From positions 18,972,001 to 19,036,000 of the forward strand of contig OZ287752.1 of NCBI GenBank assembly GCA_965649765.1: a DNA stretch of 64,000 bases. Direction: 5' to 3'. The notes under the pieces were generated by a model. It was given only the letters and a program-made list of their open reading frames with translations. It was not told the DNA's origin and made no database searches. Of this stretch, positions 1 to 64,000 are shown piece after piece; the first letter of the stretch is position 1, and the number at the start of each line of letters is the position of its first letter. A program made the position numbers and the translations under genes. The stretch comes from Bispira polyomma (lineage: Eukaryota).

Positions 1-129
1 TTTAGAAGATGCCTAGCATCAATAAAGCACGTTAAAAATCTATAATAATAATAATAACCTAAGATTTGTCGGAAAACAGATCTGTCTGTGACCACCGTGA
101 CAAACAAAAAGTTGCTAGCTCCCGAAAGT

Positions 130-890
130 CTGCTTAGAGAAAATTTCACTCCACAGAAAGTGCCCACCTCTCCATCAGTTATGACATTAACCTTGCCTTG
201 GATCGCAATGAAACAACCTTCTAGATCTCTCAACAGCTTTTGATGCCATCGACATAAATCTACTTTTTGACAGCCTGAAACAGAGCTTTGAATCAAATGT
301 GTTAGTCCTAGATTTTATTAGATAGTATCTGACTTCTAGAACCCAGAAAATCAAACTGGATAGGGTTTTTTTCATCCTCATTGGCCTCCCTTTTGAAGTG
401 CCTCAAGGGGTCGGTCCTCAGGCCTCTACTTTTTACACTCTATACTGATGCCAACAGTACAGTTATCAATAATCATTTTAAACATCACTTACATACTGAT
501 GACACTCAAATATATCTTGTCATCGTTGACTGCTTTCTCATTTAATACACACATCAATAACATTTGTCGCTCTTGTTACTATCACATATGTTTTATCAAA
601 AGAATTAAAAATTCACTTGTCTTTATATACTGCCATCACTGTGGCTAACTCTTTTGTTAGCAGCCCTCCTACCTTGCTGCACGCCTTTCCTCTAGTAACT
701 TTAAAAAGGAAATAGACTTTCTGTTACCGTGGTAAAACCTTCCAAGAGGGATTGACCTCGAGATTTCTATATTGCTGCACCTATGTTATGGAACAGTCTC
801 CCTATTGAGTTAAGATCACTTGAAACACTTCCTGGTTTTAGAAAAAAGGCTTAAAACCCACATTTTCAAACTTGTCTACCCCTTAGTTCT
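130..890 (+). mobile_element. Degenerate L2/CR1-group LINE reverse-transcriptase fragment
   Basis: Broken frames give DLSTAFDAID, (G)VPQG-SVL-PLLFTLYT, HTDDTQIY and an LKT(H)-FKL-YP-type C-terminus; similar to the better-preserved copy at 24336. Confidence 0.8.
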
Positions 891-2574
891 CTCCTTGTAC
901 ACGCCCACATCCTTCTGTGTCATGTTTGTTTAGTTCTTTATTTGTTAACTGATTCTGTTGTTGTGCATTGGAAGATACAATACAATGCTGTACAATTAGA
1001 TTGACGAGAGTGCATCACTTTAGTCTGTTTTCTGGTATTATCACTAGTGTGATGCAATCTAAAGTTAAAAAAAAGATGGGTACATTGAAATATATTTGTC
1101 TATGTCTGAAAGTCAGAAAAGATAAAAAAAATTGATAAACTTTGTACCCTGCTATGCAAGTTAGACCATGATCAACTCACCCTGCATGATGTATGCTTGC
1201 AGAAAGATTGATTGGAATGTTATTGAAACTTTTCACAGTAGAACTGTTACACTAACTGACAAAGTCAACCAATGTATTGAATAGTTTTATATTTTCTCGA
1301 GTATCTATTAATAAAACTGCATAATTTGACCCACCCTCACTCCTACTTATTAACATTTTTATATTGGTGCTTGGTTGCCTTTCATGGACTTGTTATTGAA
1401 TATGTATCAACTAAAGACACACTTTAGTATTTCTTCCAGTTCAAATGACACTAATAAAAAAAGAAATCACATATTGTGAATAGCAATTTTTATAAAAGGT
1501 ATATTTTGTTCAACCAACATCTTTCTGTGTTTCATTTTTACTAGTATATTATTATTCTAATGTCAAATTGAAAACCATTATATACAGGATCCTTACAAGA
1601 AGGAATAAAATCTGTATTGTTACAGTTGATTATCAGTTGGTTATTTCATTGTTACATAGCATAAGTTTATGGTGATGCAAAAATCTATTTGATTGGCATA
1701 CTATCCATATAATATTTATGCAGCCTCTGTCTATGGTATGTGACTTATTAATCTGGCAATATTGCCTAGTAGGCAACATACTCGCTTAGGACTACAGAAG
1801 ATCTGGATTTCATCCAGGCCTGGGGCAACTAGGTACAGACAGGTGCATAGTGACAAACATGACCACCATGAATAAGTATATTTTTATCACAGAAACTACA
1901 ATGTCTATAGTTTGTGAATTGTCATTGTGTCCTCTCCAAAAATAGAAGTCTAAAGAACCTTGTTGCTGTTGATTGTAATCCTCAATCCCATCTTTTCAGT
2001 TAGGAGAATAACTGCGGCTGACAATTAACTGCACTTTGAAAGACAATAAAAGGTTAATTACCGCTTTAAAATAGTAGTACACCTGTGCTGCTAGCTTTGT
2101 GCTTAACTGATGCCTATTTTACATTTGTTTTCTACTAGGTTTAGTGAGTGACCCATGACAAGAGTAGGCTGAAACCAGCACCACCGACACATTGCCTTAA
2201 TTTGTGTTGTTACAGTGGATCTGTTGGTTAGATATATCATTTTTACAAGTAAAGGTTATAAGAAATAAAAACTAATTTAGAGATAATATGTTTGTGCAAT
2301 TATAAAGCAAACTATATATATGGTCTTAGATATGTATCTTATGTTTTCTAGACAATACGAACATTGCACGAAAAATACATATATAATCCAGTTATAGTAT
2401 AAGTGACATCAGAACTAGGAAATACAGAAATTCTATCTCCCAAATAATTTGCTAGTGCCTTTAAATCTATGGCTTGTTATTCCATTTTTGTTAACTAGAG
2501 GTGGTTAGTTTGAAGTTTATGTTATTCTACCAAATGAACAGTCACACATAGTTACGTCAATCTTGCTTTGATGG

Positions 2575-5500
2575 CTAGCCAATGACTTATATGTTACATG
2601 CTAAAATAAAAAGCATTATTGCGCCCATAATAACAAAAAGTAAACTATAAAATATTTATATTAAACAATAAAATCTAATTTTAATATCAAGAGCTTAATA
2701 CTATTCTGTAAAACCATTTATTAGGAAAGGAGAAAAACAAATTATAACACTGGAAAAATAGTAAACCTGCATCAGGGTATCTTGATAAAATATAATAAAT
2801 GCTTATATGCAGTAAAGTCATTTACATAATATAGAAAAATAGTATGTGTTTTTATAAGATACCTTGTTGTTATAATTTGAATTAAACCTAAATTTAGTTG
2901 GGATTTGCGTTGCTTTCAACAGTTAAGGTCATACCACAATGCCCAGATTCGATGGTGAAAAAATCCAGTGCTGAATTATTGGAAATCACCCTCCTATAAC
3001 AACTACCTGATAAACTTTCCCACATGAATGAACAAACAGGACTCAAACCCACACAGATACTAGATACTAGCTGATATACCAATGATTGGTAAGCAGACAC
3101 TTCTAAACACCAGACATGTTGATATAATACAATGTTTTTAAGTACTACATAATAATATTTGTACATGTAAGTCAGAGTCATAGTACTACATAGTTATTTT
3201 AGGCGGAGGTATTCTAATGCATCAGAAAACAGTAGACCCTCAGGTAAATGGATGCATGATAAAGACACATGTCCATATATCCAATTTATAAAAAGCAAAC
3301 TATGTATTTTTAAAACAATGTGTGTATTCATCAGACGGTGTTGATTCCTCTGCTTGTGTCATTTCATATGGAACATTTTCTTGCTTAGATACCACATTTT
3401 CATATGAGGCTGCCTGAATGTATAAAACAATATTCTGATATAAAATTATTATGGAAAACTTTTAACAAAATGCATCACTTGTGTAAACTGACTTGATAAA
3501 ATCAAAAACAGTACTTTATGGATAAATAGAAATGAATATACCAAAACGATTGACCTGTAACATTTGATGAAATGCATACCATTTTAGATGTGTTTTCTGA
3601 ACATACTTACTTAATACTTACTACTTACATCCCTTACTTGTAAAGTCTCAAGAAGTTGATAATTATAACAATAAGAAGTAAACCTGCTAAAACTGAAGTA
3701 ACAGCCAGACCAGCAACAAACACTCCCTGACTACTTCCAGTGTCTATGTCTCTACTTCCAGTGTCTGTGTTATGTGTAAATAAAAATGATATCCACATAT
3801 TACAGTATCAATATATCACATTACCATATAATTGTTATGTTTATATCTACCCCCTAAATATAATAAAGTAGTGGAATAATATAAACATTGTAAGAATTAA
3901 AATAAATGATGAACAGATACACAAAGGAGAAAGGCAAAATCATCGCGAAATTGATATGGTATTATTTTGCTTGAATAATATTTACCTGAAACTGTGCTTC
4001 GGAATACAAATCTCAACTATAACTATATAACTGAATGTAAGCATAAAAATACACGGGACATAAATTGTTCAATTTATTACCTCTTTTATCTCTAACTAGA
4101 AACTGCTGCCTCAGAATTTCATCATTGTCCTGGTATATCACAAGATAATAGTGATATCCAATATAGTCACTTGTCATAACCAAAGATCCGTGACTATCTG
4201 CTGTGATATTAAGAAGAGTGAAGCACATTTGCCTTTGTGTTTGGCACTTTTCAATCACTAAATGATTATAAACTCCATCTACAATTTCCATTGCAAAAGA
4301 CCAATGTCACTGTCAATTCTGAAAGTTGGTGTTTCTTTAGGCCTTGGCCTTTGTACAAGTAGATAATATTAACACATGTATAGTGTAATGTATATTAGCA
4401 AATAGTGTAAATGATTTATCAGAACAGATATGTAAATATATATGTCTAAAGCTTGTCAAATATATTAATTAAAATAGCTTTTTTAAATGGAGCTTCAGAA
4501 ACTTGTCACAAACACAACATTGTATATATCACTCAGTCAATTCTATCTGCACCTCTATAAAACAAATATGGTTGTAGTACTCACACTAGCACGTATACAC
4601 TTAAGTGACTTATACAGCTTGACAATTATTGATGTAAGTGATTACCCAGTGTGCAGATAGCAATTTCACTTTGAGAAGCATTTATGCCAATTCAATTTTT
4701 TGACTGGACTTGGAAGACATATCTTGTTTCTGGGTTTAACCCATGTACTTTAAATGTAATTCTTTCACTAATCCCTTTGTCGTTAAGTCCCTCCACAGAC
4801 AACGCAAGTTTTCTCCATTTTTTCTGTAATACACTGTAAATGTCTGCATACTCCCTCCATTTCGACCGGAAATCCATGACAAAGTAATGGATACAGCTGT
4901 CACTGTCTCAAACTTGATTGTGTAGAGAAACATCTTTAGTATTAATGGCTAAACCCTTATATTCCACAGCCACATCCCTACTTGCTATAGCAAGGTATGA
5001 TTTAATGGTACAGTTCAACAATGCAGGTTTATTTAGACTGACATAAGTGTTCTTTTGCATAGCTGAACTGAAATCCTTTGGAGCAACGGAAATAAAATGA
5101 TATTCACATCAAAAAGACAGAGTGTATAATTATAAGAGTAAATTTTACTTGTACCAGTATAACTTGGATTTGCGGACATACAAGCTTTACATTAGAATCA
5201 AAGTCAGACTTGAGGCTTGTGATACAGGTTTAACATAATTTGTAGTCAGTTCAACATCAGGTGAAACTAAAACATAGGGAGTACTTAAATTATAAATAAC
5301 AAAGCTGTCAAATATATACCAGATAAAAATAAACGCACCATAATACTATTTGGCAAATTTAACTTATGTATCACGCCCAGTGTAAATTTTCTTTCCAGAC
5401 TGGTATCTTTCTCCATACAACTATATTCCGTTTCGTTTATTGTACGGTCAGTCTCTATCTTCAGAGTACTCTTCACATATTTAGCACTGTACCGACCATC

Positions 5501-6487
5501 AATTGCCTCATCAGTCACAGTCTCCAGGTCTCCAGTCTTTACAGATACAGTCTGATCATCTCTGTACCACCTTACTGTAGGTGTAGGATTACCTACATTT
5601 TTTCTACACGTCACTGTTATATCTGTGTCCTCTTCTACCAACTGTGTTGGAGCACGGGTTATTGTTAGTTTGGTGGATTTAGCTAAAATTCATATTATGT
5701 ACAAAATTAAGAAGTATTTTTGTGTAACCTTTATTTTCTAAACAAGCCTTCACTTTTTCACAGTTATTTAAAAGCAAATGTAGTCCACTAATATTAAAAT
5801 ATCTTATGATGAATTTCAACAGTGTGTAGCATCAGTATAAAATTAACATTTTTGTTCTTTATATTACTTTTTTGTTTGTAGGTTCTTCATGTTGCAAACT
5901 TTAAAATTAAGTAATTACTCGCACATGTACACTGACCTTCATCAAGACACACAATATATGCTCACTAAAAGTAAATATTTCATATCATAAAGATAAATTT
6001 TGTGAATATTTTTTCTTACGTTAAATTGGTGAATATTAAGTATAGTTCAAGTATATTTGTTTTGTGACAAATATACAATTTGCAGAGACACTGCTTGCAA
6101 ATTTTATTTTGATATTCTACTTATGGGCCACACCAGCAGATCACAAAACATCACTATATCAGTACTATATAGTTAATATGGATGTATACATGACCAGAAA
6201 AGTGGCTATAACTTCCATATAATAAGGTAATATTTGCCACCAGACAACACCTCATAGTGATAACTCCCTGGATCAGATTATGTAGCTGTACACTTATTGA
6301 TCTCTCCGGTTATATCCACTTTATAACTGAGTTTTTTCCCTGTCACTGACTTCATCTTAACATCTCCTCTGGACAGAGTCAGTATAGGTTCTGGGTTTGC
6401 AGATGTAGAGATACACTCAATCCGTCTGGTATCTCCTAATGTGAGATTGGGGCTGGTGTTGGCATTAAATGTTAAAGAGGGCTTAAC
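2575..6487 (-). pseudogene. Paralog 1 of the nephrin/sidestep-like Ig-FN3-TM receptor (3' part), pseudogene
   Basis: Exon remnants homologous to the intact paralog: Ig ~6230-6487 (ECISTSANPEP), Ig ~5310-5682, Ig ~4930-5268, FN3 ~4648-4925 (frameshift plus stop), juxtamembrane domain ~4081-4345, TM 3638-3764 (GVFVAGLAVTSVLAGLLLIVIII), tail 3300-3413 (AASYENVV..PYEMT..DEYT), last exon starting 2600 (HVTY, 1-bp deletion). Confidence 0.85.
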
Positions 6488-7304
6488 TAAATGAAAATAA
6501 AAACAAAACAACTCAGTTGCACATGATTGCTAACTGTATCAAATATATTTTTTCATCATACAATCAATATATATTCAAAATTTTACTGTAAACATTATCC
6601 TGTCTTGGTGATAATTAAGGGTGAAACTGACATTAAATCATTAACTTGTGCCTTGTTATTTGTTTAAGGTATCACTGTTTCACTGTAACTACCTGATATA
6701 ATTCAAGCTATCTTTTTTGGTTATCACTATTAGAATTAATCTGTACATCCTGAATATACATGTTTGAATTTGAATTAATAATTTATTAAATATAATACCC
6801 CAGCGTAAGGATTGCCTTAAAGTGTAGATAATATAATAATTTACATTCCCACTTGTTTCAAAATCCCTTAGTTGAAGCCACCTTCAGGTAATGCCATAGT
6901 TATGTGCATAAAGTGAATCAACAACAAAATCTACAGTGCGTTGTGCTTTGTCATTTAATTTAATTACACTTAATAAAAAGTCATCAAAAGTCAAACCTTT
7001 AGATCAGGTGTCAGTCTAGCTACCTGCCAAGTTCCAATTTGTTAAAGTAATTAGTTGTAGCTTATCCTCTTTTCAATTCATATTCCTTTGTCCAACTTCT
7101 AGCAAAAGCAATTATTGAATTAAAAAAGGATAAGTTATATTTCAGCAAATCACTCGGTGTATACAAAACTTTTCATATCCCTCCTGTCCCTGTTTAATGT
7201 GGACACGATAAGAACAACTTATTACACAATGTTGTACACTATGGTCATACATATATATAGGTATACATATATATATTATAACTAATAACATTTCTGGTCC
7301 TGTT

Positions 7305-7522
7305 GATGAATATAAACTTTTGTAGTTAAAGAAAAACTGTAAAAACAAGTAATATGATACATAATGGCTATTCCTAGGACATTGACAAATGACAGATAAT
7401 GAATTTCTGTTGGTGAATATAAACTTTTGAGCTACTGTAATATGATACATAATGGCTATTCCTAGGACATTGACAAATGACAGATAATGAATTTCTGTTG
7501 ACGAATACTTTTGAGCTACTGT
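7305..7522 (+). repeat. ~88-bp tandem repeat (about 2.5 units) in the L1 5' UTR
   Basis: gtaatatgatacataatggctattcctaggacattgacaaatgacagataatgaatttctgttg at 7349 and 7437. Confidence 0.9.
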
Positions 7523-7679
7523 GTAGCAGAGTCAGTCCAGTAAAACTTCTCCAGGACTCAATTATGTCAGACAACAAGCAGAATAAAAAGAAAAATAAGA
7601 AACAAAATGCAAGTAATAATGAACAGTGTGTAAGCCCGTTGGTTTTAAGGAAAATTGAGACGGGAAAATAGATAATTTT

Positions 7680-8372
7680 TTGATGAAAAAAGTTAACGGT
7701 GACCAAGAAGAAACTATGGCGGAAGGCATTGATTCAGAGAATTTGCATAAAAAAAGTAGTCCAAGCCCGAGTTTACTGAGTGAAGAAAGTGACCTTGATA
7801 TCAAAACAGTGCTAAAAACAATTATGACAAAGCTCGAAACTGTAGATCAGATAAATACTAAAATAGACAAATTAATGACATATATGACTCACCTCAAGTC
7901 TGAAGTAAACGAGAATAAAGCTGACATAAAAGCTTTAAACGAATCGGTCCAGTTTTCTTGGATGAAAACCAAAAAGCTACAGGATGAAGTAAACTCAGTT
8001 TCTACCTTTCAACAATCAAGGGCAACTGATACAGTGGACCAGAATCAAATTAAAAGACTAGGGAGCCAAATGGAGGACATGGAGGCTTATTCTAGGAAAG
8101 ACAATTTTATTTTTTATGGAGTACCAGAAAGTGCAAATGAAACTTTGTATGATATTGTGATGACAATTTTGGTAAATAGATTAAGCATCTCAGACGCGAA
8201 ACAACCTAGTGCAAGGAGCACCAACAGTAGACCAATCTTTGCCCATTTACATTACTTCCTGCATGCCATGGAAGTGTTCAAGAAAAGATCGCTATTGAAA
8301 AAGCAGCCAAACCAAGATGGAGCTACCATAGCACAAGAGGCTACTGGAACATGTACTACAATGACATTATGA
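7680..8372 (+). CDS. L1-type ORF1p (coiled coil + RRM), decayed
   Basis: ORF track translation; SRKDN/YGVPE motif. Confidence 0.75.
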   Translation: MMKKVNGDQEETMAEGIDSENLHKKSSPSPSLLSEESDLDIKTVLKTIMTKLETVDQINTKIDKLMTYMTHLKSEVNENKADIKALNESVQFSWMKTKKLQDEVNSVSTFQQSRATDTVDQNQIKRLGSQMEDMEAYSRKDNFIFYGVPESANETLYDIVMTILVNRLSISDAKQPSARSTNSRPIFAHLHYFLHAMEVFKKRSLLKKQPNQDGATIAQEATGTCTTMTL

Positions 8373-8409
8373 TATCCAACAAGAAGTGTATACCAATATC
8401 ACAAGTATA

Positions 8410-8960
8410 TATTGAGTAGAATCTGGTGATATCTGTATTAAAATAATGTATGTTAACATAATTTGTTATAACATTCTATCAATATTTGGACAAACCAGTT
8501 TAAAACACAATGCATGTTAGAATAACTATGGATATCTGTATTATAACTTTGTAGGTTAATACAATTTGTAATAACATTCTTCCAAATCTTGACAAGCTTG
8601 TTAAATCACAATAACATTATTCTATCTAGTTTAAAACACAACACATGTTAGAAAAACTGGAGATATCTGTATTATAACTATGTAGGTTAATACAATTTGT
8701 AATAACATTCTTCTAAATCTTGACAAGCTTGTTAAATCACAATGACATGATTCTATTTAACTAGAAGTGTATGTTAGAAAATTTGGTGATATATGTTTTA
8801 AAATTATGTAGACATTTATCGTATATCATTTGTAATAACATTCTTCCAATCTCTGGACTAGTTTGTTAAATCTGTGCATCCGTATTAAAAAAAAATCATG
8901 TTTAAACTATTTGTAAAACCTTTTTTTCAACATTTGTACAAGTTTGATAAATAGCTTCTT
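8410..8960 (+). repeat. Degenerate ~100-130 bp tandem repeat (4-5 units) between L1 ORF1 and ORF2
   Basis: Recurring gatatctgtattataac..taggttaatacaatttgtaataacattctt..aatcttgacaagcttgttaaatc. Confidence 0.85.
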
Positions 8961-11145
8961 ATGCAGTTTCAAATTATGAGGTATATTGAAAAATTACAGT
9001 AATTTATTATCTGTATGCCTAACAGGTTGAAATTTGTTCTTTTTTTTTAAATGAATAATAAACAATTTTGAATATTAAATCGAAATTCACTGGGAATTAT
9101 CTACAACTGGTTTAACCTCCTTCAGTGGAACCCAGTTTGTGGAAGTTTTGCTCAAGTAGAAATTAGCTATTCACATGATCCTCTTTGGGCATTTGTGACA
9201 TAGAAACAAGTACCAGGTGAAACTTCATTCTCAAGCAAATCTACTTTTTTAATTCCATTTGAAGTTTAACTTAACATGGTTTAACTTTAGTTTAATTTAA
9301 AAGTGGGTCAGAAACAATAAATTAGGTTTGTTAATACCAAATTGTTTTAAGTTTTTTATATACAATTTATATGAACTGTTGGCTGCTTGTGGTATGGAAT
9401 AATGTTTTTGACGGTGACGGTTCTTTTTTAAATAAGAACAACATACCACAAGGGTTAATCAGTTATTTTTGTTTTCTAGTTTATAAATACTTTTGTATTA
9501 CCAATTTGCACACTTATTTGTTTGCAAATATGTTACTTTTTCTTTTTTTTTCAATATTTGTATTGACAGAGTCAGTGGTTATAGTAATTTAATCCTACAG
9601 TTACACTATTGTAAATATGATGGAGGTTTTGTGAGTTCAAATGGTAAATGTGAAAAGTTTGATTTTATTTTTAACCATTTTCTTTTCAAAATCAGATATA
9701 ATTACTGTAGCACATCAATCAAAAACAATTTGGTTTATTTAGCACAAAAAAGAGGAAATATAACTACGATTTGGTACCTTTAAATATGTTTAGGTACCCA
9801 GGATGGTATTTAATATACTAGCTATAAAATGACTCATAACATTAAAATATGCAGCATGAATGTTAGGGGTATGGCAGAAAGGGTTAAAAGAAATGATGTA
9901 TTTAACTGGCTAAAAAAGAAAAAATTTCTCTATTTACGGTCTACAAGACGTCCATGTCCATATTAAATTTTAGAAAAGACTGGGGGTCAGAAATTATACT
10001 CTCACCATACACCACTGAGGCAAGAGGGGTTGCTGTTTTATTTGGAAGAAACATTGACTATAAAGTACTTAATATTACCAAAGATTCAATGGAATACATG
10101 TGTTTTTTCTATTTTTGCCTTTCTTCTTTCACCTTTATGTACATACAATATTATGTATAATACTAAATTAGCAATATTGTCCCATATTTGGCATAACATA
10201 AAAAATGCAAGCTGTAAATAGCTCACATTGTCACTTGGCCACAAATAGTATTATAGTTTGATCGCTGGGTTTAGCCCAATGACAGAAGGAATAATAAACA
10301 TATTAAATATTTCTATACTGACAATGGCCATAATATTTGGTGGAATCATAAATAAATGCCATACCTATTGGTTGAGCCACTAACATTTAAAAAATGTTGA
10401 AAACTGGTGAAGCTATAGAAGTTCAAAGTCCAAAATATGCCTAAATTAGGATCATCATTTGATAAACGCTTCTACTATTTAAATGTACATATAGGAGAAT
10501 ATATAAGAAGCACTTTTACAAATTGGAAAATCTCAATCTAAGGATGAATTTTAAATATGATTTATTAAATAAACAGATACAACTATCGGCTTCCGTTTTC
10601 TCAGGACTGTGTGGAGGTTTTTCATTAAAAGGCTATTTTCAGACAATTTTTGATTACTAGGGTCAAGTGGTCATTGTGGAAGGTGAATTATGTCAGAATT
10701 ACAAAAAATGTTTTAACATATTCAACAGTTCTGGTATTCCTCTCCTCTGCTCTCCTACTTGATGTCTCTTTTCACAGTCTCCTATTCGATTGCTTTATAA
10801 TACAACCGGAAAAAAAAGTTACAAGACTACGAACAAGACATATGTGCTTTAGAATCCACTATATAGAGATTAAGCAATATAAAAGTTTAATTCATTTATA
10901 AAATACAGATTTCAGCTTTGTACGGCATGTAAAATATTCATAATGTTCTCATGTATAACTTATACCCATTTAGCAGGTCGTTGCGGTTACATAAATTATT
11001 ATATAATTTTTTGGCTGTTTACAGTACTAATGAAAGTCAATATTAATTATAAATGAGTTAAGGCAAAGCTAATGTAAACTTAAACACATTAACTTACAAC
11101 AGTAAATCTAATTTTAAGTTCATTATTTTGTCTCAAAGTTGGCGA

Positions 11146-11725
11146 TGTGGTAAGCAGGACACCTTTAGGGGACTGCTACTTCAGTCCACAAACCAAAATT
11201 GTGTGCTCTACCTCAAGTTTATTTTTACTACAACATGTCTTATGCTACTCTTCTGTCTATCATGAGACGGGCCAATCGAATCACTAGAACTTTACCTTTC
11301 TTCCCGCAAAAACTTTAAGACACCATATTTAATTTGAATTTGAAGCAACAACAAGTATATTTTAAATCCCACCACCTCCCCTTTACCACAGCATAAAGTT
11401 TTAAGTTAGGGAGATTATTAAGGATATTGTCAATTGCCTCTCTATAAGTACTGGTGGTACCCATATGGTAGAGACGCGAAATACTTTCAGCACTAAACTG
11501 AACTCGGCTATTACTGTGATGTCAAATACAGGGTCAGGGTGAAGGTTCTTTGTTGGCTCTGGGTAGATGGAGCCCACACACATTGTGGAGGATCCTGTCT
11601 CCTAAAGCCCCCTGAGTTCAAGTCTAGGGGGGGCAGGGTTGAATATGAGCTCTGGGAGGCAGGACCCTCTACTAGGCGATTGAGTGCCATAGGTCCGGGG
11701 CTCCTGCCCTGGGGTTAGCAGGGGG
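11146..11725 (+). mobile_element. Non-coding remnant (A repeat + structured spacer) of a Ngaro-like YR element
   Basis: TGTGGTAAGCAGGACACCTTTAGGGGACTGCTACTTCAGT matches the A2 start of the element at 20280-24330; it also carries the same CTACTAGGCG..TGCC hairpin. Confidence 0.7.
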
Positions 11726-11734
11726 TCATTACCA

Positions 11735-11935
11735 TGACCAAGTAAGACAACAGACAGAAATGAACAATATTGAAAAGGTTAAGACCCATTTATGACCATA
11801 TTGACATGAGAGACCATGTCAATTTACGTCCCGTTTATGGTACGCGTACATGAGAAATGAATGTGACCAAGTAAGACAAGAGACAAAATGAACAGAATTA
11901 AAAGGGTTAAAACTCGTACATAAGAAATGAGAATT
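11735..11935 (+). repeat. ~130-bp direct duplication
   Basis: tgaccaagtaagacaa(c/g)agaca..aatgaaca..aa(a/g)ggttaa occurs twice. Confidence 0.75.
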
Positions 11936-12079
11936 GATTAGAGATATATTAATCGTGTCAAATATATTGTTACCATGTGGTGAATTTAATTGTTTTTGAT
12001 AGTAACTTGTATTTATGATATGTTTACTTCATGATTATTATTGATAGCTTACTTTCTGTTAGTAGCTTCATTGTGGGGC

Positions 12080-12325
12080 TCAAAATTTGACTCAGTTTAA
12101 AAATAATTTCAACTTTTTTACACTATGTTAAGGTCACTTGTAAAATATATATACTAACATGTAAGAAATACTCAAACGAAATCTTTTATTACCTTCTACA
12201 TCATAAACAATCTATCTTGACACATATAAATCACAAGTTGACTTTTGGCAGTATGACCTTCTATACCATGATTTGAATTACCTTGAGTTGGGGACTGATT
12301 GGATGTCCGACCTTGGCCAGGCCCG
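12080..12325. repeat. Dispersed repeat, copy 1 (copy 2 at ~36505-36760)
   Basis: Shared ctaacatgtaa..actcaa.cgaaatcttttattacct..ttggggactga. Confidence 0.7.
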
Positions 12326-12624
12326 TTTACGTTTTTATTACTAGCCTTTCCGTGGCTATTTTTTTAAACAACTTGTGTTTATGTTTTGTTACACAAACTG
12401 GCCCAATCAGCCCTCCAGTTATCGGTATGTACATGTTTAATGACTTTGTGACACACAGTTCTGTCTTTACAGGTGTCCTCATATTCACACAATACGTGTC
12501 TACAAATAAGTGTCTACTAACATTTTGGCACTACATTTTTGCAGTACACTATTCATTTCTGGACTCAATATGAGAGCGACTTCAGCCATGCAGGTCATAC
12601 ATAAGTGTAGATACATTTCCCCTC

Positions 12625-12792
12625 AGTAGTCAAAAATGGTTGATGATATAATTTGATTAGTGCCAGACAGAGACCTGTAAGGAGTTTGATAAGTTTGGAA
12701 ACTAGATGCTGTTTGGGATGTATTTATTTCTATCTAATGCCTCTATGTACAACTATACAATTAAAATTTTAGTTAAAATTTTAAAATGCCAA
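12625..12792 (-). repeat. YR-1 terminal repeat B2 with AATAAA
   Basis: Matches 13467-13634; tttatt on the + strand at ~12723. Confidence 0.92.
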
Positions 12793-13246
12793 TATGGCTA
12801 CATAATAAATGACAAAACAAAAGTGTGTAAATGCCAATATGGCTACATAATAAATACAAACAAGAGTATGTTATGCGAAAATGTAAAGGGACAAAAAAGG
12901 TCCCGAAAGAACAACATAAAAGTTGAACACAAGAATACCCAGGATGACTGAGAGTGTTAAAATTGTTCATAAAAGCTGAAGGAAATTGTATATGTGAGCT
13001 TGTGTGTATATGAATCTTAAGTTCCTCACTATCTCTGACCCGACTCAACCTCCAAGGCTAGAACCCCGGTCCTGCGGCACCTAATCGCCTAGCAGTGAAG
13101 GTTCCCAGCTGCAGAGCTTTAATCCCCGGTAGCCCACACCGAGGGGTAGTTGCGAGCTGAGAACCAGCACCACACGGGCCGAGGTTCGAACCCAGGTGGA
13201 GTCACGTGGGCAAGTGAGATTATAATTTTTGGGTGGAGGGTTTGGG

Positions 13247-13634
13247 AAAAAGACGTGTTGCTTACTTAACTTGCAACTTAATAATGCCTTTCTATGATAA
13301 AAGGGCGGCAAGGAGTTTACTCTGAAGGAAGGTGATTGGTTGCCTGGTTTAAATGACCTAAAGTCTGATTGGGATAGCTAGGTAAACACTTCTTAAGGGG
13401 GGTTTTACAGTAAAGTATTCAATTTTTGCTACTGACTTGCCATGCTATACTAGCAGTGACATCAACAGTAGTCAAAAATGGTTGATGATATAATTTGATT
13501 AGTGCCAGACAGAGACCTGTAAGGAGTTTGATAAGTTTGGAAACTAGATGCTGTTTGGGATGTATTTATTTCTATCTAATGCCTCTATGTACAACTATAC
13601 AATTAAAATTTTAGTTAAAATTTTAAAATGCCAA
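13247..13634 (-). repeat. YR-1 internal B1-A2 junction repeats
   Basis: B1 13467-13634 directly abuts A2 13247-13466; junction reads gactACTGTtgatg in element sense. Confidence 0.92.
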
Positions 13635-13641
13635 AGCCAAA

Positions 13642-14618
13642 TTAGAAAGTAGAGGAGACAATGGAGGAAAAAGTGGAGGGGATGATAGAGGCTGCGTGAG
13701 AGGTGGATTGTAAATATGACCAGACAGCATCGGATTTCCAGCACCCATGTTTTTGTATATCTTGAAGTTTGATATTAGAATTAAAGGCTAGAGAGGCTCC
13801 AGAGCGACGGAAGCAGTGAAATGAATGACCTATGTGTGGAATGTCAAGGTGAGTGAGGATGTTCTTGAGTGTAAGTCTAAGCTTGGTGTCTGATAAGCAG
13901 TTTCCTCTATCACACGGGTTGGCCAGTAATGGGGCCATGGAGTGTAAAGGGTATTTGTTAAATAAAGCTGTGGCAGCTCTGACAGGACATAGCCAGGGGT
14001 TTGATAAGGAAGGTAGTTGAATGATGTCTGGATTTGCCCTACTTTGGTTAGTTTTACTCCATTTAAGGATAAGGTGAATACCTGGTGGGGCGAATACTAT
14101 GTCTGCCCTTGTGAGGTGTCTTGTAGGGTCAAAAAGTGAACCGGAGGTAGTAGTAAGATTGGAAATTCTGAGGAACCCAAAGAAGGCGAAAAGAAAAGCT
14201 GTCCTGTATAGCTCAGGGAAATGAAGTAAATCACAGGCTTGTGAAATTTTTTCCAGTTGTAGTAAGTCAAACACTCCCTTTATTCTGGGGGTGTATTTAG
14301 AGGTGAGTTCTAAGGACCTAGTGTACAAGGTCAGTCTGGGGTCATAAAGACCTGTGTGTAGTATATTCAATAGTTTGGCATTGTGTCTTAGAGCTGATAT
14401 GTAATTTGCAATCACTTTGTGGGATTTCCCTGTTTGAGTCAGGAACTCTAGAAATGCCAAAATGGTGTTGAAACTGAAGGTATGATGTAGATCATAATAT
14501 ACAGTGAAGGCTAAAAAGAGTCTGAATTGGCTGTTGTATTGTCTCTGAGTTCTAGGTCTGTGGCTCTGTCGTAATCTTGTGAGGGCACCTTGGATCAGTG
14601 AATTTGAGTCAGAAGTGC
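13642..14618 (-). CDS. YR-1 tyrosine recombinase (frame open from the splice acceptor at 14619)
   Basis: Catalytic set R (FLRISNL), K (WSKT), HxxR (HCFRR), HGCW, Y (WSYL); the reading frame extends upstream of the called TTG start without an ATG. Confidence 0.93.
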
Positions 14619-14624
14619 CTGAAA

Positions 14625-17204
14625 TTATAAATAAGTATCTAATGTAAAAAAGTTAAGAGGAATGTTATGCATGGTGAAGCTGTGAGTGACGGTTGCCCTT
14701 ATGTGTTCACCCCCCGTGTCGAGTTCATACCATCGCGAAAGTGCGTCAGCAATGATATTTTCCTTACCTGGGATGTGACTAATGACAAGGTCAATGTTTT
14801 CTGCTGCACAAATTTGCCAAATATTCCTTAAACATAGTCCTAAGTAAGTGTCTTTGGTTTTTGATGACTGCACTACAGACACCACGGCCATGTTATCTGA
14901 CTGTACCTTAACTTTTTTGTTTTTCCATCTGTGACCCCATAGTTTGAGAGCAATTAAAATGCTCACCATTTCAAAATGTACGATTGATAAAGTATGAGAC
15001 ATGAAGAGAGGAAGGGGAGTTTTAAACACGTTTTTGTTCCATATACCTCCAATGCCAGATAAACAAGCGTCAACTTGTAGTAGGGCGTCGTGTGGCTTGT
15101 TTATGTAGTTATAAGTAGTAGTACCGTTAAACTGTAAAAGAAATGTTACAAACCAGGCGAGGTCTTGGTGGAATTCCATATTCAAGATGACTGTGTTACT
15201 GCTAGTGGATTGGCGTAATAATGCTAGCATCCGATTCATAAATATACGAGAGGGTTTAATACACCGGTGAATGTAGAGGAGCTTTCCTAATAGTGACTGG
15301 TATTTTTGTTTACGTACTTTATTTAGGTATTTAAACCCAAGACAGGTATCATAAATGGAAATCAATTTATCCTCGTCAATACTGAGAGTTTCGTTGGTGA
15401 TATCAATGGTAATGCCCATACAAGTGACACGTTTACTGGGGGGGACTAGCTTTTTTTCGTTTATGGGGAGGCCTAGATCTGTGAGAATTTCTTGCAAAGT
15501 ATTGTAAGCTAAGGTAGCCCTATCTTCAGATTCTATGAGTATGAAGTCATCGATGTAGTTGTATACTGTGAAGCCTTTAAGTTTCATAATATAAATCACG
15601 CAATCTGAGGCCATCATAAAGACTGCTGTGCCATGAGTTAAGCCAAAAGTCAAGGTTAAATCTATGTAATAATTATTTTTCCAAAAATATCCGAGTTTAA
15701 GGCAATCATAGGGGTCAATTCTGATATTTCGAAATGCGTGAGAAATGTCCACTTTTGCTAAGGTGGCCTTAGGTCCAATAGCCAAGATTTGAGAAGTTAT
15801 TTGATCAATAGATGGGAGTTTTAGGTTGAAATCTATGTGGTCATACTTTGTTTTTACAGTACAATCATTCACGGATTGGCCTGCAGGGTGAGATAAATCT
15901 AAGACTAACCTACGTTGGTCAACGTCCTTGGGAACTGTCAATAAGGGAGAACAGTGTAAATCTGGATGTAAGTTATCGTTAATGGGGCCAATTATGGTAC
16001 CTCTGTGGACCTCAGTAATGAAGTATTTGTCTATTGCCTGAGGGAAAGCTTTGGCTGAGTAATGATTTTTGACATTTGTGACGTGTAGTCGGTCCCTGTC
16101 GTATAAGGAAATGGGGAATCCGAATTCTATGTACTGTAAAATGATTTTGTCTGGGTAGTCAACCAAATACTCTTTCCATTTAGCTACGTTGAGGTTGCTC
16201 TTAAGTGGTATACGTGCTGATTTATAGTTGGGGACCTTAGTGGTTTTAATGATGTTGGCAACTTCTAGCAGTTTGCCATACGAGTCAATGTTGACCTCTT
16301 GTCTAACAGGACCCATAAAGGTAAAGTTGTTATATCTGTGTGGAGTGTAACTAAAAGGTTTGTGTGTGTTGGCTAAAGTGTCCCCCTGTGTGTTGTTGTT
16401 CTTGGGAAGTACATGTGAACATTGTTGTGAAACTGCCTGAGTCATAACGACCTCATGATCTGTACAGTGTGTGTGTGTGACAGTAGTATGAGGGTTGTGA
16501 GTGTGCAAGTTGCGTGATGGCATTACAAGTTCTACAGTAGTTGTTTTTGCTTGTGTGAGTGTCTGTTCATCACGTCTACATAAGCTGTCAATGATGTCAT
16601 TGTAATACAAAGTGCTACCTAATTTAGTACGTGTGTGTGAGAGTTGTTTGTCTAATCTCGGTTTTGTGAGTTTCTTTACTTGGGAGAAGTTCCTGCCTGA
16701 TTCTGAGATGTGCATAGAGCAAGAGTAAATTATGGGCCAAATGTGTTCTAATGACCAATCAGATAGTTGGAATGTCCAGCTATCTTGTACAAAGTTGCAC
16801 ACATAAACGCCCGACAGAGATGTATCTTGGCGACATACTAGGTAACAAAGGTTTAACGTATTACAGCCATGTTGACTGTTACTGAGATATATATCACAAA
16901 GTTTAGAGTCACAATGTAAACTGTTATCAGCTGTATATGTGATAACGTTGTCTATAGTGCCTGGGTAGGCGGTTAAGCTTGCATTAGTATTTTTAACTTG
17001 ATCGTTGTCAACACTTGAAATAATAGAATGATTACAATCTGATGAAGTCTGTGACCTGTTAATCTTACTGTCTACAGAGAATTGTTCGATATTACTGTTG
17101 TCAACACTAACGCTCAAACTGGATATAAAATTAGGGTTCTCATAATCGTCTACCTTATAAATTTGCTTAGAAGTACTATTAATCTCATCATTCTTCAGGC
17201 TCAT
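14625..17204 (-). CDS. YR-1 reverse transcriptase + RNase H
   Basis: KVDISHAFR, LTFGL, YIDDF; RNase H motifs DACLSG, HFEM, SDN, IADALSR. Confidence 0.95.
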   Translation of the reverse strand: MSLKNDEINSTSKQIYKVDDYENPNFISSLSVSVDNSNIEQFSVDSKINRSQTSSDCNHSIISSVDNDQVKNTNASLTAYPGTIDNVITYTADNSLHCDSKLCDIYLSNSQHGCNTLNLCYLVCRQDTSLSGVYVCNFVQDSWTFQLSDWSLEHIWPIIYSCSMHISESGRNFSQVKKLTKPRLDKQLSHTRTKLGSTLYYNDIIDSLCRRDEQTLTQAKTTTVELVMPSRNLHTHNPHTTVTHTHCTDHEVVMTQAVSQQCSHVLPKNNNTQGDTLANTHKPFSYTPHRYNNFTFMGPVRQEVNIDSYGKLLEVANIIKTTKVPNYKSARIPLKSNLNVAKWKEYLVDYPDKIILQYIEFGFPISLYDRDRLHVTNVKNHYSAKAFPQAIDKYFITEVHRGTIIGPINDNLHPDLHCSPLLTVPKDVDQRRLVLDLSHPAGQSVNDCTVKTKYDHIDFNLKLPSIDQITSQILAIGPKATLAKVDISHAFRNIRIDPYDCLKLGYFWKNNYYIDLTLTFGLTHGTAVFMMASDCVIYIMKLKGFTVYNYIDDFILIESEDRATLAYNTLQEILTDLGLPINEKKLVPPSKRVTCMGITIDITNETLSIDEDKLISIYDTCLGFKYLNKVRKQKYQSLLGKLLYIHRCIKPSRIFMNRMLALLRQSTSSNTVILNMEFHQDLAWFVTFLLQFNGTTTYNYINKPHDALLQVDACLSGIGGIWNKNVFKTPLPLFMSHTLSIVHFEMVSILIALKLWGHRWKNKKVKVQSDNMAVVSVVQSSKTKDTYLGLCLRNIWQICAAENIDLVISHIPGKENIIADALSRWYELDTGGEHIRATVTHSFTMHNIPLNFFTLDTYL

Positions 17205-17267
17205 ACGATAAACATGAGGTACATTGAAGTCACAACTGGTGGTGGTGGCTGTAGGCAGTTGGTGGTC

Positions 17268-18605
17268 CTATTGTGTGTTCGATGTAGGGGTTGGACGCCC
17301 ATGCAGTTTAAAACATTTTGTCTCCGGATGAGGGTTGGATTTTCTACTAACCCGGAAACAGTTGGCACAAATGTGCTTAAAAAGAACGTTATTCCCCTCG
17401 TGGTCTTTCTGATGTTGGCATTGGCCTTTCTGAAAGTGCCTGCAGGGGATTTCTTGTTTAGTCGATGCAAAGAGAGTGGTGTTTGTAGACGTGTTGTTGG
17501 AGACGAGGGCTTGGGAGTACGAGAGCCTGTTTAGGGTCCACTTCGTTTCATTGAGCCAGCTGAGGCGACCTTCCTCGATGTCGTGCATGTTGCACGCGTA
17601 AGCCCCACGAGCTATCTGCCAAGATATGTTTGAGGCGTCTCTGAGAGTATCTGCCAACTGAGTGAGCATTGCTCTGGAGATAGATTGATTCTGGACCTCT
17701 AAAATGTTTTGAATTTGTCCGGCAGCGAATTGTGGGATGGTAAGGTCGTCGAAAGAAACACGTTTTTTATTTATACCTGAGAAGCAAGCCTCATTGGGCC
17801 AGCGTTTCATCGGATCAGAGACACACACATCTGAGACATTGTAACGACCAGACTTTTTCTTGGTGGCAAGCTTACCTTGTAAGCCTTCGTCCGCAGCCCA
17901 GGCCTCATAACGTGCTAAGCGGAGAGATACTTAATTTTGTATTAAGGAGGACTGCTTGAGGACATCTGGTGTTGGTAAGATGGCGTCCTGTAGCGCTCGC
18001 TGTGTGTTGTCAGTGTTAGCAACTCTCTGTGGTTGCATCTGAGCTGCTATGTGAGATTGAGCGTGAGGCTGAGGTAGAGGGTGAGATGTGTAGGTGAGCG
18101 ATGAAAGATCGCTGTGTGCTTCATAGCCTGGTAAACTAAGTGATGCTGGGTGTACTGGTGTCGTGTGAGGTGGGTCTTGAAGAGTTTGCATGTTGTTTCC
18201 TGGGTTGAGACGCCGAGGAGTGACTGTAGGACGAGCTGACGGGGTCGTTACGGACGGCCTTAGCATGGGTAACTGAAGAACCGGAGTCTCGGATTGCTTA
18301 GCTTTAAGGTCAGAAACGTCCTCTTGTAACTTTGACACAGTAGTAAGTAATGTTTGCATCATGGCTTGCTGCCTGCTATGTATGTCACGGTAAAAATTTT
18401 CGGAACTTACTTTATCAGAGCAGTTACTGATGGAGTCGCTGTCAAGGTTATTTTCTGCTCCCAAATCTTGGTCTGGTAAGGGTTCTTCTTCAGGAGATAC
18501 CATGACTCTATTGCATCTAGTCCCAACCGGGCGAGTATGCGAAATGTCACATCTCGAGCACATAGCTACATTCACGGCGGGTTGTCTTTTTTTACCTCTC
18601 CCCAT
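17268..18605 (-). CDS. YR-1 Gag-like ORF1 (N-terminal CxxCxxxHxRPVGxxC finger, coiled coil, C-terminal CCCH and CxxC..H..C fingers); nonsense codon at 17931-17933
   Basis: ORFs 17931-18605 and 17268-17828 are in one frame, separated by a single TAA; homologous to YR-2 Gag. Confidence 0.85.
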
Positions 18606-18778
18606 TTTGACACTTAATCCAGGAGTAAAAGCACCACGGGTGAAACTATAATATGTCTATAATGGTTATGCACTAAAAACACGTAAAAACTAGATGTAAA
18701 ACGAGTGGGAACATACAATTTAACAAAGTTTTCCTCCCACAAACATTTAAAATCCAATATGGCCGCTTCTAGGCCCAC

Positions 18779-18998
18779 AAAAAGACGTGTTGCTTACTTA
18801 ACTTGCAACTTAATAATGCCTTTCTATGATAAAAGGGCGGCAAGGAGTTTACTCTGAAGGAAGGTGATTGGTTGCCTGGTTTAAATGACCTAAAGTCTGA
18901 TTGGGATAGCTAGGTAAACACTTCTTAAGGGGGGTTTTACAGTAAAGTATTCAATTTTTGCTACTGACTTGCCATGCTATACTAGCAGTGACATCAAC
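18779..18998 (-). repeat. YR-1 split direct repeat A1 (probable promoter: two CCAAT boxes, one GC box)
   Basis: Matches 13247-13466; contains gattgg twice and gggcgg. Confidence 0.9.
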
Positions 18999-19889
18999 TA
19001 GTATCGTGATCACCCTTGTTAGGGCATCATGCTTTCTAGTAAAACCTGCAGGATACCCTGTCATTTGTTTTCCATGTGAACTGTTGACTAGAATGTGCAT
19101 TTTGGCTAGTATTCACTATTTTTTGAGTGAGAGCTCTGCCAATGCGGTTAATTTTGGCCATCTCATGCCAGGTGACCGTTTGCAGCATTCTAGAAAAAGT
19201 CATAGCTGTCTTCCTTTAAATCGGGTACATTATCAAGCATAGCATTTTTAGTGTCAATTGTACATTGTACAAGATTCATTTTGCAGCCCTAAAATGAGGC
19301 CACAGGCAAACTGGCGCTTAACCTATACCATTTCAAAACCAACTCTCTGAGATTTATAGTTCACAGCCTTCTGTCTTGAGAGTACTCAGTGAAGGGACCA
19401 GGATGTCTTCCATGTCCGTCACACGTGCAGCTGCCACTGGATCAGCTGGACATACTGGTATCTCCCTGTGGGGACCTCAGCCCTCTGTTCAGAGTAATCA
19501 ACACATACGTATATATTTGACATACACCCATTGAAGTCCCTTAGTTACTACTTCTTGTAGCCTGTATAAGTTTACTTCAACACTACTAATGTCACTGGCT
19601 GTATCACATGGTTTAGAAACAGTTTTCATTAATTTGCTTTATGTGGCTTGTGATACAACCCATACAACTAAAGTTTTTTGTGGAGGTATTTTGAAACATG
19701 AGATCAGATGATCATTCGGATTACAATTAAATGAAATACAGCCTTCAAATATAGCTCCAACAAAAGAGAAGAATACACCAAATTTTTTCAAAGCATTTCA
19801 CAAAAATACTGTTATTTTTAGGTATTTTTAACTTATATTTTCAGTTATAAATAGATTACACATATTGGTGTAAAGTCAGATAAAAGAGC

Positions 19890-19984
19890 CAAAGTCTGTA
19901 ACCGAGCCCGAGTCTAAACCCGAGTCCGAGCTCAGGTATGTCCGAGCCTGAGTCTGACGAAACCTGAGTCTGACCGCTCCCTAG
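19890..19984 (-). mobile_element. Probable hAT-like DNA transposon end with CCGAGT-type subterminal repeats
   Basis: Array of cc(g/t)gagt(c) motifs ending in ccgctcccta (TAGGG... on the minus strand). Confidence 0.5.
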
Positions 19985-21349
19985 TCTGTCCGAGTCTGAC
20001 TGAATAAATGTTCATCTATTGGTATAAATATGTTAACTTTAGTGTAAATAATAACCCAGATGCTTAAAATATATGGCAAGTCTTCTAAGGTACTTTGGTG
20101 GAAATTTTGTATATAAAGGGAGGAACTCTGTTGAAAAGGGGGTTTTGTCTTGGGGTTTGAATTGAGAGTATGTATTAAGAGCAATAGTTGAAAGTTGTAA
20201 ATAGTTATAAATAAATAGTTGTAAATAAATGTACAAACAAATATAGTTCATTAAAGTGAAAAATATTGCAGTCTATAAGACAGTTTGCCCAGGTTAAAAG
20301 GTAAGTTATATTTAAGGTCAGAATATGAGCTGGAGTCCTATGTGGGGTTTGGAGTAATGTAGTAAGTATAGATTTGAGAAATTTTATTTCTGTACATTTT
20401 GAAAACGATTTACAGTAAAGTGGGTTAAAACAACTTTAAAAACACCCCATCATCCATACCGTTACAATAATATCACAGTTCCTTAAACAGTGCACTAACA
20501 ATGATCATGTAACAATGTAACACAGTGCCTGAACTGATACACCAATAATAAGTAAGAAGACACCTTCTATCAAGCACAGAGCAAGACAGTGGACACATAC
20601 GCGTCACTGAAAGTAAATTTACGCAGTAATTGCACATTTAACATCATAGCCACAGACTAGCCGAAATTCAATTGATCAACCCAGAGGGTGAATCAAATTA
20701 ACCTAGAGGTTTACAACTTGTACCAATTGTTAACCCAGATCAGGAGGCCTGAGGCATCCACCGCCTAGTAGGGGTAGATCCAGCTTCTCATAGCCCATTT
20801 TCGACCCTGGCTCCCTAAACATGATGCTCAGGGGTGGGTTAAAGCAGACTGTATCAAACCCCCACTCGGCCCCTAGGGCAAATACATTCAAAGATAAAAC
20901 TTAATCTAACTGTGGTAAGGGCAGGAGGTGGGCAAGTTTTCATGTGCATGCGCTTCAGCATCAAGAAGCTTAATGGCGGTTTTAGGTGGGAAAATGTATT
21001 GTCGATTAAGACAAAGAACTGGGCGGGTGTATGGTTGGATGGACAGAGTGAAAAAAATCAACTCATTCGCCAGGGGTTAAGGTAGTCTGCAATTTATAGT
21101 ATGTGTGGTCAACTGAAGTATCAGACCCCTTTAGGGTCCTGATATCTACAGTTTGCCCAGGTTAAAAGCTAAGTTATATTTAAGGTCAGAATATGAGCTG
21201 GAGTCCTATGTGGGGTTTGGAGTAATGTAGAAAGTATAGATTTGAGAAAGTTTATTTCTGTACATTATAGAATATATATACAGTAAAGTGGGTTAAAACG
21301 ACTTTTTAAAAGTTATAAGATAATTTTAAAAACATCCAAGCCAAACTAA

Positions 21350-22172
21350 AGGAGTTTGGGGATAGAGGAAGCAAAGGTAAGGGGGACTGTGGAGGCTGCC
21401 TGGGAAGTTTTCTGGAGGTATGTCCAAACAGCAAAAGATCTCCACAGGCCATGAGACATTATATTCTGTAATGAGACATTATTGTTGAAAGCAAATATTG
21501 CTCCAGAGCACCTAAAAGTGTGGAAGGTATGTGATTTCTGTGGAATGTTAGCGTGTGCAAGTACAGAAGCTAGAGCAGAGCGAATATATGTGTCTACTAT
21601 GGGTTCATGTGGCAGTGCCCCAGAAACGAATAAAGGATGAGTGTCTGGTAAGCTCCTTTAAGTTGATAAGTCTTGTTATGCTTTTACTGGACATAATTCT
21701 TTGTTTTCTAATAAAGGAATTTGTATGATGTGGGAAAATGAGAGTAAGAAGATGGCTCTATACAATATGGGATCATTTAGGGCATTGCAAGCCCTTGATA
21801 TAAGTAGTAAGTGTTGTATTTCGAAGATGCCTTTTGGTAGAGGTTTAAATTGGGAGTTGTAGGCTAAGCTGCGAACAAACATAGCTACAGTATTGTTCTC
21901 AAAAATGGTGATATCCAAATGATATCTTCTTGTCATGAATTTTATGCCAGCCAAGTAATTGTTAATTGCCCCTGTAGATGTACCATTCTGTACTAAATAT
22001 TCCATAAATGCTACCACCACATTAGTAGTGATAGTAGGCACCCCAGCAAAGCAGGTGAATGCTAAAAATGTTCTAAATTGTTGATTATATGCTGACATAG
22101 TCTTTGGTCGTAGTGCTGTGTTAATTCTTTCCCATGCTGAGCCCACAAGTTCCTGTGTAACCTGTGTAGAGC
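21350..22172 (-). pseudogene. YR-3 tyrosine recombinase (deleted and decayed)
   Basis: ORF 21676-22146 plus downstream HTFHTFRCSGA..HGLW..WTYL. Confidence 0.85.
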
Positions 22173-22898
22173 CTGAAATTAGACAAAAATGTCAAAGTTA
22201 AAGAAATTAAGTGGGACTTGTTGCCACACAAAATTCTCTCTTAACAAGATGCTTTGTTCCTTAGCTGAAACGTGTTCAGAGTAAATTCTAGATAATGCAT
22301 CTGCAATGCAGTTTTTCTTACCCTTAATGTGATCTATCTATAATGTGATATCGTATTCTGCTGTGAGTAACCATATATTTCTAAGGCATAAGGCTAAGAA
22401 TTCATCCTTAGTCTTACTAGTACCAACGACTAGTACCACCGCCATGTTGTCACAAAATATCTTAATAGTACTGTGCTTTCACTGTTCACCCCAGACTTTG
22501 AGAGCTATAAGAATGTTCAAGATCTCAATGTGTACAATGGTGAGAGTCTTATTATACACATTGTATAAAGGAGAGGCATAAACCTGCTGGTTATAAAAAC
22601 CCCCTATACCTGTTAAGCAGGCATCTATGTTTTCAATGTTGGTGTCAGTATTAAGTTTAGAATGAATGTATGTAATTCTGTTATAACGCTTAAGAAAGGT
22701 AATAAACCAGGTAATCTGCCTTCATAGCTGGAGCAATTTTTAAGCGTTTTCCTGAGTGTTACCATGAAATGCCATGATAAGTCTGTTATTAAAGGCCCTA
22801 GCAGGTTTAACTCATTTGTGTATATATAAGAGTTTGCCTAATAGTGATTGGAATTTACTGCGAGATATCCAGTGTTTGTTAAAGATGTCAATGCATAA

Positions 22899-24260
22899 CT
22901 AGTGAGTCTCTTCGATCTTTTCTCTAGTTATACTAATGGTTCCTGCAGTTATGTCAATATCTATGCCGAGACAAGTGACTTTAGTGTCAGGAACTGACAA
23001 TTTGTCAGCATTAAGGGGGAGTCTCAGTGATACGACTAAATCATGGAGATCTTGAAATGCTTTGTCTGCTGTGTTTTGATTTAATATGACAACGTAGTCG
23101 TCGATATAACAGAATACTTTGTGGTCAAGTTTTCCCATGGCATAAGCTATCATGTCGGAGCAATGCTGAAAAGCTGCAGAGCCGTGGACCCAGCCGAACG
23201 CAACCACTGGAGCCACATATTTTCCGCCTTCAAAACATATCCCTAGTTTTATAACGCCCACCGGATTAACACGCAAGTTTCTAAAAGCCCTAGAAACGTC
23301 CAACTTAAAGATTCTGAGATTCCTGGTAAAACATATTTGTTGTACTTTATCATCAATAGTAGGAAATTTTAAAGCAAATTGAATGCCAACAAAGAGTTGT
23401 TTGTTAACATTATCATTAAGCGACTGTCCCTGTGGGTGTGACAAGTTCAATATAACCCTACGTTTATTTAAGTCTTCAGGACAAGTGAGGAGGGGTGAAC
23501 AGTGATATAGGTTACTATGTACCTTAACTACTGGGTTCAACATGGCACCATTGACTTTTTCTTTCTGTAGATAGTGACTAACTTCAGACTTAAACTGTAG
23601 AGCTGAGTGATGATTTTTGGCTTCCTTCATCTTGAGTGATGTTGGGTCATTCAAGGAAAGAGCAAAGCCGAATTTCAGGTATTGTATGAGTAACCTATCT
23701 GGGTGATCCGCTAAAAGCTTTTCCCATTGTTCAATATTAAGGCCTGATATAAGAGGAATGCGTGCCCCTTTGTAATTAGAACAACCTGTGTCCCTAATAA
23801 TGCTGGCTAAATGTGCCATTTGTTCAACAGAAGAAATAGGGGCCCTATCTGGGCCTATGAAAGTAAAATTTGAGTCAGACAACATCAGGAAACCCTTATT
23901 TTTATCAGGTAAGTTTATGTCTGTAAGATCCTTATTGCCCTTAAAATCCTGTGTCTGAGTATCTAAGGGTTTTTCGCAGAAGTCGGTAAACGACACCAAG
24001 ACATTATCCTGTTGCATAGTTGATACTTTTGGTTCAGTTGCAGACTGACCAGCCAATGCTAACTGATCCTTCTCATCATTTCCTATCATTATGTCAATAA
24101 CATTAGTTATGAATTCTGTATGTGTACAACCATGACTATTAAGTGACGCCATGTCTTTCTGATAATTTTCAAAGACATCATGAGGGGTAATGTCCCCCTC
24201 AAAGTTAACACCAGAGTCGGCATGCACAAATTCTTGATAACCTTGAATATATGATATCAA
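22899..24260 (-). pseudogene. YR-3 reverse transcriptase (truncated)
   Basis: KLDVSRAFR, AFGW, YIDDY. Confidence 0.9.
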
Positions 24261-24335
24261 TACAGAGGTGTGAATAGCTTAAATTATAGTAATGGGACCC
24301 TCTGGTAAAACATCACATCTGATGTAGTCATAATT

Positions 24336-25270
24336 TTGGTTATCCTCATTGAAAGACTAAAAACCTGGTTTGGTCTTAAGGACTCTGTCTTAAAATGGTT
24401 TGTTTCCTACTTGACAGACAGGTACCAGTCTATTAAAATTGGCGATATTCTGTCTGACTTACAAGTGCTGAAATTCGGTGTGCTGCAAGGGTCTGTGCTT
24501 GGACCACTCCTATTTTCATTATATACTACACCCCTTAGCAAAATTATTTCCTCCTATTCTTCTCTAAAGTATCACTTCTATGCAGATGATACACAGATTT
24601 ACGTACACCTTACTCCTAACACATCAATCGGTGCCCTGGAAGTCCTTCACAAATGCTTAGCAGATGTTCAAAATTGGATGGCGCTAAATAAGCTCAAGCT
24701 GAATCCTGCTAAAACCGAATTCATACTGTTTGGGTCGGGCACTCAATGTGCTGAACTGTCAAATTCTTTTCCTGTAAATATTCTTGGGACACTGTTATCC
24801 CCAACTGATAAAGTGAGAAACCTGGGAGTTTTGTTTGACAGTGATATTTCATTATCCAGTCATATCCAATCAGTGTGTAAGTCATGCTTCATGGATCTCA
24901 GAGACCTTAGGAGAATCAGGAGGTACCTTCCAAAATCGGTTGCAATAACTGCAGCAAATGTCCTGGTTGGTAGCAGACTGGACTACTGCAATTCACTGTA
25001 TTGCAGCTTGACCAAAAAGGACCTAAAAAAATTGCAATGCATTCAGAACTCATTGGCATGTCTGGTCAGTTGTTCTGCTCAGCTTTCAAATGCTTCATCG
25101 ATTCTGAAGTTACTCCACTTTTGCAAATGATGCCCCTACCCTATGGAATAGTTTGCCTCAACACATTAGGACAGCTCCGTCCCTGTATTCCTTTCGGCGC
25201 ACTTTAAAGACCTATCTGTTCAATGATGCATTCCCTCCATAGTCTCTTTCCCATTCTCGGTGGACGCATT
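24336..25270 (+). mobile_element. 5'-truncated L2-clade LINE (RT C-terminal part)
   Basis: GVLQGSVLGPLLFSLYT, YADDTQIY, LKLNPAKTE, SRLDYCNSL. Confidence 0.92.
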
Positions 25271-25399
25271 GATGATGACTTACTTCTGTCTATCACCTAT
25301 GTTTTTCGACTCTGGCTGTGGTTTTTTTGCGCCTTAGAATTCGTTACAACTAAAATAAGCGCTAAAAAGTCTGATATATTATCACACCTTGGTTTCTGA

Positions 25400-25762
25400 A
25401 TAAAGAACCCTGCTATGTTCCCTTTGACAGATCTTAAATAAATGATAGGTAAGGTTTCAGTGGTATTAAAGAAACAATGTGACCAATTGGTGATCTGAAT
25501 AACCACTTCACACATGTGTGATCTAATGTCTGTGTATGTCTCCACTGGAGCATACTGCATTAGTGCATTAACATTATACATATATTCACCATTGTATGAG
25601 AACCCTGTACTGGTGTCCGTTATGATTTCAGTATACAAAGAGTTCAAGTCACAATGTGGAAACATGAAATTATTATCACTATAAGTTCTTCATGTGCTGC
25701 CTTCACTCTGGCAGGACACCTTAAATTCTCTATCAATACTAGTATTAACATTAAGTTATTAC
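25400..25762 (-). pseudogene. Probable decayed second Ig exon of paralog 1
   Basis: FKVSCQSEGS*...YNVNALMQY..HMCEVVI has Ig-like Cys spacing and one stop; the position fits gene order. Confidence 0.4.
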
Positions 25763-25789
25763 TGTTCCTGTTAATATCCTGATTAATCA

Positions 25790-26052
25790 TACTATACAAA
25801 TTATTACCCCAGCCTGGGTTCTTTTACATGTCAACCAATTGTTCAGTCTCAGCTCCCTAGCCGGCTGCCACATGTGGCGCACAAGACTAACACCCATTAG
25901 CGCCAGGTACCCAATTATACACCTGGGAAGAGAGGGACAACTTTGTGCAAAGCACCTTGTCTAAGGATACAATCTCAAGGCCTACAGGCGAGAATTGAAC
26001 CCTGGCTCTCAAGATACCTGAGATCCAAAGTCTGACACACTAACCATTAGGT
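25790..26052 (-). mobile_element. tRNA-derived SINE with a Deu/Nin-like central domain
   Basis: Minus strand: cctaatggttag (A box)..gggttcaattctcg (B box)..tccttagacaaggtgcttt..cccaggtgtataattgggtacc. Confidence 0.75.
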
Positions 26053-26840
26053 TAACACTTTTAGGATTTTAGGTATCAACAAGTAGTACTCTGTTTATAA
26101 AGTACACAACTGTACAGTACTGCATGGAGTTATATTCCTGTTGAGTTCTAATAGGAAAATGTTATATTATCATTGATATGATAGAATATAATTCATTTTC
26201 ACTCCTTTATTGTAAGAAAATGGAATGTATTATTATACGATGTCCCATGCTAATGCCACCATTGCATGGAATTTATTTAATAAAAATTAGCACAGTATTT
26301 GGAGTAATACTTGTCACACATTGTGGCATGTCTGATCACAAATAGTACCAGTACACGCACAAGTACTTACACACATGACAATTAATATGTACCATGTGTC
26401 CTAAAACATACACTGAAATGTAATGCACTGAGACAATTATCGTGTACTACAAGTCATTTTGTATTAATTTAACCCATGTCCGTGAATGATAATATATTAA
26501 AAACTACAAATATTGTTTATCAGTGCGACACATATATAAATAACTACAATTATTTAAGTATTATATCCTTAGTTGGAGCGGCAGGATTAAACAATAATAT
26601 GCATATAGGTAGTTGTATATAACACACACCTCTCAAGGTCAATCCAAAATATGTTTAAATATAAATTTTTTTTACAGGTTTATACTACCAACTAATTAAT
26701 ACTTTCGTTTTAATGACAATTTTACAGACAAGTTAAGACATTAATTGAATTGGTGATAACCAAGACTGTGTTTTTCAGAAAGACTTTTCAGTCTTCTAGA
26801 CTATTGAGTTACTTTGAATGATAGTATTATAAACACATAC

Positions 26841-27180
26841 CGTCTGTATACAATCATGCTCCGGGATTACTGACATTTGTATCCATATACACCACTGCTG
26901 GAAAAAGTTATTTACTATACCTTAAACCTATCCAAGTCCCCAAGTTTGATATCATTCTGAAATATTTCTCCAAATTATTATTTAACACAGAATATCCTTC
27001 CTACAGTTGTCAGAACCTGTTTATTCATCTAATTATCTATAAAAAAACTCTAATCAATCTCATTCATAACGTTTTCAGGTAATCCTACTGCCCTTGTTCC
27101 TAAAGATTTCAATTCTGAATAATGGATATGATCAAAAGCACTTGGTATATATGGTGCAACAATCACCCCAAGCGATATTT
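26841..27180 (-). pseudogene. Probable decayed V-type Ig exon of paralog 1
   Basis: Bounded by ag..gt; GLPENVMNEID* aligns with GLPKSDIRKLDW and SGVYGYKCQ with DGVQYQC of the intact paralog. Confidence 0.5.
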
Positions 27181-28253
27181 CTGTATTTAAGTTATTTTTA
27201 GGTAAAGGTGTTATGAACATGTTACAATTTATATTAATTATTTAAATAAAATGCGCACTAAATTTTAAGAATATTGCAAATGACAAGAAAAATTTTAATT
27301 GTAATTGTAATTTACTAGCGAACCCATCAAGCTGATACAGCCGTGATGTTTAATAGTAAATAGGTAATATTTTCCCAGAATTGCAGCTGTATTAAATATT
27401 GCATAGCTTTCATATTTTGTACATGCATCAAATGCAGATAAATAATGCTCATAGTCATGGAAGAGTGTACTGTGAGATGATGTTATAAGATTTATGGAAT
27501 GCATATTGTAATAGCCCACTTAAAGTATGCAAGATCAGTTAAAAAAATAACAACCGCTAGAAGTATGCAATGACGATGATAATATTGTTTGATGTGTGAT
27601 TTGACATGACATTTCACTTAAGATGTAAACATGGCCAATGTAAGCAACTGTGACTTAGAGTATATTGTACAAACTCTGCTAAATAGCTTTATAGTTCCTC
27701 AGGACCAGCGACCTTTTTAAAGCCAAGTAAACACACATGGAGACATACTGCTGTTAAAAGTTTATTAATTACTTCCTAATATGTCAAATGTCTAATTCGA
27801 ACACAATATACAAGATATTAACTAATAAAGGTTATCATATGTTTAAATCAATTCGAGGCCACCATAACTGCACACATTACTTTTATTGTCCTAAGATTAG
27901 GTGGCCTTAAGTATATATTTGAGAAAGGGAATATTTTACAAATCAAAACAAAGCATACATTACAATTATAAGTTTTACGGTGACCATAAATGATGTTTAT
28001 TATGATAGTTTATTGCTGATAGGTCAGTTATTTAGTCATTAATTTCATCCCGCTTTTTTATTATCTTCTCTCTATTATGTTAATTTTAATATAAACTACA
28101 GTTTTATTAGGTAAATGATTAACTGCTATGCTACACACAAAATTATTAAATGTTTGTTACATTTTACTTAATTATTAAAATGATGAAATATAATCTTCTT
28201 CAAGTTTTTTTCTAGTAGATTTTGACCGTCTTTTAGTAACTTGCGTTTTTCCT

Positions 28254-31200
28254 CTAACCAATGACTTCGTATGTCACATGCTAAAAGGGAAGTGGAAGAA
28301 CTTGATAACACTTAAAGTACAGACACAAATTTTATGTGATATTGCTGGGTAGTTTTGCAAAATGACAAATAAGTATTCAAGATGGATCTTATAATTATGT
28401 AAAAAATGTGTTAATATGACATGCAACACAGCTTTGAGTTATACAGGGGTAACCAAACAGAATCCTTGCCTTCAAGTCAGCATATTCACCAGGGGCTCCT
28501 GGTTCCTCAGGTTTTGTCATTTCATACAGAGCATTTTCCTTATTTGCAACAACATTTTCATATGAAGCTGTGGGATGATCATTTTCAGACTAAAATGCAA
28601 TGTGCTTTAGAAATATAAAGGAAAAAACTGAGGTATAAACTACAAAGTTATTTAGATTTTTCCACGCAGTACACAAGTGTAGTTTGCCTGTTGCCGGATG
28701 ATCATTGTCAGACTAAAATGCAATGTGCTTTAGAAATATAAAGGAAAAAACTGAGGTATAAACTACAAAGTTATTTAGATTTTTCCACACAGTACACAAG
28801 TGTAGTTTGCCTGTTGCCGGATGATCATTGTCAGACTAAAATGCAATGTGCTTTAGAAATATAAAGGAAAAAACTGAGGTATAAACTACAAAGTTATTTA
28901 GATTTTTCCATACAGGACACAAGTGTAGTTTGTTTGTTGTGTACCTAAAAATGACTAATAAACCTTTTCACTACTCATGTACATTTAACTTGCACCAAAC
29001 ATTATGACTGACATATCTGCAGTATCTAGTAAGCCCTTGCCTTGAAAGTTATCATTGTCCCCAAATGTTTGCTGATCTGGTACTGGGTATAAGCAAAACG
29101 GGACCACCCATTTTAGTGGTCATTTCGGCCATTATTTATATACCTGTATCTGATACAGAGTTTACATCCACTATGGTCCATAATAATTTTTGTCCACTAG
29201 ACCACAGTAGCATTTAAAATTGGTAACACAATGAAAAATGAGCTTGTTACAGGGTGTAGGTGTGCAATTATATGGTTTGATTTCAACACAAGATTTCAGG
29301 GTTTTGCACCCCTGATGATATTTGAAAAATTCGTTGATGAACTGTGTAAATATGTGTACAAGTAATGTATTGTTACGTATGTGAGATATTTCCACAGCTA
29401 TTATTTTATCTTGTCTATCTTTGCAAAATTATCACATTAATACTATTTTCCCGAATAGTACTTACATGTGAAGTCTTCTTTATAATGTGTATCCTAAGCT
29501 TCCCAGTTTTGTATAATATAAATGTCGCAACAAAAACAATGATTAGCAATCCAGCTATAATCGAAATTACCACTAGTCCAGCAATAAATGCAATATTTCT
29601 ATCAGTTTCATGTAGGACATCTATAATATTATAGCAATAAAAAATTGTATTAATTATTGAATAAGTCCAAGATGACAATTATTAAATTATATTTTTCCTA
29701 TATTACTACGAAGTATAAAATGTAAATATACCTCTTTTGTCAATCACAGTAAACATCTTCACTAATACCTTGTCTTCATCCTGAAAGACCATTATAAAGT
29801 AAGTATATTCTGGATAACCTTCACTTAGTGCCAAAGAATTGTCGCTTTTTGATGTAACATTCAAAATTGCAGTGCAGTCTTCTTCCCCATAGCTACACAT
29901 AAATATGCCAACATAACTATATATTCCTCCTATAGTGGACCACTGAAATACCCAAATATCTTCATAAATGTTAATAGTTGGTACATCCTGTAATAATGGT
30001 CTAGCTAGAAATACAAAGAAAAACATTTTAATCTTTGAATTTGTACAAAATGTATAATATGTGAAATATGGTATTATCTATCTAGGCACAATAATGCAAC
30101 TTATACCTAATGTAGATATTGAAACCTCAGGCTGAGGAAGACTTTCACCCCATTTATTTGTGGCTTGAACCTTGAAGTAATAATTGGTTTCTGGTTGTAA
30201 CTCTGTCACTTTGTAGATAATTCTTTCATTTCTTCCCAAGTCTTCAATTCCTTGCTGGTATAAAAGGTTACTTTCCCCATCTTTCCTGTGATATACGATA
30301 AATGTCTGCATGCTTCCTCCATTTTTGCCAGACAACCATGACAGAGTGATAGATATGGCTGTAACTGATTCAAATAACACGGAATGTGGAGCCTCAGGAA
30401 TACCTGAAATCATTAAACATAAAACATATAACTAAACTACTTAGTTCATATAACATTGATAATATGGCATTAAGGTTGAAAACCAGTGTATGCCAAACTA
30501 ATTACCCTTTTCAATAAGATTCAGCTGTAGTGTAACTTCCTCTTCAACATTGTTGTTCATCGTCACCTCATACAGACCAAAATCACTAATGGTTACAGGG
30601 TCAAAAGTCAGTTGTAACAGAGTCTCATCAACTCTATTCTCCACTGTCTTAACTATTAGATTCTCTGGAGAAATGATAGAACCCTCATGCTGAATGGTCA
30701 CATGTTTGCGATTAACTGCTGGATAGGCCTTTACTGTACAATTTAGTAAGGCCACTTCGTTTATTCCAGAGTATGTCACTTTCTGTATAGATGAACTAAC
30801 ATCAACTGGTGAAACTGAAATGGTAAGCACAAATTTGCATCACTCACATTAATACCATTAAAGTAGTACCTTACAATTTACAGAAAAACAATAGTAGGTC
30901 CTGCCAAATATTGTGCACAAGTCGCTTCCAAATGTCTTTTGAACTGATTAATTAAATAGCCAATCGTGAGTCACTGCCAGGTTGGCCTTTACTTTACAAT
31001 TTAGTAAGGCAACTTTGTTTATAGTATGTCACTTTCTGCATAGATGAACTAACATCAAGTGGTGAAACTAAAAAGGTAAGTACTAATATCAGCATACAAC
31101 TTAATATCATTGATGGTTCATTCCCGACCAAAAATTTGGATTATAGGTATTTATTGCTAAATTAACACACTACATTACACTGTTCAAATACTTTTACTAC

Positions 31201-34200
31201 AATTATTCACACATCACACATTAGTAGCCTCAGATATGTACACTTCAGTCTGTCTGTACTTTACACTGTCTACCTGTACTAAATTTGCTAATACAATACT
31301 CACACTGTACAAGTAATTCTCTGCTATCACTGTTTACACCTCCCTCATTTGTCACCTCACACATATACACTCCTGCCTGCCGGTACTCTACACTGTCAAA
31401 CTCTAACTCTTGATCTGTGTTGCTATTTAGCTCACTGCTCTCTCTATACCGAGGTACAAAACTCCAGCTATAAGACAACACTTCCACAGGGTTACCTCCT
31501 GTAGCTTCACAGGTCAAGGTCAGACTGCTGCCTGATTCAGAATCTGAGGGATTCTGGATGACTTTAACATCATGTGGGACTGAAATCATAAAAAAATTAA
31601 TGAACATGTATGTTATATTAATCTTAATTAAGTACTGCTTAGAGTGAATATATTTATTGTACTGCATTATATAATTATATTTACAGCATTTCTTTGACCT
31701 GATAGGGCTCTATATAAATCTGATATATTATTATATTTGCCAGTGTACTAATATTGGGAGTTATGTAACTGTAATATTAAATTCAGAGAACTATATTTGC
31801 TAGATATTGTTGTAATAATTATTATTTTCATGGGTTAATTTGACTGTTACATACTTAATATATATATATCATATATATTTTACAGTCCATCTACGCAAAA
31901 GAGTCATTACACCTAATGACTCATACCTTACTCATTGCATAATGATTTGTGGTTCATAATTACACGGATTGCCTGAATAGTAATACAAGATTTAGGCAAT
32001 CTGTTTACTGGTATTAAGAGTAATATTTCATCATAATATGTTGTTACATAGGTGAAAAATAAATTGATATCTAAATGTATTAAAGATAATAAATTAATAC
32101 TTGTTACAGACATATCTGTTTTATACTACTGCAAGAGTTTTTTACAATATCAAAGTAATGACTGCTTTCACAGATTGGCTGTATCATATACATATGGTGG
32201 ATGATAATAATAATAAATTACATGATTCACATCCCTCCTGTTATTCGGGTGTCACAGATCCTGACCTTAACTAGACTCTACATGGCATTGGCCATCATCA
32301 ATCAAAAGATAATGACACATTCCAATATTGCACAATAATGTTATCCTCCAAGACTAACTTCCTAACCATAACGGCACAAGAGACCATATGAATATAAAGC
32401 AAGAAATATTTACAAAATACATCTGCATAAAAAAATTACAATGTATTATTTTCAAGGTTGGTGAAAAATCAAGAGAGATATTGGATACTGATATTAGTTA
32501 TCAGAGTGTTACTAATTGTTTTCTCATTATACAAATTTGCCAAATAGGGTATAATATATTGACTTAATCTAACATCCAGTGTGACTGTATCTCTGCCTAA
32601 ATCTCACTAACACAAAACTTCACCTAAATCTATTACTTATATCTAACATCCAGTATAACTATGTGTCTCACTGCTGACTTCTCACTAACAGAACACTCCA
32701 TATAAATCAATGACTTATATGTAATTTACAGTATTACTATATTTCCCACTTCTGACTAATACTAAATAACACATCAACTACATCTATTACTTACATCTAA
32801 CATCCAGTATTACTGTATCTTTCACTGATGACTTCCCATTAACATAACACACCACCTCCTTGCCATTCAGTGTTCCGTCTACTGTTAGCTGTAACACACT
32901 TGTCCTAGTTTCTGTATTATACATCCCCTCCTCTGTTGTGTCACTAGTAGAACTATCACTATTCCCCACTACAGTCCACAACACATCAGCAGTAGGTTCA
33001 GACTCATCAGTCACACACATGAAGGTCATTACTGTGTTTTTGGAGACTGGACTAGAAGGAGACTGTGTCATAGTAATACTAGAGGCTGAAACTGAAAATG
33101 CAAAATAATGACATGAAATATGTTGTTCTAAATCTATTGTCTGTTGTTCTATCTGTAATTTCTAGATTTGCTTTAAAGTGGCTGAAAGAAAAAACAAAAA
33201 GAGAAACTAAACCCTTCCTTACATCAGTTGGCACAAATCCCACTTTGATATAATGCTTGCCTGCGAAACGTAAATCGGGACGTTATAACACATCAGAAGT
33301 TTGTGTAAATGATCACATAAAACGTTGGCCAAACGAATCATGCCTGTTCGAGGTATGCAAGGAGAGAGTTTGCTTTGATGATCTGACAGTTTCACAGTTC
33401 ACGGCAGGCCAGATACAAAATATTCTATTAAATTAAAAACTCATCCATTTTGCGAGCTATGCTCACACACTTAGCAGACAATATATCTTGGGATATTGCC
33501 CGTGGAACTTATGCAAGCAACATGTATGATGTTGAAGAGGGTCGTTTGAGTTGGACCAACAAAACGAAATGGACTATGAACAAATTATCATATTTTCAGG
33601 CTTTAAATTCCAACAACACAACCTCAAATAGCTCGTCTGCAACATCGTCAACAAGCAAGCACAAAATGTTTTGCAGACACTACCAAAAGAACCAGTGTCA
33701 GCATCAGAAGGACCATGAACGGACTAATACAACTTTTACAAGAAATTCTATCCGTATCCAGAAGCAAAATTCTACTAAATTCACAGATGACCAAGCACTA
33801 CTAGTACTACTGCAAACGCATCCCAATAGGATTTTGGACTGCCCCCAGTCACCGCTGCCAGTTTTTTAGACCTCATTTCAAATCTTGACACTACATTATG
33901 TGTGAGTAACGGTTACTTCATTTATAACTCTCCTTATTATTTAGTTTGTCATGATTATATATGTATTTCAGGTGTGTACACTTTGACTTATATTCAAGGT
34001 CATGATTACTTCCAAAAAGCCACACACACATTGGACCAAATTTGGCTAATAACTTATTTAGACACCATGTCTATTTCAGTATTTTATAACTCTGTTTTAA
34101 ATCAAAAACAGCAAATAAGGAAGACAGTTTTAGAACCACTACTACACACATGCACATACCAAAGAAGGAAATAGTACACAATATTTCACAGATATCATAG

Positions 34201-37200
34201 ATAGCATTTGTAAATATAACAGCCAATGCCAAAAGAAGCACAACACACAGTCATTGACAATATATCTTCAAACAAAGACTTCGCAGTCCTGAAACTATAG
34301 CCAAATATTTTACTACAGAGATTGAAAGAGGTACCTTAGTTGCCCCCTGTTAGTATTGCTCTCCATTGTTGACAATACCTAAGGACACTGACCAACGTCA
34401 CCTTATATCTCACCCCTTACAGGGCCTTCACACTGTTCCTTTTGTTTATTCCGTTGTCTAGCCATATGTAACGAAGCTCCATTGTCTGCGTGACAACGTG
34501 TCATAAGGGATAACTCTATTTTGCGACCAGAAGCGACCAGAAGGGTGTGCCGTTCATGAAAATATGTCAGTCATTTAAAATCACTGATCAGGAAAGCTTG
34601 GTTTATTCCCTAAATGTCTCGCAAATGATCTGCTTGTCTTTTCTTTGAAGTTGCATAGTGTCAGCCTCGGATTGCTTTTGCAGGTACAGAGTCTATTCAG
34701 AGCTTATCCTGAACATACTGGGGCCCATATAACCCCAAATATGGTTTTTCTATTTATTTTGTAGAGAACAACTACAAACCTCACCTCTTTGCACCACGTG
34801 GCCCAAGTATCAGGGTTGCTTTTCAAAATGTAGTTATAAGTCAGGGCAATGGACTGCATACAATTTTTTGTACTAAACATAATTGGAACTACCACCAATA
34901 TTATGAAATAAAATTTTGATAAACCATACAGCCAGTCATGAGCGGCCCGTTTAACCGATTGTAAGCCTTTGTGCTCTAATTTCCCCCTTTCGCTAAATGG
35001 TCTCAATACAAAGCCATGCTGTTGGTGCTTTGTTAATGTTGAAAGCCATCGGATACTAATCCTATTCATGAGCAATCTGTTTGCACTCTGTTGGTAATCT
35101 TTTGGTACCCTAAGTATTCTTGTGATAATACATTCCCATCCGGAGTCATACTTTCCCACCTTCTGAAGCCACTCCGGTGACGGGACATGGCATTCTGAGG
35201 CACTTCTTTCTCCCGTGTTTTACGAAGCCCCGCAGGTATCAGGAATATAAATAGGCTCTGCTGCAAGCCCAGCTCATTCTCTATCTTCACTTGTCCGAGT
35301 GAACACAGTATTTTAATTGCAATTTTGGTAAAGCATATATACATATATATTGCTTTAGTATGCCACGTGGTAGGAAAGCTAAAAAGAAAGCAGCGAGGCC
35401 TGAATGCAGGGGCTCAGAGGAGGTGGCAAAGTGGGGTAGGTTGCAGGTGTGGTACCAGGTGGTGTATGACTTTCATGTAAAAATATCTGCACCAGGAAAG
35501 ACTGGCAAATCAGACGCGGGAGTAGGGGACATGACAGACATGACCAGATGAAAAATATTCAAGATGAGCTTTCTGGAGAAACACGTGTACAGGGTGCACA
35601 GCAAACAGACCATGAGCCAGCTTTCTTTGACTTTGACCAAAATAATGGACAGCCGGCAAGCAGTCGAGATGACCAGCCAGAGGACCAGGATGTGTTATTA
35701 CCAGGAGATGTTACTGATGTGGACAGTGCCAGTAATGTGAGGAGCCCTACACCAGTCAGCACTAGAAGGAGGTCAGTTAAGAAGACCACAACCATCCCTA
35801 CCATCACTGATAAACTGATAGTGCTACTGAGGGAAAGAGGCCAGACCAGCCAAACCATAGGGACCCAGATGCAAGAGTTCATGCACAAGTCCACTGAAGA
35901 GTCGGCCCAAGAAGCCTGGGCAGGTTGGATTTTGGCCTAAATTAAGACAATCCACACAAAGTTCATGACCGTTTTCAAGACGGAGAGCTACTTAATGATG
36001 CAGATATATTTATGAACAGCCGTACTTGGTTTCTAGACATGGACTGGGTTGGTGCAGAACCGAGCTTAAATGAAAGGACAGACAGAGGGACTGTTATACA
36101 GGGAGCTTACAAACGTGGTTTAGACTGAAGTTATGACCAGACTGATAGGATAAAGTGATGTCAACTTATGGCCTGATTATGGGCAACGGTACATGATTTT
36201 TAAATATGTGTTTTATTAATGTAGTCTCAGGCTGCACATGTGTAAATATAAACCCAAAAGGGCAATACATCACTAACATACAGGCTTGTGCCATATTTGC
36301 AGAATAATTGAATAATGTACCAATATGTATGTATGTGAAGTACTACATGTTCAAAATTCTATGTTTTGATAGGCTAGTCCTAATTGTGTGAACTAAGATT
36401 GATTATAAAGAAGTATACGAATGGTTATGGGTAATCCACTTTAGGGTTGCCATTTGTAGTACTATTACGTATTTTATTGGTTGTTACTTGCCTGTTGCGG
36501 CATTAAAATTTTACTTATCTTAAAAATTTTAAGCAATTTTATCATATGTTAATGTCAATTGTAGAATATATATATATGTATGCTAACATGTAAAAAAAAA
36601 TAAACACTCAATCGAAATCTTTTATTACCTCTTCACCATTGCAATAAATGTATCAGAGCTGGACATCAAACTTGACCTTTCTCAACTCATGACCTTGTAG
36701 CTTAAACTCTTGTGTTTCAACGTTTGGGGACTGAAAGAGGTCCTGTGTTCGAACGCAGCCCTTTTTAGTACAGCGTAAAAATAGAGTAGAAAATAAAAAA
36801 ATTAACAAAGAAAGACATATTCATGACATTTGAAAACAATGTAACTCAGCTCCTTTTAATGCATATATTATTTGGCCAATTCTATGTATCTCTTCAAACC
36901 TTTTAATTATGTGAATGATGGGTTTCAAAGACAGGACCTTTAAATGTAACATGCTTTCGTACTGGGACTTTGACTACAAGGTGCAGGGTTCAAATCCCAT
37001 TTCTGGATAAGATGGTATAGGTACTTTCGAGAAAGGGCTCAAAAATTTAATGCCGGGGTCAATTGTGTGACTTTATTTAATTTTTTACTTCATTTATTTT
37101 TTTGTTTTTGGAATGGGTGGGCATTATTGTCTGGATTTGGGTTTTTTTGTGTCTTGTGTACTGATGTTGAATTCATTAGTCTTTCTTGTTTTCAGGGACA

Positions 37201-40200
37201 GTTGTGTTTTTTTTTTGTTTTTTTTTAATGTTTCTTGGAACAAAACAAGTTAACAACTGTTTTGAATGATTTCGGTGGCTCAGATAATTGGAATTGCCAA
37301 TAAAATGTACTATTGCGACAAGGTTATGTTATTATCTATACTTTTGTTTTTTATTTTTTTTTTATTTTTTGTTGTGATCACTTATGTAATGGGTGGTTTT
37401 AAAATTGTTGTATTTTAAAAATTGGTTACTTTTTAACCCAACCTGTAAATACCTATATCTAACATGTATAGGAAAATAAATACCTCAAACCGTAGTTTCA
37501 TACATTTATACGTTATATAATAATTTATCACATTAACTTTTAACTTGACCTTCACATCTTCACCATAGGGGAACAGTCTCTGAAAAGAGCATTTTTGCCA
37601 ATACTCTGTATTGGCTGCGTCTTACAACCCTGTGGTAGGAGGTTGTTGGCTTCTTCTTGCCATGGCACTGAACCTGCTGGGATGCTGTTGTTATGCTTTA
37701 AATACAGCCTTTGCCTTTTTGCTAATACGGTCAGCCGGTTGCCATGTTGTGGATCCCCCAAGTCTACCATGTTTTTAGGATTCCTCAACCTTCCCCTGAT
37801 CAAACTGGTCACTGATGAGTGTGTTCCTGAGAACAGACTCATTGAAGATCTGGGCATCTAAACAGGACCCATTGCTTCCAAAATCCAGCCATACTTATAG
37901 TCCAAGTCCACTAAAGCCAGGAGAACCATCGAGTGAAACCCCTTGTAGTTGCAATAGATGGAACCACCCCCTGAAGGACACTAGATTGCCACAGGTTTTC
38001 TATCTATAGCAACATGGGTATAATGAAAGTTACAGCTATTGGAGAATCTCTAAGTCCCATTCGGCTGGTGTGGTTGGCAGGCGAATGACCTTGTGTATGT
38101 ACTCTACAACTACAGCATTACAGACTTCCTTCATAATTCCAGCAATAGTGTTGTGGGTCACGCTGAACCCATACATCAAACTGTAATAACTGTCACCTGT
38201 AGCTAAGTGACTCAAGGTGATTGCAAGTCTTCAGCCCACACTTATTGGTTTTCTGGCAAAGGAAACTTTCTTTGATATCAGTGGGCCAACCCTATTCGGT
38301 AGCTCTTGGAATGCTGGATCCGTCCTGCTGAAGTTTCTAAATGATGCAATGTCTTCTCTTTCCAGCTCTGCTATGAGGTGATCATACTGGCTAAAGATTG
38401 GCCCACAAATAAGCCATGGTCGAACCCAGCAGTTTCTTGGTCCACCTCTACATCCCCTATCTGTTGACCATCTTGCACAACAGTTAGTGCCAACATATCT
38501 GTCTCTAAGTCCATCAAAATTTTATTGTAGAACTCTACAGCAATCATAACACGTCATTGATCCAAGTTGTTGTAATAAATATTTTTTTGTTATTATTAAA
38601 TATATATATGTTCTCTCTCCAAAATTGCAATCATTAATGAGAAAAGTCTGTGAAATGGTGATTATTATATAGGTTTTCGAGATAGGTGCGTGAAAACGTC
38701 ACGGCAATGTTAGACAGCATTAAAATGGAAGTACTGTTTCGATCACCAACATATCTAGAAAGGAGATTCCGGAGATAAAACAAATGCATCGGTTCGACAT
38801 CGGTTGTTATACGGTACATCTCCAGATGAAACCGTGCAGAGCAAGATAGAATAATACATCATCCGGATAATTCGAGGAGTATTCGTTTTGTATACGGATC
38901 ATTAACAAATTGGCAACGGCTTGAAAAGGCAGACATTGTAACAGAAACGTATTGGATGTTAAAAATAGAACGGGGTAGAGTGAAAATAAACTAGATTTGA
39001 TCTGAGTTTATATACTTAGGGAAAGTCCGCAAGTAAAAGTATCAGTCAAAAGAAAGCTCCTGTATACATTGTTGCATCAAGCTATCTCGGATTTTTATAA
39101 ACAGGATGCTTGCAATACTTTGACAATCCACGAAATATAGGACTGTCATTATAACCAGTGAATTTCATAAGGATTTACAGTGTTTATTTTTCGTTTTCTT
39201 ACAGGATTTAACAGTACTCCTATATATAACTATGCAAACAGGAATAATGTTACAAGTTGACGATTGCCTGTCTGGCATTGGTAGCATTTCGGATAATAAA
39301 GTGTTTAAATATCCTTTACCCATATTTATGGCTTACACATTGCCAATTGTCTATTTTGAGATGGTAAGCGTTTTAATTTATTAAAAACTATGGGGTCACG
39401 AATGAAAAAATAAAAAAATTTAATTTTAATTTAATTAAAAGTTAATTCTGACAACATAGTTGTGGTGGCTGTTGTGCAGTCTCCCCAAACTAGAGATGAT
39501 TATTGGAGGTTTATGCCTTTATGTCATATATGGCAAATTTGAGCTGAAAAAATATTTAAATATCAGTCATATTCCAAGAAAGTAGAATTTTATTGCGGAC
39601 TCTCTATCACGATGGTTTGAATTGGAATATTAAGCAACACATATGAGTGACTTTATTACAGACAGCTTATTAATGTATGACATTCCCATTGACTTATTTA
39701 CTCTTGGCAGTTATATACAGAAAGAGTCAGAAAAAATCAGCTAGATTACTGGTGCCAGGTGCATTACGACATGTAGAACAGAGTCAGACACCACAAACAC
39801 AGAAAGAGTATGACAGCCAGTTTTGACATTTTCTGAGTTTCATAGTATACTATGACTTACAACAGACTTTCAGTTTTAACAGCATTATAGTTTTCTTTGA
39901 ATTTCTAACACAATCGGGAGTTTCAAACAGAGTTATCAATAATTATCTCTCAGCTTAAAGGCATAACACCAAGGTGTTAAATATTTATCATACAGGACTT
40001 TATGATCCCAGATTGTCCAGATTGTCCAGATCTCTAGAACTCATCTCAAAATACACACCAGTGTTCAAAAGGGTTTTTGATTTACACCAACTATTACAAA
40101 TTTCACATACTTGTGAACAATTTCAGTGTCCAGAATTGTTTAGAACAGCCTTTTTGTTTGCTTATTTCGTTTTCCTACGGATCTCAAACCTCAAACCTAC

Positions 40201-43200
40201 TTTAGGAAACTCCATTTGAGACACCTCACAAGGTCAGATGTATTATTTGAATCTCCAGGTATCCACTCAATATTAAAGTAAACAAAGACAAATCAAAATA
40301 GGATAAATCCAGATATAATTTAGTAACAATTGGGTATGTCCTGTCAGCACTGTCAGATCTCTAGGATCCATGTATCCTCTTTTGGCTAATCCTTTTGACA
40401 ACGGTAACTGTGAAGAAACAGCAAACTAAGGTCCACCCTAAAGCTCATACTCACACACCTTAATATACCAAGGGAATGTTAATCTTTTAAATGTTTTGGG
40501 CGCTCTGGCGTCTCTTTTGCTTTCAATTCTAACATGAAATTACAGCACATGCAAAAACATGGGTGCTGGAAGTCAGATGCCATTTGGTCTTACCTTCAAG
40601 CTACATTCCATGCAGCTTCCAACATTTCTACTACTTTTGCCTCTATTGTTTCTTCCAAATTCTAGTTTGGCTTTAGCATTTTAAACATTTTAGTATAGTT
40701 GTACATAGATGCTAAAGATATATAAATAAATATTCCCAAGCTGCATCTGATTTGTAGTTTTACATTTTCAACTTTTTTACCCTGTATCTTGCAGTATAGG
40801 CATATCTAAACATACCAACCACTTCATGTCATGCATTTGTTGCCCAAGGGCCATTATACTTTACTTTTAGTCTACCGTACTTACATCACACATAGCTATA
40901 ATTGGTTGTTTTACCATATTGCTAACTTTTGTGTGTATTATACTTAATTTATACTTGGCTATAATTCGTTGTTTAACCATATTGCTATTTGATAGGATTA
41001 TGATACTCTTAATCTTGTTATATTTATCCCTTTAGTATTATGAAGCCTAATGGCATTTTAAAATTTTTAGTATTTATATAAAATATTCTGTATAGTTGTA
41101 CGTAGAGGCTTAAGATATTTAAAAAAATATTCCCAAACTGCATCTGACTTATCACCTTTAAAAGTCATATACTTTAACATCAATTCACACAGGTCAACAA
41201 CTTTTGACCTCAACTTTTTCATTCACCATTTTAAACAGCTGAAAGAAAAACAAGAAACTAAACCCTTCCTTGCATTAGTTGGTAAAAATCCCACTTTGAT
41301 ATGATGCTTGCCTGAATGAATTTATGATGATTTCAAGAAAGTTTGTACTAGCTGGATATGCATCAATGATGTTTCAAAGAAACTAGACCTACTTGCTATA
41401 TCGAGAGGTCATTTATTTATTTTACATGTTCATATCTCATGAACTTCAACAAATATATACCATTATAGTGTCTAACTTACAGTATTATTTACTTAATGTC
41501 AGTTATTTTATTAATTCAATAGTTGTCAATATAAGTTTGTATTTTTCTAAATTGTAAAACATTCTATTTGACTGATATGAGATATAAAAACACATTTATA
41601 ACTCTATGTATATCTACTTACATTTAACAGTGTAATACTTAGTGTCTGAGTCTGAAGAGTAGCTGACTTGGTCTGTGTCTGAAGAAGTAGCTCTACAGTA
41701 AAACAGAAGCCTGTTGACTTCCCTCTCCATTGTAATTGTCTGTACCAAACTGTTCCTCATAGACTCCCCGACTTGTACTGTGTCTGTACCGTCTACTCTG
41801 TACAAACTGATCGCAGGTTCAGGGTTTCCGTTTGCTGTACATGTCAACTCTCTTGTCTCTCCTTCTTCTGGGTCTGGGCTGGAGTTTGCATTGATTGTTA
41901 CTGTATCTGATAAATCTAAAAGTTTTAAGCAATACAACTATTTACTTTTTGTGGTAGGAAAGGCAACACAATAGATTGAATAAAATTCCAACTATATCAT
42001 TAAGCAATAAAGTGAATCAAAGAATACTCTGGTTTGCTGCTGCACTGGAAGAAAACATCTCATTACAATATATGCCTAAAAAACACTACAGTCCTTCAGT
42101 CAGTGATATGGTTCACATATCCATAAACTTCAGAGTATCTAATTCATGTTTGCTGTATAATGTTAAAAAATCAACTTACACAATACACTAATCCTCAGCT
42201 TTTCAGATTCAACATCATATGTCCACCCTGAGTAGAGATAATTATCATCAGCTCTACAGTAAAACTGGGCACCATTATCATCTTTGTCAACAGTGAGTTG
42301 ATACTCTAGTGTTTTGGCAGTCACCTGTTCAAGATGTGTAGCTACTCCCTGTCTGTACAACCTCAGTCTACCTGCAGGATTACTGTCTACTTCACATGTC
42401 AAGGTTAACAGGGTATTCTCATTTACTGTTGAGGATAGAGAGGCTGTAGGTTTACTCACGGATGAGGGTATATCTGAAATTTAAATAGTACTTACCTGAA
42501 TAAGGCACAAGATTACCTTGAAAGCCATTAAAAACCTATTAGCAAAAAATATATAAAAGTTTGTCTGATGAGAAAAATATCTTTGGCTAAACTGATACAA
42601 ACATACACTCTCAAAATATGGTAATATAAACAGTTCATTGTAAGTCATTTACCCACAAATTATTGCTGTCAATTTGTAACTGTAATTACACCAGTGAGAC
42701 CCGGACTGATAATGAACAACAATATTTAACAGAATACAAATAAAGTCAATAGTGATACACTGTCAGCGGTAGTTTTATGAAGGGGCTACTGCAGTTGATG
42801 TTGTCTGCTAGACAGAAGTGAGTTTAAAGGGTTGGCCTGATGGATAAAAATGTAACTATCAGAATATGTTGGACATTTAGTTTGTAGCCAATTCTTTGCT
42901 GATTTCAGTCACTGTTTTACATACCGGACACTTAGGCAAGCATTGTATCATATTCGTCTACATTTATGTGGTATTAAAAGTGCTAATTATTTATTTTTTC
43001 CTGTGAAGACTATTATTTATTTGACAATAATCATTTTAAATGCTAAATTCTTGTCATGGGGTGATATAAGTGCAGTCATGCCTTTTTCCTACTCCAGAAA
43101 AGATAAACAGATACACCTCAGAAGAATGACGTAAGTATAGGGAAATTTTAAACAATATGTATACCACCTACCTGGTTTTTGGATGTGGTGACACCCATCC

Positions 43201-46200
43201 AGCTGAGTGTTGCAGGAAATTGAATAATACAATATCAATTGGTCTTGTTGTCAGTGTCATGAACAGATCGAATGCAGTAGTGTTGTAATTAAAATAGCTG
43301 AACTCATGGAATGGCATATTTCACAAAAAAACTCCTTTTCCAAGTTTACTAATTACTCATTCGTGCATGACCATTCAGCTACCCAATGCTCACATGATTC
43401 ACTCAGTACCCATTAGACAATTAAAATTACACACATTTGGAGTGTAGCTGTAAATTTAATCAGTTATTATAATATTGAAACAGGTGAAATACCTGAGTTT
43501 GGTTAGACATATTTTGATCTTGGTAAATGCATTTCTAAATTTAGTTTAATCTGGTTTTTTTTGTGGCCAATCAGTAAATTTCATTTGAACTGTGGCTTCC
43601 ATTAATCACAAATATTAAAAATGACAAAGCTTTGATCTTGGAACACAGGCCAAGTAAATTTAATTATTTTGTCAGTGTTGAGTGTAAACAAAATACTCGG
43701 TTATGATATTACAAGTGAACACTGGACTAGTATATGGAATAATGACTGCAATGAAATATTATATATTGCCTTTGTGGCTATGCCCAACATAATCAGTTAA
43801 TAATTTGTTAAAAGGGTAAATTGGAATGGAGATGCAGATTTGGGAGCCTCATAACATTGAGTGGTACCATTTATTGTCGCCAGTCTCTTTTGCTTATGAT
43901 CCTAGTATATTATTTATCACATTTTAACGAAGAAAGAGATAAGATGTGAGATGTAGCAAATAATAGAGGTTTATTTTTACCAGATAAAACGGTGACTTGA
44001 GGCAGCAGTCTCAGTCCAGTCACAACTTTCATCATATAGAGCCAGAGAAAAGCTACTAAGAACTTTACCTGTTTATTCTGTATCATTTAAAAAAATAACA
44101 AACAAACAACACCATTGGTCTAATTATATAAACTTACATGTGATTGGTTAGGGTGAAAATTTGTCACAAGGCTTTGGGGGCTTCTTTGCCGTTACAAAGA
44201 AAAAGTTGAACTAACAACATTGGAAAGCTTACATTGTTACACCCACTACAATCCTGTGTATATATAATTATCTTTTATATATTCACCTGTAGTACTGCAG
44301 TTTCAGATTGTGTGTGGTTGAGGAAATGGTGAGAGCAACATTATGGAGCTTGGTCACCACTGGTGATTTGCAAGTGGAGTTGTGAACCTCTGACTATCAT
44401 TCAAGCAAGGATTATGATGCATGAGCACGGAACTATAAAGCTGCCTAGTAATATTATTGCTAAATGTATGTTATAATAATGTGCATGTCTTACTAATCTA
44501 ACCTAACAGTTCACCATATCTTTAATTCAACGCTAATGGACTGTATTGCTCAGTTATTTAAAGGTACATACTATGAGATTGATAGAGATGTAGGTTATTT
44601 ACAGCCAGATGTTTTAAAGTGAGATCTCCAACATGCAACTGTAGGTAAATTCGCTCAATGTAATGACATGCTTTACATAATTTTAGTCATAGATTTAAAT
44701 GTTTTTAAAATGTAACCTTTATCTATATACATATTTACATCTTTACATAGATTATTCACTAATGTTTTTACATGTTCTAAAGCTGTTGTATTTTTATACT
44801 ACACTAATACATATTTACCTTCTCTTAAAAATACATATATATTTGTTATTGCAATAGAAAAGACAATATTGTACTTATATATATACGTATATTGTCATCA
44901 AGTGAAACCACAAACTACTCCTATAATGCATAAAGCATGTGTGTTAAGTATAGGTATAAGGTAACCTTAAAGCTGCAGGCTGTTAATATTATTCATTATT
45001 ATAACTCAATCAAAACTAACAAATGTGTAATATTTTCATAAGTTAACTCAAAACGTAAAATTTTAATTGAAGCTTGGTTGACTTAAGCTAACACTTAAAC
45101 TGGTTGTGAAAATAAATGTAGAACTTAGTGTAGTAAATAAATGTAGATATATATCTTCATTCTTGTGCATCACTCACATCTCTTGTCATGAACTGGACTG
45201 CATTCAAAATTGGCGAATAAAAGATACAGTTCCTCGGAGTAGTGCCTGAGGAAACTCAATTAACCGAACAAGTCATAGAAAGACAATACTGCGGTTAAAT
45301 ATATTTATTTCATATTTACAGCTACTATTACTAAGATATTTATGTACAGTTCTTTGACATGATATGCACTTTGAGTGAGCATAAGGTCCCCTTAAGTCAA
45401 CTGAGTTTAGGACTTTAGGTTAAACCAGAATGAGTTTAAGTCACCCTAACTAAGAAAGAAGTTGACTTTAGAAATTTAGATTTAAGTTGAAACTTAGATA
45501 TGACTTTGAAGATTAACAAATTAAAGTTTGACTTAGGTTTTAAGTGGAACTTTAATTACATGAGTACAATATGTACTTTAATAATACAGGGGGACCTTAT
45601 GCCCACAGTTAATTCATTTAGTTTACAGGTAATTAATATGCTACTTGCACTGTTAAACTGACTAGATCTTACAGTGATGCCACCAAACCCCAAAATTTTA
45701 GTAGGTATTTTGTAGAATAGTTTTGAAGGAATCGGCAACTTGAGTACCAGCATTGGCAGAATCCGAAATGTAACGCCAGACGCAATCGGACGTCCAGGTG
45801 CCGTGCCTTTGGATGTCCTGAATGGTGACATTATTGTTAAAGGCAAAGGTGGCACCTGAACGCCTGAAAGCGTGAAAGGTCAAGCCAGAGTACTGCGGGC
45901 CCAGCATTAGTAAGACATTCTTAAGATGCCTCCGAACCCTAGTATCAGTAAGGGGCAACCAAATGGCATTCTGCTTAAATTGAAACAAGGGCAGATCTTT
46001 CCCTTTAGGAGAAATAGCCAAACAGTTTTTTAAAGCTTGCACCGGACATAAGATGGAATTGGTTAAAGCTGGTATGGTGAGCAAGCGAACGGCATTATTG
46101 TTTTGAAGGGTTTTAGACCATTTAATAATGAGGACAGCGTACCCTGGCTTGAAAAGAACATCAGCCCTTGCAAGCTGCTTAAGAGGAGAGTAAGCAGCAA

Positions 46201-49200
46201 CCGAATGAGCACAGAGGTTAGACAGCCTCAGAAAGGAAAAGAAACTGGTAAGATAGACTGCTTTAAAAATTTGACCCATGTAAGTACTGTTGCACTTTAT
46301 AATAAGAGACCTTAACAACTGAACATCGAAAATTGACTTAAGTTTTACTTGCAACGGTCTATGCATCCCCAAAGCTTTATTATAATAGGTAATTCTTTTA
46401 TCAGAAAAAACATCTACGGATATATGGAAGAGGACACACTTAGCCTTAATGGCAGAAAGATGATTAAGAACTTGACTAGCCGACACACCATTAAACGTTA
46501 AAAACTCTAAATAAGCTAAGAGATATAACACAGTCACCTTTTGAGGAGGCCAAGACATAAAGGCTCCAACCGCCAAGAACAGCCTGAACATTCTGTTGTA
46601 GGCTCTGTTAGTGGCAGGGGTGAAGGCAAGTACAAGTCTGTCACAAGCTTTCTGCATCAAGGAGATGGCCACAGGTTGTATATCTAGAAAACATGACTAA
46701 CATGTGCTATATAAGTGAGTTAACTTTTAATAAACTGCGGCAAGCAGGCAGCCACTGGACAGGCCCAGCTAACCTAAATAACGACAAATGGTCGGCTTCA
46801 GTTTCCTTCCATCTTGACAGCAAATCTGCAATTTTATTTTCTTTACCCAAAATATGTACGACAACAATATCAATACTAAACTTGCTAGCTAACATGTATA
46901 TGTTCCTAGAATACGTGGCTAATTCGGGATCTCTGGTGCGCCCTGTCTGTAAGACACTTACAACTGCCTGATTATCACATCTGACCAATATTCTACGACC
47001 TTTCCATTTATGAACCCACAATTTTAGAGCTACCAAGATGTTAAGCATCTCCAAAGAAGCAATATTGACCTCAGTCATTTCTGGAGGAATGTTAATTTGG
47101 TACACTTGTTTCTCAAAAATACCCCCCATTCCAGTAAGGCAGGCATCCAATTCAATCTCACCAGTTATGGGCTTAGGCATGAAAAAAGAGACTCCATTGA
47201 AGTGTTCTGCAAAAGTAGTAAACCAATTCAAGTCACGCCTGAATTCAGGGGTGATGGCGATATACTTTCTGGTGTAATTATCTCGTAACAGCTCCAGCAT
47301 CCTATTCAAAAAGACCCGAGCATACTTTACACATTTAGAGATATATAATAACAAGCCAAGTAAAGACTGGAGCTCTCTCTTAGTGCAGAATTTTTTGGAT
47401 TTCCATTCGTGACACTTATCTTTAATTTGACTTAATTTCTCACCCGGGATGGAAGTAGTACCTAGAATGGTATCCACTACTATGCCCAGGCAGACGACCT
47501 GCGTGCTGGGAGGAACCAATTTTTTCTGACTTACTGTCAACCCCAACTCTTGTAGCAGTTCTTGCAATCTGAGGAAAGTTTTTTGAATTTTGCTGGGAAC
47601 AGAAATAGCCAAGAAATCGTCGATGTAGTTGTGGACATTATGATTTTCAGAGTGCATTATGAATCGCACGGCATCCGAAATTCTCTGAAAAATCGTGCTA
47701 CCATTACGATATCCGAACGGCAGAGATCTGTCCACATAATAGGACTTCCACTTTAGACCTAGGAGGTCAACGTCGCCAGGGTCAATGGGTACGTGGCGGA
47801 ACGCCCTACTTATATCGACCTTGAATATCTCACATCCTCTCCCCAATTTTACCACCTCACTAGTGAGATTATCAATGGACGGATAAGACAGTAGAAATTC
47901 AACGCCCAAGTAAGAGGAAGGAGAAGCTCCCGCATTAACCGACCCCCCTTGAGGCCAACTCAAGTCTACAATTACTCTCCGGTTAATTGAGTTCGGTTTG
48001 TGTCTCGTCATAAGGGGAGAACAGTGCAGGCCCGGAAGAGGAGGTTTGTCAAATGGCCCTAACATGGCGCCGAACTCACATTCTTCTTTCATATAAGCCT
48101 CTACATGCTGTGGATATTCCTCAGCCGACTTATGGTTACTCTCACTGGATTCCAATTTTACTGAATGATCGACGTCCAGGGGAAATCCATATTTTATGAG
48201 GAGAGGCAATTGCCAATCCCAGTAATTTTTGAGGTATTTTTTCCAACTCTCGGGTCTTAATTGAGAGGGAACAGGGATTTGCAACCCTTCATAATTATGC
48301 CTGCCGTCAGCCCGAATTAAGTCATGCATTTGCAAAATGGAAAGTTCGGGCCCTCCCTCACCCTGATCTGCCATCTCACAGCCCAGAGCAGAGAGAGGAG
48401 TGAATCCATATGCATGTTGGGTTTGGGCTTGCCATTTTCTGTAAGTAGGATTTGAGGCAGCCTTAGCTAACATGCCTTTCTTATTTACTTTCTGTTTCAA
48501 GGCACAAGAGTACTTATCGGGACATTCGAGACTTTCCGGGCTATCTTCGGAAGCAGTTTTACTCCTGCCCTCGCCTCGGTCAACGGGCTTGTCACTAGGG
48601 CCAGAAAGGAATCGAACGGGCTCGTCCACATTTTCACCGTCATCGACCGACAGCGACACTAAAGCTGTATACCTGTTAGCAAGAGGGAGGACAGCCACAC
48701 CCCCATTGACCCGCCTCTCTTCGCCCCCATTCAACCTCGAGCACTTGACCTCCTTTGTTATCACCTTGCCTTGTTTCGCACCCCGGCCTGGCTTCACAAT
48801 GGAAGTCCATTGTCCCACAGAGGTACCAAGGGGCCTCAACAATGTGTCACTTTTGCCACGTAATATGTCTACCTTACTCTTGTCAACCCTTGCCTGTTTT
48901 ACCGGCACCTCATTAGCACTTCTATTTACACACCCATACTTTTGAACTGGGCCATTCTTTTGCAACGCCTGGCTATAACTCAAGTCTGGCCTAGTGCCCT
49001 TCACATATTTACACGTTTTTCGCCACACAGACCTCTCAAATAATTGTGCACTCTTAAATTCAGTATTATAAACAAACCTACATTTGTGCTTCCCACTTTT
49101 AGCCACTGCATTAACGCAGTGGCCCCTCAGTTTTTTGCCCCTTTCTTATGACATTCACTAGTCTGGTGGCTACCCTCACATGTCTCGCAATGATGTTTAT

Positions 49201-52200
49201 ATAACTGACCTCCAGTATTGTGAGAGCTGGGAAAACGACAATTTCCTTCCTGATAAAAGCGACAAGACATTGCACCCTTACGACGTACAGACCTACTGCT
49301 ACTCGAGTTACTTGGCCGTCCATTCGCCCCAGAGGAATTTCTACTGTTCGACACATGGCGCTGAGCATGGGCTCTTCGGATTCGATCCATCTTATCTACC
49401 TCTAGCCACCCCAACTTATCCATCTCCATACTTGTCTATACGACTGCATGGCAGGCCTTAGCTGACTCCCAAGAAAAATCCTGGGCATCCTCCATAAGAC
49501 CCCCCATGTAATCCAGCATGGCATTCTTCACTTCGATCGACTTCTCCTCGTGGGCAATCCGAGCGAAACCACACACCCATTGCAACACGGTTAACTCATC
49601 GTAGCTAGGCCGAGACTTAGAACTACCCGTGAGCACATAGTTTTGAGGCCAGGCGGTGACCTTTCTTACCAACACCTCATTCGCCCCACTACGCTGGGAC
49701 TTCAGTTTACCTTGCGAGGTGGTCTCATTCAACGTCTTGAGATCTTTCAATCTCTGCTCCACTTGGAGCTGTATTAGGGCATTCTGGTTTAAAAAATCTA
49801 TGCCAGGAATTATACTGTCGGACGTAGCGATAGATGGGCTCTTACCTACGCCAGCAGAGCAACTAGCAGGCCTGTCAACACTAGAACTAATCAAACTACT
49901 ACTTGCCTGAACGGGGACCTGATGACTGGGCTGACTACTGGTGAGGTTCGTCGCCAATGCGGCCTCATTCCTCTGAACCCGCTGGTCCATTTTTACCATT
50001 AACTCGTTCATCGAGTGCAGTTGGAGTAATATCGCGTTCGTAACTGCATCGCCAGACTCACCGTTTGCGGGTTCAGTGTCAGAGGCAGCATCGATCTCCT
50101 CCCCAGAGGCAGAGTCAACGGTTGCAATAACGCAATTTCGCCCTACAGGACGCTCATGTTTGGTTAAACATCGACTACACTCATAGACAGGCATAACTAA
50201 AAGGTGTTTCCACTAAAATACTGTAAAATATAAAACATATACACCACCAACAAAATGGCACCCAAACAAATTTTAAACTAGTTGTTGCTCTGCTGACGAA
50301 CGATAAAGGCGGGAGATTTTGAAAAGGAGAGCCTTATATAGTCGTACACCATCCCATAATAGTAGACCAGGCTGGTACCCCAGAACTGAGGCCACGAACG
50401 CTGAGGGCGTTCGCTTACACAATGAGTGGGAAGTGTTGTGAAAGTATCTGTATTGTACGGAAAAACTTTCGTTTGTCCATCACATTACAATAACAATTTG
50501 GAGTAACTGAAAGCCTTAGTTTACTGTTCATCATTTTTGTTTGTAAAATGCCCAAAATTTAACAACTCACACCTTTTTGAAGGTATTAGTGAGGCAATAT
50601 ATTCACCAATAATGACAAAATGTGTTTGATGTGCAATTTATAACATGTCATTTGTAAACGTAATCATATATGTCTATTGAATTGTAATTATGTTTGGATA
50701 TATGTACAAGTTTGTTTTCAAGTATGTGGTGAAAGTTATCAATATCAAAAATCACTAATTTTGTTACAGTTAAGTTATAATTAGAAAAACCCAAACGGGG
50801 GAGGAGTGTGTATTGCTAACAGTATTTATTAGTTAAGATTTACCTGCATTGTCATTACTATATTAAATAGTACATTGATACATTTACACTGCTTTGTTCT
50901 TTATTGTCCTGACTGTTTTAGATAGAACTTGTTGTCAAGTTTTGAATACAGATGACTTTAAAAATATTTATTTCGCCTCAGATAGGAAAGCAGTGTACAT
51001 TAATAAAAATACTAATAGACAAGTAATACAGGTTAATGGCATACTTACAGTACACATCCAGGGTTTTAGTGTTTGATGTTTTCACTATTTCTATTGCTCC
51101 TTCACCCCAGGTCAGTTGACACTGTACTCCTTGGCCTTGCTGACCACGGTTAAAGCTCAGTGTCTGTGTATAAGTCACTGTATAGGTCACCCCATTACTC
51201 TCTTCACTCTCTGTCTCATCACCTCCACTGTTGTACTCATTCCCTACTTGTACTATAAAATCGGTTTCCCCTTTACCTGGATAGATGGAGGACACTCTAC
51301 ACTGGATAGATTTGGTTACACCCTCAATTACAATACCTATAGTAGTAAGGCTCACAGAATCTGGAGCATCTGGAAACAGAAAAACAATGGTATCATTCTT
51401 GTCTCAATATTTGCAAGCAAATAGAACACTACATCATTGGGACAACTTAACAAAAAAAGTCTACAGTCGCCAGTTACAGTCACAGTTTCTTGGAGCCAAA
51501 TTGATGGCTGGCAGTATCTGACAGAACTACTCACAGCATAGTTACAGTGAGGTAAAAGCAATTGACCTTTTAAGTTTTATTTTGCTTCTGAATTAAAAAG
51601 ATAGTGTCGTAATAATTTATGTGTGAAATATAATTGTGTATATATAAAAGGATTGATCTGCTTACTTACCATCAAGATATAAATTCTATTTTGATAGAGT
51701 TTGATAGAATTAAAACATAAGTATTACCCCAGACAATCAAATAAAATCTGTGCAACCTTTGTGAATCTATTAGCAATGACATTAACTTTTAACTATGATA
51801 AGTTAAATAAGTGTGTTATCTCAGTAGCCAATGATGAGTAACATATAATAAATATTTCTTCATTTTTTTTCTCTATTCTGATCAAAAAGTATAAATACGT
51901 GAGATTGGGAGAACGAAAAAGACTATGGCAATAGACGGCTCCGAATGACGAAAGTCAACAAAGAAAAGTTCTGCAAAAGGGAAAGGTAGTAAGGTATCAA
52001 ACATTCCTATAGATGATAGCATTGTTACCGACCTGAGAGGCACATTCAAACGAATTTTACAATACCGACGTTCTGACTAGTAACCCAAAGCGAACAAGGA
52101 CTATACATACATCAATGATACAACAAGTACTGCTGTCACTTGGGAATGTCTTCTCATTGCCTCGGGAGGTCGTTCGTACGGCCTGGGCATTAAAGATGAC

Positions 52201-55200
52201 GAAAATAGAGTGCATCAACATTAGCCATAGTAAATTTAAAGGGTAGTAGTTCGAGTTCTACTTACAACCTACAGGTGGCAAAGGTGATTTCTAAATTATA
52301 TAATTTGGGGCAAATGTTCTGATAAGATAGACCACAAACAGACCACTGTGCAACTGTCTTTCAGGCCCTAATTCTAATCACTAAGACATTGACCAACCAG
52401 TTCTGGTATATTGAACGTTGATTAATACTTGTGCTAAGGTCAATAAGAGGTGCATCGACAATGGGAATAATGAAGTATTTAATACTCATAAGGGAATAGG
52501 TAAAACAAATAATATTGCTTATCACTGGAATAAAACTCTTGTGAGTATACTTGCAGCCCCTGATAATGATAATAGTATGTATAGGTCTCGAATAATACCA
52601 CCAATGATAAGATTAGGAACCATTTTGAAAAGAGTAATACAAATAATGGCCTGATTGGCTTTGATGGTTAAATGAAGATCCACATGGGGTCAAGTTGATT
52701 TTTGTAATTTTCATTACCAATTGGATATATCATATTCCTCATATAAAACTTGAGTTCAGTGTGAACAAATACATCTTTATGGCTTCTATATTCTACGGGA
52801 AGGAGAATTTGGGTACGATAGCCAATATTATAAATGTGATAATCCACCAGCACTTTTGCTACATGGATTACACTCACCGACTTCTGATCAACAGTAAATC
52901 AAGCTATTGGAAGCAATTGATAAACAAGTAGCCAAATATTCTTGGCATGATCATCAAAAATATATTAGCTGTAAAATTTTATTTTAATGTTTACTGTACA
53001 CAATATGTTAAAAATATAAATCATTAATTAATTATTAGTAGAGATCGGGGACAGTAAACTGTCCACAGTCAGGACAGACCTACAGGGATCAAAGCAGTTA
53101 AATCCTGCAAGAAAGATAAAATAATTTCATAATTTCATTCATATTCACAACACCATGGGTGCTACTACCGTATATAGGGACATCAATTTTTGTTCTCAAC
53201 AAAACCAGATTTCTTGGCTTTATCAGAAACTGAATTTTAATTTCATGGACCCGACAAAAATCCCATACTTAATACTTCTGTACAACAAATGATAGAAATA
53301 GCAGATATAATTAGGGACACAGGTTGTCCTAATTATAAGGGGCAAGATTTCCCCTTATATCATATTCAGACAATAAGGCTTGGGATTAAATCCTACCAAA
53401 TTACCTAGACAAAATTGCTTTTGCAATATATGAATTTCGGACTTCCTCTTTTGCACCTACACTTAAGGGATTAAGGAAGCAATCAACCAAAATTCTGCTA
53501 TTCAGCATAAGTCCGCAACTAGCCAGTACATTGACAAAGAAAAACAATGTGGGGCAATGTGGGGTTAACAAAACCGAAACATAACACAATGTTTTTATAT
53601 AGTGCCTTACAACCAAATGCTGTTCAAAGTGCTTCACAATGAACTGAAGAAATTTTATTCAGCAAAGTAGTCTTTAAAAAAATATGTTTTTAGTTTTGAT
53701 TTAAAAAATGTTAGGCCCAAGTTTGAATGTAAACAGTGAACTATTTCACTGTTCACCCGACCTAAAGATAACTTAAAACATCGCATTATTCTTAATTTCT
53801 CTCAAGGCAGTTTAAAAGGGTGGATTTTACACTCAAATTTCCCACTCCTCGTCCATCACTTAAATAGTAAATGTTATTGATCTTTCGTTTAAGGTCTTCG
53901 CTAATTGTTGGAAAAGCATGAATGTGTATATCTTTTTCTCTTTTTTTTGAACATGTATATCTTATATATATATCCCAAAACCTAGTGTTGCACATATTTT
54001 ATTATTTCCCTGAACACACATGGAGTGTACGAAAGAAGAACATCACAAAAATATGTGTTAATTAGTAGGTCAAAGGTTCAATTATATTTTAAAATGAAAC
54101 AAAATAAGAAATCAAAATATTAAACCAGATGACACATCCTACGAAACAACCACTCCTAACTCCCGAAAGTTAAGCCCAAATTTTAAACGGAAATGGTAGA
54201 AAGTGCTGTCTAGATGATCAATGTCTTCGGCATAGTACCATCTCGATATCGTAATATATGGCGAATAATAAAAAAAAAAACCAAACAGTTTTATGTCTTA
54301 CGACCATTACTAGGTTCTGTACGTAACACCGACATAAAGTGTAAATTCCCCAAAAATCAAAGAAATACAGATTCCTGAGCAACAGATCAGACTTTGTCTG
54401 AAACCTTATCAGTTCGAGACCCCATTGAGTTTAAACATGTCCTCCCAATTTAGTGAAAATTGATTATGGAATAAAGATATATGTTGTAAAAGTTTCACTT
54501 TGTAATTAGCTACAGACAGCTGGAATCACTAAAACGCATACCAGAAACTATACTTGGGCATTTAATAACAGCCTCATGTAAATTACATCGGGGGATTATC
54601 TTGTACTAACGATACCCTATTGTGCAGAACTTAAGGCAAATTTAATTATATTTTGGTGCGTCGACTGATTGTCACCAGTTATAGGTTCTGGGATTAACTA
54701 ATGATGTCAACTGCTAACCGACAACATAGGGGTTGAAATGGTTAATCGAAATGTATACTCTCCTCAATACCCAAGAGGGTCATGTTGTCATGTAAATAAT
54801 GTACTTACTTGAATGTGAAAAGTACTAATAAAAACATAAACAATCCTGCACTTTATAATATTAACCAAATTCAGTGTGCCTCAAAACGAGTGCTATAAAT
54901 GGCTCTAGTGGTAAATTGCATGTGTGGATCTATACTGTACACACTTTCCCAAAGACAGACTTTATATGTTTTCATTGGCAGCCTTAAATACAGGATATGG
55001 GTACATTTAATGTTTGGTTCTAATACTCTGTTATGTTTGTGTTTGAAGACATTTATAAACTGTGTTTGGTATGCAACATTTCTCCTCTTGACTTTATTTG
55101 ACCTAAGTTTTTTCAACTTTAAGAATTTGTTACTTTAAGGTAGCCTTTATACACCAAATTTCCTTCTTATTGACCAACCATAAACTATCCGTTTGAGTCA

Positions 55201-56477
55201 GTCCAAATTATTATTAGTGAAAGGTTCCCCGCCATTACTGTGTACACCACATCAGTGCCTGTAACACCACCAGTCAAAATATATGCTCATTATGTGTGTA
55301 ATCAAGGTGTATGTATGCATATGTTGATAGTCGTGTGCTATGCACTGTAAAACAGATGATTTCATAAAAAGTAAAACCCAAAGTGGTATGCATTGCCATT
55401 GAACAGCATTATTTTTTAATAATGTAGTATTAGAAAATAATGGTAGCGTTTTTCTACCATTGAATGAAGTAAATATTTAAAGAACCATTAATAATTTAAT
55501 TCCAATTTTCATTTAAAAATATTGCTTTAGTTAAGTTGGGTTTTATAATAAACACCTCGTGGCACTTACATTATGTAACGTAATGGATACTCGAGCCTAA
55601 AGACCCTTATACTCCATTAAGTTTACATAATGTAGTGCCACTTGGTGTTTATCTATATAATAATGTGTACCCACAGATATTACAACATTACAATGTAACA
55701 ATAAAACATGGGATTATGTATGATGACATTGTGAATTTACATTGTTGAGTGATATACTAATAAGGATACTGTTTTATAAAACACATTACAGAATAAGAAT
55801 AACAACAAGAGCTAGCGTACCCCATATTTTCCCAGTCACATCCAACACATCACCTCCTTCTTGTAGGTCACTAGTCTGTACTACACATTGATACTGTACA
55901 CCATCAGTCAGAATATCCACATCATTTACAGTCAGCCTGTGTTCTGTACCACTGAACTCATACTCTACATCTCTCCCAATGAACTCATTCTGCAATTGAC
56001 TTCTGTCCTGTGGTCTGTAATAACTAAACACACGACTTAAAGTAGCTTCATTATACCAGTCTAGTTTTCTGATGTCACTTTTAGGTAAACCAGAATCACA
56101 AACTAAGGTCATTGAGTCTCCGTGTAAGATGTAAAAAATAAAGCCAGAACTGTATGGACTTTCAAGGTGAGTACTCACTGATACTTCTGCATATACAACT
56201 GACCTCTCTGAAATGACAAGTTTATGTGGAGACATCAAGTATATGTGCTGGCTTCACTGTATAAATGTATGTGTTGAATAATTCATCGAATAAGACATAA
56301 TTGATCGTACACAAACAATATGTGCTAAAATGTTTACCAATCTTAAAATTAACAGTAATAAATGAAACACACTTTGAGATATGTTATCAATTATATGTTC
56401 AAATATATTAATTACTCACCACTGACAAGCGTAAGCAAAAACACCCACTGCACAATCATCGGATAAAGAGTATTCAT
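28254..56477 (-). CDS. Paralog 2, intact nephrin/sidestep-like type I receptor: SP, 7 Ig, FN3, divergent FN3-like domain, TM, Tyr-motif tail (1035 aa)
   Basis: Exons 56420-56477 (MNTLYPMIVQWVFLLTLVS), 55821-56207, 51049-51369, 42180-42473, 41622-41915, 32795-33091, 31304-31579, 30506-30814, 30107-30403, 29732-30004, 29466-29620 (TM), 28470-28589, 28254-28280. All nine extracellular domain exons are phase 1-1 with lengths divisible by 3, there are no internal stops, and the total is 3108 nt. Confidence 0.85.
28573..28940. repeat. 123-bp tandem repeat x3 spanning a splice acceptor
   Basis: Units start at 28573, 28696 and 28819 and are nearly identical. Confidence 0.95.
30982..31080 (-). repeat. 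Partial duplicate of the acceptor and 5' end of exon 30506-30814
   Basis: ggcctttact.tacaatttagtaaggc..tagatgaactaacatcaa.tggtgaaact. Confidence 0.85.
32560..32850 (-). repeat. Degenerate ~75-bp tandem copies of an Ig exon 3' end and splice donor
   Basis: actta(c/t)atctaacatccagt-type unit four times; only the exon copy keeps the GT. Confidence 0.75.
35360..36010 (+). pseudogene. Harbinger accessory (Myb/MADF-like) ORF remnant
   Basis: Position and convergent orientation relative to the transposase; acidic low-complexity middle region; DNA-binding domain largely deleted. Confidence 0.5.
36505..36760. repeat. Dispersed repeat, copy 2 (see 12080-12325)
   Basis: Shared sequence blocks. Confidence 0.7.
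37560..38560 (-). pseudogene. Harbinger/HARBI1-like transposase, frameshifted
   Basis: WVRPWL..YDHLIAELEREDIASFRNFSR..LAITLSHLATGDSYYSLMYGF..AGSVPWQ. Confidence 0.85.
45698..46683 (-). CDS. YR-2 tyrosine recombinase
   Basis: FLRLSNL, WSKT, HAFRR, HGTW, WRYI. Confidence 0.95.
46707..49106 (-). CDS. YR-2 reverse transcriptase + RNase H (in the -1 frame relative to gag)
   Basis: KVDISRAFR, LPFG, YIDDF, DACLTG, SLEM, CDN, IADLLSR. Confidence 0.95.
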   Translation of the reverse strand: MAKSGKHKCRFVYNTEFKSAQLFERSVWRKTCKYVKGTRPDLSYSQALQKNGPVQKYGCVNRSANEVPVKQARVDKSKVDILRGKSDTLLRPLGTSVGQWTSIVKPGRGAKQGKVITKEVKCSRLNGGEERRVNGGVAVLPLANRYTALVSLSVDDGENVDEPVRFLSGPSDKPVDRGEGRSKTASEDSPESLECPDKYSCALKQKVNKKGMLAKAASNPTYRKWQAQTQHAYGFTPLSALGCEMADQGEGGPELSILQMHDLIRADGRHNYEGLQIPVPSQLRPESWKKYLKNYWDWQLPLLIKYGFPLDVDHSVKLESSESNHKSAEEYPQHVEAYMKEECEFGAMLGPFDKPPLPGLHCSPLMTRHKPNSINRRVIVDLSWPQGGSVNAGASPSSYLGVEFLLSYPSIDNLTSEVVKLGRGCEIFKVDISRAFRHVPIDPGDVDLLGLKWKSYYVDRSLPFGYRNGSTIFQRISDAVRFIMHSENHNVHNYIDDFLAISVPSKIQKTFLRLQELLQELGLTVSQKKLVPPSTQVVCLGIVVDTILGTTSIPGEKLSQIKDKCHEWKSKKFCTKRELQSLLGLLLYISKCVKYARVFLNRMLELLRDNYTRKYIAITPEFRRDLNWFTTFAEHFNGVSFFMPKPITGEIELDACLTGMGGIFEKQVYQINIPPEMTEVNIASLEMLNILVALKLWVHKWKGRRILVRCDNQAVVSVLQTGRTRDPELATYSRNIYMLASKFSIDIVVVHILGKENKIADLLSRWKETEADHLSLFRLAGPVQWLPACRSLLKVNSLI
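49127..50194 (-). CDS. YR-2 Gag-like ORF1; nonsense TAG at 49436-49438
   Basis: CSRCLTKHERPVGRNC N-terminal finger; CRFYQEGNCRFPSSH / HHCETCEGSH C-terminal fingers; two in-frame ORFs. Confidence 0.85.
50270..50345 (-). promoter_or_regulatory. Putative YR-2 core promoter (TATA box, downstream YY1-like motif)
   Basis: TATATAAG on the minus strand at ~50333-50340, ~140 nt before the gag ATG; caaaatggc at 50271, with a similar caatatggc in the YR-1 leader at ~18755. Confidence 0.45.
53150..53570 (+). mobile_element. Highly decayed YR-element Pol fragment (relative of YR-3)
   Basis: FLALS..NFNFMDPD..IIRDTGCPNYKG..NFGLPL..NSAIQ matches YR-3 FLMLSDSNFTFIGPD..IIRDTGCSNYKG. Confidence 0.75.
55548..55652. 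repeat. Foldback/MITE-like palindrome (~105 bp)
   Basis: ataaacacc..gtggcacttacattatgtaa..aatgga pairs with tccatt..ttacataatgtagtgccac..ggtgtttat. Confidence 0.85.
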
Positions 56478-56684
56478 ATTATTAGAATATATAAATATAT
56501 GTCTCTCACTGTTTGTGGTACATGCATTATGTTATGACTGAGGACAACAAGAAATGTAATGTACAAATAGTGAATATCCAAATAAGGTACCTTTTACTTC
56601 AATTTGAATATCAAGAGGCCAAATACAAGACTGTGTGTTATCTATTTATATATATCATATTGATATTATGTTACACCCAATCCA

Positions 56685-56805
56685 TGAAATTGCACCTTTT
56701 ACGAAATGGGCAACTCACTGGCACATTTCAAGAAATAGGCAAAATGCTTGACCATTTTGTAAAATGGGCAACCAATTATTTGCTCATTTCACAAAATGGG
56801 CAAGT
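56685..56805. repeat. Four imperfect palindromes of the form gcNcattt-N4-aaatgggca
   Basis: Seen directly, ~30-bp period. Confidence 0.7.
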
Positions 56806-57069
56806 ACATGAAGAAAATTTTAACATTTATACACACAGTGATTTAAATATGTAACTGAGGGTTTTTAAACTTCAATGAAATATTTTAACATTTATATAAT
56901 TTCCACATACAAAATATAACGACTTCTACATAGTAAAGTCAACATTTTCCCGCATAAAACACCATTTCCTTGCATACTAATTTGGTTACTTATATTAGTT
57001 AATGAGTTTCTCTTATATCGCCATTTATATTGGGGTTTTGGTTCTATGAATTCTTAACAGGTGGAGCAG

Positions 57070-59915
57070 TGTCAACTGGAGTAGAGACAAATAGATCAGT
57101 AGAGGCTCGTACAGAACCAGCAACATTACTCTTGCAGCAGCCATCACATCACAGACATTACGCTTACAGGCACCCACACCTCCAGTAGCCACCAGAGCAG
57201 ACGATCAGACAATACAGTGGCCATACATGCAGCATGTGACGCAGTAGTAACACACTCAGCAGTAAATAAACCAACAACAGATGGCCGCCCCTCCACCTCA
57301 GCCGCAGGGATCGGGTAGTCCCACCTACATCTTGAATCCGTTTGATGGTACGACAATCAACTTATCCGACATTAGTTTGTCAGACCTTTCTTTTGGTGCT
57401 CTGGCTAACAAACCCATGAAAACCCCATCTGCATGGGTAGTGCTGACTGCACTGCTCGGTCGAGAGGAGAGTAGTAGTACTGAATGACTCATCTGACGGG
57501 TTCACCGTTAGAGCGTCCACATCGCAGTCCTGGGTAAAGCAAATGCTACCATCGCCATACACACAACTATTGTAGACATGATGGAAGAAAAGTTCAGAGC
57601 AGGTCCTGATAGTCATTTCTGCAAACATAGATGGCTTTTCAACGGCGAAGCAAAATATCTTATCTGAACTCTGTAGCAATCTCCACTGTAATGTACTCTG
57701 CCTGCAGGAAACACATAAAGGCAGTGATAACAAAGACCCATCCATACCTAGTATGGTCCTTGTCACTGAGCGACTACATCAATAGTATGGCAGCGTTATC
57801 TTTGTCAAAGCAAGTTCTTGTATAGAAGCTACATTCAGTTCAGAAGATGACAACATGAAGTAATGACAGTTGAGTTGAGCAGTGTTGTAGTTACATCTGT
57901 TTACATACCACCAGCAGTTGACTTCAAGTTTCATTACAGCTATAAAACCAACCAGTGTGCCTTTTAAGAGGCGCTTCAACAACAACAAAGCTGACTGGAA
58001 AGAGTCCACTCATGAGCTAGAGCTAGAATCAAAATAGATTGCACCAATACCATGCAATTACAACCGCTTTGCTGAACTTGTTAAGAAGACTGCAAGGAGA
58101 CACATCACATGGGGCTGTAGAATGGAAGACATATCTGGTCTTTCAAATGAAAGATCAGAATTATATGAAGAGAATGTTACCATGTTTGAAGAAGATCCTT
58201 TCTCTGATAAAACGAATGGCGCAGGTGATAAAGTGATGGAAAGCATATCACAGGAGCGCCATAAGACCTGGAAAGCTCTGATGGAGTCAAAAGATATGTG
58301 AAAGAAGCAAGAAAGCATGGTCTACCATTTCAAAGCTTTGTAGTGATCCTAAAGCACTATTTCGACAGCCCAAAGTTACAGAAAATCAAGTTGCCAACCA
58401 GCTGCTATTGAATGGCAAAAGTGCAATGATGAAAAAATAAGAAAGTAGACCGCAAAGTTTTATCGCAAGGAGACCTATGACTGAAATAGGGCATCTCCAC
58501 CCTGAAGCCATGAAAAGGTATTGGACTAAATAACATCTCAACAGAGTAGATTAAGAACTTAGCAACAAAATGGATGCTCCAGTTGTACAACCACTGCTTG
58601 ACTACACAGGCTTCCTAAGATCTAGAAGAAAGAGTGCGTAATAGCACTCCGGAAACCTGGAGTAGTGTCAGTTGACCTATCAGCTGCTTATGACACAGTT
58701 AACTACAGATGACTTCTCCACAAGGTCCTGGAACTTACCAAGTATATCCATGTGATAGAACTGACAAAACTAGCTTGAGAACAGGCTTATTCTTGTTGGA
58801 TTTGGCGGTAAGAAGAGCAGATAGAGAAGACTAAAGAATGGTCTACCACAGGGAAGTATGATTGCACCACTTCTTTTCAACATCTACACAAATGACCAAC
58901 CAAGAAGTGAAGTTACCAGTCGTTTCACTTATGCAGATGACCTCGTTGTATCTCCCCAAGACAGTAACTATTATGTTTTTGAAGAAAGACTCTCAAATAC
59001 TCTCAATGACACCCTACTATGAAAAGAACCACCTACTTGCGGACCCATCAAAGACACAGGTATCCTCTTTCATCTGCGCAACCAAGAAGTGACATGCAAG
59101 CTGAGTCTCACCTGTTCTGGTACTCCACTTGATCACCCAGTATAACTAGGGGTTACATGTTGAGAAGACAAAAGCAAAAATCGGTGCAGGAAACAACATT
59201 GTCAGCAAACTTACTAGAACAAGCTGGGGTGCCAGCCTACCTACTCTACGATAAACTGCCTTATCCCTCTTCTACTCAGCTGCTGAGTATGCTTGTCCAG
59301 TGTGGAAAATAGCAGCATATCTAAAAAGATTGACCCAGCCATCAATGCTACCTAGTTACTAGATGTCTCAGATCAACAACACCAGCAGACAGTTTATACA
59401 TCCTAGCAGATATAGCACCACCAGAGATTCAACGCAGTGCTGCAAGTAGTTAAGAAAGTCAGTACCAGACCACAGATGAGTAACACCCCTTTTTTGGACA
59501 TAAACCAGTCTAGGGAAACTATCCTTGACAAAGTTGAACCCGGAAGAGCAGAATATACCAGAGCTGCTTTTCGGGAAGAGAGGCTTACAACCATGTCCAC
59601 CAGGGCCAATGAAGAACTCCCACCTGGTGCTGACTTAAACAGGGCTGAATGGAAATGTTTCAATAGACTAAGTTCCAGTGTTGTCTTCTCAAATGTGACA
59701 ATGAGAAATGGGGATATCTGGACACAGAAGATGTGCCATCAGTGTTTAATGTGATACTGAACCACAAACCACGGTACACTTACTGAGATGTTCATTGTTG
59801 TAGCAACAATGCAAAGTTGAATGCCTTGCAGAATACAATGATATAGCTACAGACTGTGTTCAGCTATGGCTCAAACACAACATATAGCTTGTGTGTGTGA
59901 ACACAATAAGAAGAA
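57070..59915 (+). mobile_element. Decayed near-full-length non-LTR retrotransposon (endonuclease + RT; clade not determined)
   Basis: ISANIDGFSTAK..CLQETH, VDLSAAYDTVN, KNGLPQGS, YADDL, AEYACPVW, LPPGADLNRAEWKCFNRL; ends in aagaagaa. Confidence 0.85.
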
Positions 59916-62195
59916 CTGATTTTACATTATACACAGTACAGTGAAATTTTAGTTACCTGAACTTGTGGGGACAGCATTTCCTTTTGTATAATAGAGACAG
60001 TAATGTAACAATATTGTGGTCAGATACTAAGACATGTGAAAAAGAGATTGGAATGTAAGAAGTAATGTCCAGAAAACAATTCCTCTGGGTCCAAAGTCAA
60101 AATGTCTGATCAGTAAGACTTTTAACAAAGTAGAAAAAAATTAAAGTAAAAGTTATATTATTTACAAAGTTATGAGAATTATTCAGTGTGTACATTCAAC
60201 ATCAGGAGGGGCTTAATATCAGGAGTAATTCACATTGTTTTGCATATATATGTGTTTGAGTGACCTTCTAATATCTTCATTAACAGAAAAATTACACCAT
60301 TCTCTGCTTCAAATAAAACTACATCATAGATCCAAATTATGTTTGCATTATATGTATGTGTATTGGTGTATTCTGTATTATTGGTATATAATGACCTGCT
60401 GGCCTATTAAAGTGGTTATGACGACATTAGATAAGGTAGACTGTTAGTGCTATATCTGTGATAGATTAGAACTATCTAGGGCACAGCAACATCATAATTT
60501 ATTGGTGTCACATTTGTGAAATCACCCCAATCACCCCAGCCTCGTCTGTGGCACGGGCAACAGCTAGTTAATATTATTTTCTTAACAAAAACAGTCTCTC
60601 TCTGTTACTGTATTCCAGATGTAAAGTACACTCTGACAAGGTGCATATATCATCTTTAATAAGACTGGGTGGGTCATTATTAACATTTAATCCTTAGCTT
60701 AAAGATAGTCTGTGGTATCCTTAGATTTTGCTTTAAATAATAAGTCTGTATCTCTACATAAGTGTTTACGTCACACAAACTGATTACACAGGTTTCCATT
60801 CTGTTAAATAGAATTTGTTGTTTCTCTTGCTTTCTAATTCATAAGAAAACACACAGACTATAATATTAGTATTTACTTCCTTATTAGTTTGTGTGTAAAG
60901 TAGTGTGAACATTAATGGTAGTACTTATTTATACAATTATAGTACAAATATAAATACTCTATATAATATGTCAGCAATCAAACACTTACATTTTATGAAA
61001 TTTACGGAGTCACTAGTATAAAAAGAACATTCTTTATTACAAGTCAAAATAAAATAATGATTCATATTTATTTACAAACCACAAATATTAAATAAATCCA
61101 ATTTCAGTCACATTGTTTTGGATGTGTATTTTTAATTTATATACTTTGTTTATCTATGTACTTTCAATGAACCCTAAAACATGATAATTAGTCAAGTAAT
61201 GTGTCACTGTTTCTTTACCTATTTTACAAATAGAACACAAATCATTTTGTATGAAAATATATAATTTATGGTGGAAGTTCAGGCACCTAAGACATATTGT
61301 GAGTCAAACTGGTTGATAAGTTGAGGCTTAGATGTAAAGACTTCACTTGATCATATGTCTCTGATTCTATGGTCTTACATAGGATGCAATAACATTTATG
61401 TTAGTATTTTTTCAAAATTTTGTAATGACAAGGATAATGGAGTTTTTGGTTTAATAAGACATGCTATTATCATTGGGATGTAAACATTATCAGTTTACAA
61501 AAACTCTGAATTAGTGTATATGGTATGTACACTGTGTTGAATAGCTTCTCAGTTCCTCATGAACAGTGACCTTCAAAGGTTATATGCTTTAAACCAAGTA
61601 GAGAGAGGCTGCAATTAAAAACTTATTACATACCATCTAAGTTAATCGTCTAATGCTAAAACTAAAAACACAGTAATTTCTTGAACTAATAAATGGCACC
61701 AGAGGTTAGGTTAAGATCATTTGCTGGCCACCATAACTACACACATGACAGTTACGATCCTAAGATCCTTAAGTATGAATTTGAGAATGGTAATATTTAC
61801 TTTAACTAAAACAAAGTAGTCCTCAGAATTATAAGTTTAAAGGTGACCATAAATGATGAGTTTATTACAAATATTTACATAACATTTTCAGATATAATTG
61901 AATACAATTTTTTTTTATAAATATATGCAAGTACTGTAATAGTTTAGTGATGATACGTTAGTTATATAGTCCTTTATTCCATCCCCAGTTTATGTTTTAT
62001 TATTTTCTCTCTATTATGGTGATATTAACTATAGTTTTCATTAGTTATATACTTTATTCTTATGCTATACACAATTGTTTCATTACACTATTTCAAATAA
62101 TTTTTCAAACAAATACATTAAAGATTTATTACATTTTACATAATTATTGAAACGATGAAATCATACAAGTTTTTTTCTTCATTAGAAGTATTCTT

Positions 62196-64000
62196 CTAAT
62201 GAATGACATTATATGTCATATGCTGAAAATGATATTGGTGGGTAGCTTTGCAAATTGACAAATAAGTATTCAAGAAGAATCTTACAATTATACCAAAAAA
62301 TGTGTTGATATGACATACTATAGCAGACAGTTTTGAGCTATGCTTGGGTGACCAAATAGAATCCTTGCCTTTAGGTCAGTGCATTCACCAGGGGCTCTGG
62401 GTTCCTCAGGTTGTGTCATTTCATACAGAGCATTTCCAGTATTCCCCAAAACATTTTCGTTTGTAGCTGCAGGATGATCATTGTCAGACTGAAATGCAAT
62501 TTGCGAACTATAATGTAAAAAATTAGGTATAAACCATCAAGTTATTTCGATTTTTTCATACAGTTCACAGGTGTAGTTTATTTGTTTAGCACTCAAAAAT
62601 GACGACTACTTTTAACTACTCAAGTGCAATAACTAGCCTATAATTATAATCAACATATCTGTAGTAGTAAACCCTGAACTTCAAAAGTTATTAATGTCTC
62701 CAAAAGTGATCTGGTCTGCTACCAGAAATAAGCCAAAAACAATACAGGACCACCCATTCTAGTGCTCATTCAAGCCATTATGTATCTCCATGTAACTGAT
62801 ACAGAGTACACAGCTGCTATGGTCGATAATAATTTTGTCTACTAAGGCACAGTATCAAACAAAATTGGTAACATAATTAAACATTTGGAAGGTATGAAAT
62901 TGGAGTATGTGAATGAATACAACACACTACAGTCCCCACAGCCTCTATATAGGCTATCAGTATTTATTTCACTGGGATGTTTTGATAGGCAGGCAGGATC
63001 TGGACAGTCTTCCCAGCAACGGATACCAAATTTTGTTCAAACTAGTTTTCAGAAACCGTGAGGCCAATGAGGTTCCTATTTGGCACACATGTTTGTTAAA
63101 AGGGTGTCGATTTCTATGGTGTGATTTTACCCGAATAATGTAGGGTTTCGGCATCCTCGATGTAAGTAATATATTGTTATTTATATGATAACTGCAAGTC
63201 TATATCTTATTCAATTTTGTAGAATTATAAGATTAATACTATGCTACAGAATAGTGCTTACATTTGTAGACTTTTTACTGTGTATCCTATGTCTGCCACT
63301 ATTTTACAATATAAATGCAGCCACAGCGACAATAATCAGCAATCCAGCTATAATTGAAATTACTACGAGTCAAGCAATGAATGCAATATGTTTATCATCA
63401 GTTTCGTCTATTGCAATAAAAAAAATTATTTCAATTCATAAATAAGTCTAATATAATATTAATTCAATTGTATTTACAATATGTAACCACAAAATATAAA
63501 AGGTAAATATACCTCTTTTGTCAATCACAGTAAACATCTTCACTACAACCTTGTCTTCATCTTGAAAGGCCATTATAAGGTAAATATATTCTAGATAACC
63601 TTCACTTAGAGCCAAAGAATAGTGGTTTATTGATGTAACATTCAAAATTGATGTGCTGTCTTGTTCCTCATTGTTACACATAAATATGCCAACATAACTA
63701 TATATTCCTTCTATAGAAGCCCACTGAAATACCATCCTTTAGTAATGGTCCAGCTAGAAATACAAAGAAAAACATATATCTTCATCTTTGAATTGTACAA
63801 AATGTACAAAATGTGGAACTTGTTATTTTTTACATAGAGGCAATAATGTAACTTATGCCTGATGTAGATATCAAAATCTCAGGCTGAGGAAGACTTTCAC
63901 CCTACTAATTTGTGGCTTGAAGCTTAAAGTTATACTTGGTTTCTGGTTGTAAGTCTGTGTCACTTTGTAGATAATTCACTTATCCCAGAAGAATACATCT
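62196..64000 (-). pseudogene. Paralog 3 of the Ig-FN3-TM receptor (3' part; continues beyond the window), probable pseudogene
   Basis: Close copy of paralog 2: FN3 exon ~63860-64000 with indels, exon ~63512-63752, TM exon 63262-63407 with TGA and TAA stops, tail exons 62369-62488 and 62196-62222 (HMTYNVIH*); 3' flank homologous to 27500-28250. Confidence 0.88.

Follow-up and report, generated by a model that had tools for sequence, protein, structure and literature searches.

Introduction

Described readthrough systems differ in the reach of the RNA structure that accompanies the stop codon. In the tombusvirus carnation Italian ringspot virus, the polymerase is made by readthrough of UAG-G, and the PRTE-DRTE interaction, between a large local stem-loop and a replication element at the 3' terminus, spans about 3.5 kb (PMC3234231, PMC13517186). 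Luteoviruses and poleroviruses extend their coat protein through AA-UAG-G, with a proximal element and a distal element some 700-750 nt apart in the readthrough ORF; UAG-G preceded by AA is the type III readthrough context (PMC3159437). In gammaretroviruses such as MuLV, gag and pol share one frame across UAG-G, and a compact pseudoknot lies about 8 nt 3' of the stop (PMC3159437, PMC5009743). The Candida albicans retrotransposon Tca2, an LTR element with integrase, has a single UGA between gag and pol and makes Pol from the gag-pol RNA; its 300-nt junction alone directed no readthrough (PMC2194720).

Long-range readthrough stimulators are known from plant RNA viruses. In the literature excerpts considered, none was found described for a retroelement, no report was found of a distal partner for a retrotransposon gag-pol stop, and the question of how tyrosine-recombinase retrotransposons make Pol was not found addressed. 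The window analysed here, a 64,000-nt stretch of Bispira polyomma DNA, holds such an element, YR-1. Its Pol probably arises by UAG readthrough with a long-range RNA helix as stimulator, in the manner of a tombusvirus and not through a MuLV-type pseudoknot.

An Ngaro-type element

YR-1 and its decayed relative YR-4 are Ngaro-type tyrosine-recombinase retrotransposons (order DIRS) as assigned by structure, although structure alone can mislead in classing such elements (PMC4157794). YR-1 comprises the following features.

18779..18998, minus strand: split direct repeat A1 (220 nt; its copy A2, at 13247-13466, is 100% identical)
17268..18605, minus strand: gag, with a C-terminal zinc finger (1338 homologues; premature TAA at 17933-17931)
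14625..17267, minus strand: pol frame, with a variable linker, a lineage-specific N-terminal domain, RT and RNase H (methyltransferase not found)
13642..14652, minus strand: tyrosine recombinase frame, overlapping the end of pol (weak Pfam integrase matches)
12624..12792, minus strand: split direct repeat B2 (169 nt; its copy B1, at 13466-13634, is 100% identical)

Gag, RT/RNase H and the tyrosine recombinase lie on one strand in that order, the recombinase Pfam matches being below cut-off. The repeats run A1 ... B1-A2-B2, with the internal repeats downstream of the recombinase; split direct repeats of this kind also occur in PAT and VIPER (PMC6681497). Pol stops after RNase H, and Pfam returned only RVT_1 and RVT_3 and no methyltransferase domain, whose absence separates Ngaro from DIRS1 and PAT. 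This is the Ngaro arrangement of A1-gag-RT/RH-YR-B1-A2-B2 without methyltransferase (PMC4157794, PMC3783388). Whereas the literature excerpts considered give overlapping or frameshifted ORFs for Ngaro and are silent on Pol synthesis, gag and pol of YR-1 form one frame across a UAG.

Both copies are damaged. The premature TAA in gag, absent from the initial annotation of this DNA, makes YR-1 defective, and YR-4 carries several stops and frameshifts. YR-2 and YR-5 have lost their gag-pol junctions, and a sixth decayed gag in the window is interrupted by YR-1.

A conserved UAG between gag and pol

The initial annotation had placed gag and pol in the same frame with a single TAG between them, and this holds. 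On the minus strand, TAG at 17270-17268 is followed by an 880-codon stop-free frame (17267-14625) in which 21 codons, as claimed, precede the first in-frame ATG (17204). The claim that YR-4 keeps this context is also borne out: CAA TAG GAT at 33824-33832 is in frame with the end of a gag remnant and with pol-homologous codons.

17268..17273, minus strand: YR-1 gag stop, CAA-TAG then G, in frame with pol and kept in YR-4
17202..17204, minus strand: first in-frame pol ATG, preceded by two out-of-frame ATGs and without counterpart in YR-4
33824..33863, plus strand: YR-4 junction, CAA-TAG plus a proximal element (+8 to +34) with predicted pairing
49101..49136, minus strand: -1 frameshift signal of YR-3, with A_AAA_AAC at 49136-49130, the gag TGA and a 9-bp hairpin at 49124-49101

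Frame and stop context are directly observed: in both copies an in-frame UAG is followed by G and preceded by adenines at -1 and -2, as in the type III context. The two junctions share 29 of 42 nt, and 23 of 36 past the stop, whereas fourfold-degenerate sites in the YR-1/YR-4 DNA alignment are nearly saturated, with 60 of 158 identical (0.38). Against this silent-site rate, the junction identity has a binomial p of 4e-5 (42 nt) or 1.4e-3 (36 nt), for an interval picked after viewing. Contigs from three sequencing runs (two samples of one study, possibly the source) cover the element in more than 1100 pieces each. Among the rows listed, one contig each in X1 and X3 seems to cross the stop; their differences fall at 17207 and 17280 and leave 17268-70 intact, which is a hint only. 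Two loose contig ends suggest other gag tails ending Thr-CA; these ends stop short of the stop codon.

Homologues indicate that gag normally ends at this UAG, since homologous Gags end shortly past the zinc finger and no fused Gag-Pol was found among 1065 candidates. The longest Gag homologue among the 150 matches listed is 599 aa, and extended tails of database Gags gave no match to pol N-termini. A nonsense mutation in a fused gag-pol would fit the presence of another premature stop in YR-1 gag. That reading is largely refuted by a stop that keeps its position in a lineage saturated at silent sites and by Gags that end there without any fused protein found. The same verdict applies to a host that reads TAG as sense: in four long ORFs with 95 Gln codons TAG does not occur internally, and YR-3 pol uses TAG as its terminator.

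The start of Pol bears on whether it is translated separately, from the ATG at 17204 by reinitiation or from a subgenomic RNA, with the shared frame incidental. Taken by itself, a same-frame run of 21 open codons in YR-1 is not unusual, and in Tca2 a minor promoter sits in the junction, which failed to direct readthrough when assayed in a local reporter (PMC2194720). Yet the YR-1 ATG lies 66 nt from the stop, behind the two out-of-frame ATGs and with C at -3. In YR-4 the 79 codons after the stop contain no in-frame ATG; the first, at codon 80, lies beyond the residues aligning to the pol N-terminal domain. That match rests on tblastn to YR-1 and a multiple alignment; the domain profile alone did not detect YR-4 (E 0.25). 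Related pols have very different called starts, and in some the frame runs 42-46 residues above the one called. We consider separate translation very unlikely.

YR-3 offers a contrasting mode of recoding. Its junction combines a slippery heptamer with a hairpin (z -3.5). In the gag tree, the Lys-Asn tail of A_AAA_AAC shift sites is present in 14 of 15 rows of the YR-3 subclade and absent from 30 of 33 in the YR-1 clade; this is a quick tree of 105 rows that leaves out 50 of 153 database proteins (those whose zinc finger was not complete or whose upstream sequence was too short). The heptamer, hairpin and gag tree support the earlier proposal of two recoding modes in one locus, as -1 frameshifting in YR-3 against putative UAG-G readthrough in YR-1 and YR-4. 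Its term "sister" lineages was loose, as YR-1 and YR-3 are distant, with RT/RH 39% identical. The RNase H tree groups YR-1 with YR-4 at 98; the YR-4 row is partly out of frame and its long branch is an artefact. Related DNA for other lineages was not found in viral contigs or plasmids. Pattern matches in one metagenome and three prokaryote genomes were chance by tblastn.

A predicted long-range helix downstream of the stop

The conserved post-stop sequence is better explained by pairing with a distal RNase H site than by a local stem.

17233..17261, minus strand: 6-bp stem of the initial annotation, +7..+12 with +30..+35 around a 17-nt loop; weak, possibly an alternative conformer
17234..17259, minus strand: proximal element, nt +9 to +34 after the stop (core +9 to +26), predicted to pair with the distal element
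14867..14894, minus strand: YR-1 distal element, RNase H codons N-M-A-V-V-S-V-V-Q-S, complementary to the proximal element
39453..39481, plus strand: YR-4 distal element at the homologous RNase H site, predicted pairing

The local stem had been put forward as a gammaretrovirus-like stimulator. Six-base-pair stems can indeed be drawn in both copies and coincide with the two-sequence consensus fold, but they are weak, at -4.0 (YR-1) and -1.8 kcal/mol (YR-4). A 6-bp stem arises at the same position in 19% (YR-1) and 31% (YR-4) of 1000 shuffles, and local minimum free energies have z of -0.8 to +0.8 (-1.1 to +1.2 in a separate run). Local folding, with z about 0 and weak loop pairing nearby, revealed no compact H-type pseudoknot about 8 nt past the stop, so the MuLV pseudoknot lacks a counterpart in YR-1 and YR-4 and the proposed stimulator is unsupported. 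Pairing of the hairpin loop reaches -4.4 and -8.8 kcal/mol locally versus -19.2 and -18.2 with the distal site.

RNase H codons 2.4 kb downstream complement the YR-1 island from +9 on, and the YR-4 island is predicted to pair with the homologous site. As in tombusviruses and luteoviruses, a proximal element thus has a complementary, conserved distal element, here predicted in both copies at homologous sites. Like the conserved island itself, the reciprocal complementarity is directly observed: proximal and distal elements are each other's best partners in both copies. The helix has a predicted energy of -38.2 kcal/mol, against -30.1 +/- 2.3 for 30 shuffled queries. The observed energy was reached by 0 of 2000 synonymous shuffles of the distal site in YR-1 and 1 of 2000 in YR-4, by 0 and 1 of 2000 proximal shuffles, and by none of 60 shuffles of the whole pol. 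Of the 94,291 homologous window pairs in the YR-1/YR-4 DNA alignment, this one scores best (-28.6 versus -18.2 for the next). A 17-bp core lies in the minimum free energy structure of a 2468-nt fold with pair probabilities of 0.87-1.0, both elements being near the fold ends, which favours closure. Of ten tiles around the YR-1 stop, one beat every shuffle, as did none of six after the YR-3 junction. No distal partner was found for the YR-3 post-stop sequence, and in YR-3 and YR-2 different codons spell out a similar RNase H motif.

These comparisons come from two junctions of one genome, both in damaged copies. YR-4 retains 19 of the 23 YR-1 pairs (+9..+34) unchanged and one through a one-sided change, and breaks three; an outer extension (+35..+40) keeps one pair of six. 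No clean two-sided compensatory change was found between the two sequences, the distal site is also constrained as protein, and the YR-1 distal site was found after the fact. The proximal element of luteoviruses is C-rich. C-rich queries also meet G-rich partners by chance: the 45-nt YR-4 island reaches -36.8 with an unrelated insert versus -32.9 with its own distal site, and a 23-nt core reaches -28.4 with an unrelated site versus -28.9 with the distal one.

The helix might serve packaging, reverse transcription or splice control instead, with readthrough or another bypass stimulated by the stop context or the local stem. That stem dominates the first 45-90 nt of YR-1 (P about 0.93) and 45-60 nt of YR-4 (P about 0.5), both sequence changes within it keep pairing as G-U, and long-range pairings in RNA viruses have several roles (PMC3234231). 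Its energies, however, are no better than those of shuffles, the helix starts at a spacer typical of readthrough stimulators (7-9 nt), and YR-3 needs the same replication and splicing steps yet lacks such a partner. We regard a different role as unlikely, and rank it after the splicing scheme considered next.

Possible splicing and the unspliced RNA

The elements themselves may be spliced.

17870..17878, minus strand: strong phase-1 splice donor in mid-gag; the exon would end at 17876
14619..14640, minus strand: candidate splice acceptor in phase 1 where the ATG-poor recombinase frame begins

This is suggested by the strong 17875 donor and, in four of four elements, by phase-1 acceptors where the recombinase begins. 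Splicing could then also make Pol, joining the mid-gag donor to a phase-1 pol acceptor (CAG at +20..+22, or YAG at 16838 in YR-1 and 33944 in YR-4), with the stop intronic and the helix regulating splice choice. Both candidate acceptors are phase 1 in both copies, and the CAG could be a weak acceptor. On a crude, untrained scale, however, the +22 site scores 7.1 and 8.3, versus 10.6-11.5 for the recombinase acceptors (the median across all 369 AGs is 6.6), and this CAG is explained as the partner of a distal CUG. The 16838 site falls within the aligned N-terminal domain and leaves 143 open codons unexplained, and the TAG, which is in phase 0, comes 202nd of 222 when scored as an acceptor. Nor does splicing account for why stop, frame and spacer were kept. 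It is an improbable source of Pol, though the foremost of the alternatives.

Discussion

Readthrough with a distal stimulator remains our preferred account. Most ribosomes would halt at the gag UAG and release Gag, while a minority would read through into the same-frame pol and yield Gag-Pol. The stimulator would be a long-range helix, not a compact local structure, beginning 8 nt past the stop (7 nt in YR-4), its distal strand supplied by RNase H codons some 2.4 kb further on. Its unpaired state may correspond to the weak local hairpin, whose loop can also pair with the distal site. We infer three things: in vivo pairing of the helix, readthrough, and a causal role of the helix in it. Because the stop and both elements lie inside a putative gag-to-recombinase intron, only unspliced RNA that retains the RNase H region would make Pol.

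YR-1 departs from each known system. Unlike the large stem-loop of the tombusvirus, it has a short unstructured island predicted to form 17-23 bp with RNase H codons, in a nuclear retroelement. Compared with luteoviruses and poleroviruses, the distance is 2.4 kb and the product is Pol. Tca2 differs in its UGA and its LTR organization; a distal partner would be one candidate explanation for the silence of its isolated junction.

We lean slightly towards a broader scenario, in which a whole animal Ngaro lineage exchanged -1 frameshifting for UAG readthrough that needs an island/RNase H helix 2.4 kb apart. A retroelement would then carry a recoding signal of kilobase range, with Pol restricted to unspliced RNA with an intact RNase H region and the recombinase made from spliced RNA, giving three Gag-linked products through termination, readthrough and splicing. 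The predicted helix names exact nucleotides for mutation and rescue. If it is real, local junction reporters can miss retroelement readthrough, which bears directly on the case of Tca2, and tyrosine-recombinase elements would divide, like retroviruses, into frameshifting and readthrough lineages.

Results

An in-frame TAG between gag and pol is a real feature of two tyrosine-recombinase retrotransposons in the window. YR-1 (minus strand, 18998-12624, 6.4 kb) has split direct repeats (A1 ... B1-A2-B2) at its borders, each matching its copy at 100% identity. Its coding frames are gag, a pol of 880 codons that includes RT and RNase H, and one for a tyrosine recombinase; no methyltransferase was found in pol. 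By structure YR-1 would be an Ngaro element, following the criteria of PMC4157794, PMC3783388, PMC3266345 and PMC6681497. The nearest Atlas clusters to its pol are mostly molluscan among the few members having a taxon, which makes an invertebrate host likely. The copy is young but defective because gag contains a premature TAA (17933-17931). Its gag ends in CAA-TAG (17273-17268) and pol carries on in the same frame, with the first ATG 21 codons past the stop, as the initial annotation had described.

The diverged YR-4 keeps this junction, again as annotated. It lies on the plus strand in two parts (33.2-34.4 kb and 39.0-41.1 kb) separated by an insertion, and has CAA-TAG-GAT at 33824 in the frame of both its gag end and the codons homologous to YR-1 pol. 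The two junctions are identical at 29 of 42 nt, while the lineages agree at only 60 of 158 fourfold-degenerate sites, and ungapped identity falls off on either side.

The surroundings hold other elements and host sequence. At least five further YR elements or remnants are present. YR-1 interrupts an older YR gag, now decayed, at the zinc-finger end of that gag (19000-19300 and below 12624, minus strand); the target and the end of YR-1 are similar over a few bases. The 4.6-kb insertion in YR-4 (34420-39000) has an unexplained ORF (35470-35940), G-rich stretches and no match in Pfam. A 73-nt direct repeat (88%; 33191-33263 and 41242-41314) flanks YR-4, its first copy stopping where the gag remnant starts. 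YR-2 lacks gag and junction, and its pol is broken by a LINE-like RT fragment (24309-25360, plus strand). A coiled-coil ORF (7659-8372, plus strand), with weak coiled-coil hits only in Pfam, presumably resembles LINE ORF1. Host exons (28300-31700 and 62200-64000; 55786-56253) have translations that appear immunoglobulin-like; they are duplicated, the copies sharing 80-87% identity and lying about 33.8 kb from each other.

Gag normally ends at the TAG. None of the best 150 among 1338 Gag homologues exceeds 599 aa, and the majority of those whose zinc finger is complete terminate shortly past it. A word-based, so not exhaustive, search confined to proteins of 605-1927 aa found no Gag-Pol fusion in 1065 candidates. 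A sense reading of TAG was rejected for this DNA. Initiation of Pol at its own AUG fits poorly: in YR-1 two out-of-frame ATGs precede the candidate start, whose context is weak, and YR-4 offers no in-frame ATG before codon 80, which comes after residues aligning to the pol N-terminal domain common to relatives. In YR-1 that domain (residues about 120-235; 16300-16950, minus strand) is conserved in database relatives and YR-2, has no Pfam match and was not detected in YR-3.

YR-3 carries a frameshift signal in place of the in-frame stop. The heptamer A_AAA_AAC precedes its pol, which lies in the -1 frame, and 5 nt after the heptamer comes a 9-bp hairpin (z -3.5; none of 200 shuffles equally stable):

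49101-49136, minus strand: YR-3 -1 frameshift signal, a clean A_AAA_AAC plus hairpin

The YR-3 gag also has a premature stop (49436-49438). A_AAA_AAC encodes a Lys-Asn tail, which served as a protein-level proxy for the shift site in a quick Gag tree of 105 rows that left out 50 of 153 database proteins. The tail is missing in 30 of 33 rows of the YR-1 clade (support 100), present in 14 of 15 rows of the YR-3 subclade, and found in 41 of the 72 rows outside the YR-1 clade taken together. For the YR-1 clade the proxy shows apparent loss of the site, not clade-wide readthrough; the residue preceding the stop differs among its rows. A_AAA_AAC ranks among the most shift-prone heptamers (PMC5009743).

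The 6-bp stem just after the stop, annotated as a readthrough stimulator, is predicted to be weak. It can form in both copies (-4.0 kcal/mol in YR-1, -1.8 in YR-4) but does not hold up as a stable structure. It is the dominant fold if folding is limited to the 45-90 nt (YR-1) or 45-60 nt (YR-4) directly past the stop. The folding stability of the region does not exceed that of shuffled sequences, and comparable stems turn up in 19% of these for YR-1 and 31% for YR-4. No local pseudoknot was found after either stop.

A predicted distal partner in RNase H codons explains the conserved island just 3' of the stop. When the 45 nt following the stop were used to search the YR-1 transcript, a single duplex stood out at -38.2 kcal/mol, where 30 shuffled queries had best hits of -30.1 +/- 2.3; this duplex pairs +9..+34 from the stop with 14867-14894, 2.4 kb downstream. 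The homologous site is the best within-element partner of the YR-4 island, which can pair equally well with unrelated G-rich DNA. When the distal codons were redrawn with amino acids kept, 0 of 2000 draws for YR-1 and 1 of 2000 for YR-4 were as stable as the observed duplex; the counts were identical for the proximal codons, and for the whole of pol the count was 0 of 60. Scored by the weaker of the two elements, this pair tops 94,291 aligned homologous window pairs (-28.6 vs -18.2 for the best unrelated pair). The helix's 17-bp core recurs in a global fold of 2468 nt (probabilities 0.87-1.0), and among ten tiles around the YR-1 stop only the one holding it outdid all 12 shuffled pols; behind the YR-3 junction none of six outdid all shuffles. 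YR-1 and YR-4 are related sequences, not independent samples. Across 23 pairs, YR-4 leaves 19 unchanged, keeps one through a one-sided change and breaks three, with no clean compensatory change. A possible second helix would join the island's end (17226-17239) to 14925-14938 (minus strand), where Trp-Gly-His codons lie immediately 5' of the distal site. Its YR-4 counterpart would pair 33869-33874 with about 39391-39396, and the helix appears in the YR-1 global fold and one YR-4 duplex.

The recombinase probably comes from a spliced RNA in which a phase-1 donor at 17875 is joined to a phase-1 acceptor at 14619. This intron would take out the stop and both pairing elements. In-phase acceptors occur at the recombinase start in all four elements (YR-1, -2, -3 and -4), those besides 14619 being:

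22173: phase-1 recombinase acceptor
46684: phase-1 recombinase acceptor
39710: phase-1 recombinase acceptor

YR-3 has a matching donor near 49710. The YR-1 donor falls at a Gln-Gly-Lys motif of gag, and 49 of 85 database Gags have Gly-Lys at the same place. These phases suggest a spliced Gag-recombinase fusion. The main rival for Pol is likewise splicing, into the pol frame; its candidate acceptors are either weak or located in a conserved domain. The helix already explains the CAG at +22.

Discussion

Pol is fairly likely to be expressed by long-range-stimulated readthrough of the gag UAG. We infer every step, from termination and readthrough to recombinase splicing, from sequence. Termination at UAG would yield Gag, and the helix, starting 7-8 nt past the stop, would favor near-cognate decoding to give Gag-Pol. 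This spacing resembles that of 3' stimulators in MuLV (8 nt), furovirus (7 nt) and benyvirus (9 nt), as listed in PMC3159437. UAG-G contexts generally require a downstream structure, according to PMC13517186. The 2.4-kb predicted span compares with 3.5 kb for the readthrough structure of carnation Italian ringspot virus (PMC13517186 and PMC3234231).

In the literature library searched, no description of readthrough turned up for Ngaro or DIRS elements. In-frame junctions may be mentioned in Repbase entries, by Poulter and Butler (2015) or in the founding work of Goodwin and Poulter (2004, 2005). In Tca2, the junction alone gives no readthrough, though Pol derives from gag-pol RNA (PMC2194720). 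Tca2 is thus both a caution and a lead for reading YR-1.

Follow-up and report, generated by a model that had tools for sequence, protein, structure and literature searches.

Conserved splice signals point to a Gag-N/recombinase fusion in Ngaro-like retrotransposons

How a tyrosine recombinase (YR) is translated from a reading frame without a usable start codon is the question raised by the window, the 64,000-nt stretch of DNA analysed here, which carries Ngaro-like YR retrotransposons with split direct repeats and gag, RT/RNase H and YR genes. Translation of such ATG-less frames in YR retrotransposons has so far been left to a guess of frameshifting. The YR-1 element displays the difficulty: as a preliminary description of this DNA had noted, its recombinase has no usable ATG, the first in-frame Met being residue 239 of 336. 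The same description read the recombinase as the product of a spliced mRNA, fused to the N-terminal part of Gag (Gag-N), a reading supported by the signals set out below. Very probably, YR is made from a singly spliced mRNA that would join the first 130-240 gag codons in frame to the recombinase exon, giving a fusion of ~460-570 aa; we infer the splice itself from signals in the sequence.

Ngaro elements, a superfamily of the order DIRS, are defined by the arrangement A1-gag-pol(RT/RH)-YR-B1A2-B2, without a methyltransferase and with YR as the third ORF (PMC8547959, PMC3783388, PMC9210276, PMC4157794). The split direct repeats A1-ORFs-B1A2-B2 were found in YR-1 in the window and in two complete copies of the YR-2 family. 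All ORFs lie on one strand in the order gag, RT/RH, YR, the catalytic R-K-H-R-H-Y of tyrosine recombinases is present, no Dam/MT Pfam match was obtained in nine Pol frames, and the Pol C-terminus ends ~35 aa past RNase H. Differences from described Ngaro elements are a 450-730 nt spacer between A2 and B2 and the absence of a hydrolase ORF. The Ngaro-like assignment rests on repeat structure and domain content, and structure alone can mislead on class, since derivatives of Pat1 that lack the methyltransferase exist (PMC4157794). Membership of the PAT-like group was rejected, as the split direct repeats are shared but the MT domain is absent, and membership of the DIRS1-like group was rejected because inverted repeats are missing from the two complete copies. 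YR elements are abundant in this genome, with >10,000 first-look YR candidates.

The donor and acceptor positions that the preliminary description had given for YR-1, YR-2 and YR-3 all proved correct and all in phase 1 (Table 1). In the YR-1 copy a nonsense codon (17933-17931) interrupts exon 1 ahead of the donor, which leaves YR-2 as the sole element of the window with both exons open; the YR-1 family does include open copies. The YR-2 copy, a truncated A1-ORFs-B form, also bears a gag nonsense codon (49438-49436), which falls within the predicted intron as had been claimed, and its exon lengths do yield the uninterrupted joined protein of 489 aa. Exon 1 would contribute a CxxCxxxHxxPxxxxC finger (residues 6-21), a coiled coil (47-85) and a helix (132-160), and exon 2 the catalytic residues R152, K190, H270, R273, H293 and Y304. 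Donors are weak in some families, such as the GTAAAC of YR-2, and a stronger donor-like site stands 135 nt upstream of it. Beside the YR-3 recombinase exon no gag donor was found.

Table 1. Features of the YR elements in the window (positions of the whole stretch; a slash within letters marks the predicted junction)
Feature	Position	Strand	Remarks
YR-2 A1 terminal repeat, ~153 nt	50269..50422	-	corresponds to both A1 and A2 in a complete copy of the family
YR-2 predicted exon 1, from the gag start codon ATG up to the donor	49711..50194	-	484 nt = 161 codons + 1 nt, phase 1, no stop
YR-2 second phase-1 donor-like site	49838..49845	-	GTAG/GTAAGA, junction 49846/49845; use only putative; 30/30 copies
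YR-2 5' splice site GTAAAC, phase 1 (homologous donor)	49705..49710	-	CAAG/GTAAAC at 49711/49710; GT in 30/30 family copies
YR-2 gag ORF	49127..50194	-	355 codons in open copies; C-terminal CCCH-like finger
YR-2 predicted -1 gag-pol frameshift signal	49101..49136	-	A AAA AAC heptamer (49136-49130), gag stop, downstream hairpin (z -3.2)
YR-2 pol ORF (812 aa; RT and RNase H)	46707..49145	-	10 nt separate its end from the opening of the YR frame
YR-2 3' splice site (…ATGTTTTCTAG), phase 1	46684..46700	-	TTTTCTAG/AT at 46684/46683; 23 nt past Pol stop; YAG in 30/30 copies
YR-2 predicted exon 2, Cre-like tyrosine recombinase	45698..46683	-	986 nt, single terminal stop; 327 codons after junction
YR-2 single B repeat	45220..45692	-	complete copies of the family have in addition A2, a spacer and a second B
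YR-1 A1 repeat, 220 nt	18779..18998	-	A2 counterpart at 13247-13466
YR-1 predicted exon 1, 730 nt, phase 1	17876..18605	-	donor CAAG/GTAAGC at 17876/17875
YR-1 pol	14625..17267	-	follows the TAG-G stop of gag directly and in frame; read-through predicted
YR-1 predicted exon 2, recombinase	13642..14618	-	acceptor TAATTTCAG/GC at 14619/14618, phase 1, 6 nt past Pol stop
YR-1 3' end	12624..13634	-	B1 13466-13634, A2 13247-13466, spacer, B2 12624-12792
YR-3 degraded recombinase exon	21367..22172	-	phase-1 acceptor TAATTTCAG/GC at 22173/22172

The acceptor was followed through 111 natural copies, seven of them from other samples, grouped into 49 families at 80% YR identity. A phase-1 YAG stands at the homologous offset in 103/111 copies, 48/49 families and all seven loci from other samples, and its phase, which the preliminary description had proposed to compare between families, does not vary among the 48. 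The site, 6-334 nt past the Pol stop, has the form TTNYAG, as do the acceptors of host exons within the window, with T at -5 in 48/48 families and at -6 in 46/48. The xxA codon at the acceptor encodes any of seven residues (S, V, A, P, L, T, I) and the following one G, D, A, E or V; the residues vary while the bases are kept, so the constraint acts on the bases. Over 1.2 kb, the best rival TTNYAG offset is shared by 16 families, against 46 at the acceptor. In a test on protein alone, with 120 YR homologues, 16 of the 28 reaching far enough had the predicted two residues precisely at this offset, and several others had them displaced by the alignment; the test is not counted as evidence because other offsets reach similar rates.

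As for the donor, within a homologous 31-nt zone of gag, just behind a conserved Gag helix, a phase-1 G/GTA occurs in 69/72 scorable copies (96%) and 32/32 families, in comparison with 42/1274 control windows (3.3%); seven further copies with stops or frameshifts in the zone were left out, and the families share descent, so that these counts and those of the acceptor are not independent events. The conserved QGK donor of the preliminary description survives in its nucleotides and in its position, which is homologous in the Gag alignment of YR-1 and YR-2 (Pol 39%, YR 36% identical), but not as a peptide, since the residues flanking the Gly vary between families (Q, T, S, K, A, G, P before it and K, T, N, M, R after it) while the nucleotides to either side of it retain an A. 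The codon check proposed there, made conditional on a site having been found, gave GGT in 31/31 families with Gly at this place, against 96/299 at nine other conserved Gly columns, and one copy with Ser (AGT) still keeps the GT. Phase-1 MAG/GTAA follows the same helix in 3/3 foreign gags. Donor and acceptor phases agree in 17/17 families in which both exons can be scored. As in env-type spliced genes, both sites are conserved and their phases are compatible. Conservation across divergent elements, as claimed beforehand, is therefore borne out by both sites, and the pair of splice signals is real and beyond chance. The families that carry it are only 30-60% alike, their spread being illustrated by a quick YR tree used for that purpose only.

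It is hardly credible that the two motifs merely reflect a conserved protein and a base composition rich in AT. The genome is indeed AT-rich, and the acceptors score modestly with a generic splice matrix, which, used without anchoring, chose the homologous phase-1 acceptor in 76/111 copies (mean score 3.3 against 2.9 in controls) and discriminated so weakly that position-anchored counts were used instead. Such an origin, however, does not fit bases kept under changing residues, an acceptor tract mostly outside Pol, or the gap between both sites and their controls.

Recoding from Pol, by frameshift in an overlap or by read-through of the stop, would give a Gag-Pol-YR protein; PMC13003380 quotes Poulter and Butler (2015) as having thought frameshifting probable for the Ngaro YR. 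Among 37 families, the YR frame overlaps Pol only in -1 in 14 and lies in frame behind the Pol stop in five, and the same elements do use ordinary recoding signals between gag and pol, with A AAA AAC in 35/38 copies at the -1 gag-pol junctions. Nevertheless, four families show only a +1 relation, six have closed gaps (to 306 nt) and eight are mixed, the relation differing even within a family. Stops close the frame in YR-2 and six other families (10-306 nt), and a canonical slippery heptamer is found at the Pol-YR junction in only 2/19 families with a -1 overlap. With three frame relations and closed gaps, frameshifting cannot be the general route to YR, and recoding would leave both conserved splice signals unexplained, which makes it very improbable.

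The sites could also be real but not joined, the acceptor being served by a donor in the 5' leader or the host, YR starting at an internal Met, and the gag donor serving another acceptor or regulating termination. Acceptor-like sites do occur in several gag leaders, and a Met lies no more than 12 residues past the acceptor in 14/48 families, YR-2 included (nine residues past it, at 46657, inside predicted helix 1). This arrangement is nonetheless improbable, because the first Met comes >25 residues past the acceptor in 32/48 families (>60 in seven), and a non-coding leader needs no fixed phase 1 at both sites. Neither around the gag end nor upstream of the RT motif was a second conserved acceptor found, the best offsets reaching 6/40 families, and 7/9 at two codons that belong to the RT motif itself. 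Splicing from the gag donor to Pol was rejected on the same lack of a conserved acceptor and the presence of recoding signals.

Under the spliced Gag-N/YR arrangement, full-length RNA would be translated into Gag, and into Gag-Pol where a -1 frameshift or read-through passes the gag stop. The spliced RNA, resembling the env message of a retrovirus, would lack the Gag core and the whole of pol, and would set the dose of recombinase. A need of the recombinase for the N-terminal module of Gag may account for the position of the donor far inside gag: Gag and Gag-Pol carry the same module, so YR could co-assemble with them through the coiled coil and reach the cDNA in the particle, an explanation on which our opinion is evenly balanced.

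Exon 2 models as a complete two-domain Cre-like fold (E 8e-9, TM 0.66), with the acceptor just before helix 1; it shares this fold and the R-K-H-R-H-Y motifs with the Cre and lambda-Int family at 14-18% identity. Where lambda Int has an arm-binding domain at its N-terminus, the predicted extension here is the Gag finger and coiled coil. The Gag-N coiled coil is predicted to self-associate: three copies modelled together gave an ipSAE of 0.50 against 0.02 for the best control, through residues 48-84, in runs agreeing in at least 39% of contacts with a pLDDT of 43-44, although coiled coils may pass because the predictor has memorised such structures. The ipSAE mark was reached by 21/30 solved self-pairs and, for single chains, by 0/23 in microbes and 7/16 in animals. 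A fold search with Gag-N returned generic helices only (Z up to 4.3), the YR profile found no match among PDB sequences, a search of viral contigs was negative, and the Atlas gave no usable Gag-N match and, for Gag, only unnamed clusters.

Spliced products were also sought. Three runs of one study over 42000-51600 read straight through the host introns and show no joined exons, which identifies them as DNA, and the 49711/46683 joint is not among the 15 joints listed from them. Intron-less genomic copies of five families, sought by exact patterns of two motifs across the junction and without a positive control, gave no match, although the terminal repeats would be retained in a spliced RNA. In protein collections that seem to be mostly intron-blind gene calls, the YR profile matched two longer proteins, both RT-YR frames and neither a Gag-N/YR fusion, the Gag-N profile matched no longer protein, and YR was absent from the best 150 of 619 Gag-N matches. 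No earlier description of a Gag-N/YR splice fusion was found in the accessible literature, subscription papers apart.

The proposed plan has close relatives. In retroviruses and gypsy, env is a third ORF whose message arises when a single splice links the 5' region of the genome to an acceptor close to where pol ends, and Gag-Pol is made by -1 frameshift or UAG read-through; the same scheme would apply here, but the spliced gene encodes the integration enzyme instead of an envelope, and the first exon supplies 130-240 Gag residues with folded modules, not a few codons. Foamy virus Pol, made without Gag from its own spliced RNA, offers the same idea of a replication-cycle enzyme with a separate message, whereas here RT would stay on Gag-Pol and the recombinase alone would be spliced and fused to Gag-N. 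To our knowledge, Gag-tagged delivery of an integration enzyme has not been described for any retroelement. In the plant Ty1/copia element EVD, a conserved splice also sets protein stoichiometry, although its short RNA yields Gag alone by early termination, while the splice proposed here would remove the Gag core and pol and yield an enzyme fusion (PMC5580714).

In contrast with the frameshift quoted as probable in PMC13003380, the conserved signals point to a Gag-N/YR fusion, with exact predicted junctions now named for dozens of families. If this is true, the real enzyme would be a Gag-N fusion of 50-63 kDa rather than the bare ORF, with relevance to the biochemistry of eukaryotic Cre-like recombinases, to how YR meets the cDNA and to annotation. 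A tentative extension, to which we give somewhat less than even credence, is a broad animal Ngaro lineage with a retrovirus-like plan of Gag, recoded Gag-Pol and a spliced third gene, in which finger and coiled coil might act as an address label loading the recombinase into particles and possibly steering it to a target. Insertions in sense orientation carry a phase-1 acceptor into host introns.

The recombinase of the Ngaro-like elements YR-1, YR-2 and YR-3, all on the minus strand, is very probably made from a spliced mRNA as a Gag-N/YR fusion. The coordinates proposed in the preliminary description were all correct on re-reading of the window, and the two YR-2 exon lengths add up to the 489 codons it had given for the fusion. 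The YR-1 and YR-3 acceptors, TAATTTCAG|GC, share the phase of YR-2, and the YR-1 donor CAAG|GTAAGC lies at the Gag position homologous to the YR-2 donor, despite low identity between these elements (39% in Pol, 36% in YR). Two open exons are present in YR-2; the window copy of YR-1 carries a nonsense codon ahead of its donor, which had been left out, as had a Met nine residues past the YR-2 acceptor. Among at least 30 near-full copies of the YR-2 family (92-100% identity), donor GT and acceptor YAG were each present in 30/30, and the intron measured 3027 nt throughout. This family has a second phase-1 donor-like site, likewise absent from the preliminary description, which scores stronger and occurs in 30/30 copies; a fusion from this candidate donor would be shorter, with finger and coiled coil retained and the last helix lost.

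Coordinates of features in the window and, where named, in other loci
Feature	Position	Strand	Remark
YR-2 exon 1 (Gag-N)	50194-49711	-	484 nt, stop-free; ends one base into codon at CAAG|GTAAAC
YR-2 exon 2 (YR)	46683-45698	-	986 nt, directly behind TTTTCTAG; open from third base
YR-2 second donor-like site	49846/49845	-	
YR-2 predicted gag-pol -1 frameshift signal (A AAA AAC, gag stop, hairpin)	49136-49101	-	gag-pol recoding, of either type, also in loci L151-L248
YR-2 closing B repeat	45220-45692	-	bears B2 end; A2 and spacer missing
YR-1 Pol stop TAA	14627-14619	-	overlaps the TAATTTCAG acceptor itself, 6 nt ahead of exon; often so, in many families
YR-1 spacer A2-B2	12793-13246	-	455 nt
YR-2-family spacer A2-B2	L249 6340-7070		~730 nt; no ORF >62 aa
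Host multi-Ig-domain gene around YR-2	51369-51049 and 42473		YR-2 in intron, sense orientation
Degraded YR-element pieces and non-LTR RT fragment beside YR-3	33257-40700	+	
	19000-19185	-	
	24309-25130	+	
	53235-53763	+	
Host gene segment, duplicated	28300-30200 and 62200-64000		about 80-87% identical, 33.8 kb apart
Three YR matches	G000:C8:57134800-57146700		spaced 5.5 kb
New gag	L083 1720-1991		begins ~630 nt past YR stop

The animal's own genome was searched with four divergent YR proteins, and 100 matches were picked so as to vary in open-frame length and location; splice features played no part in the choice, and ~6.6 kb was taken for each. With 7 of 8 metagenome loci (L085, without a YR start, was left out) and 4 copies from the families of the window added, the sample came to 111 copies, which formed 49 clusters at 80% YR identity and 12 at 60%. 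A quick tree held several deep lineages, the foreign loci (those from other samples) branching on their own. Since the families are related by descent, the counts measure how far the signals are conserved across divergent families; they do not count separate origins.

Acceptor phase, whose variation between families had been named as evidence against splicing, was phase 1 in 48/49 clusters: measured from a fixed column of the YR profile, 103/111 copies have a YAG in phase 1 at offset -77 or -74, or, in two foreign loci, at -71 and -65. Among the eight copies missing it there, the motif was shifted by a small indel in six, the AG was lost in one and one was rearranged. The tract has T at -5 in 48/48 clusters and at -6 in 46/48, and across clusters seven residues are encoded by the codon that ends in A and five by the one after it. 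TTNYAG stands at the acceptor offsets in 46 clusters, against 16 at the next-best offset within 1.2 kb; host exons within the window have acceptors of the same form. A generic splice matrix applied without this anchor discriminated less well (76/111 copies in phase 1 vs 182/555 controls, with scores slightly exceeding controls).

The donor was sought 50-80 nt ahead of the conserved Gag WP motif, a zone that brackets the two sites first described. Phase-1 G|GTA occurred there in 69/72 own-genome copies (one A|GTAAG) vs 42/1274 control windows, not counting 7 copies whose zone is interrupted by stops or frameshifts and 25 in which WP could not be recognised; at least one member of all 32 clusters has it. 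Glycine codons other than GGT, if common at this site, had been named as evidence against splicing; GGT was found in 31/31 clusters, vs 96/299 at nine other conserved Gly columns, a figure that depends on the site having been found by the search. Residues on either side differ widely between families, so that QGK, proposed as the conserved position, is not what is conserved. In the gags of the three foreign elements, a phase-1 MAG|GTAA follows the same Gag-N helix. Donor and acceptor phases agree in the 17 families with both exons scorable, and the predicted fusions measure 458-569 aa (439 in one family with a broken YR frame). In 11 of the 16 own-genome families listed, the last 50 nt before the gag ATG also contain a TTNYAG, possibly by chance in AT-rich sequence.

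According to PMC13003380 (2026), Poulter and Butler 2015 regarded a frameshift within a -1 overlap as the probable way in which YR is translated. The end of Pol is clear in 37 clusters: 14 have only such an overlap and 5 have YR in frame behind the stop, as recoding from Pol would allow, but 4 are +1 only, 6 have closed gaps and 8 are mixed. The closed gap measures 10 nt in YR-2 and 204 and 306 nt in two foreign elements. Just 2/19 clusters having a -1 overlap contain a canonical heptamer within it. At gag-pol, the junction is -1 in 38 copies (17 families), of which 35 contain A AAA AAC, followed by a GC hairpin in all three cases folded, and in other lineages pol lies in frame behind the gag stop (TAG-G in 12/16 in-frame copies, TGA in three foreign elements); gag-pol recoding is thus of two types, frameshift or stop read-through, split by lineage. 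Signals of recoding are therefore seen at the junctions that use it but not ahead of YR, and we consider it a very improbable route to YR. The first Met past the acceptor lies >25 residues in for 32/48 clusters and within 12 for 14/48. A conserved Pol acceptor for splicing to Pol was looked for and not found.

Exact junction patterns revealed no genomic copy lacking the intron in any of five families, searches of protein collections found no Gag-N/YR fusion protein, and the three sequencing runs examined were DNA; the splice is thus inferred from comparative sequence. The conserved splice signals are a real feature of an already known element class. Introns have been reported in some fungal YR elements. 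For Ngaro/DIRS, no description of spliced YR expression was found in the literature checked; an earlier mention is possible in Goodwin and Poulter 2004, Poulter and Butler 2015 or Repbase, which were outside its scope. The literature checked included PMC13003380, PMC7192593, PMC6681497, PMC4157794, PMC2632668, PMC9341512 and PMC5580714; 'splic' was absent from PMC9210276, PMC8547959, PMC3783388 and PMC3266345. Splicing is thus apparently an undescribed route of Ngaro YR expression.

Exon 1 encodes three modules with variable linkers between: a finger of the invariant form CxxCxxxHxxPxxxxC, a coiled coil and a helix with the pattern IP..L...Q.V..RL..L; all three are modelled at pLDDT >90, not packed together (pTM 0.31). 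The donor always lies between the last Gag-N helix and the conserved Gag core, whereas the acceptor lies shortly ahead of YR helix 1, so both are at domain borders. As a start codon alone could be had from a donor near the ATG, the Gag-N module itself seems to be wanted. Most simply, it would co-assemble YR with Gag and Gag-Pol; if the fusion is made, we give this particle-loading role roughly even chances. Alternatively, the module could serve YR self-oligomerisation, or its finger could bind the target. A three-copy Gag-N model reached ipSAE 0.50 vs 0.02 for the best control, through residues 48-84, with contacts agreeing at least 39%, pLDDT 43-44 and the caveat that coiled coils may reach the mark because the model has memorised such structures; this ipSAE mark was reached by 21/30 solved self-pairs, and by 0/23 single chains in microbes and 7/16 in animals. 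Comparable cases are the spliced env mRNAs of retroviruses and gypsy, the spliced pol mRNA of foamy virus and, for an N-terminal extension of a recombinase, lambda Int.

YR-1 has the layout A1-gag-pol-YR-B1A2-spacer-B2 with split direct repeats, as do two complete YR-2-family copies, in which inverted repeats are absent; the window copy of YR-2 has a shortened A1-ORFs-B form, whose single B repeat is what a B1-B2 recombination event would be expected to leave. Pol contains RT and RNase H, with zero methyltransferase matches in 9 frames examined. The YR exon model (pLDDT 86) matches Cre (E 8e-9, TM 0.66), and the catalytic motifs of tyrosine recombinases are present. The elements fit the structural definition of Ngaro in PMC8547959, PMC3783388, PMC9210276 and PMC4157794, the class being assigned by structure.

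A first look at the own genome gave 10,000-14,000 YR candidates per protein query, with several sets of near-identical copies, which suggests a large, partly recent radiation; three evenly spaced matches suggest a tandem array. The degraded pieces in the window include a copy on the plus strand whose acceptor region is altered, a piece from the C-terminal part of gag and a pol piece. The host exon upstream of YR-2 ends in phase 1, so host transcripts could be spliced in frame onto the YR-2 acceptor.

What the first reader, a model, noticed from the sequence alone, without database searches (positions are those of the whole stretch)
49101..49136. Textbook -1 ribosomal frameshift signal joining gag and pol in YR-2
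Seen in the sequence: gag ends GCA AAA AAC TGA. The heptamer A_AAA_AAC (49136-49130) is followed 5 nt later by a 10-bp stem GGCCACTGCG-ttaa-TGCAGTGGCT (49124-49101). Pol is in the -1 frame, open through the site, and has no nearby ATG. Established: X_XXY_YYZ plus a 5-9 nt spacer plus a stem-loop is the retroviral frameshift architecture, and A_AAA_AAC is used at HTLV/MMTV gag-pro. The route of Pol expression in YR retrotransposons is poorly defined.
Basis: partly seen in the sequence, partly recalled or inferred. Interest (0 to 1): 0.8.

Follow-up and report, generated by a model that had tools for sequence, protein, structure and literature searches.

The report
Conserved frameshift signal in recombinase retrotransposons
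A large group of jumping genes in this animal genome keeps the same slippery sequence and hairpin-forming palindrome exactly where the gene for the structural protein ends and the enzyme gene begins one base out of step, so ribosomes likely slip back one base there to make the reverse transcriptase, a retrovirus-style trick for which I found no defined signal reported in this class of elements.

Summary
Confirmed and much wider than one copy. A_AAA_AAC (49136-49130, minus strand) ends gag of a Ngaro-like tyrosine-recombinase (YR) retrotransposon; pol opens in the -1 frame three codons earlier. The exact signal occurs 1188 times in the genome (control 0) and in 23 of 27 gag-selected families down to about 35% Gag identity. 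A distant subclade moves the stop one codon, keeps the 7-nt spacer and swaps the outer C-G pair to G-C. A conserved domain follows in the -1 frame at 13 different, all in-frame distances, partly upstream of any ATG, with dN/dS below 1. Proteins from other assemblies show the same junction. -1 ribosomal frameshifting is very likely but unmeasured; no RNA data. This copy has a private premature gag stop. Sister clades instead have gag-UAG-pol in frame, and YR likely comes from splicing. The scan's index returned no earlier YR heptamer-stem finding, only splicing and readthrough notes from other genomes. Textbook mechanism, apparently first defined signal for this class.

The parts
45226..50421 (-). 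YR retrotransposon copy (A1 - gag - pol - YR - B1); lacks the A2-spacer-B2 tail of full copies
   Evidence: Shared boundaries with 91-99% identical copies; full copies L272-L275 carry A2 and B2
50269..50421 (-). Split direct repeat A1 (153 bp)
   Evidence: Repeated right after B1 in full copies
45226..45692 (-). Split direct repeat B1 (about 466 bp)
   Evidence: Second copy downstream of A2 in 4 of 4 full copies fetched
49127..50194 (-). gag-like ORF1 with C-terminal Cys/His fingers, ending K-N-stop
   Evidence: open 361-362 codon frame in most close copies; weak CCCH finger match below cut-off
49436..49438 (-). Premature in-frame stop in gag, private to this copy
   Evidence: absent in 29 of 29 other copies
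49130..49136 (-). Slippery heptamer A_AAA_AAC in the gag frame
   Evidence: conserved in 160 of 173 gag-selected loci by exact match (130+29+1)
49123..49129 (-). 7-nt spacer containing the gag stop; sequence varies, length fixed
   Evidence: stop sits at spacer 1-3 in one subclade and 4-6 in the other
49103..49122 (-). Conserved hairpin CCACTGC-N6-GCAGTGG (predicted 3' stimulator); extends to 49124/49101 in this subfamily
   Evidence: six inner pairs never vary, outer pair C-G or G-C
46707..49145 (-). pol ORF (-1 frame): N-terminal region, reverse transcriptase, RNase H; no methyltransferase or protease match
   Evidence: Pfam RVT_1 E 6.7e-11, RVT_3 E 2.2e-5
48963..49079 (-). Conserved small domain at the start of pol (R-x-V/F-Y ... 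SYS-x-A/V-L), read in the -1 frame
   Evidence: Found in the -1 frame in 24 of 29 clusters at 13 different codon offsets; dN/dS 0.03-0.48 within family A
48471..48473 (-). First in-frame ATG of pol in this subfamily (codon 221 from the heptamer)
49705..49711 (-). Predicted phase-1 splice donor inside gag (AAG|GTAAAC)
   Evidence: AG|GTA or GG|GTA at this Gly codon in 21 of 21 family representatives where the motif was located, 8 of 29 not located
46683..46697 (-). Predicted phase-1 splice acceptor for the YR exon (TTTTCTAG|AT), 23 nt after the pol stop
45698..46696 (-). Tyrosine recombinase ORF3, not overlapping pol in this family
   Evidence: PHROG integrase E 2.4e-9; H-x-x-R and terminal Tyr visible in the translation

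Best explanation
The heptamer, 7-nt spacer and hairpin-forming palindrome at the gag-pol junction are conserved across this retrotransposon clade and likely form a programmed -1 ribosomal frameshift signal that makes a Gag-Pol fusion. Shown by sequence: gag ends A_AAA_AAC-stop, pol overlaps it by only a few codons in the -1 frame, spacing is fixed, the stem is conserved, and the -1 frame is under coding constraint from the site onward. Inferred: ribosomes with AAA in the P site and AAC in the A site pause at the hairpin, a minority slip back one base and read ...K-N/K-L-R-G-H-C-x-x-A-V into Pol, while the rest stop and release Gag, setting the Gag:Pol ratio; with no protease in the element, the fusion would stay uncut unless a host protease acts. 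The six inner pairs probably never vary because each wobble position pairs with a non-synonymous position of the H-C-x-x-A-V motif, so structure plus protein lock the sequence (inference).
For: Exact AAAAAAC-N8-CACTGC-N6-GCAGTG: 1188 genome matches, reversed control 0; these are 1188 of all 1436 such palindromes. Motif-blind sample chosen by Gag protein: 129 of 172 copies and 23 of 27 families carry it exactly; the 4 without are single copies, 3 of which keep the heptamer. Distant subclade (Gag 33-39% identical, RT about 50%) has A_AAA_AAC-GAN-stop-GGCACTGC-N6-GCAGTGCC: stop moved, spacer kept, outer pair swapped. On 25 representatives 93% of cells pair, 3 of 9 pairs have two-sided changes, covariation score above 500 of 500 shuffles and above all slid controls. 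Conserved Cys/His codons in the Gag fingers just upstream mix C and T at third positions in the same representatives. Downstream domain in the -1 frame in 24 of 29 clusters at 13 distinct offsets ((1/3)^12 about 2e-6 if independent). dN/dS for codons 12-220 is 0.45-0.55 between subfamilies (Fisher p 0.0007 and 0.01), and 0.03 for codons 12-39, upstream of any ATG, in L089/L094 (p 0.0005). Other assemblies: 56 of 98 Gag homologues end KN or KN+1 residue, the residue before KN can have an NNA codon in 54 of 56 (background 65%); 3 predicted proteins read K-K-R-x-x-H-C-x-x-A-V and 1 reads the +1 translation of the hairpin. Deletions of 10-80 nt cluster at the hairpin: 10 of 56 start within positions +8 to +15 (p about 1e-7 after correction), a hint that the hairpin forms in nucleic acid.
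Against: No translation or RNA data. Covariation is thin: six pairs never vary and so say nothing, and the C-G/G-C swap is one event between two subclades. The 25-28 representatives were picked among copies with the exact motif, so their invariance is partly by construction; the unbiased figures are 129 of 172 and 23 of 27. The hairpin is small (-10 to -21 kcal/mol across families) and no pseudoknot is supported (mean loop helix 4.2 vs 4.2 in shuffles), so efficiency could be low. Many families have an in-frame ATG at codon 32-49. dN/dS for codons 12-39 is not significant in every pair (p 0.03, 0.08). The single metagenomic relative L271 (Gag 26% identical, outside the clade) has no heptamer or stem. 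The window's own copy is defective upstream.
Confidence: 0.88

Rival explanations
1. Pol is made from a spliced mRNA: the phase-1 donor in gag is joined to the invariant GCAG|TG in the 3' arm of the stem, which is also phase 1 in the pol frame; C-T-R-A upstream would be the branch point.
For: The element probably uses splicing for YR; the GCAG is phase 1 in all 25 representatives; unchecked scan notes describe YR elements in other genomes that reach pol by phase-1 splicing.
Against: Poor acceptor: mean 2.9 T and 5.6 pyrimidines in 12 nt against 6.6 and 8.2 for the YR acceptors of the same elements; a competing AG lies within 18 nt upstream in 21 of 25 (13 of 32 for YR acceptors). It explains neither the heptamer, nor the 5' arm, nor the covarying outer pair; the T-R-A is displaced in the second subclade.
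Confidence: 0.05
2. Pol is translated separately from an internal ATG (reinitiation after the gag stop, leaky scanning or a subgenomic RNA), and the hairpin aids that or terminates Gag.
For: An in-frame ATG lies at codon 38-44 in most families of the first subclade.
Against: The young subfamily of the window has no ATG until codon 221 yet has intact 805-codon frames in 99% identical copies; first ATG ranges from codon 3 to 341 among families; the conserved R-x-V/F-Y motif (codons 17-22) lies upstream of the ATG and shows dN/dS below 1; a slippery heptamer would not be needed.
Confidence: 0.03
3. The palindrome is a sequence-specific binding site (for the recombinase on DNA, or for Gag or a host protein on RNA for packaging or priming), and its position next to the heptamer serves that, not frameshift stimulation; frameshifting, if any, depends on the heptamer alone.
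For: Six pairs are invariant across RTs only about 50% identical while the central 6 nt vary freely, the look of a dimer site with 6-bp spacer (analogy recalled from XerCD/dif, not tested). The readthrough clade has a similar GACTG..CAGTC hairpin after its UAG in a different reading phase.
Against: Fixed 7-nt distance to the heptamer even when the stop codon moves; outer and loop-closing pairs covary as expected for a helix; the palindrome was not seen at the element's ends, where recombination happens; dual coding can explain the invariance. Not exclusive with the best explanation.
Confidence: 0.04

Closest known systems
Deltaretrovirus gag-pro -1 frameshift (HTLV-1, HTLV-2, BLV): A_AAA_AAC with a simple stem-loop
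   Same: Same heptamer, 6-7 nt spacer, simple stem-loop as generally believed (PMC3835772 passages and table; PMC12789967 passage); joins the structural gene to the enzyme gene.
   Different: Here the element has no protease match and inserts by a tyrosine recombinase; the gag stop lies inside the spacer; the stem sequence is locked across very divergent families.
MMTV gag-pro and astrovirus ORF1a/1b -1 frameshifts
   Same: A_AAA_AAC with 6-8 nt spacer (PMC3835772).
   Different: MMTV uses a pseudoknot; none is supported here.
-1 gag-pol frameshifts of animal LTR retrotransposons (28 of 51 surveyed had pol in -1, as reviewed in PMC5009743)
   Same: Pol in the -1 frame with a classical heptamer (passage).
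   Different: Those are integrase-encoding LTR elements; the held first 300,000 of 449,034 characters of that review contain no mention of DIRS, Ngaro or tyrosine recombinase.
Ngaro-like YR retrotransposons (order DIRS)
   Same: A1-ORFs-B1-A2-B2 split direct repeats, gag / RT-RH / YR order, no methyltransferase (definitions in PMC9210276, PMC4157794, PMC8547959).
   Different: A spacer of about 730 bp separates A2 and B2. Poulter and Butler 2015, quoted second-hand in PMC13003380, thought the YR ORF is probably reached by frameshifting at the pol/YR overlap; here pol and YR are in varying frames and often do not overlap, and the frameshift signal is at gag/pol.

Membership tests
Programmed -1 ribosomal frameshift signal (retroviral type) | X_XXY_YYZ heptamer phased to the upstream ORF | tested here: met
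   in the gag frame in 28 of 30 cluster representatives (two broken copies out of frame)
Programmed -1 ribosomal frameshift signal (retroviral type) | Downstream ORF in the -1 frame, open through the site | tested here: met
Programmed -1 ribosomal frameshift signal (retroviral type) | 3' RNA structure 5-9 nt downstream | tested here: met
   Predicted hairpin at a fixed 7 nt; structure not probed experimentally; covariation from few events
Programmed -1 ribosomal frameshift signal (retroviral type) | Selection keeps the signal and the -1 frame without a dedicated start codon | tested here: met
Programmed -1 ribosomal frameshift signal (retroviral type) | Measured frameshifting and trans-frame product | not testable with these tools
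   Needs reporter assay, ribosome profiling or mass spectrometry
Pseudoknot-stimulated frameshift (MMTV type) | Loop pairs with downstream sequence | tested here: not met
   Loop-downstream helix no longer than in shuffles over 45 nt in 25 representatives; loop sequence unconserved
Ngaro-like YR retrotransposon | Split direct repeats A1-ORFs-B1-A2-B2 | tested here: met
   4 of 4 full copies fetched; the window copy itself has only A1 and B1
Ngaro-like YR retrotransposon | gag, RT/RNase H, YR on one strand in that order | tested here: met
Ngaro-like YR retrotransposon | No methyltransferase domain | tested here: met
   Pol ends just after RNase H; no MT family at E up to 0.1
Ngaro-like YR retrotransposon | RT groups with named Ngaro references rather than PAT or DIRS1 | not tested
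   No named reference sequences were obtained; the tree holds only unnamed elements; MT loss in PAT is known (PMC4157794)
DIRS1-like element | Inverted terminal repeats with internal complementary region | tested here: not met
   No terminal inverted repeat; direct repeats instead

The most novel reading that the evidence does not exclude
The invariant CACTGC-N6-GCAGTG hairpin is not just a thermodynamic roadblock but a protein-recognised switch: the element's own zinc-finger Gag (or a host protein) binds it and tunes -1 frameshifting, giving a protease-less retrotransposon feedback control of its Gag:Pol ratio, within a superfamily that in one animal genome uses all three retroviral routes (-1 frameshift, UAG readthrough, splicing).
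Probability: 0.12. Interest if true: 0.85.

Novelty: new member of a known kind. Interest (0 to 1): 0.6.

Why it matters
How YR (DIRS-order) retrotransposons express reverse transcriptase and recombinase is largely unexamined: the papers I could read describe ORF overlaps or guess at frameshifts without naming a signal. This gives an exact, 34-nt, directly testable signal shared by over a thousand copies and dozens of families, and with the side findings a complete expression model (Gag; Gag-Pol by recoding; Gag N-terminus-YR by splicing). It would extend retrovirus-style gag-pol recoding to a protease-less, integrase-less lineage, correct the annotation of these ORFs, and supply a natural series of minimal frameshift hairpins.

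Tried and rejected
RNA evidence: no RNA holder listed; three runs of unrecorded kind laid as contigs showed no joint at the predicted splice sites and are uninformative. Other-species DNA: metagenome scan gave 1 distant locus, viral contigs none; search for longer Gag fusions found none among 7999 candidates, weak evidence. Rfam: no match near any gathering score. PDB: no match for YR; Pfam misses the YR at cut-off. Pseudoknot rejected. Inverted terminal repeats rejected. Readthrough of the window's premature gag stop as a programmed feature rejected: private to this copy. Frameshift at pol/YR rejected for this clade: frame relation is 0, +1 or -1 depending on family (6, 8, 18 of 32 distinct acceptor contexts). 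Papers not held: Poulter and Butler 2015, a 2003 survey of gag-pol recoding (id recalled), Goodwin and Poulter 2004; they, and Repbase entries, may already mention this signal.

Full report
Observation. Pol is in the -1 frame, opens at 49145 and runs 812 codons, with RT and RNase H matches; a tyrosine recombinase ORF follows. The 40 nt after the heptamer fold into a 9-bp hairpin, z -4.8, 0 of 200 shuffles as stable. Among 706 slippery-type heptamers in the window this site has the strongest downstream hairpin. The window's gag has a premature stop at 49438-49436 that 29 of 29 other close copies lack, so this copy is defective while the family is not.

The element. Copies share ends at 50421 and 45226. 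Four of four longer copies fetched are A1 (153 bp) - ORFs - B1 (about 466 bp) - A2 - about 730 bp - B2; the window copy stops after B1, as B1 x B2 recombination would leave it (inference). Split direct repeats, ORF order and lack of a methyltransferase fit Ngaro-like elements as defined in PMC9210276, PMC4157794 (passages) and PMC8547959 (section 11). I did not place it among named references.

Conservation in the genome. I collected loci by Gag protein similarity, not by the motif: 176 loci, partly the top hits and partly hand-picked, favouring long open gag frames, from four searches listing 150, 150, 150 and 121 matches. Three lacked the gag end; 130 had exact heptamer and stem at the standard spacing, 29 heptamer only, 8 stem only, 4 neither, 2 at other spacings, one of them mis-anchored. 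After dropping one duplicate, 129 of 172 copies and 23 of 27 motif-blind clusters carry the exact signal; the four clusters without are single copies (two with one substitution in the stem, two with deletions). Genome-wide the pattern AAAAAAC-N8-CACTGC-N6-GCAGTG has 1188 matches against 0 for the reversed control, out of 1436 such palindromes in all (control 103).

What is conserved. A second subclade (Gag 33-39% identical, RT about 50%) reads A_AAA_AAC-GAN-stop-GGCACTGC-N6-GCAGTGCC: the stop has moved by one codon, the spacer length has not, and the outer pair is G-C instead of C-G. The two subclades form one group in an RT tree of 28 rows (98/97), apart from the readthrough clade. On 25 representatives, chosen among exact-motif copies, 93% of cells pair and 3 of 9 pairs have two-sided changes, above 500 of 500 shuffles for the covariation score (87 of 500 for the count of pairs) and above all slid controls; RNAalifold finds the same helix. 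This covariation rests on few events, and six pairs never vary. Conserved Cys and His in the Gag fingers just upstream use mixed codons in the same representatives, so protein constraint alone would not fix the stem codons. In the pol frame the stem reads H-C-x-x-A-V and each wobble base pairs with a non-synonymous base, which would lock the sequence if both protein and helix are selected (inference). No pseudoknot is supported.

Translation begins at the site, not at an ATG. A small conserved domain follows the stem in the -1 frame in 24 of 29 clusters (3 in another frame, all clusters of one or two decayed copies; 2 not found), at 13 different codon offsets from 50 to 92. The first ATG lies anywhere from codon 3 to 341; many families have one at codon 32-49, but the window's subfamily has none before 221, and the R-x-V/F-Y motif lies upstream of it. 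Between subfamilies dN/dS is 0.45-0.55 for codons 12-220 and 0.03-0.48 for codons 12-39, against 0.04-0.09 in RT; Fisher p 0.0007 and 0.01 for the long region, 0.0005, 0.03 and 0.08 for three short-region pairs.

Other assemblies. Of 98 Gag homologues (none above 58% identity; one of them, P0046, matches this genome at only about 53%), 56 end KN or KN plus one residue, and the residue before KN admits an NNA codon in 54 of 56 against a background of 65%; these proteins are related and not independent. Three predicted proteins run into K-K-R-x-x-H-C-x-x-A-V and one into the +1 reading of the hairpin. No DNA of these was available. One metagenomic relative outside the clade lacks the signal.

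Hairpin deletions. Of 56 deletions of 10-80 nt found in 145 copy-to-relative alignments over 700 nt, 10 start at positions +8 to +15 with different end points, consistent with a hairpin forming during replication or reverse transcription; it does not show function in translation.

Mechanism. Most ribosomes would stop at the gag stop; a minority, slowed by the hairpin with A_AAA_AAC in the P and A sites, would slip back one base and make Gag-Pol. Shown: anatomy, conservation, frame constraint. Inferred: slippage, its rate, the hairpin's role. Rivals: a splice into the GCAG of the stem, which is in phase but a poor acceptor; an internal ATG; a protein-binding palindrome. None explains heptamer, spacing and pairing together.

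Context. The other two YR elements in the window belong to clades with gag and pol in one frame separated by UAG: CAA-TAG in 28 of 30 close and 16 of 20 more distant loci for the element at 13645-18656, and TAG in 4 relatives with long frames among 19 examined for the element at 21367-24278. YR itself likely comes from splicing: a phase-1 donor in gag and a phase-1 acceptor after the pol stop (71 of 108 loci phase 1, 25 none at the cut-off, 12 other phase), with pol/YR frame relation varying.

What is known. A_AAA_AAC with a 6-8 nt spacer is used by MMTV, HTLV, BLV and astroviruses, deltaretroviruses with simple stem-loops (PMC3835772 and PMC12789967, passages). For YR elements, nine full-text searches and passage look-ups in PMC3266345, PMC3783388, PMC6681497, PMC8547959, PMC9004415, PMC7192593, PMC9210276, PMC4157794, PMC5009743 (first two thirds held) and a Chlamydomonas preprint found no gag-pol slippery site or stimulator. 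The nearest statement is a second-hand quote of Poulter and Butler 2015 that the Ngaro YR ORF is probably reached by programmed frameshifts (PMC13003380). That review and Goodwin and Poulter 2004 were not held and, as I recall without being able to check, may extend the guess to gag/pol; no supplements were read. Scan notes from other genomes describe splicing and readthrough in YR elements and one likely fungal frameshift, none a heptamer-stem signal; they are unchecked.

Verdict. Real, strongly conserved, very likely a functional -1 frameshift signal (0.88). The mechanism is textbook; its definition in YR retrotransposons appears new and is directly testable. Interest 0.6; new member of a known kind.

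Noticed in passing
window 17268-17273 (minus), element 13645-18998: The other full YR element has gag and pol in one frame separated by CAA-TAG, kept in 28 of 30 close and 16 of 20 distant loci, usually followed about 7 nt later by GACTG-N4-CAG(T/A)C: candidate stop-codon readthrough clade.
   Followed up: partly
window 49711/49710 and 46684/46683 (minus): Conserved phase-1 splice donor inside gag and phase-1 acceptor just after the pol stop would give a Gag N-terminus-YR fusion; same signals in the other YR clades and in L271. No RNA evidence.
   Followed up: partly
window 21367-24278 (minus); L299, L301, L303, L304: Third, 5'-broken YR element; relatives with long frames show gag-TAG-pol in frame. 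A LINE-like RT fragment on the plus strand (24309-25127) interrupts it (by translation only).
   Followed up: partly
window 50221-50240 (minus): Pyrimidine-rich stretch ending TTTTACAG just upstream of the gag ATG: possible acceptor of a 5' leader intron.
   Followed up: no
L083, L175, L207, L210, L220, L224, L231, L288, L291, L108: Independent deletions removing part or all of the hairpin; in L083 this puts pol in frame behind the gag stop.
   Followed up: partly
window 45226 and 50421; L081-L099: Element ends overlap a TG dinucleotide with no target-site duplication; many copies have lost A2-spacer-B2.
   Followed up: partly
window 39064-40662 (plus): Decayed fragments of a fourth YR element (RNase H and YR matches at 27-33%).
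   Followed up: no
window 42163-42480, 50978-51403, 55789-56253 (minus): Host exons that look like immunoglobulin domains flank the element, which seems to sit in an intron; duplicated blocks about 33.8 kb apart suggest a tandem gene array.
   Followed up: no
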